A stretch of 64,000 nt of DNA, taken from NCBI GenBank assembly GCA_002269645.1, contig NIVC01003563.1, forward strand, positions 27,061-91,060, written 5' to 3'. Position numbers and translations under genes: made by a program. Positions 1 through 64,000 of the stretch are shown here, piece by piece; within the stretch, counting starts at the first letter, position 1, and each line of letters opens with the position of its first letter. Origin of the DNA: Macrostomum lignano (taxonomy: Eukaryota). The notes under the pieces are model-generated. The model saw only the letters and a list, made by a program, of their open reading frames with translations, searched no databases and was not told where the DNA came from.

Positions 1-2892
1 AATTTTAGATCACTACTGGCTCTGTTGCTAGTGAGTAGTATCAAGACACAGACGCAGTGCTCAAATCATGGAAACTATGATGCAGTGAAGGACAGATGCA
101 CCTGCCAACCGGATTATTACGGCAGGAACTGTGAAACCGCTTTTTCAACCTCTAATCCGTGCTTGGATCCCAGCATTGCAACGATCGACGACTCAAAGGG
201 CTCTCATGCTCCCAGAAACGTCAAGTCGTGCTCGGACTCTGGTTATAGTTGCTTTGACTTCAGCTCAATATCTTTTGGATGGTACCGACTGAAGTCTCCA
301 GCTGGAGGCTTCCTAACCAGCACGTGTCCCGACACAACGGCCAGCTGCGGCAGCGCCTACCCTTATATCCTCACCGACATCGTCCAGGAAGCCACTACAA
401 GCAGAACGCTGTATTCTGGCAAACTTTTCAGAGTCAGTCGGTCAGGACCCGTTTGCTACGACTCGGCAGAGGCTCCATATCCTGTCCGAATCCTTACTTG
501 CGGATCATTTAATCTTTACTATTTGGAACCTACCCAGTCCAGAAACGATCACTACTGCATCGGAAACAAGAAGGCGTGCAGCGGCGGTCTCGTGTCAGCT
601 GACGGCTCTGGCTACGAGCCCTGCGTCAACGCATCCGCGTGCTTGCCGAAAGCGAAGTCCGGAGCAACAAATCTGCCAGTTTTGCAGCAAGTTCACAATC
701 CTGATAACCAAAAATCCAAGTTTAACTGTTCCTTTGGAGAAAGTTTTGAGACAAACTTCACACAAGGGCTTCTATATAAGGTTTACTACAGACTAAGGTT
801 TCACAACAAAACGCAATTGAAAATCCCAGCGTGCACTTTTCAAAACCTTACGGTATCCTCAGGAGGCAAAATCACGGTAACCTGCGATGACGAAGATATT
901 CTTATTCCTCATTCAAACATCTACGGCGGTACACTGGAATGCGTGCTGCAGGCCAAGTGCAACTCAGAGCTGTCTGAATATGTATCCGAGGAGCTAGTTT
1001 CTATGCCGCACCAGTTTGAGTTTCAGTACAGCTTTCTTGATTCATCGACAAATGCAACCACTTCAGTACTTACTCCATCTAGTTCGATTAAACTTTGCAT
1101 AAATATTACAAAAGTGCCCAACTTTGATTATATTACTGTTAGAGTTGCTGTCCGACGCCAGGCGCTGATTTCTAACGATAAAATAAAGGTAAAAATACAG
1201 AACTTACAATTTAACGGCTACAATAATCCTTGCGAAGCAAATATAACGACCAGAAATACTCGCCATTCAAATGTCTGCCTAGACTTAAAACTGCTTAACG
1301 ATGATGAAGAAGGTCTGATTGTCAGAGGCCTCGATGGATCACAGCTGGCGCCTATGATTCAGGTGAACGTCAGCTACCGTGCTAATAAAGATCCTCGAGG
1401 TGTGTATACCGGAAATAATTGGGTAAAATTGCAGTCACGAAAACTAACGATAGACATTTCCTCTCTCTACAACACCACAGAGGTAAAAGACTTTTTTCAT
1501 GTGTACAGCGACCCCATTTTCAAGCCGGCAAATTCAGACAGTCCTAGATACGCCGACTTTTTTTATGGGGACTCTTGCCGGAGTTTGTCGCTAATGAGGC
1601 ACAAAATTTTGCCTTACGAGGTGCAGGCTAAAGAGTGCGATTCAACAAAGAGAAAATTCCATTCCGTTGTTACTGAGGTTGCTATCAGGTACGAGTCCTA
1701 CCGAATCCTGATATACAGCGAGAAGGAAGCATTCCAAGTTAAGACAACAAAAATTAAAGAATTCAGCGCTCTGCCGCTTACGAATGGCTTTCCTTGGGGT
1801 GTTTCTTTCGAGGAAGGAAAAAATGGAGTGAGGATCAAATTTGAATTGTATGGTACTATCATATACGTATGGAATTTTTTGATTCATGGTTTTAATGACG
1901 ATGGTTGCCGTCACGACTTTATTATGAGCCGCAAATCAATGCTAGAAAATAGTTGTTCAGGGAACGTCGGGAACCTCGAAACGAACGGCAAGAATGCCTT
2001 GGATTTAATGATAGTTCCAGGTTTCTACGATACCGAGAGTCGAGTCGATGGTCTTATGTATAGAAAATCTTTGGCATCGTGGATACCGACCGACACCATT
2101 GCCTCGGACAGTCCCAGAAATTTGTTCTCTGACAATTTTGTTCCAGAGGACACTCTTGAGACCATTGAGTCATTGGACTTTTGCTCTTGCGAAAAAGGCA
2201 AAGAAGATGACGACTTGCCCGAAAATCTGTCAAATCAATGTGTCGTCAGACAGCTAGGTGATCCATCACGAACAAGGCGATCTCTCGACAACAATCTGCA
2301 ACCACGACGAGCTACTAATAGGCTAGAAACACTGCTAGCTAAACGCAGCAAACGCTCCACAGAAAATGTCACTGCTGAGATGGCAGCTGAGCAGTGCGCC
2401 AAGTACTTACAGTCTGTACTAGCAACAAAAGGTACCATAGTGACAGAGTGCTCCACTGCAAAAGGCATTCTCGGCGGTTTGGACTTTATGACGCAGTTCA
2501 AAACTGTTTGCGTCCAGTACGCCACCCAATTGGACACATTCGATTTTACTGAAACCCTGTTCAACTCGTTCGCTGGTCAGTGCATTACAAGCCTCAGCTA
2601 CAACGTGTCAGCTGTAAAGACAAAGGCCAGCACCATTGACAGGATGCTGACCGAGGCGTGTCCGAATAAGTGCAATGGCAACGGCGACTGCGTCTTTGGA
2701 GCGTGTTTGTGCAATCGCGGCTACTCCGGCGCCACGTGTGAGATCGGCCCCGTCAAACCTGCTACAAATCCTGCTCCGGATCGGGATGCAACTCCAACTA
2801 CGAGTACAAAAGCTACTACAGTAAAGACAGAAACAACCAAGCTTCCATTTATTTGCATCAGTCTGCTCGTGCTGGGTTTCCTGATCGGCTAA
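1..2892 (+). CDS. VWDE/UMOD-like surface glycoprotein (EGF, D8C/UMOD-like, VWD-like, C8-like, EGF, Thr-rich stalk, hydrophobic GPI-type tail); 5' end outside the window
   Basis: The frame is open from base 1 (NFRSLLALLLVSS, signal-peptide-like). EGF repeats CSNHG...CTCQPDYYGRNC and CPNKCNGNGDC...CNRGYSGATC. D8C-like GWYRL...TCP...CGS. The ORF ends in the hydrophobic LPFICISLLVLGFLIG-stop. A splice-acceptor-like ttttag at 3-8 could alternatively mark the exon start. Confidence 0.75.
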   Translation, partial: NFRSLLALLLVSSIKTQTQCSNHGNYDAVKDRCTCQPDYYGRNCETAFSTSNPCLDPSIATIDDSKGSHAPRNVKSCSDSGYSCFDFSSISFGWYRLKSPAGGFLTSTCPDTTASCGSAYPYILTDIVQEATTSRTLYSGKLFRVSRSGPVCYDSAEAPYPVRILTCGSFNLYYLEPTQSRNDHYCIGNKKACSGGLVSADGSGYEPCVNASACLPKAKSGATNLPVLQQVHNPDNQKSKFNCSFGESFETNFTQGLLYKVYYRLRFHNKTQLKIPACTFQNLTVSSGGKITVTCDDEDILIPHSNIYGGTLECVLQAKCNSELSEYVSEELVSMPHQFEFQYSFLDSSTNATTSVLTPSSSIKLCINITKVPNFDYITVRVAVRRQALISNDKIKVKIQNLQFNGYNNPCEANITTRNTRHSNVCLDLKLLNDDEEGLIVRGLDGSQLAPMIQVNVSYRANKDPRGVYTGNNWVKLQSRKLTIDISSLYNTTEVKDFFHVYSDPIFKPANSDSPRYADFFYGDSCRSLSLMRHKILPYEVQAKECDSTKRKFHSVVTEVAIRYESYRILIYSEKEAFQVKTTKIKEFSALPLTNGFPWGVSFEEGKNGVRIKFELYGTIIYVWNFLIHGFNDDGCRHDFIMSRKSMLENSCSGNVGNLETNGKNALDLMIVPGFYDTESRVDGLMYRKSLASWIPTDTIASDSPRNLFSDNFVPEDTLETIESLDFCSCEKGKEDDDLPENLSNQCVVRQLGDPSRTRRSLDNNLQPRRATNRLETLLAKRSKRSTENVTAEMAAEQCAKYLQSVLATKGTIVTECSTAKGILGGLDFMTQFKTVCVQYATQLDTFDFTETLFNSFAGQCITSLSYNVSAVKTKASTIDRMLTEACPNKCNGNGDCVFGACLCNRGYSGATCEIGPVKPATNPAPDRDATPTTSTKATTVKTETTKLPFICISLLVLGFLIG

Positions 2893-4411
2893 CTTCAAAC
2901 CGTGCGCCTTATAGAATAGAAATATTTCTTTATATTAAAGATTGTTAAAACTTTTATTCAGGTTTCACAGGATCAGATTTTTTCCTAGCTAACATATTAA
3001 CCAGAATGATTTTTTGTGTGTCTAAGACAATTTTTTCGAATCGTAAACCCAAGCGCTATAGCTATGGATTTAAAGAAACTATATATTCAGAAGAGTATTT
3101 TTTACACTTGATCGTCCATTATTTTAGATGGCTTTGTCTTACATAAAGTCGTATTTTAGCCTACTTGTATTTGGTAGATATTTTTGTCAAGAAATTACAG
3201 TAATTTTTGTTAATTTTAAGCTGACTATCTCTCTGTATCTCTTAAATCCCTCTGTACAGCTTTCACAAGCAGCTGTGAGGAGTAACTGCCATCCTGCAGT
3301 AGCTAGCGCTTAGCGAATATTTATCAACTGTCGATACTCTTGATGCAACCCATTGAAAGACACAATCAACTAGAATACATCCAATCCCTATAAGACTTGA
3401 TCTGCAGTAAATTTCAAGAACATTGTGCCGCACATACCCGGGGTTCAACCACATTGATTTTTATTTTGTTGTCGTACGAGTCGTATTTACGAGCTTACTT
3501 CAGTAGTTTTTTCATTAAATTGATTATAAAAGCTAGATTGCATGGAATCCATCAGAACTTCGATGCTTACTGTTTGTGCTTTTGAATATCCTGTCCGGGG
3601 CTCTCAGCGGCTGACTGGTCTGCTTGCTGATTTGAAATTCGAAAGATTTTTTATTGATTTTCAAACACTACGCTATGCGGTTACTCCAGCTATTCATTTA
3701 TTTCTAAAGTACGATTATTTATCCTTAACCTGTTTTGTTTATTCAAGAATTTTTATCAAACGCTTCAGTTGCTCTCAAAATTCTGTTTTAATTTATTTTT
3801 TTTACTCAGAATAATACACGCAAAGCAGTTTAAAATAGAATGAGCCGGCTCTCAAGCATGCACATGAGAACTAATATTTGCGTATTTTCTTATCGCTTCT
3901 GAAAAAGAGATTTCACTAAATGTCAAAAAGCTGTCGCCTAAGAGTCAATTTAGAGCGTTTTATTACCTGCGACTATGAAACGACTCTGTAGGGTCTGAAG
4001 TTGCGTCTAAAGCACATCTGCGTCACTTTATGAATTAGAATCGCATTTCGCATTTACAAGAATCAAACGAACCATCGGAGCACGAAAGAAGGCAGACGCG
4101 AACACTGAAATGGGAGAGAGCGAAGTGCATAAGAAAGCAGAAAGCCTAAAGAGCAAAAGAAGCAAAAAGGGGGAGAAAAGGGAATTGCACAAAGGTTGCG
4201 GAAAAAACGTTAAGCAGAACTAAAATTCTGGCTTATGCGCTACAACTGGAGCACTGAATGCAACCGGCAGCCGGACATCAACAGGATGGACCGCTGCGCC
4301 AGTCACCGAACTGGATCAACTGGGTAGGGTGGCGCCGCTCCTGAGGATGACAGTCGCTCCGTCGAGCCGCAACAGGTGCCCCGAAAGAGAGCGTGGATCG
4401 ATCGAGTCCGG

Positions 4412-5173
4412 CAGGGGCGCGCCACCGGGGGGGGGGGAGGGACAGAGGGGACATGTCCCCCCCCAGTAAAAGTTATGGGCAGGACATGCCAATATTTTGT
4501 CCCCCAACACACGTTTGTCGACCTCTTATGAAAATCATTTTTTGCTTCAGGGCAACACAACATAGTGGTGCCCGCGGCGCTAAAATGGTGCCCGCGGCGC
4601 TAAAATGGTGCCCGCGGCGCTAAACTGGTGCCCGCGGCGCTAAACTGGTGCCCGCGGCGCTAAACTGGTGCCCGCGGCGCTAAAATGGTGCCCGCGGCGC
4701 TAAAATGGTGCACGCGGCGCTAAAATGGTGCCCGCGGCGCTAAACTGGTGCCCGCGGCGCTAAACTGGTGCCCGCGGCGCTAAACTGGTGCTCGCGGCGT
4801 TAAAATGGTGCCCGCGGCGCTAAACTGGTGCCCGCGGCGCTAAAATGGTGCCCGCAGCGCTAAAATGGTGCCTGCGGCGTTAAACTGGTGCCCGCGGCGC
4901 TAAACTGGTGCCCGCAGCGCTAAAATGGTGCCTGCGGCGTTAAACTGGTGCCTGCGGCGCTAAAATGGTGCCCGCGGCGCTAAAATGGTGCCCGCGGCGC
5001 TAAAATGGTGCCCGCGGCGCTAAAATGGTGGTGCCCGCGGCGCTAAAATGGTGCCCGCGGCGCTAAAATGGTGGTGCCCGCGGCGCTAAAATGGTGCCCG
5101 CGGCGCTAAAATGGTGCCCGCGGCGCTAAAATGGTGCCCGCGGCGCTAAAATGGTGGTGCCCGCGGCGCTAAA
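4412..5173 (+). mobile_element. MITE-like element: CAGGGGCG head followed by a 20-bp minisatellite
   Basis: The head caggggcg...gggacatgt..cccc.agtaaaag.tatggg...ttatg.aaatca..ttttgct..agggc is homologous to the reverse complement of 25615-25763. No matching second terminus was found. Confidence 0.55.
4567..5173. repeat. 20-bp minisatellite (ggtgcccgcggcgctaaaat/act)
   Basis: About 30 directly visible tandem units. Confidence 0.95.
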
Positions 5174-6491
5174 AACTCCCACTAACGAGACGGGAATCCC
5201 GGTCTATACCCGACTAAAGTTCCTTGACCCCAAATTGCACTAGAAATGGCCGATTAAGGGACTCCATGCGAAACATTCAAGGGACAGTTTAGTTCGACCA
5301 GTGCTGGAATAAGGACTTTTGCATATGCACACTGTACATGTATAGGGGGATCTTTACTTGGTGGGCGATTCTAGGCTACTTTAATCCCTCCTAAGCGCCC
5401 AGGATCCCAAAGTGAATATTAGGTAACGCCATTCTACATGTACTATTCTAGATATGGCCGCTCGATGCAGCAATGGATGGGAAAGTGCAGCCGCAAGTCC
5501 CAGAGCTCTCTCAATGGTGCACATCTTGCAGGGACTTAAGAAAAAACATGTACTTACTGATATCATTATTTGGATGTACTCCGTTCATACTCGTTGATTT
5601 TGGACTTTGATCCTCAGCTTCTATTCGATGTCCTGCGAGCTGCGACAGGCGCACTCTACTCACACGTTATGCCACGATTCATGGCATAAAGATTTGTCTG
5701 CTTCTGTCTATTTTCTCATTTGCCATTAATCGTTGCATGAAGTGTGAGTAGAGAGAGCACTATAGTATTGACTAGGCTGCAAAATGGTATATTTGAATGG
5801 CTAATGCCCTGAATTTCTGGACCTGAACTTGCATGGCACTAACAGTCAGAGGGGATTAAGAATAATGAATATCAGAAGATGGTACGTGAGCAAATTGTAC
5901 GGGGTGGAGACCTTAATTGGCTGCATGACAATACCCCAAGACAACGCAATGGAGGAAAATATCTTTAGCTAACACTTACGGCTGTCCGGATGGTCACGGG
6001 CGGCTGACTCAACGTGATGACCATTGGGAAGATCCTCGCAGAAGGATCTGCATGGCATATGGGAGCAATCAAAGTGTTTAGGGGAAATTAATTTGGTCTC
6101 AAAGGGAGATCGCCGGTACGGATACTGAGTCCTAAGAATTACTGAAGGTTGGTCTCGAGGGAAAACAAACACCAAAAAACAACCGGAAGTCGTACCAATT
6201 TAGCCGTTCTGGGCTCCTAGCTACATGTACACATGTATGTATTATTTATATAGCCCTAAAATCACGCGCCAATACATCACCTCAGCGGGATGCGTGATTT
6301 TGAAGGCCGTTACCTTTCTCCATGACTTCTGTTACCAAAGGCAAACCTGATGACGTCACCTACACAAGCCGCGCTGCGATTGGACGAGAGTTGGGGTGGG
6401 GCGGCGTAGAAAATTCATAATTTATGATGGGGGATTACGTAACAAGGCGGGAAAAAGCTTGAGGAGATAACAACAACCCAACAAAATACGT

Positions 6492-9440
6492 TGTCAGTCA
6501 GTCAGCAGACAACGTCACAAAGGCGCGTTTCAAGGCCTGGTCGCGAACGTAGGCTGCACCACCGTCAGCGTCTGAGGCGCCGGCATCAGTCAACAGGCAG
6601 TCGACGAAACGCCGAGTGCGCGCCTGCCCCCGCCAGTAGGGTGCCTGTAGCGTCAGCAGCAGCACCTCGTGCACCGGCTGTGGGCAGTACGACTCGGCTC
6701 GAATGAAATGGCCTGCCAGCTGGAGTCGCCGACGGCGCAATAGTTCGCTAGGACGGGACTGTAGAGTGTTCTACCTCCCGTTAAAAAGGTAAAAATAAGA
6801 TAATCGTATAATGCTACTATAAGTAAGTAAGTACACGCATGTGCGCCTAAGCTTTGAATGAATCACGCTACCAAGAAAAGATGTTACCAAAATAATACGC
6901 CATGAGCCATTTTCCCCTTTTAGCGCAACACGTGAATTGTCATAATGCTATTTTGGATCAAAAAGTTGCCTATAAATACAAGCGGTCCGAAGCGGACCAG
7001 GAGCCAACTCCCGACGAGAGGAGAAGCTCCGAAAAGGAAGCCTCAGGAGGACTTCCTGAACAACCAAGTCAATCGAGACTCGGTCGAATTGTTGCGGTAA
7101 GCCTTCCTTATTTGCGCCCGTTGTGTTAGAGACGTCTCGCTCAAGTCTATTGAGACTTGAGTTTATTTGAGTCTGTTGAGACTCTTGAGTCTGTTTAGAC
7201 TCCATTGGTTGCAGTCTCCAGAAGGACTGCCCCTGATAGATCTTAGGAGACTATCAGTGGTTTCCGGAGCCATACCTAGAGTGCATAGAGGCACTTCTAG
7301 AAGGAGGCTTAATTCAGACCGCAGTTTGGCGCAGGGATCCCATTGTTAATTCGGAAGCTTCCCATTGGTCCGAGCGACAGAATCCGGCCGGAACTATTTG
7401 AAGAAGAAACGAAGACTCGGACTCGATCTACAAACGAAAGTCAGAAGTGACTATACGAGAGCAACTGAAACTAATCGAGAGCTACTCCGAGAGATCTCCA
7501 AAGGACTCAAGGTAATTGAATACCTTCTGTTGACTTACTGGGTTGCCTAGCTACTGAACTAGAAGTGATTGTTCCTTGATTATCGAAAGTCGGGTAATAA
7601 GGAACACATCAGGACAAGCCGGTGCGGCGATAGAGTGCTACAATGGCGACTCGCTCGTAGCGGATCTTGAAAGCGGCGCGCAGCAGGCCAGCGTGCGCCG
7701 CATCGACCAGCTGTTCGAGCGCATCCGTCAGCGTCCAGGTCTCGGCGTTGTACAACAGGACGGTCTCGATCACCGCCGAAAACTTTGGCAGTCGGGCAGG
7801 GCCTCGGACTGCAGGACAAGCCTCGCGGAACGGAAGGCAGCCCAGTCAAGTGCACGGCGGGCGTCGCAGGTCCTCGCAAACGTCATGCAGGCACCAGACC
7901 GCCGAGGTAGACGAACTGCTCATAGCACGAAAGCTTCGTCACCTCGCTTCGTCAAAATTGCAGCCTCAATGTCATCCGGCACGCAGAGCTCGACGGTCTT
8001 CTGCATGTTGAAAACCAGGCCGACACTCGCCGCGACGCTCACCAGCCGGTCCAACTGGCGTTGGGCGCCCTCGATGGTCGAGGACAGCAGAGCGAGATCA
8101 TCGGCGTAGCCCAGTACGCTGAGCCGCCTTTCCGGTTGGAGTCGACCCACGCGTCGCTGCAACAGGAAGCCGTCATCGTTAGAAGGGCCGGAGCAGTCCG
8201 CAGCACCCAGTCAAGTACCAGGACGAACAGGAACAGCGCAAGCGTATCTCCCTGAAGCACCCCAGAGGATGTCTCAAAGAAAGCAGCGTTCGTGCCGTGA
8301 TACAGCGCCATGACGGCGGAGATCAGCTGCTCTGGCATATTGTACGAACGGAGCACCTTTGGGAGCACAGACCTGACGACCGAGTCGAATGCCTTCTTGA
8401 AATCTATGAAGATAACAATCGGGATCGACTGGCGTATCCATGCTTCCTCAATGACTCGCCGAAGAGCCAGGATCTGCGTCACTGTGCCGCGATGGGGCCG
8501 GAAGCCGTTCTGCTCAGGACGCAGGTACGGATCCAACACGGGCTGTAACCGCGATAACAGCATCCGGTTGAACAACTTCGCAGCGCAGGACTGAAGGCAG
8601 ATACCTCGATGCTCCTCTCAAGCCTCGTGGTGCCCGGCTTCTTAGGAACTGCGACGATGTACGCCGTGGTCCATTCGTTGGGTGCCTCCTCACCGAAAAG
8701 CACGCAGTTCATCACACTGGCGACCTCGCTGGCCACACAGTGGATGCGCAGCGCCTCGATGGGCACCTCGTCCGAACCCCGCGCTTTCCCGCCCGGTGAC
8801 TGTTAATGGGGCGAGCTTCACAACGTCGGCTGTGCTGACTGGGGCTACATTACTCTCCTCTACCGGCTACGGCGTCTCCGGTGGCAGCCCCAGATCGTTT
8901 CAGCAGCCTCAGAGCGAAGCCGGACGTCGACCCGAAGCAGCCGGTCAGACAGGGAGATATGCAGCGATAGCTCTGCTGCAGCCTCGGTCCGATCAGCGCT
9001 CCAACTCCTCCACGGCTTCGTTGGTCCGCCGACGTGTACCGAGGGTCCAGCCGGTGACTAGGTCCTCACAGTGATTTCCCGATTCGGCCCTGATGGACAC
9101 CTCTTGCAGCGAGATGACATTGCATTTGAGGTTGAGCGCTATGCTGCGCTGCAGCAGCAGCCCTCTCCACCCAGGCGGCCTTGAGAGTGCGGCAGAGTTC
9201 AGCGTCCTGACCCGAGAAGCGGGCCCTGTGGTACGGCTGGGTCTCGATGACAGAAGCCTCACGGTCCCCCGGCGCCACCCAGAAGATCCGATTGGCCAAG
9301 GATCAGCAGCAGCTCGACGGGCGAAAACCAGTACGTACGTACGTACGTTGCCGACCTCACCAGTTTCGCTTGCTCACGCCGACGTTCAACTCGCCGGCGC
9401 TCGCTTCGCTGCCCTCACTTGGTCTTGCCGCTGTTGCGCA
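6492..9440 (-). mobile_element. Decayed RTE-type non-LTR retrotransposon (APE + RT remnants), frameshifted, internally deleted and interrupted by a solo LTR
   Basis: Minus-strand fragments: RVRTL...LQE (APE start), PEQNGFRPHRG, FIDFKKAFDSV, GVLQGDTL, LGYADDLAL, C-terminal RRRRLQLAGH. A (TGAC)n-type 3' tail lies at about 6492-6505. The 5' boundary is approximate. Confidence 0.9.
6760..7611 (+). mobile_element. Solo LTR (852 bp)
   Basis: TGTAG...CATCA flanked by a 4-bp TSD GGAC (6756-6759 and 7612-7615). Removing it restores the LINE frame YRRTGLS-RPSELLRRRR. TATA-like ctataaata near 6969. Confidence 0.8.
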
Positions 9441-10936
9441 CCGGGGGGGGGGGGGTCGCGGTATTATCTGCACCGAGGTGCAAATTTATTATTAAATAAA
9501 TTAATGTCTGCAAATACATAGTAAAGTCTGCAAATATAAATATAATATGGGGAGATATAGGTGTCATAAAACTGTCACACGCATGAATATATTCGAACAA
9601 TAGAATAGGTGGGCTTAATGCGCGGGAGAGTGGGGTGGCCGATAAGCACGAGCCATCTCGATGACTCATCAAATAAGCCATCGCGGATGGCACAGGGTTC
9701 ACAGAAGAGGAAGAGAGGGTGCTAAAAAATTAGTGGGGAGGCCCTGGACGTGCCTAAATGACTTTATACTCTGATTTTTCGTTGTGAATTGAATCTCACT
9801 CTGTTCAATTACAACTTGTTGTTTGTCACTTGTCGTTACCATCTTAATTATACCGTTAATATTTTTATTCGCGAATTTTTAAATGTAATTTTATTATCTA
9901 CAAGTGACCACGAACACGAACCGAAACGTAACAGAAAACGAAACGGCAAATCTTTGTCACTCCAGACCATACCATACCATACCCTACTAATAAATACCAT
10001 ACCATTCCTCATCCCCACCAGCAGACGAACAGTTTCAGAAAGAAAGGGCGTTTCGTCTACTCAGCAGACGAACTGTCGGCAGACGAATGAACTGGAAACC
10101 CTGTGTCCACTGTCCAGTCCAAATTTAGAAGCCCGCAGTCCAAACTAGAACGCAAAAAGCAATACTAGCATACATGCCCAACCTCAAAATTTTACCCGTC
10201 TGGTGCAACTTAGTTTTGTCCAGATTTGCGACTTAGTTCCTCTTGATTGGGACTTAGGCCCTAGTCCCCCCAATTCACAATTGCAACTAAATTTTCACTT
10301 TGTATATGGCTTTTCTTGTTTTTTTCTCTTTTCTTTTCCTTCTTTTTCTTTCTCCTCTTCTCTCTTTTCCTTTCTTTCTTTTCTTTTTCTCTTTCTCCTT
10401 TCTTTCTTCCCTCAAATTTTTGTTTTTTGCATTTTTGATTTTGTACCTTGGGCTTGGCCAACAGTCATTTCACCTGTCTGGTTGACTGGTTTTGCGGTTT
10501 GGATAGGTTGGATAGCCTAGGTGTTGTGCATGTATGACTACTACTAGGCATAGGGCTTACTTGTAAAGTAAAAATCTGAAATTTGAACACGAAATTTAAC
10601 TCTACATTGTGATTGTGTTTAGTCAAAGTTGCCAAACTTTGGTATTTTTGTATGGTTAGCCTAGGCTTAATAAGATTAATAATAGGCCCTATGACATTGA
10701 AATACAATGTCTAAGAAACTTCAAGGAAGTGAACAATAGAAATTTGAGAAGACCTAGACCATCCTAATAATAATAAACCTACATAGGCCTAAATGATAAA
10801 TTATACATGTGCAACAGTTAACCAAGTTGGCCGATCTAGCTAACCAATTTGGTGGCCAACCAAGGTAAGTTGCAAAAATGCCTCCCCAAATAAATACCCA
10901 AGTAGTACTAAAGTAGATAATAGGGCATTTTGCCTT

Positions 10937-11560
10937 AGGCAGTTGTTTTTGTTACAGTGACCATATATTATAAATAGTGAGACAGTTATTTTTACAATTA
11001 ACACTTGAAACAAACACCATCTAAATGAAGTGACAAACTTGCTATACAAATACTATGATGGTTAAATTAAAAAAATAAAGAAATGTTTTATTAATAAATA
11101 CAATAATAACTTTTAGTAATTCTTGTCATAGTAGCTTACTTTAGGTATTAATTGATTTTAGGTAGGCCTATTGTTAACTATAATTGTTAATAATTAGTTA
11201 ACCAGAAGTTCTAGAACCATTAGATTGGTTCTTAATTATTGAATTTATGAATTATACAATTACTGTTATTGTTAACTATAATAATAGTTAACAATAATTG
11301 TATTGTTAACTATAACTATGTTAACTAACTATTTAGGTAATTGTTAACTATTACCTTGTAATTTAATAGAAATTTCTTCCACATGACTGTAAAAATAGCC
11401 CTTTTGCTTACTACCTATAGTGACTATAAAAATAACAGTTTTGCTATTTATATAGTTATATTAAACTTGTAAAGACCATAGGCCCACATAGTGTCTTATG
11501 CATTAACCATAAATAACCATTTTGTTATTTATATGGTCATTATAACAATAACAACTGCCT
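10937..11560. mobile_element. MITE (624 bp) with a 7-bp TSD
   Basis: Imperfect TIRs aggcagttgtt..tgtta..gtgaccatata and its complement. TTGCCTT at 10930-10936 and 11561-11567. A paralogous empty site lies at about 53150-53345. Confidence 0.7.
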
Positions 11561-12348
11561 TTGCCTTAATAAGACAATCATAGTTACTCCTATCATTTAC
11601 CCAAAGTTGCATTAATTTTGTTTTAGGGTTTCTTTAACATGTAAGTCATATTTTGGCCAAAAACTATATTGTATTTTTTGTTAAAACTAAGTTGCATGGC
11701 TGACCAAATTTTGGAGGTTGTGTATATATGGCCTAAAATTTAAATTAAGGCCTATATTTTACTATAGGCTTAACTAGATTTTCATAGTAGTTCCCATCCT
11801 ATTTTGGTTAGGCCTGACTTATTTTTTATATTAAATCAAATGCTTTGTATATATTATTTTGTAGGTTTATTTAAAGTTATAGGCTAGGCCTAATTAGAAA
11901 ATTTGATCTAGATTTATAATATTGATAGCTAAGATTAGGTCTTGAATATAATTACATTAATATAAATATAGACAGTAAGCAAGCTATAAAGCCAACTAAG
12001 AAGATAGATGAAATAGGCCTAGTCATTAGTTAAGATAGGCTTAAACTAAAAACAACCTTTCTCTTTCAAAAAATAATTAGGCCTAAAGGGCTAACAATAA
12101 TAGGCCTATTGTAATTAGGATTAAATAAAATATATATAAGAAAAAAGAAATAATTTTTGGAAAATAAAACTATAAATATATATATAGATGATTCTAGTTT
12201 TTATTAGGAAAATAAAAAACTATCATCTTTTTCTAACAACAAAGGCTTTTGAAAAGTTATAACATAAATAAAAAAGAAAAGCCAAGCCCAAAAAGCTTTT
12301 ACATTTAAAAAATAAACAAAATAAGTTTTAATTTGGTCTAGTAGTAGG

Positions 12349-13694
12349 AAAAATGAGTTGTTTTGCCTATTAACCATTTTGGCCATAGACATTTTGCCTC
12401 TAGACCTTTTTGCCCACAGACCATTTCGCCCACAAACCATTTCACCCATAGATAGTTTTGGCCATGGACTATTTCTAAACTTTATGTTTTTAAACTTTGT
12501 GCTTTGATTCTCAATTTTGGTGACAAATCTTATTCTTTTAGTATTTCTAGCTTTACCTTGCTTGTAATTGAAACCCTTTCTTATCTGATTGTTCAAATTG
12601 GCTTTAATTGTCACACTTTCAAAAGAAATGACTTTTTAAAAAAACTTGTAATAATTCACTGTTGTAATAAACAAAATTGTAATAACACAATTGTTGTAGC
12701 AATAATTCAAATAATATTTTATTATACAATAAGTCTAAAAATTAACATTGAAAAAAGAAAATAAAGACATATGGCTATATCTCTAAAATACATAATGGCT
12801 CATTCCATATAAGCATGGTTGTAACATGACAGGTTATTTTTACTTATAAAATGAAATCTAATAATAGAATATACTAAACCAATATTTTAAATGAAAGATT
12901 ATTTTGTCTAGAATATATTTATAGAGTTTCATATAGATATCATCATTAGTATAGATGCTATTAAACCTTAAATGACACTTATGGTCATAACGACAGGATT
13001 TTTGACATATAGAAACTAAAAGGTAAAAGTCTTATAACATTTTTCATTTTTGATATTTTGCAATACATTTTTAAAATTTGACTAAGAACATCTTTAGAAA
13101 TCATACTTTTTTATTAGAATATATAAACTCAAAAGGCAACAAAGATACAAAAGAAAAGGCAGCCTTATGGTCGTAACATATTTTTTTCTGTCAATTCAGT
13201 AACTTTGAGGTACAAATACATTAAAAATATAATAGATTATTTGGTCACCAATGCTTTTATCTGATGATGCAAGTACTATACTTTTATCTATAGTTTGTTT
13301 CAACCTTCAAAAGCTTTCTATTTGTTTTTAAAAGGTACAAAATCTTAATGATGTCTTTTGCTTCGAAAAATGTCCAAATTTTTACAAAAATGACTTTTTG
13401 CCAATTGATAACATACTAATCCAACATTTTACCATTCCTTTATTCTTAGATTGTATATATTGCACAATATAAACATTTGGTAAAAAATAGGCTAATTAGG
13501 CAATGGCAAGCAAAAATATTGACTTTTTTCTATTTTCCAAATATGTCCATCTTATATGGAATGAGCCTAATCACCATTTTGGCCAAAATGCCTATAGCCA
13601 AACTGGTTTATAAGCAAAATGGACTATGGGCAAAATGGTCTAGGGGCAAAATATCCATGGCCAAAATGGTTTAGGAGCAAAACAACTAGAATTT
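12349..13694. mobile_element. Degenerate foldback/MULE-like element with TIRs built of ~15-bp subrepeats
   Basis: 12355-12470 (gagttgttttgcc..aaccattttggccatag...) is the imperfect reverse complement of about 13580-13690. GTAGTAGG direct repeat at 12341-12348 and 13695-13702. Confidence 0.55.
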
Positions 13695-14781
13695 GTAGTA
13701 GGTCTATATAGGCCTAAAAGGTCTATAAAATGTTAAACCAAATAGGCTTGTAAATATTTTTTTAAATTGCTAACTAGGGGCCTAACTTAACTCATATTAG
13801 GTTTAGCCTGGCTAGATAAACATCAAATTTTAGCAATAAGCTTTGTTAAATATTATTCATAGTAAAAATGGCTTAAATTTTCTTCTTTAATCCCTTTATA
13901 TATTTTAGGCATAACTATTCTTTAAAAAGTATTTTTATTATATAAAGTACATATTTTGGTTATTTTTGTTGGATTAATGCTATTCTTATTATTATTGATA
14001 GATAAAGGATAGTCCTAGAAAGCTTAAAAGTATTGTGCATAAAAATTTGATAGAGCATAAGTAATAAGTTGTAGTATAGAAAGAACAACTTTTTAAAGTA
14101 AAACTATAATTTTTAGGCCTAACTATGGCCCTAAAGCATAAAGGCCTAATAGGCAAAATTAATAATAATAAATCTTATAGAGTCCTAAGTGTTAGCCTAG
14201 ATTTTAAGTCTTTAACTATAACATGCTTAATAAACAAGCTTAAAATCCTCTAGTTTAAAAGGCATAAAATTTAATATATATAAACTAGAAGTTACTCATT
14301 AGTTTATCAAAAACAAAAGTTAAGACAATAATAAAAATATTTTTGTATTCTTATGCAACTATAAGCCTAGGTTCAAAGTTTGTTTGCTTTTTTATATGCT
14401 TAATAATAAGTTATCCATGTATATTATATTTTCTCTAGGAATAATATTGGTAAAGGACTTATTGTGTTATAATTTCATTTGGGTTTATAAAATATTTTTA
14501 TACCAAATATAAATTGAATTAATAAAGGTCTAGCCATATAGTTTTAATATATATGCTCCTAGTTATTGCTTCTAAAAATATGAGCTCATTGTTGACAAGA
14601 GAATCTTAAAAATCAAGAAATCAACACTTTGGTGGCTAGTCTTTGCATTGGCAATAGGTCTAGATAGCAAAATCCATAAAGGTCACACACAGCCTAGTCT
14701 TGTGCTTATATTTATGAACTATTGATTCTTAGTTCAATAGACTGCTGAGTTGACACAGTCTTTAGTGGGAATCTGATCAGA

Positions 14782-15763
14782 CACTCTCCAATCTCATTAG
14801 AGACTCCTTAATTTCATCAGAGACTCTCCAATCTCATTGTAGACTACTAAATCTCATCAGAGACTTCTCAATCTTATCCGAGACTCCAATCTCATCAAAG
14901 ACTCTCCAATCTCATTGTAGACTACCAAATCTCATCAGGCTCCCCAATCTCACCAGAGACTACCCAATCTCATCAGATACTCTCCAATCCCATCAGAGAC
15001 TCTCCAATATCATCAAATACTCTCCAATCTCATCAGAGACTCCCCAATATCATCAAATACTCTCCAATCTCATCAGAGACTCCCCAATATCATCAGATAC
15101 TCTCCAATCTCATCAGACTCTCCAATCCCATCAGCCCAACCTCATCAGATACTCTCCAATCTCATCAGATACTCCCCAATCTCATCAGATACTCCCCAAT
15201 CTCATCAGATACTCTCCAATCCCATCAGCCCAACCTCATCAGATACTCTCCAATCTCATCAGATACTCCCCAATCTCATCAGATACTCTCCAATCCCATC
15301 AGCCCAACCTCATCAGATACTCCCCAATCTCATCAGAGACTCTCCAATCCCATCAGAGACTCTCCAATCTCATCAGATACTCCCCAATCTCATCAGAGAC
15401 TCTCCAATCCCATCAGAGACTCTCCAATATCATCAGATACTCCCCAATCTCATCAGAGACTCTCCAATCCCATCAGAGACTCTCCAATATCATCAGATAC
15501 TCCCCAATCTCATCAGAGACTTCCCAATATCATCAGAGACTCTCCAATCTCATCAGAGACTCCCCAATCTCATCAGATACTCCCCAATCTCATCAGATAC
15601 TCTCCAATCTAATCAGAGACTCCCCAATCTTATCAAATACTCTCCAATCTCATCAGAGACTCTCCAATCTCATCAGAGACTCCCCAATCTCATCAGATAC
15701 TCCCCAATCTCATCAGATACTCTCCAATCTAATCAGAGACTCCCCAATCTTATCAAATACTCT
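14782..15763. repeat. ~21-bp minisatellite (ctctccaatctcatcagagac and variants)
   Basis: Directly visible tandem array. Confidence 0.95.
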
Positions 15764-16024
15764 CTTAGTAATCATGTCTCTAAAATAACCAGAAACATGC
15801 AAATATAATCAGAGACGCCTAAATTAACCAGGGACACCAAACGCATAGACAAGTCTCTTAAAAAACGTCTTAAATTTGTTATCAATCTGATTTAAATATG
15901 ATTTATTACAATACTATGAGTATTTGTTTTTAATATTCTTCCGATTGCTAATACATTTAAATGAATTGTGTAAAACTAAATCGTATGCATGATCAGCCCT
16001 CTGACCAGTTGCTTGTCCTGCCAG

Positions 16025-17410
16025 ATGTCCGAACAGAAGCGCGGCAGCTCGGCTCGCAGTTTAAAAGTGCACGCCGAGGAAGACTTCATAGCCGATCTTG
16101 AGGCCATTGTCGAACGGGATTTCTATCCCGATTTGCCTAAGCTACGCGCCCAGCAACGCTATTTGGATGCTCGGGCCAGCGCCGGTAGCGCCAGCGTTGC
16201 CATGGCTACGCCGCTGCAGACTCCGGTTCCATCGGCTGCCGGAGAGAGCATCAGCTCAGCCTCGCAGCATCAACAGCAGCACCAGCAGCTGCCGCCCTCA
16301 GTCGGCCTGGACTCCTACCTCACCGGCAACACCTCCGAGGACAACGCCTCGTTCCAGGCCCTGCTAGATGAATCTGAGCGCCGCAGGCGAGTGAAATACG
16401 CTTGGTTCTACCAGCAGGCCGATGCTTTGAAGGCAATCAAATCTGCTGACGAGGCCGAATCAACTGCCGCGTCTTCAACGTCGTCCACCATCGCCGCTGC
16501 TGTGACGTCAACAGCGGCGGCGTCGTCTGCGTCAAGCTCGGAGGCCGTCACGGCCGGCCTGGACTCGTGGACTGGCTACCGGGTGCGCAGCGCCCTCATG
16601 TACTCTCCTGACGATGCCGACGCTGACGATGGCCGGGCGCTGGCCGCCCTGCCGGAGACCCGGCGCCAGATTGTGCACGCCAATACGCGCTTTCGACAGG
16701 CGCCATTTTCGCGCCCAACTGGAGAGGCGCCAACAGCATCATCTGGCGCCGCTTTTACTGTCGGCGCTTCCAACCCTTCGACAGGTTTTGACGGCGTCTT
16801 TCGTCGTCCCGGCGTCCCTGGCCGAATTGGGCCGGACGGCCGCGAGCTGAGCACCGGCGCCGCGCCCGGCCGGACAGCGGCTGCCTCGGCCGCCTATCTG
16901 GCCACGCCGTCGCCGGCGCCCGGAGTCGGCGAGTCGCCGCTGATGACTTGGGGCGACATCGACGGGACGCCTTGTCGGCTAGACGACGCCGCTTGCCTGC
17001 ACGGCGCCAGCCCGGCAGCAGGGGCTTCGGGCTCGGCCACGCCGTCCGGCGGAGGCCTGCCGTACTTCCGCATCCCGGCCATGCCGACTGTGCAGCTGGC
17101 CGACCGGCTCGGCCGTCAGCGCCGGCTCGCCAGGCAGCGCGACGCGGCCGTCAACGACGCCAACGCCGCGAAAGCGAAGGCAGCGGCCGCTGGTGGCAAG
17201 TCGCCTTCGCCAGCCTCGATGGGACTCAGCCCGGCTGCCAAGCGCCTGCTAAAGCGATCGGCTGCCCCGGCGTCCAGCTTCGGTGACAAGGCCCTGCGCG
17301 CCTCCTACCGGCCGTCGCCTTCGCCGTCTCGCCGACCGGGCTCAACATCGGCGCCGGCGTCCACCCGGTCCAACGCCTCGCTGACTGACGGCCTGCTGTC
17401 CGACGCTTAG
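16025..17410 (+). CDS. ESS2: Splicing factor ESS-2 homolog (DGCR14/Es2)
   Basis: Family motifs EEDFIADLEAIVERDFYPDL, LDSYL..NTSEDNASFQALL, TPSPAPGVGESPLMTWGDIDGTP. Single ORF. ATG 16025 is preferred; an upstream in-frame ATG exists at 15989. Confidence 0.93.
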   Translation: MSEQKRGSSARSLKVHAEEDFIADLEAIVERDFYPDLPKLRAQQRYLDARASAGSASVAMATPLQTPVPSAAGESISSASQHQQQHQQLPPSVGLDSYLTGNTSEDNASFQALLDESERRRRVKYAWFYQQADALKAIKSADEAESTAASSTSSTIAAAVTSTAAASSASSSEAVTAGLDSWTGYRVRSALMYSPDDADADDGRALAALPETRRQIVHANTRFRQAPFSRPTGEAPTASSGAAFTVGASNPSTGFDGVFRRPGVPGRIGPDGRELSTGAAPGRTAAASAAYLATPSPAPGVGESPLMTWGDIDGTPCRLDDAACLHGASPAAGASGSATPSGGGLPYFRIPAMPTVQLADRLGRQRRLARQRDAAVNDANAAKAKAAAAGGKSPSPASMGLSPAAKRLLKRSAAPASSFGDKALRASYRPSPSPSRRPGSTSAPASTRSNASLTDGLLSDA

Positions 17411-17791
17411 TCCGACAATTGCTGTGCCGGCCACCTGCTGCTGGCATATGTTAATAGAGCGAGTTTGTAGGGGATTTTCCACCGTGTACTTAGACTGGCT
17501 ACTAATAGTAGTATTGCGATGTATTAGTACTTTTATTATTCAGTAAATACGTTAAATTGATTATGTATTTTGTCTCAATAGTCGTCTTTCTTATATGTAC
17601 AAGTGTAGCCAATCACTATGGTTTCAAAGCCTTAGGCTGCGTCCCTAGCGTGGGAGGGTTGAACTTCTAAAAAGCTAGAATGCTCCTGCTTAAATCTTCT
17701 AGAGGACGTACCCAATTCATTTTGTCCTTGGTTGTTATGGTCATTTCCTGGCACCCTCGCAGGGCAAATGGAGATTTTTGACAACCAACTA

Positions 17792-18275
17792 GTCTCCTGA
17801 CAACTCAACAGACTCCTGACACCTCAACAGACTCCTGACACCTCAGCAAGACTCCTGACACTTCAACAGACTCCTGACACCTCAACAAGACTCCTGACAC
17901 TTCAACAGACTCCTGACACCTCAACAAGACTCCTGACACCTCAACAGACTCCTGACACCTCAACAGACTCCTGACACCTCAACAAGACTCCTGACACTTC
18001 AACAGACTCCTGACACCTCAACAAGACTCCTGACACTTCAACAGACTCCTGACACATCAACAAGACTCCTGACACCTCAACAGACTCCTGACACCTCAAC
18101 AAGACTCCTGACACTTCAACAGACTCCTGACACCTCAACAAGACTCCTGACACCTCAACAAGACTCTTAACGCCTTAACAAGACTCTTAACGCCTCAACA
18201 AGATTCCTGATACCTCAACAAGCTTTCTGACACCTTAACGAGACTCATAAAACCGCAGTAAAAGTCCTGACACCT
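17792..18275. repeat. 19/20-bp minisatellite (gactcctgacacctcaaca[a])
   Basis: Directly visible tandem array. Confidence 0.95.
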
Positions 18276-19270
18276 CAGTGGAGGACTCCGACTTTTATAC
18301 CTCATCAAGACTGCTGAAACCTTACCAAGACCCTGACTGACACCGACCGAGACACCCCTGGCCATAAACCTAAAGGGACACCTTATTGTTTATAATCCCA
18401 GACTGGATTGTAATGAGTGCAGCATCTTGTAACTAGCAGATAAACAAGATATTTACATGTCAAAGCCCTTTGTCTTCGTTCAAATTATCAAACCATAACT
18501 TCATTTATGGTTTTATGCTACTCGTAACAGTTGAAAACATTGCGTTACTTTAATTTTTGCACATTTTTAATAAGAGAACATTTTCATTTTGCGTTGAAAT
18601 TGTAGCGCTGGCGGAGGGCGCCGCTCGGCGGTACGTAAGGCCTGACCCGACCCGGCCTGGCTCAAAAGTTTTGCCGGACCTGGTAGATGAGCAGAACAAA
18701 AAACAAACATAAAATTATAATTGTCTTTTGAAAGTCTGATGTCGGATCTCTGGCTGATGGCTCCGGCTGAGTTCGCTGAGCAGGGGGAGACTCTGGCGGT
18801 CACTGGCGGCCTGACTGACGGTGCCCTGACCTGATGGGAGAATTAGGGAGAGAAAGAGAGGAGTGGGATCCGCATGGCCGACACGCGTGAGTCCTTGCTC
18901 TTCTGCTGCTGGAGATGTACTTCATAGTACCTACTTTTTGCTAGCGTTTAGTACAGGGGTCGGCAGTCTTTTACTCCAGGGTGATATTAGAGAAAAGGAG
19001 ATGGAGTAGAGGACCCATTGAAAATGTTTCCGTGACAATAATCGCTAAAGAGTCATTGCAAACTACTCACTAGTAACACTAGTGACTCTTGTGACTATTT
19101 AACGACTCAAATGATGCGACAGAGTCAGAAAAAAGTCCAAGAGTCGTTGTGTTAGCGCTTATCTCTCTACTAACCCAAGTAGACTAAATAGAGTTGTTAT
19201 AAATGCGAAATGTGGTTCTAATTCATTAAGTGACGCAGTTGCGCTTTAGGCGCAACTAATTGACTATACG

Positions 19271-20978
19271 GCCCCAGAGTCATTCTAGTGGCGCCCCAGA
19301 GTCATTCTAGTAGCGCCCCAGAGTCATTCTAGTGGCGCCCCAGAGTCATTCTAGTGGCGCCCCAGGATCATTCTAGTAGCGCCCCAGGATCATTCTAGTA
19401 GCGCCCCAGGATCATTCTAGTGGCGCCCCAGAGTCATTCTAGTAGCGCCCCAGGATCATTCTAGTAGCGCCCCAGGATCATTCTAGTAGCGCCCCAGGAT
19501 CATTCTAGTGGCGCCCCAGAGTCATTCTAGTAGCGCCCCAGGATCATTCTAGTAGCGCCCCAGGATCATACTAGTAGCGCCCCAGGATCATTCTAGTAGC
19601 GCCCCAGGATCATTCTAGTAGCGCCCCAGGATCATTCTAGTAGCGCCCCAGGATCATTCTAGTAGCGCCCCAGGATCATTCTAGTAGCGCCCCAGGATCA
19701 TTCTAGTGGCGCCCCAGAGTCATTCTAGTAGCGCCCCAGGATCATTCTAGTGGCGCCCCAGAGTCATTCTAGTAGCGCCCCAGGATCATTCTAGTAGCGC
19801 CCCAGGATCATTCTAGTAGCGCCCCAGGATCATTCTAGTAGCGCCCCAGGATCATTCTAGTAGCGCCCCAGGATCATTCTAGTAGCGCCCCAGGATCATT
19901 CTAGTAGCGCCCCAGGATCATTCTAGTAGCGCCCCAGGATCATTCTAGTGGCGCCCCAGAGTCATTCTAGTAGCGCCCCAGGATCATTCTAGTAGCGCCC
20001 CAGGATCATTCTAGTAGCGCCCCAGGATCATTCTAGTAGCGCCCCAGAGTCATTCTAGTAGCGCCCCAGGATCATTCTAGTAGCGCCCCAGGATCATTCT
20101 AGTAGCGCCCCAGGATCATTCTAGTAGCGCCCCAGAGTCATTCTAGTAGCGCCCCAGGATCATTCTAGTAGCGCCCCAGGATCATTCTAGTAGCGCCCCA
20201 GGATCATTCTAGTAGCGCCCCAGGATCATTCTAGTAGCGTCCCAGGATCATTCTAGTAGCGCCCCAGGATCATTCTAGTAGCGCCCCAGGATCATTCTAG
20301 TAGCGCCCCAGGATCATTCTAGTAGCGCCCCAGGATCATTCTAGTAGCGCCCCAGGATCATTCTAGTAGCGCCCCAGGATCATTCTAGTAGCGCCCCAGG
20401 ATCATTCTAGTAGCGCCCCAGGATCATTCTAGTAGCGCCCCAGAGTCATTCTAGTGGCGCCCCAGAGTCATTCTAGTGGCGCCCCAGAGTCATTCTAGTG
20501 GCGCCCCAGAGTCATTCTAGTAGCGCCCCACAGTCATTCTAGTAGCGCCCCAGAGTCATTCTAGCAGCGCCCCAGAGTCATTCTAGTAGCGCCCCACAGT
20601 CATTCTAGTAGCGCCCCAGAGTCATTCTAGTAGCGCCCCAGAGTCATTCTAGTAGCGCCCCAGGATCATTCTAGTAGCGCCCCAGGATCATTCTAGTAGC
20701 GCCCCAGGATCATTCTAGTAGCGCCCCATAGTCATTCTAGTAGCGCCCCAGGGTCATTCTAGTAGCGCCCCAGGATCATTCTAGTGGCGCCCCAGGATCA
20801 TTCTAGTAGCGCCCCAGGATCATTCTAGTAGCGCCCCAGGATCATTCTAGTAGCGCCCCATAGTCATTCTAGTAGCGCCCCAGGATCATTCTAGTAGCGC
20901 CCCATAGTCATTCTAGTAGCGCCCCAGGGTCATTCTAGTAGCGCCCCAGGATCATTCTAGTAGCGCCCCAGAGTCATT
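19271..20978. repeat. 22-bp minisatellite (agcgccccaggatcattctagt / ggcgccccagagtcattctagt)
   Basis: About 1.7 kb of tandem units with two alternating variants. Confidence 0.97.
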
Positions 20979-21589
20979 ATAAGCAGACACAAACCTTAAG
21001 CGGGCTGAATTGCTATCGCGAAATTTCAAAGGACCCGAGGGCCCGATAGAGAGGCTTTGCGGACATTATTATTAGATATTATTACACAAGCAGAGCAGCA
21101 TACAAATCATCCTTACTACAAGTAGTCAGATTTGCGTTTTGTTTAATTTTTGTTTATGTAAATACATTTTGTTTAGGCTAATCAGGCTGAGATGCATTCT
21201 ATGTTTCTTTTGAGTTGTCTACTGTCTTCTGTCTCTGCTGGGTGTTATAATAATTTATTTAAGGCTATATTGGTTGAGCATGTGGCTGAGAGATTCTTCG
21301 AAGTGTTTAAAAATCTACGTCGAAGATGTGTCTTTTAAAATGTAGAAGTTTATGCCGGTTGGGTTCTTTTTACAAACGTGGGTTCCATTTTAGTAGCATT
21401 TATATACATATTTTATGCTTTAAATCACTTGAAGTATTATCCTTATCTTCTTATTCTCACTCAATGGAATCTTGAGACAAAGTTGTATTAACAAATCTAA
21501 TCTCATTAATCAAATCTAATCTCACGACTTGAATCTTTATCTCTCATCACTCGAATCTAATCACATTATCCATATCTACTCTCGTAACT

Positions 21590-22072
21590 AAAATCTACTT
21601 TCCTGACTCAGATCTCCGCCCATGACTCAATCTAATCTCATAACCCAGATCTACTCTCTGACTCACATCTACTCTCATGACCCAGATCTACTCTCATTAC
21701 TCACATCTACTCTCATGACTCACATCTACTCTCATGACTCACATCTACTCTCATGACTCACATCTACTCTCATGACCCAGATCTTCTCTCATGACTCACA
21801 TCTACTCTCATGACTCACATCTACTCTCATGACCCAGATCTACTCTCATGATCCAGATCTACTGTCATGACCCAGATCTACTCTCATGACTCACATCCAC
21901 TCTCATGACCCAGCTCTATTTTCATGACCCAGATCTACTCAACTCAAGTCTACTCTCAGTCTCATGACCCGAATCTAATCTCATAACTCAAATCTAATTT
22001 GACTCAGATCTACTCTCGTGACCCAGATCTACTCTCGTGGCTTAGATCTACTCTCATGACTCGAATCTAGTT
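21590..22072. repeat. 19-bp minisatellite (atctactctcatgactcac/cccag)
   Basis: Directly visible tandem array with degenerate edges. Confidence 0.9.
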
Positions 22073-22265
22073 GCATCACTCTAATTCAATTTTATCGCAT
22101 TGTACCAATTGAAAGAAACCAGCTGTGGCTGCTATCTGACTAACCCCCAGTTCCCCCCCCCCTCCCGCCTTCTCTTAAATGATCACTTCCAGCTAGCATC
22201 GGCCTCGGCTCTTCACTGACAGCACTGCTCTGTACTCTTGAGACTCGCCAATCAGCACCAGCGAC

Positions 22266-22631
22266 ATGCCACGCGGTCAGCGACGACTGTTCCTTGGCGG
22301 CGTAGCCGACCGGGCCTCCAAACGCGACATCGAGCGCTTCTTCCGTAGCTACGGTCGCTGCGTTGAAATCGTGATGCGCACCGGGTTCGCTTTTGTCGAA
22401 CTGGAATCTTCGCGCGACGCGGAGGACGCCGTGGCAAATTTGAGTGGCCGCGACCTGTGCGGCGAGCGGATCAGCTTGGAGTTCGCCAAGTCCGACGGCG
22501 CGCCGAGGCGGCCCAGGGGTGGCGGCGGCGGCGGCGGCGGCAGCGGCGGTCGCTACGGGCCGCCTGTGCGCACCAACCACCGACTGCTGGTGAAGAACCT
22601 CAGCACCGGCGTCAGCTGGCAGGATCTGAAG
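22266..22631 (+). CDS. SRSF6: SR splicing factor, SRSF4/5/6 (SRp55/B52) family, exon 1 (RRM1, Gly linker, start of RRMH)
   Basis: LFLGG...GFAFVE RRM and the RRMH signature SWQDLK. Phase-0 donor AAG|gtgagt at 22632. The paralog assignment among SRSF4/5/6 is uncertain. Confidence 0.9.
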
Positions 22632-22735
22632 GTGAGTGACGGGGGGGAGGTCCTGAAATTTTGTGTATTTCTGGGCCATACTGTACGTTTGTCACGTCGG
22701 TAGCAAAGGCACATACTGCAACTACTAATAGTAGT

Positions 22736-23713
22736 TGACTATTGAATGTCCCAGATATAGGAGTATGTACCCGATAAAAACGGCACCCAGGCGACTTTTA
22801 CCGTGACATCTTACCGGGGCAATGCAAGTGACTCTGGGATGCTTTGAAGAGTTTGGTCGGGAGGTGATCAGTCACCCGAAAACTCCACTCCCAGACACTT
22901 GAGCCTGGGAACAAAATCAGTGATCACTTACTGTTGCGGGCTCCTCTTCTTTGTCGCGCGTGTCTGTAGAGCTCCTCTCCGTAGAGCTGTTCCTCCCGGG
23001 GTAGTCTTCTTTAAGTCTAGAATCAGCCGAAAGCGAGAGCGTAGCAATAAAATCGACGTCGCAGTATTCCTCGAGTGCAGAAATCAATATCAACGATGCG
23101 CACTAATAACAAAATCAATTCTATAGCAATACGAGGTCCTCCAGAAAGGGCGTCTTCTTCTAAAACTAACGGAATCGGAGTCGTGTGCTCCTATCGGTTA
23201 ATCTGGGATAATCCAAAATCGATAACTCGATAATCCTCTAAGGGTATCGGAATCGGTCCGCAGATCCTATCCAATCCCTTAGGAAAATGGGAGGCCTCAA
23301 ACTCAATAGACTCAATAAAATCGACTGAACAGTAACGGCCGGCAATAACAATCGCTCTCAATAATCAAAATAGCGAAGACTTGAACAAAGCTTACCAATT
23401 GGTGTTTATCTCTTTCTCAGAGATATAGCCTCGTTTGGCTGCTCTAGCAAAGCCCAAGATCTTTTGAGGCTGCTCCGAGTCTGAGATTTCAGCTCGGATT
23501 TTGCGTTTGTATTTATACACAATTTGTCGGCCTTGAGTCGACCTTGAGCTCAAAACCGGTTTTTTTTATGAGTTCACGAAAGGAATTTTATTATTTGACA
23601 GGTGAGGTTTTTGAATAGAAAAGGGCGAGACTTAAGTCACATTCAGGTTAACATTTACCATATTTGGAAGTTCTAAAAATAAATGTCGAGAACAGGTTTT
23701 TCGAACAATAGCA
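22736..23713 (-). mobile_element. Candidate solo LTR (978 bp) in the SRSF intron
   Basis: TGACTATTG...CAATAGCA ends with TAGT on both sides (22732-22735 and 23714-23717). TATA-like gtataaataca on the minus strand near 23510. Confidence 0.5.
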
Positions 23714-23975
23714 TAGTCACTCGCTGTTTGCGTGATATTACTGGTATTACTAAAAATAGAGTATGACACATAGCTATTTTTAAATTTGTATTCATAATTT
23801 TATCTTACTACTTCTAGTAGGCTACCATGTTTGGAGATCTCTACAGCTTCTTGGCCTGGGTGTCCCTCCTTAGCCTAATGTCAGTTTCTCCAGTTTACTG
23901 TAATCAGTCTTAGAAAACATTCGCTATCTAGACTCGATCAACTTCTACTTTTCCCTCTTCCCTGTGCTCCGCCAG

Positions 23976-24620
23976 GACCTGATGCGCCGCGCTGGCGAGG
24001 TGATGTACACGGACGCCCACCGGCCCAACCGCGGCGAAGGCATCGTGGAATTCGACAGTCGCTCGGACATGAAGCGGGCAATCGAGAAATACGACGGCTA
24101 CGAGTGGCACGGCAAGCGGCTGCAGGTGAGCGCTGACTCCGGCCGCTCCCGGTCCCGGTCCAGGTCCCGCTCGCGCAGCCGCGACCGTCGTCCGCCGCGC
24201 CGCTCTCGATCCCGATCGGTGTCCCGCTCGAGGTCCCGCTCGCCGCCGCCGGCCCGCAGGCGTCGCGACGATTCGTCGCCCTCGCCGAAACGGTCGCGCA
24301 AACGCGACTCGCCGGACAATGCCGGCAGAAATGGCGGAGGTGTCGCCCGCTCGAAGTCCCGCTCGCGATCCCGCTCCAGGTCCCGGTCCGCGTCCCGCTC
24401 GCGATCCCGATCCCCGCTGCCCGCCAAAGGGGCGGCCAAATCCAAGTCCCGCTCGGCTGACAAGTCGCGCTCGCCGTCCCGGTCTCGGTCCCGCTCGGCC
24501 TCTAATAAGTCCCGCTCGAAGTCCCGCTCGGCCTCCGGCTCGCGCTCTCGGTCCGGCTCGCGGTCCCGCTCGCGCTCCCCAGCTGCCAATAGCGAGGATG
24601 GAGCCAACGGCGGCCAGTGA
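23976..24620 (+). CDS. SRSF6: SRSF4/5/6-family exon 2 (rest of RRMH + RS domain); spliced product about 336 aa
   Basis: Polypyrimidine acceptor ...ccgccag|GAC CTG ATG completes SWQDLK-DLMRRAGEV, followed by a long RS tract. Confidence 0.92.
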   Translation, partial: DLMRRAGEVMYTDAHRPNRGEGIVEFDSRSDMKRAIEKYDGYEWHGKRLQVSADSGRSRSRSRSRSRSRDRRPPRRSRSRSVSRSRSRSPPPARRRRDDSSPSPKRSRKRDSPDNAGRNGGGVARSKSRSRSRSRSRSASRSRSRSPLPAKGAAKSKSRSADKSRSPSRSRSRSASNKSRSKSRSASGSRSRSGSRSRSRSPAANSEDGANGGQ

Positions 24621-25392
24621 TCCTGGCTTGATGGAGAATGGAATTACAATAAAAAAAACCCGCAGTTTGACCCTGTTTGTTGTGGCCCCATTATTCCGAA
24701 TAGCTTGCTGACTGTTGTCTGTCCTTCATGGGTCTGTAGCTGTAAGTCTGCACTGTCCTAAGCTGTTTTACATCACGTTTTAACTGCCGGATGTGTCCTG
24801 GCCTCCTGTCGCCATCGTAACCAACTCAACTTCGCAGTTCAAACTCCGACTCTCGTTTCAATATAAATTCGTGCAAAGACCACCAGTCTAAACAGTTGGT
24901 ACTACTGATCCGTAGTAGTATGTTATGTATCTTTTTATAGTGTGTAGTTTTCTAATTAATATTTAGCGTAGTCCTATATGTTATTCAACTTTTAGTAAGA
25001 ATTCATAGTAAAAATATCAAAGCAAGGTTAGGCTGGCTTTTATTATAAACCACCTCTATCTTATCGTGTTAATTTAATCAACGTCAAATTTATATTCGTT
25101 GTGTAAATTTTAATTTTTGTCATCTGTGTGAAAGGGCGAGTTTCGTGGAAGTTATTCTAATCTAAATACAAAATGCAATGATTTTGGCTCTAATGTTGAA
25201 GCCTTGTGTTCAAATAATAAGTATGTAACTTCCCTTGTGTTTTGAGAATTGCAGTTTATGAGGAATCAGTGTATTGCTTTGATCTCATTTGCTTTGAAAA
25301 AGCAAACAGCATGAAAATTTTCTGTTTAGATGCGTATCAAAAGGTAAACACTGGGTCTGCCTTCCATCAGAAGCAATAACAATTTTTGTTCT

Positions 25393-25763
25393 GTGGTGGG
25401 CACTCATTTTGGCGCCACAGGCACTCATGGCGCCACAGGCACTCATTTTGGCGCCACAGGCACTCATAGCGCCGCAGGCACTCATTGCGCCGCAGACAGG
25501 CACTCATTTTTGCGCCGCAGTCAGTCACTCATTTTGGCGCCGCAGTCAGTCACTCATTTAGCGCCGTGGTCAGTTACTCATTTTGGCGCTGCAGACAGGC
25601 ACTCACTTTGGCGCCCTAAAGCAAAATTATTGATTTCCATAACGGGTCACAAGGTGCCAGAGCTGTTGGGCGAAGGACAAAGTATTGGAGTGTCCCCCCA
25701 TAGCTTTTACTAGGGGAAACCACATGTCCCCCTGCCCATCCCTGGTGGCATTCGACGCCCCTG
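25393..25763 (-). mobile_element. Second copy of the CAGGGGCG-head element with a related ~21-bp array
   Basis: The reverse complement starts caggggcgtcgaatgccacc and aligns with 4412-4550. The array unit gtgcctgtggcgccaaaatga resembles gtgcccgcggcgctaaaatg. Confidence 0.55.
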
Positions 25764-25873
25764 TAGCTCTCTTCTCCCCTCTCATTTTCTTTCCTCTCTC
25801 CTTTCATATTCTCTCATCTTTCTCTCCCTGTCATCTATCAACTGATCTCTCATCTCTCCCCTAGAGAGTCCTT

Positions 25874-26450
25874 TCACTCTGCCCCCTTCTCCCTTCAATC
25901 TGCCCCCTTCTCCCTTCACTCTGCCCCCTTCTCCCTTCACTCTGCCCCTTCTCCCTTCACTCTGCCCCCTTCTCCCTTCAATCTGCCCCCTTCTCCCTTC
26001 ACTCTGCCCCTTCTCCCTTCAATCTGCCCCCTTCTCCCTTCACTCTGCCCCCTTCTCCCTTCACTCTGCCCCCTTCTCCCTTCAATCTGCCCCCTTCTCC
26101 CTTCAATCTGCCCCCTTCTCCCTTCAATCTGCCCCCTTCTCCCTTCAATCTGCCCCCTTCTCTCTTCACTCTGCCCCCTTCTCCCTTCACTCTGCCCCCT
26201 TCTCCCTTCAATCTGCCCCTTTCTCCCTTCACTCTACCCCTTTCTCCCTTCAATCTGCCCCCTTTCTCCCTTCACTCTACCCCCTTCTCCCTTCACTCTA
26301 CCCCTTCTCCCTTCACTCTACCCCTTCTTCCTTCACTCTACCCCTTCTCCCTTCACTCTGCCCCCTTCTCCCTTCACTCTACCCCCTTCTCCCTTCACTC
26401 TACCCCCTTCTCCCTTCACTCTACCCCCTTCTCCCTTCACTCTGCCCCTT
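25874..26450. repeat. 21-bp pyrimidine-rich minisatellite (ctgcccccttctcccttcact/aat)
   Basis: Directly visible tandem array. Confidence 0.95.
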
Positions 26451-27031
26451 GCATTCATTCCATCCACTAGTTAGCGATGAAGTCTTTCAGCCAGGACTAT
26501 ACTTACATATAATAATTATGGCAGGTATATTCAATATAAAACACTAGGCACTACTACTAGTTTCTTAAGTAGTATAAATTATTGTAATATCTTTTTAAAA
26601 AGGAACTCTTTTTAAAAAGGAACTTTCTCCCTTCACTCTGCCCTCTGTCAGTTTCTCACTCTTCACTCTGTCAGTTTTTATTGACTGCTTTTGATTTTCC
26701 TTTCTAGCAGTTGTGATAATTGGTCACTCGATACGGTGCGGGGGATGCCAGATAAGGTTGCAAGTGCAGGGGTGCATGGTTTACATGTAGCCACATTGTA
26801 GTACTTACTTGTTATGGATGTCTGTCTAACTATCCATTGTGTGAAAATTGCAGCATTTTGTGAATTTAATTCATTAGTAATAGTGGCTTTGTATTGATTG
26901 GTGCGTTAGAACCATTCACTTGGATTTAGTTTCTGTTCAATGGAGCTCTGTGTTCGTCTCGCTAAACGAGTTTCTTTAATAAAGCAGGGATTTTTTAAAA
27001 TGATTTCTATGGACACAACCTACTAATGATC

Positions 27032-27203
27032 CGCTGTGTCAGATGGACTTCAAGCATGAGTGTCAGATGGACTTCAAGAATGAGTGTCAGATGGACTTCA
27101 AGCATGACTGTCAGATGGACTTCAAGCATGAGTGTCAGATGGACTTCAAGCATGAGTGTCAGATGGACTTCAAGCATGAGTGTCAGATGGACTTCAAGCA
27201 TGA
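27032..27203. repeat. 24-bp minisatellite (gagtgtcagatggacttcaagcat), segment 1
   Basis: About 7 units, ending exactly at the left TIR of EnSpm element 1. Confidence 0.95.
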
Positions 27204-28289
27204 CCCACGTAACCAAGAATCTCGCCAAAGGCTTGCGTCCCCATCGCGTGGCAATATTAGGCGATATCTCGCCTGGCGATATCTAAGCAATATCTAAGCG
27301 ATATCGATCGGCGATAAATCAATACGATAAGAAATTGCCTCTTAAGTCCTATTATATGTCTAAAAGGCACTAAAACAAAGTTCAAACCTATATTGGCCCA
27401 TCTTGCGCGCATTCTCGTGAAATCGCCGAAACCTCGAGTTTCGATGCCTTGGCGATAATTGCACCATCGCCGAGCGATGGAACAACGTTTGGAATTCGAT
27501 CCATGCCTAATTCACATGTTTTTAGCCCACTTGACGCATAAATTTGCAATTTAAGATCCCTTTGTGAATGGTGGGTTGAAAGTGAGTGACACTCTTCAGT
27601 TTTAGCATTATTTTTTAGTCTATCGTACCGTACATTATAAACAAGTTCGTGCATCGCAGCGCGATATTTTAGCGATTGGCCTGGCACTGTTTTCAAGTTA
27701 ATTTTGAAACTTTGATTCAAATAAGATGTATATCAAGGTAAATTTGTAGTTTTAATATATGGAAGTAAAATATATGTTTGTTAGTTGTCTTGTCCTGCTT
27801 TGTGTATCTGACTGCAAAATTCATTCATTACTTTGATAAAATACGCAATAAATGTATGCTCTTTTAAAAATGACGCTGCACACGACTTAGCTAGCGCAGT
27901 TATATAATAAGTAAGACAGATTATCATCTCATGTTCCTTTAACATATTTTATACATGTCTTACGCTCAAGATTTTTTGTGAAACAAAAAACTGTGGTAAA
28001 TAGTGGTAGATAGTAAGAGTACTCCAGTGGTCAGAGTTTTATTTTGCCAAACTGTGTTTTTGGCACTTCATTTTTAGAGATTTTTCTCTTGCTCATCCAG
28101 ATGCCAATTTTGCATTTCGAAGTGTTGGTAGACGCATACTTTTAATTACATTTTTAGAATTCAAATGCATTTTGGCTCTTTTAGAGAAATTATAACTAGT
28201 ACTGAACTGAATTATAACTATTACTGAATTTACTGGACTTAGGCCCTTAATCCAGACTTAGGCCCTAAGTCCAGTAAATTCAGTAATAG

Positions 28290-29283
28290 TGTCGTAGGCC
28301 TTTTGGCTCTCTATAAGAATTTCACCGTTATGCCACCAAGTTGTCGTAGATGTTTCACCTCCTACTTTATCAATTTTACTCTCACCGCTGATACCAAAGT
28401 TGTACTAGGTGTGTTTCCTGTGCACTGAGAATCCTACTAGATGCCACCAAAGTTGTAACAGGGGTGATTCTTTCTTCTTAATAATAATTTCACACTGTCA
28501 CCAAAAGCTATCACAGGGCTAATTTACTAATCTCTTAAGTTGGTAGCTGCCACCAGGATTATCCTATTAATAAATTGTGAGTTTATCAATCTTAGAATAA
28601 TCCGAGAAATGTTTCTTAGAATAGGTCTGGGTATTTAGTCTGAGTATTTAGTCTGAGTATTTAGTCTGAGTATTTAGTCTGAGTATTTAGTCTGAGTATT
28701 AGTCTTAGAAAAAACTGTTAGCCCTGAGATTTAACTCTTCTAATTATTCTGGTAGCGTTCTATTATTCTGGTAGCGTTCTACTTAATAATGGCCTGAGCG
28801 GTATTTTGGCTTACTGGTATATGTATTTCATGTACTTTGCAAGTCCTTGGGCGTTACCGAGATCAGAGGGTCACAGCCTCCGGTTATTCTTACACTTATT
28901 ACTTCAGATCTACTTCGCAACTTCTTACTACTCAACACTTTCCTTCTCAGTAGTATATACGGTACACACTTCCGTCTACTTCACTCTTTCTTAAAAAAAG
29001 AATTAACACGGAAAACACTTCTTCAATTCTTATTTTCTCGGAACTCTTCTATTTGCTATCAATTGCTTATTGCGAACCGCGATGCGCGAGGTTGCTTCTC
29101 CCTCCGCCAAATTTGCCTGTATTTATAGTAAAATTCTATTAGATTTTTAACAAAAATTAATTCGCGTAAAATATTATCAAAAATACGAGTAGTAAAACAA
29201 AATGCGTCGTAGTTATTTGGCGTGAATTTAAAATGTAATAACCGATAGCTTTTTTAGAAAGAAATCGGGAGGGGCCCTTTACA
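28290..29283 (-). mobile_element. Solo LTR (994 bp) nested in EnSpm element 1
   Basis: TGTCGTAGGCC...GGCCCTTTACA with an ATAG duplication (28286-28289 and 29284-29287). Homologous to 53822-54481. It splits a 36-bp inverted repeat. Confidence 0.8.
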
Positions 29284-29742
29284 ATAGTTATAATTCATAA
29301 TTATAATTATGCTGTTATAATTAATAATTATAGAATTTGAAATTCATTGCTGAATTAAAATTATAAATTTATTGAAATAATGATTCACAGTGACTGCTAA
29401 GCCTAGTAGTTTTAACCTTAATACCTAGGTTAAGGTTAGCCTAGGTTAGGCCTAAGGTTAATGTAAATCTCTCTGCACATGATTTTGCTGTCAGAATTTT
29501 GCAAAAAGTGAGTTTATTGCAACCCTAAGTTAATTATATTATAACAGCACTGATGTCATCAGTGCCAACTGCCAATATAGTTGATTAGGGCCTAACTTAA
29601 ATTTCCTTCATTGTTTATTTCATTTCAACATGATCTTTGCAATTGATTAGGTTTTCATTTGGAAAATTCTAAATATTTAGCTAAGTTAGCTACAGCCTAT
29701 ATTCAACAAGTAAAAGATAGCTTTTGTGGACTTCATAAAGAT

Positions 29743-30299
29743 CCATAGTGTGGATCATGCTAAGTGCACGCGAGAAATGACCTAAACTCCTAAAGCTGAT
29801 TCCCAAAAGCACGCCGACGACAAGCGAATGCACGCCGATACACGCCAATGCACGCGCTACTAGGACAAATTCCACGCCCATTAGGACAACAATAAATTCA
29901 AATTCAAATTTAAGACAAAAAATGTATGTTGAATTTCATTGTGTAAAACAAAGCAACAAACGATGTACAAAAGAAATGATATATCTTTAAAAACGTATAT
30001 TTCTCATACATTAATTTATTAACAGTCTTATACATTGTTTATTTACAATTGATAGTTTTTTTCAAAAGTTAAATACAATAATACGTATTTTATGTCTGCT
30101 TACCATTGCATTGGTAGCTTTGCCACATCAGGTGCCAGGCACGCGGCACACGGCGCACGCCAGGCACGCCAGTGTATTTATGTAGTGTGCATTATGCAAG
30201 CCAAATGCACGCCACTTACCTAATTGCACGCCGGTGCACGCCACTTTTGAAAATGCACGCGGGAAAATTCTCGCATGCACTATATGATTTACACTATGG
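29743..30299. mobile_element. MITE (557 bp) with an 8-bp TSD (hAT- or P-type), nested in EnSpm element 1
   Basis: TIR ccatagtgt..atcat...agtgca.gcgagaa and its complement. ATAAAGAT at 29735-29742 and 30300-30307. Internal gcacgcc repeats. Confidence 0.78.
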
Positions 30300-31803
30300 A
30301 TAAAGATCAAATATTTTACTTGCTAATGTCCAAATCTTAATAAACTGTTTATGTCAAATGTCAATATTATTAATGTAAGATATTTAGTAGATTTTGGAGA
30401 ATTTTTGACAAGTGGAAATTTTTTATACCTAGCTATTGATAGTAATATTGATTTTCTTGAATAAAAAGTAAAGTGATGGGCCTTTCCAACCAAAACCCAC
30501 ATTCCCCATGGTCCTAGCTAGGGTCAAGATCATGTACTGCTATATGCCAAGACAAGAATTGTTTCTGTAGCTCATGCATGCCAATGTACACCAACAAACT
30601 TTTTATTGCATACAAAAATATGCCAAAAAAATTACAAATTATAACTAATACTAAAAGCTTGCAAAATTTAAATATTCAAACAACTTATATGTTATAACTG
30701 AAAATCCTTTTACTAAACTGTAGAGAACTAGTTTATTTTAACTATTTTTGTTTTATTTTTACTTTCTTGGAAAAGTTAAACCCAGTTTATTTATTTATTT
30801 TTCCATTTTTTTCATAAAAGGCCCACTATTTCTGATCAAAATTTAGCTACTGTAACTATGTACATGGAGACTATGCCAAATACAAACTTAATCATTTTTG
30901 TATGCTAATTATCTAGATTTATTGTTGGGACTCGGAACTTTTGGTCCCAGCTACTGGTCTCAGCAGTCTCTATATGCTAAGCTGTACACTAAGAGGGCAT
31001 GCCAGGCCCCTTTGTATGCCAAGTTGTATGCTAATGTGTAATCTAGGTCCCTCTATATGCCAGAAAATTCCGGCATACATGTATACTATCTGGAGTCTGG
31101 GGTCCTAGGTATTAAGGTTAACTTATTTTAGACTTTGAGTTTTACTTCCTGAATGCTAATTAGAAACTTATTTTATAGAATATAATAGCCTAGCAATTGA
31201 TCTTGAAATTGAATAAAAAAGCAAGTCTGTATTAAAGATCAGTTACAATGTAGGTAGCTAATAGTTTATACTATATATAGCTATATAGTTATTGTCATTT
31301 TCCTTATCTATAATTTTTGACTTAGCCATTTCCTATGCCATGGTTTTTAATATTTAGGTTAGCTACCCTCCTAGGGCTAAGCTTAGTCATTTCAAAACTA
31401 AGTTTGACTAGATCTCAATTTGCAATAAATTTTATAGTAGCTATTGATCTTAAATAGAAAAGTGGGCTTCTATTAAAGACAAGTACTATATTAATACTAT
31501 ATATTACACTTCTACCTATCTAAACACCCTGTTCCCTATATAGGTTATAGCTATGGTCCTTAGAATTGATATTAGGATTATCCTAGTTATTTTTTGTAGT
31601 AAAAATAGATGCATTATATTTGAACTCTCCATATCAAAAGACCTCTATCTAGACTAGTTACAAATTCATGAACCAATATAAAATGGAACTATTTATTTTA
31701 TATGGAACTATAATATATTATATAGATCAGTTTAACAAAAAAATGTATTTTAGAACTGCTATCCAACCTACTAATATTGATCCTTTCCTACATTTCCAAG
31801 ACA

Positions 31804-33768
31804 ATGGACAATAAACAAAGTGCACGTAGTGTTCGTCGAGCTGCACACAAGAGATTTGCTAGTATGCTTGATGAAATAGCTGCCCTGCCAAGTGATTCTC
31901 TGCATGGTGAAGAAGAAGCAGATAATGCCCAAGGATCTGCCAATGAAGAAGCTGCTTATACTTTATCTGCTGAGGGAGAGGCTGGGCAAGAGCACAATTT
32001 GCAACTTGAGGAGGAGTGGGCCATTGAGGATGAATTTGCACCAGAGGAGACAGATGATGATAGTGAAGCTGAGATGGATGGACAAACAATTGAACAAAGT
32101 TTAGCTGAATGGGCACTCAAATTTAGGGTCTCAGCTGCAGCACTAGATAGTCTGCTTCACCTACTACATAGGGCCTTTCCACAACTACCACTATCTGCAC
32201 GTACTTTGTTGCAAACACCAAGGAAAACTGCAACAGCTCCACTTTCGTCTGGGGAGTTTGTATACCTGGGAATTCGAAGTAACTTGCCTAAAGACACTCA
32301 GCTTGAAGCTCCCCTCAAGCTATCAATTGGCATTGATGGCCTGCCTATCTTCAAAAGCAAAAATGAAGGCTTCTGGCCTATTCTTGGTTCATTTCCACAA
32401 TCATGTCCATTTGTGATTGCTTTGTTTTTTGGAGTCAACAAACCAGAAGTTTGTGGATTTCTGAAGGATTTGGTGGCTGAACTTCAAGATCTCAAGGACC
32501 AAGTAGTTCTAGAGAAAGTCATTGCAGACCGTCCAGCAAGGGCATTGATCAAGTGCATCAAGGGCCATAGTGGTTACTCATCCTGTGACAAATGTACCAT
32601 TCATGGGGAGTACCATCAGCAGGTAGTGTTTGATGAGCTCAATTGCCCATCAAGGACTGATGCCTCCTTTCGAGAGAAGCATGACCCAAATCACCACATA
32701 GGGGACCACCCAAGCCCCTTTGAAGAACTGCCAATAGACATGGTGCATGCATTCCCCTATGACTATATGCACTTAGTTCTGCTTGGAGTCATGCGCCGGC
32801 TCTTCCTCTACTGGATTCAGGGACCACTGGCTACTCGATTTGGCCATCGGCTAGTAGACTGTCTTTCCGAGAATCTATGCAGCCTTCGAAACTATTTTCC
32901 AACAGAGTTTGCAAGGAAGCCACGGTCTTTAAGCTGCTTGAAGTTCTGGAAGGCAACTGAATTTCGCTCATTTTTGCTGTACAGTGGTGTTACTGTAATG
33001 AACAATACTAGGGGAATAAGCCGAAGGATCCTCAAGAACTTTCTACTGTTGCATTCTGCTATTTTTATTTTATGTGATCCCCTTTCCAATGTAGTTTTAA
33101 TACAGTATGCCAGTCAGCTCCTTAATCATTTCATCAGTGATTGTAAGACCACTTATGGATCTCATATGTTGGTCTATAATGTACATTCATTGTCCCACTT
33201 GGCAAATGATTGCTTACGGTATGGCTGTCTTGACAATTTTAGTGCATTTACTTTCGAGAATTTTATGCAGACACTAAAAAAGTGTGTTCGAGGCAGTCGC
33301 CTTCCGCTTATTCAATGTGTTAATAGAATTCGGGAACTTGCCGTATATGAAGCAAGGGTTGAGGCTCTTTGCACTGAGGCAGTAGTCTTTAAGTTTCTTT
33401 TGGCAGATGCCCACCTGCCCATAGGAGTGAGTAGGTTCTCCTGCTGCATTATAAATGGTATTCGCTTTTCCTCAAACATCAATGACTGTCACTTTTTTGA
33501 CCGTGAATACTGCTGCTACCAGATTTGCCACTTTCTTACTTCTGGAAGCTCCTATGAAGTTGTTTGCAAGCGCTATAAGAAGTACTCCAGTGCATATGAT
33601 TACCCATTTGATTCCCGTAAGATACATGTCTATTGTGTTTCTGGACTCTCATCTAAGTTGCTCACTGTTCCCCTCTCCAGAATGTTTAGGAAGGCATGCA
33701 TTTTGCCCTACCAGCAGACTTTCTTGAAACAGTATGCTTACCCACTGTTTGCCACTCTCTGGAAGTGA
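31804..33768 (+). CDS. EnSpm/CACTA (Tnp2/Transposase_21-like) DDE transposase
   Basis: Motifs IDGLP..S...WPI, ADRPARA, CDKC (C2C), DYMH, WKATEFRSF, HSLSH (H3H), SAFTFEN. The ORF is uninterrupted; first ATG at 31804. Confidence 0.92.
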   Translation: MDNKQSARSVRRAAHKRFASMLDEIAALPSDSLHGEEEADNAQGSANEEAAYTLSAEGEAGQEHNLQLEEEWAIEDEFAPEETDDDSEAEMDGQTIEQSLAEWALKFRVSAAALDSLLHLLHRAFPQLPLSARTLLQTPRKTATAPLSSGEFVYLGIRSNLPKDTQLEAPLKLSIGIDGLPIFKSKNEGFWPILGSFPQSCPFVIALFFGVNKPEVCGFLKDLVAELQDLKDQVVLEKVIADRPARALIKCIKGHSGYSSCDKCTIHGEYHQQVVFDELNCPSRTDASFREKHDPNHHIGDHPSPFEELPIDMVHAFPYDYMHLVLLGVMRRLFLYWIQGPLATRFGHRLVDCLSENLCSLRNYFPTEFARKPRSLSCLKFWKATEFRSFLLYSGVTVMNNTRGISRRILKNFLLLHSAIFILCDPLSNVVLIQYASQLLNHFISDCKTTYGSHMLVYNVHSLSHLANDCLRYGCLDNFSAFTFENFMQTLKKCVRGSRLPLIQCVNRIRELAVYEARVEALCTEAVVFKFLLADAHLPIGVSRFSCCIINGIRFSSNINDCHFFDREYCCYQICHFLTSGSSYEVVCKRYKKYSSAYDYPFDSRKIHVYCVSGLSSKLLTVPLSRMFRKACILPYQQTFLKQYAYPLFATLWK

Positions 33769-34585
33769 TCTCTGATTATTAACAGGTGACGTTTCTATCC
33801 TTCAGTGCCATGGTAATTTGTCACAGCAGTTTTTGGTGCTTGGTGTTGACACAGTTTTTAATTTTTGCTTGGTTGTTGGTGCAGTATTTAATTGGTGTTA
33901 GACACTTTAATCCAATGACATACGAGGGTTGTCCAGCAAAATATAGGACTGTGCTCATTGCTCATTTCTATTCATGTGTATCATGAAAATTCATTTCATA
34001 CTATAAAGAGCAACTATCAATTAGTCTATGGCTAAAGCCTAAAATAAAGTATTAAAATATTTAATTTAATTTATTTTAAATAGAATATATTAAAATATAT
34101 GGCACCTGTCCTATATTTCACTGGACACCCCTCATAAGTTTGTGTAATGATAAATTGTCAACAGATCCAATTTCAACCATAAGCATTGTAGCAACCAAAT
34201 AAATTGGTAAACTTTTGCATTACGGAAATTTTACACAGTTTTACTCAATTTTACTCAGTAGATACAATTTATGGCCATGAAATGTATTTCATACTCATAA
34301 TGTATTGTCTCATACATGTTTACATGTCAAATGTAAAGTAAGTTATTTTTTTCTCCAATTCCCTCAACTATTCTATATGCTTTAACAATGCTTCTATATT
34401 GTTAAAGAGCTTTTGATTGTTGCTTTGATTTTCCAACATTAAGTTTGCTCATATTGTATGAGTTGAATAAGAAGAGGCAAAGCTTAAGATTTTAGCGTCG
34501 TGTGGAACAAAAATGCTAGTTTTACTGGTTTAATAAAATTTGTTCACATCTTTATTTATGCGAGCAATTATATCTTTTCCTTCAG

Positions 34586-36506
34586 CTGTTCTACATTCTT
34601 GACTTTGGGGGGCAGTTTGTCGAGTATGCTCCCGAAGCATGGATGATCGGCCTAAGAACATGCCAATGGCCTCGAGTGAGCAACGAACGACTGAAGGTAC
34701 TCCGAAGCAAAGGTTCCATTCCGGAGACTGACTGGGAGACCCACTCCTGTACTATCCTGTCGAAGTGTGGTAAATACTTTAAGTTCTAGACTTCCTTTGA
34801 ATTACTTATTCGGTGACTAATTGAACTGCATACTTCTGATTATAGTAGCCTATATATATGTTAGATTGTTTACTAGAATATAGTAAAACTTTCAAAGATA
34901 GCAGCATGGCATCGCTAGAATGCAGGCTATACATGAAGGTAGATCATAAAATTTCAGGATACTTTTGTGATGGATTATATGATAGATGTGCGCAACATTG
35001 CCTCTAATTGGTTTGTTTTACATGTGGATGTGCAATTTGATTTTTCCCTTCAGACAATGAAGTTACGGCGCGTAGACGATGCAAGAAAGCCGAGGCTGGC
35101 CAGGACGAACTTACTACGGATGCCGAACAACCTCGTCGTCGATCACAGACTTCGCGTTTCGTCGAGGAGGTGCCACCAGAGAGCCGGCGGCGCCGGTTAT
35201 CCTCTGACTCGGCCGATTCGGGGACTGCGACAACCAAGCGTAAGCGCTCCTCATCAAAGCGCTCCCAACCGACGCCTTCGGTCAGATCGGACTCGGAGTC
35301 GGGTTCTGAGTCGGGTTCGGAGACAGCCATGCCTCCTCCGTTTCCAGGCCAACCGGCGACTCATCCCCAGTCGAACGGCTCTACAGGCTGCGGTACTCCT
35401 ACTCCGGCCGACTGCCATGTTCTAACAACGGAGCAGTCCCGCGAGAGTTCTACAGGAGGAGCAATGGCTGCTAGTATTACCACACCTTCCAGGCCTTCGA
35501 AGGCTGCTTCGACGCCCGCTGTCGCCTCCATGATCATGACGCCTCGGCACACACTAGACTCTGCACAGAGTTCTGCGAACATGGGCCTGTCACGTAAGTC
35601 AAAAGCTTAGCTTTCAAGTGTATCGTGACTCAGGGAAAAGCTATAGTATAAAAAAATTATGCACAATTTGTATCGGTCATCCTGAATTTGTTGTAGGTTT
35701 TGAGGTCAAAGTCCTACGGGAGCTGGCGTCCATCCGTGAGACTGTCGAAGTCATCACAAGAAAGCTGTCGGTCATTTCGAATGGACTACACCAACAGGAC
35801 CTACCGGACATTCCCCACTGCCTGCCAGTCAAGTCGATGGAGCAAATGGACAGTCTGCTCGAGTGGCTTGGGGACAAGAAGCATGAGAAACTAATGGTAA
35901 GAAAAATTGTTCAATGCTCATATACCTGCTGTATATAAAAGTTATACTAACTTTTAGTCCTGAAGTATAGAACCGAATCTTTAGGTTACTCAACTTTTAT
36001 TTTCTAGGCAGTTACTGCATGGTCAGTAAAAATCGTTTAAGTCTTCTTGGGTACACAGAAAAGGCCTTGTTTTTAATTTGAGTGCCAAGTTTTATTTATT
36101 CAGGTTTACAAATTCTGTAGGCGTATTTTAGTACAGTAATTTTTCTGTGCAGTGCACAACATAAATTGTTTTGAAGAGTTAACCCAAACAAGTGCTCAAA
36201 ATTTTCTGTCATTCACAAATTTGCCCATTCTAGGCACAAAAACTGGCCCACGTGGGTGGTAAGGATGCGAGGGAGCTCATTAGAAGAATGCTTCGTAATG
36301 TCGTGGCAGCCGAGGTGCTACTACAATTTAACTTCACTGGTGTTGGTCCGAAGAAGGCATTCAAGAATACAACTCTCCACAGGGTAGTTGTCAGGGCTGC
36401 TCGTCTGGGCAACACCATGTTTACGGACAAGGAGATTGATGATTCAATCGCCCACAGTCTGATGCATGCGGGTGATATTCTGCGCAAGCATGATAAGTCG
36501 AAGTAA
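34586..36506 (+). CDS. Spliced transposon accessory protein, DUF4806-like C-terminus
   Basis: Exons 34586-34769, 35054-35593, 35697-35896 and 36234-36506 have GT-AG ends and consistent phases (1,1,0), giving 398 codons. N-terminal EYAPEAW...CQWP; C-terminal LPVKSMEQM...GGKDARELIRRML...FNFTG..KKAF. The start-codon exon was not identified. Confidence 0.8.
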
Positions 36507-37408
36507 CTGGAATTTTACCTTGTTACATTTAATTTTTCCATTGTGAAGTAACCAATATTCACTGTCGAATTGCTTGTTAAAGAAGTCGGAAATACTTATT
36601 AATATTTAATATTTGGTTATTTAGTCATCTGGGTTTTTTGCCTTAGACTTAGTCATGTAATGACATGACCGTCATTCTATTAGCATGACCAAATTGAGAC
36701 GGGTTCATGCCAGCCTGGTATTATCAAGAAATTTTATTGTTATGAGTGTCATTTTGACTTGGCTTAGGGTTTAAAGAGCAACAATTGATAAAGTTCCGAA
36801 TTTCGAGTCATTTAAAGATTCTGGGAGTCTGACAAGAATGCATTATACTTGTCAAACTTGTCAAACGTATGTTTTATCTTATTGCCAACCAGCCCAGCAT
36901 TTGTCTTCAATATTTGTCAAATGAAAGTCTTTAGTGCTCAAGTTTAACTATTGCAATTTTTCTCCTATATTATATTTTTCTCTCCCTGCCTGCTGCATAT
37001 TTATAGCTGAATTTTCACCATACATGCTGCTAGAAGTAGCATCATTAGAAGTGAAATATATATTAAAAATTGAAAGTGGCATTAATAAGAACTTGTGGAA
37101 TTTTCGTCCCCAGCGACTTGAAGGATAGCTATAAGCCATCTGATGGAATAATAAATTTGCAGTAATGAGCTGTGTCTGTTGATTCTTTCAATAATTTTTA
37201 ATGCTATCATTTAAACCAGAATTATAACTGTATCGTCAATTCATCGCCAATTGCTCGCCAAACGATATCGCCGGGCGATACGGGACGATATCGCCCCTGC
37301 GGACAGCCGCGATATTTCGGCGAGATAAGGGCGATCGCTCGGCGATGTTTAGACGAATCGCCGGGCGGTATCGCCCCGATGTGGAGGCGAGGTTTTTGGT
37401 TATGTGGG

Positions 37409-37947
37409 GAGTGTCAGATGGACTTCAAGCATGACTGTCAGATGGACTTCAAGCATGAGTGTCAGATGGACTTCAAGCATGAGTGTCAGATGGACTTCAA
37501 GCATGAGTGTCAGATGGACTTCAAGCATGAGTGTCAGATGGAAATCAAGCATGAGTGTCAGATGGAAATCAAGCATGAGTGTCAGATGGACATCAAGCAT
37601 GAGTGTCAGATGGACATCAAGCATGAGTGTCAGATGGACATCAAGCATGAGTGTCAGATAGACATCAAGCATGAGTGACAGATGGACATCAAGCATGAGT
37701 GTCAGATGGACTTCAAGCATGAGTGTCAGATGGACTTCAAGCATGAGTGTCAGATGGACATCAAGCATGAGTGACAGATGGACATCAAGCATGAGTGTCA
37801 GATGGACTTCAAGCATGAGTGTCAGGTGGACATCAAACATGAGTGTCAGGTGGACATCAAGCATGAGTGTCAGATGGACTTCAAGCATGAGTGTCAGATG
37901 GACTTCAAACATGAGTGTCAGATGGACATCAAGCATGAGTGTCAGAT
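37409..37947. repeat. 24-bp minisatellite, segment 2 (between the two transposons)
   Basis: About 22 units, resuming in phase after the GA TSD and stopping at the AT TSD. Confidence 0.97.
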
Positions 37948-38377
37948 CCCTACTCTCCTTGCATGGATAAATCATGGATGAAGCATCCATGATGCCATGT
38001 ATGGATCATACCTGAACATGTATGGAGCCATACCTGATCATACATGGTTCCACGTAAACTTCATCCATGGTTACTTTCCATCCATGTACATTGATGTATG
38101 ATTTTAAATATAATTTTCCTTACTACACTACTGTTAGTAGAACGCAATGTTTGCGTAGGTTCATTTTAAAGCTGAAATTTTCTAAACAAATTCGGCAGCA
38201 TCTTTAGTGCTGCTGAGAAATATGTTTCCATTCCCTTATAAATCACTTTCAAAACAAAAAAGTATCAGAACAAATACTTATGCAATTAAATGTAGAAGTA
38301 ATTGAAAACTCGTATGATGACCATTTCGAGACTTATATTATTAATGATAATTAGGCATAATTCATTTCAAAGTACTG

Positions 38378-38912
38378 TAAGAAAAAATAAGACAGCTCAG
38401 TCTCAGAGAGCTTTAAAATACAGAATGGACAGAATTTGACGCATTTCAAGGTACTGTAAGAAAAAATAAGACAGCTCAGAGAGCTTTAAAATACAGAATA
38501 GACAGAATTTGACGCATTTCAAGGTACTGTAAGAAAAAATAAAACAGCTCAGAGAGCTTTAAAATACAGAATAGACAGAATTTGACGCATTTCAAGGTAC
38601 TGTAAGAAAAAATAAAACAGCTCAGAGAGCTTTAAAATACAGAATAGACAGAATTTGACGCATTTCAAGGTACTGTAAGAAAAAATAAAACAGCTCAGAG
38701 AGCTTTAAAATACAGAATAGACAGAATTTGACGCATTTCAAGGTACTGTAAGAAAAATAAAACAGCTCAGAGAGCTTTAAGATACAGAATAGACAGAATT
38801 TGACGCATTTCAAGGTACTGTAAGAAAAAATAAAACAGCTCAGAGAGCTTTAAGATACAGAATAGACAGAATTTGACGCATTTCAAGGTACTGTAAGAAA
38901 AAATAAAACAGT
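38378..38912. repeat. 73-bp tandem repeat inside EnSpm element 2
   Basis: About 7 copies of caaggtactgtaagaaaaaataaaacagctcagagagc...gacgcattt. Confidence 0.9.
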
Positions 38913-39240
38913 AAATTTTACTGAACAGTCAATAAATAGAATTAGCCGAATTCGGTACGCATTAAGGGCAAGGGCCGACTAATCCTTTACGAAACGAAGT
39001 TAATGCTGCATTAGTCAATTATTTGCGCACAGAAACTTGGAGATTTTGAATATGGAGAGATCGGACAAAGAGAGGTAACGGTGGGAGTCTGAGAGGGAGG
39101 AAGTTGGGCATCTGGAAAGTTATTCTGATTCCCTGATGGTTTTATCTTGGTCATGGAGCATAATTTTATTTTCTGCCAGACTTTGCAGCATTAATAATAA
39201 AATAATCGGATCTAAGGTACGGACACATACTCGTACCTTT

Positions 39241-41541
39241 TTAATCATGTTCAAACTCTTTGAACAATGGCACAGCGCAATAACAGTCTTTGCTGAACGA
39301 TTCTACTGGAACAGCGATGCAGGGTCGATCGACCTCTGAAAAATTAACTATACGTTCGCGTCTGGCCGATCTGGGCGCATTAGACAGGGATATCAATACA
39401 AAATTGAATGTCGAAGACTTTTTGAACATGGATTCCAGCAATGCTTTCCAATTAAGTAAATCGATGGGGAAAGTTGCTGCTGGTACTCGTAAAACAAAAT
39501 CAAACAGCGAACCAATGGGATCCAAAATTTGCACTCGAATAGTATTAGGCTCGAGGAACTCTGCAATAGTGCAGATTTCGCCGGACTTCAATTGGCAAAG
39601 ATGGTTAGAATTTTTCGACGCACAAGCTGAGCTTGTCGAGAAAAAATGTCCATTAAAATAAGCAAGTGAGTTTCGAAGAATACCATGTGGCCTGGATGGC
39701 TCTAAAGATATAGAGTTAACTGCATCCACTACAATAGAGTCCTTAACACAAGAAAAGTAGTGATGTAGCAACTTTTGAAACAAAAACTTGCGAACAAGCT
39801 GTGGGCCAAATGACACAGTTCCGCATAAGAACTTTTTGAACATGCCAATGGAGCTCTCAAATGCGAACATAGAATAATTAAATACAGGTCCGTACAATTC
39901 GTACTGTTCAGCCATATGCAAAAGCAGGTGGAAATTAAGGCGGAGTACTTTCGGTCCGAATATTTGCTGAGCATTGGAGATAAAAGCTTTGCATAGCTTT
40001 TCGATATCAGTCTTATTTGATTGGGGGCTATACAACATGTGATAAATAAGAACTAAATTAGTTAACAGCAGTTTCAATGGAAAATGCGAAATTCTCTGCA
40101 AAAACGTAGGAAGAAGAAAGTATAGCGCAAAGTTTTTAAAATGCTTTGCTTTCCAATCTGAAAAGCCTTTAAAATTTGTGTTGATTGTGATGCTAGAAGG
40201 AGTTATAGATTGACGAATACAATTAGATATGAAATCCATGCAATTAGCTGAGCAAAAATACAACTCGCGCCTGTTTGCAGGTAATGACAGCTCTTCTAGT
40301 AGATACTTGGTGTGGCCTTCGAAAAAGCAGTGTAAACTGTCAATAGGATTGCAGCTGGGAAACGGAACATAGTCTAACAAGCAACTGCGCATCTTTACGC
40401 CAAAAACAGGCCGATTTCGAATTTGTGCGAGCCGACAGTGTTCAAGATGGGAAGATGGGTTTCTCAAAGGAAACAAGTAGCCTTCACCATAGCGGAAGAT
40501 CCAGTTTTTACCTTTCTCGGATACTTTAAAGCTCTCACCTGGGTGCAAGCACCTAGGACAGCTAAACGCACCATTGTACTGGTGAATGCAGAAGAGCTTA
40601 GCAAGAGCGGGCAAGTCACAAACAAAGAGTGTGTAATGGACATGAACGGTGTATTCCGAGAATATAAACTGTTTTGGCAAATTGTTCATAATTTCAGACA
40701 GAAAAGACTGGAAATGCGGGACTGCCTTCGATGAAACAAGAGCAATTAGAATTAAATTTGCAAAGCGTTGACGGATGTAAACAGGAAGGTTTAGAAGTTG
40801 AGCCTGAAATGGCCAATGGCTACTCTGAACAGATTCAAAAAAATTGGCGCCATCAGCTGAGATTAGAAGATGCAAGTGAAGCGACTTGCCAGAAGATAGG
40901 CTTAAGCCTTGTTCTTTAACTATTTTGGAATTCAAAACGTCTGTGTTTTTATCCTTTTGCAATTCTTGCTCATACTGCAGAATAGTTGAAGTGTGGCTGC
41001 TTAAGATAGTCCGCAGCTGTGGAACAATATTGAGCTGTGTCACAGCAACCTTTGACTTTGGGGAATGAACCTGACACTGGCTTTTGCATTCTGGGCAAAA
41101 GCCAAATTCAGACACGTCACTATCATCAAGAGGGCAAGTATCTTGAATCAATGATTTGAGCAACTTGACGCTATTTGGAAGAGCTAGAGAATCTCTACTA
41201 AAAATAGAAAGTAGCTTCAGGAGTCTATCAAGAGCAGCCTCTGAAACTCCGGAAGTAATTGCCCACTGAAAAATCAGAGCCGCCTGCACACTGGGATCTG
41301 AGATGGAAGCCAAATTCGCTAAGCTATCTGAACTCTCCTCAAGCACAGGCACAGCATTGTTTTCACCAATAAAAGTTTCCACAGCGTCAGGACAGCTGTG
41401 CGAGTGCGTTACACCGGCTTCGCTTGAAATTGAACTCCTATTACTTGTAGAAAAACTATTTGAGGGAGAAGAAATCGCCTGACAAGAGTAGGCTGAGTAA
41501 TTAGTAGAAAGAGAGTGCTCAGATTCTGATTTACTAGACAT
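39241..41541 (-). CDS. EnSpm/CACTA DDE transposase (766 aa)
   Basis: Motifs SADGANFF.S...HWP, CDLPALAK, CPRC (C2C), IDSLH, WKAKHFKNF, HLLLH (H3H), SMFAFES. The ORF is uninterrupted. Confidence 0.92.
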   Translation of the reverse strand: MSSKSESEHSLSTNYSAYSCQAISSPSNSFSTSNRSSISSEAGVTHSHSCPDAVETFIGENNAVPVLEESSDSLANLASISDPSVQAALIFQWAITSGVSEAALDRLLKLLSIFSRDSLALPNSVKLLKSLIQDTCPLDDSDVSEFGFCPECKSQCQVHSPKSKVAVTQLNIVPQLRTILSSHTSTILQYEQELQKDKNTDVLNSKIVKEQGLSLSSGKSLHLHLLISADGANFFESVQSSHWPFQAQLLNLPVYIRQRFANLILIALVSSKAVPHFQSFLSEIMNNLPKQFIFSEYTVHVHYTLFVCDLPALAKLFCIHQYNGAFSCPRCLHPGESFKVSEKGKNWIFRYGEGYLFPLRNPSSHLEHCRLAQIRNRPVFGVKMRSCLLDYVPFPSCNPIDSLHCFFEGHTKYLLEELSLPANRRELYFCSANCMDFISNCIRQSITPSSITINTNFKGFSDWKAKHFKNFALYFLLPTFLQRISHFPLKLLLTNLVLIYHMLYSPQSNKTDIEKLCKAFISNAQQIFGPKVLRLNFHLLLHMAEQYELYGPVFNYSMFAFESSIGMFKKFLCGTVSFGPQLVRKFLFQKLLHHYFSCVKDSIVVDAVNSISLEPSRPHGILRNSLAYFNGHFFSTSSACASKNSNHLCQLKSGEICTIAEFLEPNTIRVQILDPIGSLFDFVLRVPAATFPIDLLNWKALLESMFKKSSTFNFVLISLSNAPRSARRERIVNFSEVDRPCIAVPVESFSKDCYCAVPLFKEFEHD

Positions 41542-41590
41542 AAAAATAGCAATTCAAATATTCAAAAGTTACTAGAATTTTTTCCGCAAT

Positions 41591-43541
41591 TCACGGTCCC
41601 ATTCGCCTTGAGCGGGAAATGGAATCCCCTGACTCGGGTCCAGAAGCAGCAGTTGAAGTTCGCTTTCTCGCCCGTGTCTCCTCCCTGGCCAGCTGATTGA
41701 GATGGTCTCGTACAGACTTCCAGATTTCGTGGAAGTCGTAGCCAGATGTTCGATAGCACAATTGAAGCAAACCTGAAAATTCACGAGTATAGTAAAATAT
41801 TTTTACAATAGACATTGTGTACTGTGTTTATAGTAGAAATAGGCTAAATTTAAAAGGAAGTTGATTTATGATGCTAATCATTAAATAGGTCAATGGGATG
41901 TATTGAACTTTAGAACTATTTTTCCTCAATTTCTTTTATCTCAGACCTAAATGTGTTTTTTTAGAAAATATCCCAAGTATTGGATTCAGATCATTTAGCA
42001 TTAATTAGCCTAAATTGCTTTATAATAAAAAAATTGCACAAAACTGTGAAAAAATTATATATATATATTTACGTTGAAACTCTGTCACATGCTCAGATGG
42101 AGCAGGCCTTCGGGAACTGCGAGCACCACAGGATGAATCGATTATATGCTCAAGCAAGTAGCCTTCGCCAAATCGCAGCTTGATATACCTTCGGAGGAAC
42201 ACCTTAGGATCGTTGCAAAGAATTGAAGACAGCTCAGCTAGGGAACCATCAATGCACCTAAATTCCTAAAAAATGTTATTATATAGTAGAACTTTTATAC
42301 TACAGACGTGATGCTGCTGATGCTAAGAAAAAACTGACATACCTCATTTTGGTATTCTTTAATTGTTAGCATTCCACCAAAGTTGTCATCCTTTTTTAAA
42401 AGTCGGCATATCCTTGCAGCAAGACGCTTCTCAAGAGAAAGCAACTCGGATTGAATGAACAGTTTTAGATCTAGAGTAAGATATATGCTCATATATAAAA
42501 ATATGGTGATTTTGATTTTTAATAATGTGATTGTATCATATTAAAAAAATAAAATTATACATTTCATTGTTGCATCCGATTCACTGTTTACTATCTGTAC
42601 CCCTCGGAGGGGTTGCACTTCTTGAATTGCACCTAGTGATAAAAAAGGCTTATTGCTACAAAAATATTGACTCATTTGGTATTTGGTTTTCAATTAGGTG
42701 TAATAGAATATACAAACTTGATTCCAAGAGGCCTGTGGCACGAGCTTGCTCATTTTCAACCAAAGATGCCTCTCTCTCAAATGCAGAAATGGCTTTTTCT
42801 AAAAAATAATAATTAATCAAATAATACAACAAAAAAAACAAATTGCAAACAATTAATAGTTCATATATATTGCAGTTTTACCCATTGATTGAGTAGCTGG
42901 TATCGCCAAATTTGGTTCGCCACTTTCACTATCCACTTCATAAAGCTCGTCAAGTAGTCCATGCTGATGACAACTAGAACTTGAAGCAACCTGCTTTGAA
43001 CTAGATGACCTTATTGTCCTTACATTTGCAATGCCAGCTTGGGGATCTTTCATTGCAAAAAGCTCAATAGCTTGGCTAATCAATGAATCAGTATTTTCAG
43101 CCTCACTAACCAAGTTGGAAAGTTGGTTCATAGTTGAAGCCATTTGCCTTTCACTACCTTTTGCCACAAGTGTAGCAGAAAATAGTTTGCCATACATGCG
43201 TAAAAAGACTTTAGTCCCCTAAAATATAATTTAATAAAGTAATATTACATTTGTAGTTGGAATAATTTGTTTTAGAAACCATGTACTCAATAACAAAATA
43301 TTATGCATATAAATCCAACTTAAAATCTTACTTGTGCAAGTTCCAACTTTTCATCATTAGTTATTGTACTTGGCCAATAGGGAGACCCAAATGCAATGGT
43401 CACATATTGCTCATCATGGCCAACATTGTGAAGAATAAAGCAGAAAAACAATGCTGAATTGTCATTTCCAAATTTAGAAGTACTTTTTGTCTGCTTTCGA
43501 AGAGGCCTAGAATTAGATGCACTTAATCCAATATCATCCAT
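41591..43541 (-). CDS. Six-exon transposon accessory protein (376 aa) with a BEN-like C-terminal domain
   Basis: Exons 43541-43332, 43218-42882, 42798-42718, 42470-42343, 42265-42073 and 41772-41591 have GT-AG ends and consistent phases (0,1,1,0,1). The C-terminus KVFLRRYIKLRFGEGYL...EIWKSVRDHLNQLAR resembles a BEN pattern. Confidence 0.75.
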
Positions 43542-44677
43542 AACAATTTGTTCTGAAAAAGTTTCACAAGGAGATAAGGTTTGAAGAATCAATCAAGAGG
43601 CCAATGACAAACCAATTAGAATTGTATATAAAAAAAATTTAATGTAGGGACCCTAGGCCCCTATGATTTTAAATAAAAATTATAATATAAGGCCTAGGCC
43701 CTATATATAGGCCTATAATTATAAAGTTGTGCCATTGTGGATTTTCTGATACAAAGTAGACAATATTAGGCCTAATTGGGCCTAGTCTAGTCTAGTTTTG
43801 ATTATAGACTGTATATTAGATACAAAGGACATGAAAGGTCTCGAAATTAAGTACCAATTACCATAATATACTATTATTTTTTATTATTTTGAAACTGTCA
43901 GCCTACCATGTGATTTTTATCATTAGGCTATGGCCTAGGTCTAGGATGCCACTTTAGACTAGGCCTTTGGCTTTGGTTAGGCCAACCTATCATTATAAAA
44001 ATGCAGCAAAATATCATTCAAAAATATACATCTAACCCCTATAGGTTATCTTTGCATCCCAAATATAATATATAATAGGGTTTCTATTTTCTAATATATC
44101 TACAAATACAATTTTCACTGAAGGAGTGAAGATCAAATTAGCATGTCAAAAAACCTTACAAGCCACCGAATTTTAAAACTAGCTACCAAAAGTGGAACTG
44201 GAAGTATATAGCTAAGAAAAAACATAAACATAAACATAGCACATAGTGACACATAATGAAATGATGACAACATGCAAGAGTGACAGAGTCCTCTTAGAAA
44301 GGAAAAATAGGCCTAGTAATTTATGTTTATGGGAAGTTAAGTCCGTAATTAACTAAACCGAAACAAAATGGCCAACAAAATTGCTGGTAATATATTCAAA
44401 GCAATTTGTAGGTGAAGATTTTAACAAATTTATTAAACTATTTTTTGTATTTACAATTTCGCTTTTATTAAATATATTTAAAACTTTATTAGATATACAT
44501 AAAATAGCCTGAAATTTTTTATAAGCTTAGTTATTTATTTTCCCGTATGAACTCCCTGACATGGATGATTTTACCATGGAAAGTTTTAAAAATCCATGCA
44601 TGAAAATACCATGAACATGCATGATTTATCAATGGATCATGGATCATAGATGATTTATCCATGATAAGAGAGTAGGG

Positions 44678-44945
44678 ATGGACTTCAAACATGAGTGTCA
44701 GATGGACTTCAAGCATGAGTGTCAGGTGGACATCAAACATGAGTGTCAGGTGGACATCAAGCATGAGTGTCAGATGGACTTCAAGCATGAGTGTCAGATG
44801 GACTTCAAACATGAGTGTCAGATGGACATCAAGCATGAGTGTCAGATGGACTTCAAACATGAGTGTCAGATGGACGACATCAAGCATGAGTGTCAGATGG
44901 ACATCAAGCATGAGTGTCAGATGGACTTCAAGCATGACTGTCAGA
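44678..44945. repeat. 24-bp minisatellite, segment 3
   Basis: About 11 units, resuming in phase after the AT TSD. Confidence 0.95.
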
Positions 44946-44949
44946 TTAA

Positions 44950-47212
44950 CACCAAGCATCAGTGTCAGATGGAGGCCGAGGGCAATCAAGCATCAGTGTC
45001 AGATGGAGGCCGAGGGCAATCAAGCATCAGTGTCAGATGGAGGCCGCGAGGGCAATCAAGCATCAGTGTCAGATGGAGGCCACGAGGGCAATCAAGCATC
45101 AGTGTCAGATGGAGGCCGAGGGCAATCAAGCATCAGTGTCAGATGGAGGCCGAGGGCAATCAAGCATCAGTGTCAGATGGAGACCGAGGGCAATCAAGCA
45201 TCAGTGTCAGATGGAGGCCGCGAGGGCAATCAAGCATCAGTGTCAGATGGAGGCCGAGGGCAATCAAGCATCAGTGTCAGATGGAGGCCGAGGGCAATCA
45301 AGCATCAGTGTCAGATGGAGACCGAGGGCAATCAAGCATCAGTGTCAGATGGAGGCCGAGGGCAATCAAGCATCAGTGTCAGATGGAGGCCGAGGGCAAT
45401 CAAGCATCAGTGTCAGATGGAGGCCGAGGGCAATCAAGCATCAGTGTCAGATGGAGGCCGAGGGCAATCAAGCATCAGTGTCAGATGGAGACCGAGGGCA
45501 ATCAAGCATCAGTGTCAGATGGAGGCCGAGGGCAATCAAGCATCAGTGTCAGATGGAGGCCGAGGGCAATCAAGCATCAGTGTCAGATGGAGGCCGAGGG
45601 CAATCAAGCATCAGTGTCAGATGGAGGCCGAGGGCAATCAAGCATCAGTGTCAGATGGAGGCCGAGGGCAATCAAGCATCAGTGTCAGATGGAGACCGAG
45701 GGCAATCAAGCATCAGTGTCAGATGGAGGCCGAGGGCAATCAAGCATCAGTGTCAGATGGAGGCCGAGGGCAATCAAGCATCAGTGTCAGATGAAGGCCG
45801 AGGGCAATCAAGCATCAGTGTCAGATGGAGGCCGAGGGCAATCAAGCATCAGTGTCAGATGGAGACCGAGGGCAATCAAGCATCAGTGTCAGATGGAGAC
45901 CGAGGGCAATCAAGCATCAGTGTCAGATGGGTCGAGGGCAATCAAGCATCAGTGTCAGATGGAGACCGAGGGCAATCAAGCATCAGTGTCAGATGGAGGC
46001 CGCGAGGGCAATCAAGCATCAGTGTCAGATGGAGGCCGAGGGCAATCAAGCATCAGTGTCAGATGGAGGCCGAGGGCAATCAAGCATCAGTGTCAGATGG
46101 AGACCGAGGGCAATCAAGCATCAGTGTCAGATGGAGGCCGAGGGCAATCAAGCATCAGTGTCAGATGGAGGCCGAGGGCAATCAAGCATCAGTGTCAGAT
46201 GGAGGCCGAGGGCAATCAAGCATCAGTGTCAGATGGAGGCCGAGGGCAATCAAGCATCAGTGTCAGATGGAGGCCGAGGGCAATCAAGCATCAGTGTCAG
46301 ATGGAGGCCGAGGGCAATCAAGCATCAGTGTCAGATGGAGGCCGAGGGCAATCAAGCATCAGTGTCAGATGGAGGCCGAGGGCAATCAAGCATCAGTGTC
46401 AGATGGAGACCGAGGGCAATCAAGCATCAGTGTCAGATGGAGGCCGAGGGCAATCAAGCATCAGTGTCAGATGGAGGCCGAGGGCAATCAAGCATCAGTG
46501 TCAGATGAAGGCCGAGGGCAATCAAGCATCAGTGTCAGATGGAGGCCGAGGGCAATCAAGCATCAGTGTCAGATGGAGACCGAGGGCAATCAAGCATCAG
46601 TGTCAGATGGAGACCGAGGGCAATCAAGCATCAGTGTCAGATGGGTCGAGGGCAATCAAGCATCAGTGTCAGATGGAGACCGAGGGCAATCAAGCATCAG
46701 TGTCAGATGGGTCGAGGCCGAGGGCAATCAAGCATTAGTGTCAGATGGAGGCCGAGGGCAATCAAGCATCAGTGTCAGATGGAGGCCGAGGGCAATCAAG
46801 CATCAGTGTCAGATGGAGGCCGAGGGCAATCAAGCATCAGTGTCAGATGGAGGCCGAGGGCAATCAAGCATCAGTGTCAGATGGAGGCCGAGGGCAATCA
46901 AGCATCAGTGTCAGATGGAGGCCGAGGGCAATCAAGCATCAGTGTCAGATGGAGGCCGAGGGCAATCAAGCATCAGTGTCAGATGGAGGCCGAGGGCAAT
47001 CAAGCATCAGTGTCAGATGGAGGCCGAGGGCAATCAAGCATCAGTGTCAGATGGAGGCCGAGGGCAATCAAGCATCAGTGTCAGATGGAGGCCGAGGGCA
47101 ATCAAGCATCAGTGTCAGATGGAGACCGAGGGCAATCAAGCATCAGTGTCAGATGGAGGCCGAGGGCAATCAAGCATCAGTGTCAGATGGAGGCCGAGGG
47201 CAATCAAGCATC
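44950..47212. repeat. 34-bp minisatellite (cagtgtcagatggaggccgagggcaatcaagcat)
   Basis: About 2.3 kb homogeneous array. The long ORFs here arise because the unit has no stop on the + strand. Confidence 0.97.
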
Positions 47213-47774
47213 GGTCACAAACGCAAGCTTGAGACGGCGCAGGGCAGGGGAGCCTGCAGGGGTCTGTTCCTGCTCCAGCTACGAGTGCAAGCCAGAGAGT
47301 TCTCTTCAACCAGCGTCCCCTACTTGCCTTATGCTTAAGAAAATCTTCAATACTTGAAGTACAATGGAGATTTTTTATTCTAGGCACCAGTAATAGAATA
47401 AATTTTATGAGCCTTCAAGAATTTGCAGTTGTGCCCATCATGATGTTCCAGATTTCTTCTTGGAAAACCGCTGACTTTTGCTTCAATCATCTGCCGCCCA
47501 GAGACACGTTTTACACGCATGCATGTATGCTCCAAGTTCAAAGTTTCCTCATAGGGTTAGAAGTTTTGGCCAGAATTTATTAAAAATCATTCATCATACA
47601 TCTGGCGCAATTCTTGATAGCTGTGTGCACCAAGTATAAAATCTGCGGTGAGTGATCTTTCTGGTAAAAATTCAATCATTCAATTCGAGACAGCGCAGTT
47701 TGCGCGACTCTTCTGCTGCACGTGCATAATGCAACGTGTATGCTGTAGCTAGCTTTCTATGCAAATGTATGTAG

Positions 47775-48380
47775 TTACATATTATCAGTCAGCTGTGGCG
47801 CCCCCTCATCAGTCAGCATTGGCGCCCCTTATCAGTTAGCTGTGGCGCCCCCCTATCAGTCAGCATTGGCGCCCTCTTATCAGTCAGCTGTGGCGCCCCC
47901 TCATCAATAAGCATTGGCGCCCCTTATCAGTCAGCTGTGGCGCCCTCTTATCAGTCAGCTGTGGCGCCCCCTCATCAGTCAGCATTGGCGCCCTCTTATC
48001 AGTCAGCTGTGGCGCCCTCTTATCAGTCAGCTTTGGCGCCCCCTTATCAGTCAGCTGTGGCGCCCTCTTATCAGTCAGCTGTGGCGCCCTCTTATCAGTC
48101 AGCTTTGGCGCCCCCTTATCAGTCAGCTGTGGTGCCCTCTTATCAGTCAGCTGTGGCGCCCTCTTATCAGTCAGCTGTGGCGCCCTCTTATCAGTCAGCT
48201 GTGGCGCCCTCTTATCAGTCAGCTGTGGCGCCCTCTTATCAGTCAGCTGTGGCGCCCTCTTATCATTCAGCTTTGGCGCCCCCATATCAGTCAGCTGTGG
48301 CGCCCCCTTATCAGTCAGCTGTGGCGCCCCCTTATCAGTCAGCTGTGGCGGTCTCTTATCAGTCAGCAGTGGTGGCCCCT
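47775..48380. repeat. 24-bp minisatellite (atcagtcagctgtggcgccctctt)
   Basis: Directly visible tandem array. Confidence 0.95.
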
Positions 48381-48601
48381 CAAAAAAACTGTCGCTCATA
48401 CCCAAAGCCTCGGCTATCACTGTGGATCTCGCTGCTCATTGGATAGAATCAGTGAAGGCAGCAATATTATTAAACAGCTTCCCTTGCACTGGAGCAGGGC
48501 TAACTCAACCCAAAGCTTGTTGGAAACACATGAAATTCGCGAGTACATGTACGCTAATTATTCGCCAAAGAAATGCTGCCATTTCTAACCAATGTCACCA
48601 G

Positions 48602-48860
48602 CGGAGTCGACAAGGTAGAGAAGGACGCATTCGACGAGGAGTCCCACGATGTGCAGCGGCCGAATCCGCGCTCCACCTTCATCCTGGTGGCCAGCCTGGG
48701 CACCCTCTGCGTCCTGGCCGCCGGCCTGATGGCCCGCAGCCTGTTCTCCAGGGCCGAAGCATTGAAGGACGAGGAGGCCACCGCCGTGGCCATGGACCTG
48801 GACCAGGCGCTGTTTCCCGGATGTCATTCAGAGACTGTCGGCATGACGTTCGGCGAGTGA
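48602..48860 (+). CDS. Orphan coding-like exon encoding one transmembrane segment
   Basis: GC-rich and codon-like. ctaac branch-like motif and caccag acceptor. TM-like TFILVASLGTLCVLAAGLMA. The partner exons were not found. Confidence 0.35.
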
Positions 48861-48963
48861 AGACCTTGCATGTAACCTGCCGATGTTTTCTGTCACCGCG
48901 CTTACAGTCTATTGGTAAATGTCGTTCAGGCATCTTAGGCCTTCATTAGAGACTCCATCGCTA

Positions 48964-49272
48964 GGGTTGTTAGTCAAGTGGTTAGAGCATCAGACTCACG
49001 ACTGAAAGATCAGCGGTTCGACTCTCGACCATCTCGGAGCAATTTTTATCCTTGAACAAGACACTTAAGTCTTAATTGCTTCAGTTTATCCAGATCATTT
49101 AAAATGGGTGCCAGCATTAGCTGGGGTAATTGAGGGTGTGTGTGGCGACCCCCCAGTCCTTGGACTGAACAGCCGTACGCAGCCTTCAGATGCGCCGCGC
49201 AATAGCTGTGGCTGAGCTGTCGGTTGCACATTTTCCCCAAAGGGACAGGCCTAATCAATTTTATTATTATAG
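48964..49272 (+). mobile_element. tRNA-derived SINE, copy 1
   Basis: A box (tagtcaagtggttagagc) and B box (ggttcgactc), a CORE/V-domain-like centre (ccttgaacaagacacttaa...cttcagttt...aaaatggg), a shared 3' part and an (att)n tail. Confidence 0.85.
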
Positions 49273-50881
49273 TAGCCTACCCTTTTGTGATGAACAGCAG
49301 GATACAAGTACCTTAGGACATTAAATTGGGGATCATTGAAAACCTGACATTGGGAACCATCCTAGAGATCCTGACATCTTCCTAGAGACCCTGAAGGACG
49401 AAGATAAGAACAAAGACGACAGGAGAAGCTTCTACATGTGCAGTACAGTCCCTGACAGCCTCCTAGAGAATTATTTTGTAGACCTAAGGCGTTGTGCGCG
49501 TAAATATGTTTATCAGTTTACATATGAACAGCAAGTGTACATATAATTTACCGTCTGAAATCTGCTGAGTGATAGAATGCAGTCTCCGTCTGGATGTTGC
49601 GCACAAATGACTTTTGTGTCAGACAATAGGATTCACCGCTCTTCTCCGCAGTTACTACTATACTGAAAAAAGTAGTGTAGTATGTCATGCCATGATGCAG
49701 GTTGAAAAAAGCAACAAATTATTGAATTGAAAAACATGCAAATGAATTCTACAATTGTACATGTATACTAAATGCATTTAAATATAAATTATTGTATAAT
49801 AATAAAATAATGTATACCTCTTGAGCAAAAAATTATTATAGTTTGATCGATTTTAACAGCAAAACGCGCGTACCACAAAAACTTTCGACGGAACAGCCAT
49901 CAACTTATGACGCTTTCAAAAGAATCGCAGAGAGGAAGATAAAAACTGGCAAAGAAATTTTGAAAATAAACTTTTTGCATAAAATTTGGCTCGTAATGTA
50001 TAGCCCGAAGCAATTGAGTTCCAGTTTAAAAATGCTAGCGAAGATTGGGATGGGACTTCTAAGAGAGAAAAGTGTCAGTGAGAGTGGTGCAGCGAGCGTG
50101 CAGCAGGGGGCAGCTCCCATGATATGGTCTTTTAATGGAAGACTGCTAAATAATGACTCCATGAAACTTAAAATTCTTATTTAAAAAACCTCGTGTTGCT
50201 ATTTAACACGTTTAACGCTTACCTACATGTATATAGTTGTGTGTAAAATCGGATAGACATGCATGTAGAAAACTCGTTTAACGGTACAGTAGTGCAGTAT
50301 CTCGGCTGAGCAATGAGAATCAGTGTGGATGCATGCAGCGGCATTCACAGAAGGATTCGATCAGAGGTGTCAGATTTATCCACATAAATTGACAATGATC
50401 GTATTAATTCCTATTTTCTCTGTATTTTGCGTGTGTTGGCCCTCAATTAAGCCGTTTTAATTTTTGTTTGTTGTGTGTATATGTAGAACCGTTCGTAATG
50501 CTTGCACGTTGCACGATTGATATTTTAGACACACGTACGTTATTTCTAAATACAAACTGCCTCGCCTCGGTCACTCTAACTTCTCTGTCTTTTAATTATC
50601 TCTCCTTTCGCTCTTGATCCGATTTTACATGTCGACCGTTTAAATCCGCCAGCTATAGCCAGCTGTTGCTAAATTTAGCTTCTAGTGTTAGTTCATTTCA
50701 AGTTATTTTTTTGTCCCACTAATAACTGGCTTCCTTAAAAGACAAGGGATCAAATTGACAATTGAAATGGCACAAACATACAAATAGTTAAAAAAATGCA
50801 CTTTGAAATTTTACAGACATTGCCCACACAAAATCGGGAGAGTACTCTCACGCATCATAAATTATATACCTATCATGTCAT

Positions 50882-51176
50882 ACAATAACAATAATGATTA
50901 ACAGCTGCCCCAATTGGGCCAGAGGTGCAGCCGACAGCTCAGCCGCAGCTATTATTGCGCGGCGCATTCTGAAGGCTGCGTACGGCTATAATAGCTGTTC
51001 AGTCCAAAGGACGGGGGGTTCACCACTCTGATCAATTTACCCCAGCTAATGCTCGGCTGGGCTGGGCAGACGCAATGCAGAGCTAAGTGTCTTGCAATAA
51101 ATTGTTCCGATTTGGTCGAGAAGCGAACCTCTGGTCGTGAGTCCAACGCTCTAAAACCACTACGCTATATACAACC
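50882..51176 (-). mobile_element. tRNA-derived SINE, copy 2
   Basis: The reverse complement aligns with copies 1 and 3 (gactcacga; gccgtacg...gcagccttcaga.tgcgccgcgc). Confidence 0.8.
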
Positions 51177-51688
51177 GGCCCTTAAGCTATGGCTACATCT
51201 CCTCTGGTTAGGCTACGCCTTTTAGGCTACAACCCCCTTTAGGCTACAACCCCCTTTTAGGCACATTCTGAATATAAAGATTCTGATGAAACTCCAAAGT
51301 TAGAAAAAATAATATATTTTTGTTAGACCAGATACCACAATTTTGAATGTCTGTTTTCATAGAAAAGAACGAACATTTTTTTCACAAACACTGGTGCGTC
51401 GGGTGTGGTTATTACTTGCCTACCTTTAATAATTGATTCATGTTCCTTTTCATTATCCTAGATTTTATTTCGTTTTTTACTACAGTGCCTTGCATTCTGC
51501 TTTGGTTTTTTCTAGTTAGTTGGTAAAGAACGATTATATCCCAACGCTAAAAATAGTAAGGCCAGCACCCTTGACTTGACCTTACACTTACACCCAACAA
51601 ACTTGCATTACTGAAAAGCGAATATTAAATCTGGATTCATTTTAAGGTCGAGTCTATATCTACAGCCTACAGGCTACAGCTTATAGTT

Positions 51689-51752
51689 ATGTATGGGAAA
51701 ATTGCAAGCCTCTGTACTATATGTCTACTAATATCTGTGTATTTATTTGATG
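51689..51752 (+). CDS. Exon 1 (signal peptide) of the RGG/PPxY single-pass membrane protein
   Basis: ATG-YGKIASLCTICLLISVYLFD with a phase-1 donor G|gtaagt. It joins the phase-1 acceptor at 55318 to give ...LFDDTAA-RGGRFGG. Confidence 0.65.
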
Positions 51753-53821
51753 GTAAGTTTTTTGTCTTTACTTTTCAATTTTTAGTTTTTTATTCCCCAT
51801 TGATTTTTTGCGGTAGGTTGATTGGGATCAAAATTTAAAGTAAATATTGAGCCAAGAATTAAAATTGAAGTGATGAAACCATTAGTATAAGTAAAGATAG
51901 AATTGTATATATATAATTATGCCTAATGGCAATGGCAATCTCTTCATTTGTGGCATTAAATTATTTTTCTTTTTCTCGTATAAAAACTTCCTGATCTATT
52001 TTTAGGACAGATCAGAATAGATCACTGATAGATAAAGGTAGATCTTCAATGGATCAGGATCTAGTAGATCTCTAATAAATATCTAGGTCTAGCTTTCCAT
52101 TAGGCCTAGATTGTACCAAACTTTTTATGTCTTAAGAAGGTTAAATAAAAACTTTAAAAAAATTTTGTGCCACAAAGTAGGAACTTGCCATGAAAATATA
52201 TTTTGAGTTTATCTTGGCTATGTACTAAAATAGTAAAAATGATTTTAAACTAATATAAGTTGTAACAATGATCATAAAATATAATTAGCTAGTAAGCTAG
52301 GCCTAGCTAATACAAAATTCTAATACCTAGGCCTTGGTTTTAAATCTAGGACTACAATATCAATAACTAATAAATAAAGTCCTTATTAGTACTTGACTTG
52401 ATAATTAAAACTTGAATAGGTTTAGGGCCTATTTGACCCTATTTTGTATATTAGGCCTGATATTTAAAATCTTTTTATCATATCCAAATTGGAATAAGTT
52501 AAAAAATGTGGATGGTTATCTGTCATGTTTTAAAATAGTTTTTGATGCTTTATCACAGATTCTAGAAAGCAGGTGGTGTCATATTGTGGTGTAATAGAAA
52601 GCAATATTGTATGTTGTAGCACATTGCAATTGATAGGTGGCAGCACTAGAAGTATGATGCATGTGTGACACCATAAGATTAATATAGTTGTCATTTAAGA
52701 CTTCGAGTATAGAGTCTTATGCATAAGATAGTTGTAACACTAGAGATAATATACTTTTTTGATTGTGAGAATGTTGGTAAGTAGACAGAAAGTGTCTATG
52801 AGTAGATAAGAGGCATCAATGAAAGGACAGGAAGTGCCAATGAGTGGATATTGATTACTGATATTTCTATAGACACACTGTAATTTGACAATACTAAGAG
52901 TAAATTATGATTTAGATATGTGTAATTTTGTTTGCATTGTTGTTTGCATTGAGGAAAAAGCTAAATAGAGTACTGAAACCTATAAAATGAATGAATATTA
53001 TACAATATAGTGTATTTTCAAAGCTTAAATTTTGTATATATACACAAAGGCAACAGGATAAAAATTTGTTGAAATAAAAGGCTTCTTTTCAGCCAATATA
53101 GAAATGAAAAAAAAATAGGTAACAAAAGAGCATACATACTGCTGGCTGACCTGGCCGATCTGGCCACCATAAATTGTGGTGGACCAGGGGTAAGTTACAA
53201 AAATGCCCACCTCAAAGAATACAGTAGTACTAATTAGATGACGAGGCATTTAGCCCTTATAAGACAGTTATAGTTACTCCTGCCATTTATCCAAAATTGC
53301 ATTAATTTTGCTTTAGTGTGTCTTACAGGTAAGTCGCATGGCCAGTGTAAATCAGTGGGGTTGCATATATATACAAAAGAGCATTAAGAATATACAATTT
53401 AGAGGGTATTTATAAAAGATAAAGTTCTTCAATACACTCAAGCTTGTCCTCCAAAGAATAGGAAGTCAATCATTGTGATGTTGATGACTTTAGAACTATT
53501 TTTGGTAGTGCTCTGCAAACTGCCAGACTAGTTGAAGCCATGATCCATTGTTGGTCCTTTTTACTTTGCCAGGTAAACCTGTGGGCTGTGGAGAAAAGAG
53601 CCATTTTTAAAAAATCAAGCTTGCAATTTTGTTAGCTTTGTTATCTATATTGGAATAAAAAAAGTTAAAGAAATTGTGAAAATCACCTGTTTGGCTTTCT
53701 TTGTGTTTACAATTGACAATAGCACAGATGAGACTTGTAGTCTAGAATAAAATTAGGAGAAAAAAAGTTAACCAAGATATTATTAATTTATTATTTTTTT
53801 AATCCATTATTTTAAAGCTTT

Positions 53822-54481
53822 TGTAATAGGCCTTTGAGCTCTCTCTAGAAATCTCAACCGCTGACACCAAAGTTGTGCTAGGGGTTCTCCTGTACAATAC
53901 AAAAGCCCACTGTTAAACCACCAAAGTTGTTGTAGGGCTTACTTTCTGGCTATTAAATTTCTACTGTTGACACTTAATCTTGCCTTAATGTTTTAACTGT
54001 TTCTTAGAATTTCATATTTTTCTAGGTAGCGTTCTTGTAGTGTTCTGGTAGCGTTCTTAGTAGGTGGTCTGGTAGCATTCTTAGTATATGGCCTGAGCAG
54101 TCTTACTAGTATATGTACTTTCTCTCTCCAGTCTGGGCATTACCAAGATTAGAGGGTCACAGCGATTACTCTTAGTACTACTCTTTGCATGAATCCCAGG
54201 TGTAACTTTCAACCTTCTTCACAATACTCTTAGAAATGAACAACAATCTGAGAACTGAGTTTGTTTATATTCTATCAAACAAGTGAACACAAGTATTACA
54301 CGAGTGCACAAGTTGGTCTTCCTACCTCCAACTTCGCTCTTATTTATACTGCCTCGATTGTGTATATTTATAACAAACATAGAATATTTGAGAATATTGA
54401 ATGAATTGAGAAAAACAAAAAAGATAATTTTTTGTGTGTTTTTAGAAATAAAGTTCCTAGAAAGTGATAACCGCTTCTACA
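53822..54481 (-). mobile_element. Solo LTR (660 bp), same family as 28290-29283, intronic
   Basis: TGTAATAGGCC...CTTCTACA with a 5-bp TSD GCTTT (53817-53821 and 54482-54486). Shares caccaaagttgt, ggtagcgttct and agagggtcacagc blocks with the other copy. Confidence 0.78.
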
Positions 54482-55317
54482 GCTTTCCTCCTCTTATCAT
54501 GAATTTTGAATGAAAGCAGTGCTACAGTGAAAAATTTATGAATACGCAACAGACATAGTAATACATTCAGCATATAAATTAGAAGTTATCATATTAAAGA
54601 AAATAAAACATATTCAAGTATTACAAATGCTATTAGAGAAAACATAAAACATATTTAGTACAAATGCTAAATCAGATAGTCAATACAGGTGCTTTTGGGT
54701 GCTAAAGAACAAAATGCAGTGCACAGGTGAGCAACACACAATAAGAAAAAGTCATAAAATTTCAATGTTCACAAAAATAGGCATAACAAGTTCAAAGAAA
54801 ATAGGCATAGTAAAATTCATATATAAAACAAATAACAAAATCTCCTATTCTTACCAAGAGCTCATCAGTTGGTTTCCAAGAAGCCTCTCTTTGCAATCTA
54901 GCTATCTTTGATAGTGGCAAATGCTGGGCAGCTTCCTCATTGGCTTCATTCATCTTAACATAAAAGTGAAAGCGAAACTTACAAGATTAGAAAACCATAT
55001 AAAGGCTATATGCTATAAACAGATTAAAAAAATTTATTCTTGAAGACTTCGACTTTACACGAAATATATAGCACAAAAATTACCTTAAAAATCAGGTGTT
55101 ATTAGTGCTTGTGCAATGTTTTTTTCTATTGGATAGTATTTGTTATACTTGGCTGTATTTTTTGAAAACCTCACGGTTTGTTAGTTAGGTAGGCTGCACA
55201 TCCTCAGGCCAGAAAATTCTAGTGTGCATAAGATGCTTCAAAACCTCTGCAAACTAGGCCTACAGTATTTGATGTATCTCAACCTTTCAAGTTGTCAATT
55301 ACACACCCAACTCACAG

Positions 55318-55799
55318 ATACTGCAGCCAGAGGTGGTCGCTTCGGCGGTAGATACTCTTCCTACAGCTCTTACCGGTCCTACAGTTCCTACAGGTATAGT
55401 TCCGGTTACTATAGCTCACCCTTAAATAGCAAGCAGACAACTCTTATAGCCCTGCTCTGTCTGGGCGGTGGCGTTCTGATCATCATGGTTCTAATCTGTC
55501 ACTATTGCGGCCAATCAAAGAAACGGGAGCAGCGGGAGCGGCAGGTGTTGGAGCGGCAACGGCAGGAGCAGATGGCTATGCTACTGCGGCAGCGCCAGCT
55601 GCAACAGCAACGGGAGGAGCAGCTGCATCAGCGTCAGCGCGAACGTCAGGAGCTGCTGCAGCAGCCGCCGGCTGCATCTAGCGAGTCATCTCCCCCATAC
55701 CCCGTTGACGCGCCTCTCGAGCCCAGCAGCAGCGACCACACGGAGTCGTCCGCTCCGCCGCCCTCCTACGATTCTGTTGTCGGTGCAAGCAAGGCCTGA
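55318..55799 (+). CDS. Exon 2 of a 181-aa type I membrane protein (RGG/Tyr-Ser ectodomain, TM, Gln/Arg-rich tail, PPxY motifs; WBP1/Shisa-like architecture)
   Basis: Acceptor ctcacag|at. TM LIALLCLGGGVLIIMVLI followed by CHYC. SPPYP and PPPSY near the C-terminus. Confidence 0.75.
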
Positions 55800-56120
55800 C
55801 AATGGGCCCCGTCAGTAGCACCTTAAAGCTAGAGCTCAGAATGTTAATTTTTCATTAACAAACTTTTTTTATTGCCGGTTTTTGGTGTTCAAAAAGTCAA
55901 GATATTTTATTTACAATTTTTAGGCCATTGAATAATTGTAATTATAACATTTTTGCAATATGCTAATAATGCGTATATTAATCCAGTCAAGTTCGTATTT
56001 TATGCTACCGTAAAAATGTACTTTTATTAATCGAATTGGAAACTTTGTTTTAAGTTTTAAGAATTAAGTTTTTTGGTCGGGGTACACTTTGTACTTTATC
56101 AAGCTTGGGAGACAAATAAC

Positions 56121-56428
56121 TGATTGATAATAATTGATTACACCTGCTCCAATTGGTCCAGATTTGCAACCGACAGCTCAGCCGCAGCCATTGCGCGGCG
56201 CATCTGAAGGCTGCGTACGGCTGATCAGTCCATGGACTGGGGGTCGTCACACACACCCTCAATTACATGTACCCCAGCTAATGCAGGCACCCATTTTACA
56301 GCTGGGTGAACTGAAAAAATGCAATGCAATGCTTTCCCAAGGACACAAATTGTTCCAGTGGGATCGGGAATCGAACCCTCGACCTTCAAATCGTGAGTCC
56401 CACGCTCTAACCACTAGGCTACAATCCC
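56121..56428 (-). mobile_element. tRNA-derived SINE, copy 3 (best-preserved head)
   Basis: Head GGGATTGTAGCCTAGTGGTTAGAGCG...CTCACGA...GGTTCGATTCCCGATCCCA followed by the shared body. Confidence 0.88.
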
Positions 56429-57794
56429 TTACGTTGTGTAGCCAAAGCTGAATTTTTATTGTTTAGAACATTGTTTAGAACACAAGTTGAGCTTTTAAAT
56501 GAAGCATCACTCAGGAAAATCGGTTGGGAGTTGCTATGGATATAAAAGCTGTCTCACTTGAAGTTGAACGCACCTGGTATTCCACAAGAGCATCAACGAG
56601 CTCCTGCTTTGAGTAAAAGCGTCTCACCTTGAGATTAGTCTTGGGAGTCTGAATACTACACCCAATGGTCGCCACCTGTAAGCATTTTTTTCGGCTGCAG
56701 CAAGGTCGATCCTGCATAGCTGGTGAAAAGTTTTAACACATAGCAGCTTTTTAATTGACTACTGACCCGGGTATTATATGGCCAGTGTAAAGCACTTTAC
56801 AAAGTCATCCATTGTAACCTTTTTTACAGTTTACTGTTTTCTTCCCGAAAATTCTCATTGCTGCAATAATTTTTAAAATCGGTTTTTTTGCTAATTGCTT
56901 TTCTGTTTAGTGTACATTAACTATTATGCATGCGCCTCTCATTGGAATCTCAGAAACTTTGACTCGATTGCGTTATATTATACTATAAGATATTTATTAC
57001 CTAAACATATATGCAACAACACAATAGTGGCATATTTTATAGTTATGATTTTTTACTTAATTTGCCCATTTAAAAAGCAACGTTAGCAATACTGTTTTCT
57101 ATTTATTAATTTCTAATAAAAGTTGTTTTGAAGCTGAACATATTTTGGCATTGCTTTTGTCGTGCTATCTGAAACTTTGAGCCACAATAGAAGGAACAAT
57201 TTGTTTTTTGTCCTGACAAAATTTGTTATTATGATTTTTTGTTTACACTAGGTGCTGCTTCATGATCTACTTCATTATTAGCTAAGGTTTCTGAATCATA
57301 GCCGCTGCATCAGAATTAATCTTTCATTTAATATTGATCGAGAAATCTGTTGCTTTAGTAGAAAATCGAATATAATTTTTACTATTTGTATCTTGTTTTC
57401 AGAAGTGTCCCTTTTATCGGCTGTAACTTTGAGATTGACAGCTAAAAGACATTCAGACAGCTAACAGTCAGTTCAGAGCCCTTCTATTCGGAAACCCGAT
57501 TTCGAGAGATCAAGCTGGTTTGGTAGCGGAGGATTAGCTTAATTAATCTCTAGATTAGCTGATTTGTATCTTTTCAAATTCTCTCCCCCCCCGATTGTCT
57601 CTCGATGCCTGATTCTCTTAGCTGTAAAACCTGGCTGCATGGTCGCCACACCGATGCTACCTTGGAGCCGACCATCTGACAGAAGTGGGAGGGGGCAGCT
57701 AGAACGCTATAACCGATCTGCAGTTTCTGCACTATGAGGCCTGAGAAGCAACTATGATCAAATGCTTTACAACAACCATAACAACAAAACGCGC

Positions 57795-58830
57795 TGTCAG
57801 TGATAGTCTTTATGCAGAAGACCGCGCCTCTGGGCCAGGCGGCGAACGAAGGTCACGCGACCGACCGACTCCGGGGCGCCAACATCGCTATAGCAGGCAG
57901 CCGACGAAACGCCGAGTGCGCTTGTCTGTAGCGTCAACGGCAGCACCTTCACTTGCTGTGGGCGGCACGACTCGGCTTGTTAGCCTTTCAGCTGGGGTGT
58001 CTCCGACGGGTGCAACAGGTCGCTCGGACGTCGGACAAGGCTGTGGAGGCGATACAATGCCGCGTTAGAAACTTGCTCCTCACCCGATCTTGAAGGCGGC
58101 GCGCAACAGGCCAGCGTCTGCCACGTCTACTTTTTGCTCGAAGTCCGTCAGCGTCCAGATCTCAGCGTTGCACAGCAGGACAGTCTCGACCACCGCCTGG
58201 AACAACGACACCATTTGGCGGTCAAGTATAGGTCTGTCCTCACAGAACGAAAGGCATCCGCTGCTACGCTGCAGATCCTCGCGGACGCCGAGAACCAGAC
58301 TGCTGAGGCAGATGAACTGCTGACAACCTGCCCATCAGCTCAGCTGCGCCTCTGCACAAAATTTCGGCCTCGATGTCGTCTGGCGCACAGAGTACGACGG
58401 TCTTCTGTGTGTTGATCACCAGGCCGATAGTCGCCGCAACAGCAACCAGCTTGTCCAGTTGTCGTTGTAGATACCCTCGATAGTTGACAGCAAAGCGAGA
58501 TCGTCGGCATAGCCGAGCACGTTGAGCTGCCTCTCGGGTTAACGTCGACCCACACGTCGCCGCAGCAGAAAGCCTCGTCGTTAGTAGTAGTAAGAGCGAT
58601 TCGCAGCACCCAGTCGCACCAGAACGAAGAGGAACGGCGCGATCAGCATATCTCCCTGGAGCACCCCACCAGATTATGTCTCGAAGAAGTTCAATAGCTG
58701 CGAGTCCAGTGTTGAAACAGCAGCTTTCGTATCACAGTACAATTGCCATAATGCACCAGCTGAAACCACGGCGGCGATAACACCATCCTAGCTGTTAAAA
58801 GGCTTTAGAAGAGCTTTAGAACCATCACGA
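57795..58830 (-). mobile_element. Heavily decayed RTE-type LINE fragment (same family as 6492-9440)
   Basis: Minus strand VLGYADDLAL and GVLQG remnants. Plus-strand blocks gacgaaacgccgagtgcgc and gaa.gcggcgcgca.caggccagcgt are shared with the first copy. Confidence 0.8.
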
Positions 58831-58971
58831 CAATCGCGGATCAGTGGATCCTGGTGAAAAAAAACAAGGCGCAGATAGCTCTATATTACCTACGAGCGTA
58901 CATGAACTTTACTGACTACTATTATTAGTACTGCACTCTAGCCATCACATGCATATTCGCTAAGTAATGAT

Positions 58972-60324
58972 GGGATAGCGACGTTTGCCTGCGGGACGTT
59001 TGCCAGCCGACGTTTGCCAGCCGACGTTTGCCAGTGGGACGTTTGCCAGCCGACGTTTGCCAGCGGGACGTTTGCCAGCCGAAGTTTGCCTGCCGGACGT
59101 TTGCCTGCGGGACGTTTGCCAGCCGACGTTTGCCTGCCGGAAGTTTGCCAGCCAAAATTTGCTAGCCAATATAAAGCCAGTCAGTGAAAAATTTGATACT
59201 GAAACATTCGCAGTTTAGCGGTTTGACAAAAACCATTTTTACTCCAACTTTTTGACGGTTATTCGCATGTATACAAGTTTGAAAGCAAAAGCTATAAATT
59301 ATGCAGTTCATCAGTCTAACGTCTAATATCTATTTTACCAACGATTTTGGCACAACATATCAAAAGATGAGCATTGGGTTTGCCTCGTATGAAAGCAATA
59401 ACAATTGTTGTGCTGAAAAGATGAAAACTTCCTATCTCCCTATGGCCTTCAAAACATTTTTCATAGATTTCGAGTGCTGCGTACTTCTACTTTAGTATTC
59501 CTTGGCGTGACTATGCTTTGCATACGTAGTGTCTAGCGCTTGCTATTCTACTAGCTTGCTACTGGCGACTTGTCTGGCTATTCAGCTATATAGCTTACTA
59601 TAAAAACGTACCGCATTCGACTCGTCTACACATGTACGTTGAGATCGCGGTTTCCTTGCTTACTTGAGTAGTAATACAACAGCATTGGAATCAATTTGCT
59701 TACTTTTGGATCTCCCAATGAACTGAGAAATATATGAGCCAGAATTACCGCTCAGCAGCTCTTTTTGTTTGCCTCATAACTTAATCGCTGGAGATTCCCG
59801 TTGTAATCTGCGCGTCTTCTTTCGCACATCAAAAATCAAACATCTCAAACTGGGAAAAACGATACACAATTGTCAAAAGTAAACAATATTTTCACATTCA
59901 AAGAAAATCGTTGTTAAACTGGATATTAGATGTAAATCTATATAAATTGCATAATTTATATAGATTTTGCATAAATTTCATAATTTATAGCTTTTGCTTT
60001 CAAACTTGTATATATGCGAATAACCGTCAAAAAGTTGGAGTAAAAATGGTTTTTGTCAAACCGCTAAACTGCGAATGTTTCAGTATCAAATTTTTCACTG
60101 ACTGGCTTTATATTGGCTAGCAAATTTTGGCTGGCAAACTTCCGGCAGGCAAACGTCGGCTGGCAAACGTCCAGCAGGCAAACGTCCAGCAGGCAAACGT
60201 CCGACTGGCAAACGTCCCACTGGCAAACGTCGGCTGGCAAATGTCGGCTGGCAAATGTCGGCTGGCAAACGTCGGCTGGCAAACGTCGGCTGGCAAACGT
60301 CCCGCAGGCAAACGTCGTAGACCC
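58972..60324. mobile_element. Non-autonomous foldback/MULE-type element (1353 bp) with ~330-bp TIRs
   Basis: 58972-59303 is the near-perfect reverse complement of 59979-60324. The outer parts are 15-bp tandem units (gacgtttgccagcc[g]). GGG...CCC ends. 9-bp TSD AGTAATGAT/AGTAAAGAT with one mismatch. Confidence 0.88.
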
Positions 60325-60838
60325 AGTAAAGATACAGCACTCGTTACACAATAGCGGGTCGGGCAAGATCAGCGAAACCCTAGCCTTAGGAAGAGACGGC
60401 CGGGCCCACCCCACAGAAATTTCTGTGCACCCAACAACGAACGACCAACCCAAGATACTTGACGATCGGGGGGTTTGGAGAGAGCTTGTAGTGCACAAAA
60501 GACTGAAAACGGACTGGAAAACAAAATTCAGACTTCATCCTTTTTCGCCACCCCTAATTCATCCAACGCAACCGACGTACATATCGACGCACACCTCACT
60601 AACAACCTTAACTTCCCCAACCTACAACCTTAGCTCAACTAGCTAGAACAAACAGATTTGCTGTCCAATTAGGGAATCTGGCCCACATTTTCATTGCTTT
60701 TGAAAACCTATAAAAGACGTCGCTATCAGCAACGGAACGACAGAGATCCGTGGGACGGAGCTGTAGAATTATTAAAAGCTACACTGGACTCAGCAAAGCC
60801 GGTAGTAATTTTTTCAAGCGCCGTTTTCGAACAGAGCC

Positions 60839-61625
60839 ATGCCGAGAGCAACAGTGTCTTGTCTGTATTTTCTCGCGATCTGCATGCTGAGCTGTTTGGG
60901 CCCGCCTCTGGGGGTTGTCCGGACAATTTTTCCTTCCAGCACGGGTTCTGCCTCCATGTGAGACCGTTGCAACTGGGGACCGGTGGAATTAATTTCAACT
61001 GGTGCGAAGCTCAGGCCTTTTGTAATTCCATCGGCGGCCGCCTGCTGAGCACAGTGAGCACCCTTGTCGCGTTGCAGCCTCTGCTTCCGCCAGCTTCAAA
61101 CACGGAACGTTACTTCCTGGGATTCACCGACATGCTCAAGGAGGCCAATAGAAGTCGCAGAGGCTGGCTTAGCACTGATGATGGAGAACTTCCGGTCAAC
61201 AGCTTCATCGACTCGATTTGGTACCCGAACAGACCAGATGGCTCTAAACAATCTGATGACTGCCTTCAACTGTACAGCGACTTTGGAAATTCACCGTTAA
61301 CAGTGCTGGACGCTGTCTGCAGTAACCGCTACGGCTTCATCTGCGACCCGGGTCGCAGGCCTACAGCAAGCCTGTCAGCGTCTTTTTTAAGATCGGCCTT
61401 CCCACCCAGCAGCCTCCGAGACCGCTCCGTTCTACTGCCGTGGCGAGGAGCTGACTGTCAGAAACCGTCTTCACTGCGTGTCCCTGTGCGCCGTCAACAA
61501 CCCGGTGTGCAAGTCCATCCTGTTCAACAGGGCCAGCGCTCGCCTGCCGCCAGATTCTGCACGGAGACGCCGCCGTCGAGGCTTCCATCGAGACCGACGC
61601 CAACTGGCAGAAGTTTTCACGTTGA
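60839..61625 (+). pseudogene. Secreted C-type lectin + PAN/apple protein with three frameshifts (pseudogene or sequence errors)
   Basis: Signal-like MPRATVSCLYFLAICMLSCLG in one frame. CTLD (W.EAQAFC..IGGRL, W.P.RPDG...DDCL, C....GFICD) in a second. PAN-like HCVSLCAVNNPVCKSILFN, then CRQILHG...stop 61623-61625 in a third. AATAAA near 61729. Confidence 0.72.
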
Positions 61626-62175
61626 TCGTTGAAGCGAGTCGCCTATGCAGCCGCCGAATTAGCCTTGGGAAACTGAAAAAAACATTTGGCTTGAAACTTT
61701 AATTAGTTGCGTGGCTTCTGCTTTTCCAATAAAGCTTATGCAATCAATCGCCTAAATTGAAAACGAAATGAAAGATTCAATTCTTCTTAATTGAGACTCT
61801 GATTTTCCATTGTCTTTTCTTCTATCGCTATTGAAAAAGAATCAGTCGAATGCTTTTTGCTGAAACTTTTTTTATTCCAGAAGCAAAATTGTCCGTCTCC
61901 CCAAAGGCTGGCGGCGGCAGTGTAATTAAATTGCTTTCAATCTCAAGGAATATTTTAAAAAACTTCTTCAATGATTGACATTTCGGAGGACCCCAAACAA
62001 CAGAATTTTCACCTGGCTTTAAATACTCGTAACAATTAAATTAATTTGCCCAAAGCAATCTAAATATACTAAATCTCTAATATTTGTTTGTATGCTTGAA
62101 TGTCCATAATCTAAATATACTAAATCTCTAAGGTTTGTATGTTTGAATGAATCCTTCCTTCCTTCCTTCCTTCCT

Positions 62176-62480
62176 TCCTATATACTAAAAATGAGTTGTC
62201 TGTGGGTATGCGATAGATTTCAGAAAAATTGGCTCAATCGATTTTCTTCAAACTTGCACCATTCGATCAGAAATTTTCCTGGGACGGTACATGCATCTTG
62301 GCTAAGAAATTGCTCAATGTTAAAGGTATTAAATATTCGAAAAACATGCTTTTTTGCAAAGGTCAAGCAAGCTCTTTCGACCTGAAATGCATTGTAAAAT
62401 GCTAGAGAAAAAACTGACTGACTGAATTCTGATTGTGATAAAGATTGCATAACAGCTGAATTGTATCTCCGCCTTGAATT
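62176..62480 (+). mobile_element. Dispersed repeat with a Helitron-like 5' head, copy 1
   Basis: Starts tcctatatactaaaaatg..tgtctgt and aligns over about 300 bp with 63082-63390. The Helitron class is inferred from the head pattern only. Confidence 0.5.
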
Positions 62481-63081
62481 GCGTCACAGTGTTGAAAACA
62501 CTTTCTGCAAGGGTCAAGCAGAACTTCCTACTGTGAGCCATTCTTATTGGAATTGAACTTTGCAGCGCCCAGTAAAGTAGTATTTTTTGTCGCCAGGCTA
62601 GAGAACTATAAATGTAGACTGCGAGAAAAGATTGTACATTATAAAATGTCCCCGTGCACAATTGACATACTAACTTTAAATGCTGGAGAGAGGGATAGTG
62701 AGAGAGTGAAATACATGCACATATATACAGTATCTAATGATTCACAATATACGAACCATGTGAGACTGACCCTCCAAAATGTAATAAAACCGTCTGATTA
62801 TAAAAAAGTCCAAAAGTTGCCACAGAGATAGATGTACATTGGCTACTGAGGCTTGCGCCTCCAGTTCAGAAATTTATCTGAATCCTTTCACATAGGAGAG
62901 TTAGAGTTAGGTGTTTGAGAGAGAGTATTGAATAATAAAAAGTCCTGACCAATTAGCAGGCGGGTATTGGAAGAATTTAGGCTTGCTGTACACACTGACA
63001 GTCTAACAGTGTACAAATGGTGTCCAGCTTTTGGGATTGGGTTGTTGCTGAGTTTAAAAACGCGTGACATTATAGACTTCA

Positions 63082-63390
63082 TCCTATATACTAAAAATGG
63101 TCTGTCTGTGTCTATGTGATCGATTAGAGAAAAAAATGGCTGGACCGATTTTGTTCGAACTTGCACTGTTCGATCAGAAATTTTCCGTGACTGTACATGC
63201 ATCGTGGCTAAGAAATTGCTCGATGCTAAAGGCATTAAATATTCGAAAAACATGCTTTTTTGCAAAGGTCAAGCAAACTTTTCGACTTGAAATGCATTGT
63301 AAGAATGCTAGAGAACAAACTGACTGGTTGAATTCTGATTCTGAAATAGATTGCATCATAACTGAATTGTAACTCCGACTTGAATTGAAA
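63082..63390 (+). mobile_element. Dispersed repeat with a Helitron-like 5' head, copy 2
   Basis: Direct homolog of 62176-62480. Confidence 0.5.
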
Positions 63391-63690
63391 ATGCAGTGTG
63401 GAAGCGTAGCACCAGACTTGATTTAAATTGCGTAACCATATTGTTAACTGATACTGACTGACTGGATATTGATTATGTCATAACTGCTTCGTGTGATTTA
63501 CTCTATGCTTGGATTTTAAAGTGTTGAATTATATAAGTGCAAAATTTGATGTTATCAAAACGATGAGAGCTAGCCTAGAGGTGAACAAACTGAACTGCTA
63601 AATGCAAAGACGATGGTTCGAATTTTCATAGAGTATAATTTTTTAATTAAAGCTTTTTCAACGTCAGGAAAACTAAGACTTTTTAAAAAG

Positions 63691-64000
63691 AAGCGTTCAT
63701 GTAAAAATCATAGAAGCGTCATGTAAACAATCATAGAAGCGTCATGTAAATCCAATCAGCAAAAAATCATAGAAGCGTCATGTAAAATCATTAGAAGCTC
63801 ATAAAGAATCATAGAAGCGTCATGTAAAAATCATAGAAAGCGTCATGTAAAAAATCATAGAAGCGTCATGTAAAAAATCATAGAAGCGTCATGTAAAAAA
63901 TCAAAAGCGTCCATGTAAAAAAATCATAGAAGCGTCATGTAAACAATCATAAAGCGTCATGTAAACAATCATAGAAGCCGTCATGTAAACAATCATAAAG
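63691..64000. repeat. ~23-bp minisatellite (aaaatcatagaagcgtcatgta)
   Basis: Tandem array running off the end of the window. Confidence 0.93.

What the first reader, a model, noticed from the sequence alone, without database searches (positions are those of the whole stretch)
27032..44945. Two different EnSpm/CACTA transposons inserted independently into the same short 24-bp minisatellite: candidate minisatellite-targeting system
Seen: a ~1-kb array (27032-27203, 37409-37947, 44678-44945) is broken twice, about 540 bp apart, by elements with different TIRs, lengths and orientations. Each has CCC ends and a clean 2-bp TSD taken from the repeat unit (GA at unit positions 1-2, AT at positions 10-11), and the array resumes in phase. 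Known: animal CMC/EnSpm elements have CCC or CAC ends and 2-bp TSDs; sequence-targeting DNA transposons exist (Dada) but I know of no minisatellite-targeting EnSpm. Inference: two independent hits in so small a target suggest targeting or a strong safe-haven effect.
Basis: partly seen in the sequence, partly recalled or inferred. Interest (0 to 1): 0.85.

Follow-up and report, generated by a model that had tools for sequence, protein, structure and literature searches.

The report
Two transposons in one flatworm minisatellite
Two different young cut-and-paste (CACTA/CMC-type) transposons really did land 539 bp apart in one minisatellite of the flatworm Macrostomum lignano, but other copies sit in tandem arrays no more often than the genome's ~15% repeat background, so this looks like coincidence, not targeting.

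Summary
E1 (27204-37408, TSD GA) and E2 (37948-44677, TSD AT) are complete elements with CCC...GGG ends inserted in phase into one 24-bp-unit array. The window is Macrostomum lignano contig NIVC01003563.1. Both encode intact CMC (CACTA/Mirage/Chapaev)-type DDE transposases only 24% identical to each other. A second contig (L013) carries the same locus with E1 at the same site but no E2. It is an exact empty site, so E2 is a real, later insertion and the locus is not an assembly chimera.

Of 15 independent CCC...GGG / 2-bp-TSD insertions outside this locus, 2 lie in arrays (13%). The background is 16.5% in the sampled DNA and 15% genome-wide as published. None of the other loci contains the 24-bp unit. 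The array is also about 3.3 kb, not 1 kb, because it continues as a related 34-bp-unit array to 47212.

An in-array probability of 40% or more is rejected (P=0.03). A weaker preference is not excluded, and one other locus (L015) also shows two such elements about 270 bp apart in one array. Verdict: ordinary nested insertion in a repeat-rich genome, involving apparently uncharacterised, probably active CMC families. Interest is low.

The parts
27036..27203 (.). Left segment of the 24-bp-unit minisatellite (7 units). Its last two bases (27202-27203, GA) are the left copy of the E1 TSD.
   Evidence: TRF. Sequence.
27204..37408 (+). E1: a 10,205-bp autonomous CMC-type DNA transposon. TIR CCCACGTAACCAAGAATCTCGCC / CCCACATAACCAAAAACCTCGCC. 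Subterminal GGCGATA / CGATATC motifs occur 8 times each in the terminal 600 bp and 0 times in the 9.6-kb interior.
   Evidence: Independent copy with the same boundaries and a TT TSD in L009. Same insertion on a second contig, L013.
31804..33768 (+). E1 transposase ORF (654 aa from the first ATG; the listed ORF starts at a TTG at 31777). It keeps D178-G, D242-x-PA, C261-x2-C264, H461-x3-H465 and E485.
34586..36506 (+). E1 second gene, spliced, 397-398 aa in the public annotation. No Pfam domain, and no homolog outside M. lignano. Coordinates are converted from the L012 gene call at 12786-14706.
28291..29282 (.). A 992-bp secondary insertion inside E1 with a 6-bp TSD AATAGT (28285-28290 and 29283-29288). 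Absent from the E1 copies in L009 and L013.
37409..37947 (.). Middle segment of the minisatellite (22.5 units). 37409-37410 (GA) is the right E1 TSD copy. 37946-37947 (AT) is the left E2 TSD copy.
37948..44677 (-). E2: a 6,730-bp autonomous CMC-type DNA transposon. TIR CCCTACTCTCCTTGCATGGATAAATCAT... Subterminal CATGGAT motifs occur 9 times in the terminal 600 bp and 2 times in the interior. It carries an internal 73-bp minisatellite at 38363-38911.
   Evidence: Eight other copies at 99.5% identity or more. Exact empty site in L013.
39241..41541 (-). E2 transposase ORF, 766 aa. Pfam DUF1258 (3.5e-14), with weaker DUF4218 and Transposase_21 hits. It is 100% identical to M. lignano protein P0001.
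44678..44973 (.). Right segment of the 24-bp-unit minisatellite (about 12 units). 44678-44679 (AT) is the right E2 TSD copy.
44953..47212 (.). Contiguous 34-bp-unit derivative array (66 units) that shares caagcatSagtgtcagatgga with the 24-bp unit. It is part of the same composite target.
   Evidence: Present at about half this length in L013.

Best explanation
Two unrelated-by-descent insertion events of ordinary cut-and-paste DNA transposons. E1 and E2 belong to two distant families of the CMC (CACTA/EnSpm-Mirage-Chapaev) superfamily. Each encodes an intact DDE transposase and has a TIR with CCC...GGG tips plus arrays of subterminal short motifs, which are presumably the transposase binding sites. 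Integration makes a 2-bp staggered cut with little sequence preference, and repair of that cut gives the 2-bp TSD.

E1 entered a roughly 3.3-kb intergenic composite minisatellite first, before the two assembled versions of this locus separated. E2 entered the window's version later, and so did a 992-bp element inside E1. That both landed in one array is best read as coincidence, helped by tolerance. Tandem arrays make up about 15% of this genome and about 20% of this window, and an insertion there harms nothing and persists. No targeting mechanism is needed.

Shown: the boundaries, the TSDs, the order of events, the empty site, the transposase motifs and the in-array rate of other copies. Inferred: the 2-bp staggered-cut mechanism, transposase binding to the subterminal motifs, and current activity.
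For: Source and redundancy:
- The source is M. lignano assembly GCA_002269645.1.
- The genome paper reports 15% simple plus tandem repeats and 180 Mb of duplicated blocks at 95% identity or more (PMC5730564).

E2 copies:
- Eight other copies are at least 99.5% identical and carry the identical 766-aa ORF.
- TSDs are GA, TG, TA, TG, TA, TA and TC.
- Only L008 is in an array.

E1 copies:
- The independent copy in L009 has a TT TSD and non-repetitive flanks.

Sister families:
- L010 (CA), L011 (TC) and L014 are not in arrays.
- L015 (TA) is in an array.

Other elements of the same kind:
- A TIR scan found two more CCC...GGG / 2-bp-TSD elements, neither in an array.

Tally: 2 of 15 insertions in arrays against a background of 0.165; P(>=2)=0.73. 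The 24-bp unit is absent from every other locus.

Order of events: L013 is the same locus with E1 and the same GA TSD, but without E2 and without the 992-bp insert. The array pattern across the empty E2 site is identical, with 1 mismatch in 34 units.

Transposases: the catalytic D, D, CxxC, HxxxH and E are invariant in a 13-sequence alignment. Pfam hits among the members are DUF4218 (10 of 13), Transposase_21 (6 of 13) and DUF1258 (5 of 13).
Against: The sample is small: 15 insertions, and only one independent E1 copy outside this locus. A roughly two-fold preference for arrays therefore cannot be excluded. The background was measured in DNA next to other insertions, although it agrees with the published genome-wide 15%.

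Counting the discovery locus gives 4 of 15 transposase-ascertained insertions in arrays (27%, P=0.23).

One other locus, L015, repeats the picture: two different CCC...GGG elements about 270 bp apart in one 20-bp-unit array.
Confidence: 0.8

Rival explanations
1. CMC elements of this kind have a moderate regional preference, for tandem arrays in general or for particular 'hot' arrays. Possible causes are accessible or unusual DNA structure, break-prone arrays, or attraction to an element already resident. This would produce clusters of CCC...GGG elements within a few hundred bp.
For: There are two double hits among the three independent arrays that carry a transposase-ascertained element: the window, and L015 with elements at 5870-13392 and 13665-16487 in one array. 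Counting the discovery locus, 4 of 15 insertions are in arrays. L003 and L011 lie within 200 bp of arrays.
Against: Outside the discovery locus the in-array rate is 2 of 15, at or below background. About 25-26% of the sampled DNA lies within 200 bp of an array anyway. L015's second element was found only because it splits an array, a detection route that has no equivalent outside arrays. Under the uniform TIR scan, the extra elements are 0 in arrays and 2 outside.
Confidence: 0.13
2. Sequence-specific targeting of the 24-bp unit gagtgtcagatggacttcaagcat by both transposases, analogous to Dada.
For: Only the two hits in this one array.
Against: The two elements cut at different positions in the unit (GA and AT). 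Their transposases are only 24% identical. None of the 13 other loci contains the unit or its 12-mer core. TSDs and flanks of the other copies show no shared sequence.
Confidence: 0.01
3. Assembly artefact: the contig was joined through the repeat, so the two elements are not really neighbours.
For: PacBio-era assemblies of a genome this repetitive and redundant are error-prone.
Against: A second, independently assembled contig (NIVC01002061.1, L013) has the same E1-array junctions on both sides. Its array, with the same order of unit variants, runs straight across the E2 site and on into the same downstream sequence. E2 has a perfect 2-bp TSD taken from that pattern.
Confidence: 0.02

Closest known systems
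Animal CACTA/EnSpm elements of the CMC superfamily with 2-bp TSDs (e.g. ENS1_Cis of Ciona savignyi, as described in PMC6004678)
   Same: [quoted passage not shown] 2-bp TSD. TIR plus subterminal repeated motifs. Large autonomous elements, and in E1 an extra gene.
   Different: The termini are CCCAC... (E1) and CCCTAC... (E2), not the 'invariable' 5'-CAC...GTG-3'. E1 carries CAC two bases in. E1's second gene has no known homolog.
Mirage / DUF1258 proteins of Caenorhabditis (Pfam PF06869)
   Same: The E2 transposase and its sister families match DUF1258 above the Pfam cut-off (53.4 bits against 33.1; 5 of 13 alignment members). From my own memory, unverified here, Mirage elements make 2-bp TSDs.
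   Different: No phylogeny with Repbase Mirage references could be built here. E1 does not match DUF1258.
Chapaev / Chapaev3
   Same: Same superfamily, and widespread in animals, as are E1's homologs in beetles, fishes and a sea cucumber.
   Different: Chapaev makes 3-4-bp TSDs (TWA in Chapaev3) and has CAC...GTG termini. Here all 13 insertions with both junctions read have 2-bp TSDs of varied sequence.
   Same: Only the superficial picture of repeated hits in one repeated sequence.
   Different: In those families essentially every copy sits in the target sequence. Here 13 of 15 other insertions lie outside arrays, and none is in the 24-bp unit.

Membership tests
CMC (CACTA/EnSpm-Mirage-Chapaev) superfamily | [quoted passage not shown] | tested here: met
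   In E1 numbering, D178, D242, C261-x2-C264, H461-x3-H465 and E485 are invariant in the 13-sequence alignment that includes both window proteins. The pairwise E1/E2 alignment covers the same core.
CMC (CACTA/EnSpm-Mirage-Chapaev) superfamily | Match to the curated transposase models (Pfam Transposase_21/Tnp2, DUF4218) | tested here: inconclusive
   E2 matches DUF1258 above the cut-off, but DUF4218 (23.0 bits against 27) and Transposase_21 (17.9 against 28.6) fall below theirs. E1 has no direct hit. Its homologs hit DUF4218 (10 of 13 members) and Transposase_21 (6 of 13) at E<=0.01.
CMC (CACTA/EnSpm-Mirage-Chapaev) superfamily | TSD of 2-5 bp | tested here: met
   A 2-bp TSD in all 13 insertions with both junctions read, confirmed by the empty site in L013.
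CMC (CACTA/EnSpm-Mirage-Chapaev) superfamily | Termini 5'-CA...TG-3' / CAC...GTG ('in most cases') | tested here: not met
   The termini are CCC...GGG: CCCACG (E1), CCCTAC (E2), CCCTAG (sister families). The empty site and the independent copies fix the outermost bases. The literature gives this feature as usual, not obligatory.
CMC (CACTA/EnSpm-Mirage-Chapaev) superfamily | Subterminal arrays of short repeated motifs next to the TIRs (classical CACTA architecture; my own knowledge) | tested here: met
   E1: GGCGATA / CGATATC occur 8 times each in the terminal 600 bp and 0 times in the interior. E2: CATGGAT occurs 9 times against 2.
Chapaev lineage | 3-4-bp TSD and CAC...GTG termini (PMC4079192) | tested here: not met
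   2-bp TSDs and CCC termini.
piggyBac (considered because of the CCC...GGG ends) | TTAA target and TSD; piggyBac-type transposase domain | tested here: not met
   The TSDs are 2 bp and varied. Pfam shows no piggyBac transposase domain.
Tc1/mariner (considered because of the 2-bp TSD) | TA target dinucleotide; Tc1/mariner DDE/D transposase | tested here: not met
   TSDs include GA, AT, TG, TC, CA and TT as well as TA. There is no Tc1/mariner Pfam hit.
Target-specific DNA transposon (minisatellite-targeting system) | Most copies inserted in the target sequence, well above its genomic share | tested here: not met
   2 of 15 independent insertions outside this locus are in arrays, against a background of 15-16.5%. 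0 of 13 other loci contain the 24-bp unit. An in-array probability of 0.40 or more is rejected at P=0.027.

The most novel reading that the evidence does not exclude
Certain minisatellite arrays in M. lignano act as integration hot spots for CCC...GGG CMC transposons, through DNA structure, chromatin or break-proneness. Different families would then pile up within a few hundred bp of each other, as seen in this window and again in L015, even though most copies land elsewhere.
Probability: 0.1. Interest if true: 0.55.

Novelty: new member of a known kind. Interest (0 to 1): 0.2.

Why it matters
The proposed minisatellite-targeting system would have been a new kind of target choice for DNA transposons, and the evidence here does not support it.

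What remains is modest. There are at least three uncharacterised, very young CMC families in a regeneration model organism. They have identical intact transposase ORFs on nine contigs and a documented filled/empty polymorphism between duplicated loci, so they are probably still active. That could interest people building transposon tools for M. lignano transgenesis, or people studying genome instability in its duplicated karyotype.

The locus is also a clean textbook case of dated, nested insertions, with an exact empty site preserved in a paralogous copy.

Tried and rejected
- Zebrafish or another fish as the source was my first guess from the sequence style. The protein search rejected it.
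- L012 as an independent E1 copy: it is the window itself.
- L013 as an independent E1 copy: it is the same insertion in a duplicated or allelic locus. It was not counted as independent, and was used as the empty site for E2.
- L003 'split array' at 21532-22094: this is a degenerate continuation of one array, not an insertion.
- First TIR scan: it wrongly dropped elements whose TSD begins with G or ends with C. It was fixed and rerun. Candidates inside long perfect inverted repeats (L004 77-8734, L007 905-6177) were discarded because they are not termini.
- Pfam on E1's second-gene ORFs and on E2's small ORFs found nothing usable.
- A search with E1's second gene to find more E1 copies returned only the same M. 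lignano cluster.
- A profile search against PDB sequences gave no hit.
- The DNA collections open to pattern search (viral, metagenome, prokaryote) do not hold this genome, so the genome-wide TIR census could not be run.
- Literature searches found no prior description of these families, and no report of minisatellite-targeting CMC elements.
Full report
**1. The observation**

TRF finds a 24-bp-unit array in three pieces: 27036-27203, 37409-37947 and 44677-44973. Reading the junctions gives the following.
- E1 junctions: ...caagcatGA|CCCACGTAACCAAGAATCTCGCC ... GGCGAGGTTTTTGGTTATGTGGG|GAgtgtcag...
- E2 junctions: ...gtgtcagAT|CCCTACTCTCCTTGCATGG ... CCATGATAAGAGAGTAGGG|ATggacttc...

E1 is therefore 27204-37408 (10,205 bp, TSD GA) and E2 is 37948-44677 (6,730 bp, TSD AT). 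Each TIR occurs only at its two ends in the window, against 0 expected by chance. The array continues in phase across both elements.

One correction is needed. At 44953 the 24-bp array runs without a break into a related 34-bp-unit array that extends to 47212. The target is therefore a composite array of about 3.3 kb, not about 1 kb.

**2. What the elements are**

Each element carries one long ORF.
- E1: 31777/31804-33768 on the + strand (663 or 654 aa).
- E2: 39241-41541 on the - strand (766 aa).

The E2 protein matches Pfam DUF1258 above the cut-off, and matches DUF4218 and Transposase_21 (Tnp2) weakly. The E1 protein has no direct Pfam hit. It aligns with the E2 protein over the catalytic core (24% identity, E=1e-9). 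It has more than 2,000 animal homologs, several of them annotated as transposase, DUF4218 or Transposase_21.

In a 13-sequence alignment, D178-G, D242-x-P-A, C261-x2-C264, H461-x3-H465 and E485 (E1 numbering) are invariant. [quoted passage not shown] Among the 13 members, 10 hit DUF4218, 6 hit Transposase_21 and 5 hit DUF1258.

Both elements also have CACTA-like subterminal motif arrays.
- E1: GGCGATA / CGATATC occur 8 times each in the terminal 600 bp and 0 times in 9.6 kb of interior.
- E2: CATGGAT occurs 9 times in the terminal 600 bp and 2 times in the interior.

Two-bp TSDs are already known for animal CACTA elements (PMC6004678). Repbase files Chapaev and Mirage under EnSpm/CACTA. The CCC...GGG tips depart from the usual CAC...GTG, and Chapaev proper (3-4-bp TSD) is excluded.

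**3. Source and a second version of the locus**

The E2 protein is 100% identical to a Macrostomum lignano protein. The window is the last 64 kb of contig NIVC01003563.1 of assembly GCA_002269645.1, because L012 equals window 21801-43782 at 100% identity.

Contig NIVC01002061.1 (L013) carries the same locus.
- Its flanks are 97-99.6% identical to the window.
- E1 sits at the same site with the same GA TSD.
- It lacks the 992-bp segment at 28291-29282, and it lacks E2.

I removed E2 and one TSD copy from the window and laid the two arrays side by side. All 34 units match in order and variant type except for one base. L013 is thus an exact empty site for E2. This proves that E2 is a true insertion with a 2-bp TSD, dates it after E1, and rules out an assembly chimera. 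The genome paper reports 180 Mb of duplicated blocks at 95% identity or more in this assembly (PMC5730564), which explains why a second version exists.

**4. The test of targeting**

The exact E2 protein is encoded on eight other contigs (L001-L008). Those copies are at least 99.5% identical to the window's E2.
- Their TSDs are GA, TG, TA, TG, TA, TA and TC. L004 has only one readable junction.
- Only L008 is inside an array, a 22-bp unit, about 13 bp from the array's end.

E1 has one independent copy, in L009, with a TT TSD and non-repetitive flanks. A search with E1's second gene found no further copies.

The sister families, with transposases 62-63% identical to E2's and the TIR CCCTAGACTCC, give four more insertions.
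- L010 (TSD CA), L011 (TSD TC) and L014 are not in arrays.
- L015 (TSD TA) is inside a 20-bp-unit array.

A uniform scan of all sampled DNA for CCC...GGG TIRs with 2-bp TSDs recovered every known element. It also found two new non-autonomous ones, L003:331-2443 and L006:3046-6254, neither in an array.

The tally outside the discovery locus is 2 of 15 insertions in arrays (13%). Arrays with a period of at least 10 bp and a length of at least 100 bp occupy 16.5% of the sampled non-element DNA. The published genome-wide figure for simple plus tandem repeats is 15%. P(>=2 of 15 | p=0.165) is 0.73, so there is no enrichment. An in-array probability of 0.40 or more would give 2 or fewer of 15 with P=0.027.

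The 24-bp unit and its 12-mer core are absent from every other locus.

**5. What remains open**

L015 shows a second CCC...GGG element (13665-16487, TIR CCCTAGTTGACAAT, TSD TA, no ORF) about 270 bp from the first, in the same array. This repeats the window's picture. I do not treat it as evidence for targeting, for three reasons.
- It was found by a route (a split array) that has no counterpart outside arrays.
- The uniform scan finds 0 extra elements in arrays and 2 outside.
- After excluding the discovery locus, one extra element in about 5 kb of hit arrays is not significant.

With this sample size, however, a roughly two-fold preference or a few hot-spot arrays cannot be excluded. I give that reading about 0.1-0.13.

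**6. Context**

The window is not a gene desert. It holds host genes:
- a teneurin-like EGF protein at 25-2892
- Es2 at 15989-17410
- an RRM protein at 22266-24620
- a C-type lectin at 60694-61632

The intergenic DNA is dense with minisatellites: 20% of the window once E1 and E2 are removed. The locus has taken at least three insertions in succession: E1, then E2 and the 992-bp element. This fits neutral accumulation in harmless DNA.

**7. Verdict**

The elements are correctly recognised as CMC/EnSpm-type and as independent insertions. Minisatellite targeting is not supported. The most likely account, with confidence 0.8, is two ordinary cut-and-paste insertions with a near-random 2-bp target that coincide in a large array of a genome that is 15% tandem repeats. 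Novelty lies only in the element families themselves: young, probably active, CCC-tipped and apparently undescribed. Interest is 0.2.

Noticed in passing
window 28291-29282: A 992-bp insertion inside E1 with a 6-bp TSD AATAGT (28285-28290 / 29283-29288). It has no TIR and contains a 13-bp tandem repeat at 28625-28705. It is absent from the E1 copies in L009 and L013, and its element type is unknown.
   Followed up: partly
L015 13665-16487: A 2.8-kb ORF-less CCC...GGG element (TIR CCCTAGTTGACAAT, TSD TA) about 270 bp from a 7.5-kb autonomous sister-family element (5870-13392). Both lie inside one 20-bp-unit minisatellite. This is a second 'double hit' locus.
   Followed up: partly
window 38363-38911: E2's internal 73-bp minisatellite varies in copy number among the nine otherwise near-identical E2 copies.
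   Followed up: no
window 48956-49245 and 56148-56436: Long inverted repeats (96-99-nt arms, 71-89% complementary) about 7 kb apart, just downstream of the array cluster. This is probably another large TIR element, and it is shared with L013 at least as far as 51415.
   Followed up: no
window 58979-60317: A foldback-like structure. Arrays of the 14-bp unit CGACGTTTGCCAGC lie in inverted orientation (231-nt arms, 97% complementary, 659 nt between the arms), directly upstream of a C-type lectin ORF (60694-61632).
   Followed up: no
window 25399-25615; L008 6177-6863; L010 ~6020-6075: The same minisatellite family (GGCACTCATTTTGGCGCC...) recurs at unrelated loci. It is the array hit by E2 in L008, and three degenerate units lie about 55 bp from the L010 insertion. 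It may be an abundant dispersed repeat or part of a mobile element.
   Followed up: no
window ~34586-36506 (+): E1's second, spliced gene (397-398 aa, serine-rich N-terminal part) has no Pfam domain and no homolog outside M. lignano. It may be a lineage-specific accessory protein, comparable in position to TnpA of En/Spm.
   Followed up: partly
L003 331-2443; L006 3046-6254: Two further non-autonomous elements with perfect 20-nt CCC...GGG TIRs and 2-bp TSDs (CT, AA). This suggests a diverse population of this transposon type in M. lignano.
   Followed up: no
L001 4034-7356; L005 5533-7828; L004 below 8812: Three E2 copies are themselves interrupted by other insertions, of 3.3 kb, 2.3 kb and a long-inverted-repeat element respectively. 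This shows how frequent nested insertions are in this genome.
   Followed up: no
window 44953-47212 vs L013 16573-17704: The 34-bp-unit array is about twice as long in the window (2.26 kb) as in the paralogous or allelic copy (1.13 kb), so array length is polymorphic between the two versions.
   Followed up: no
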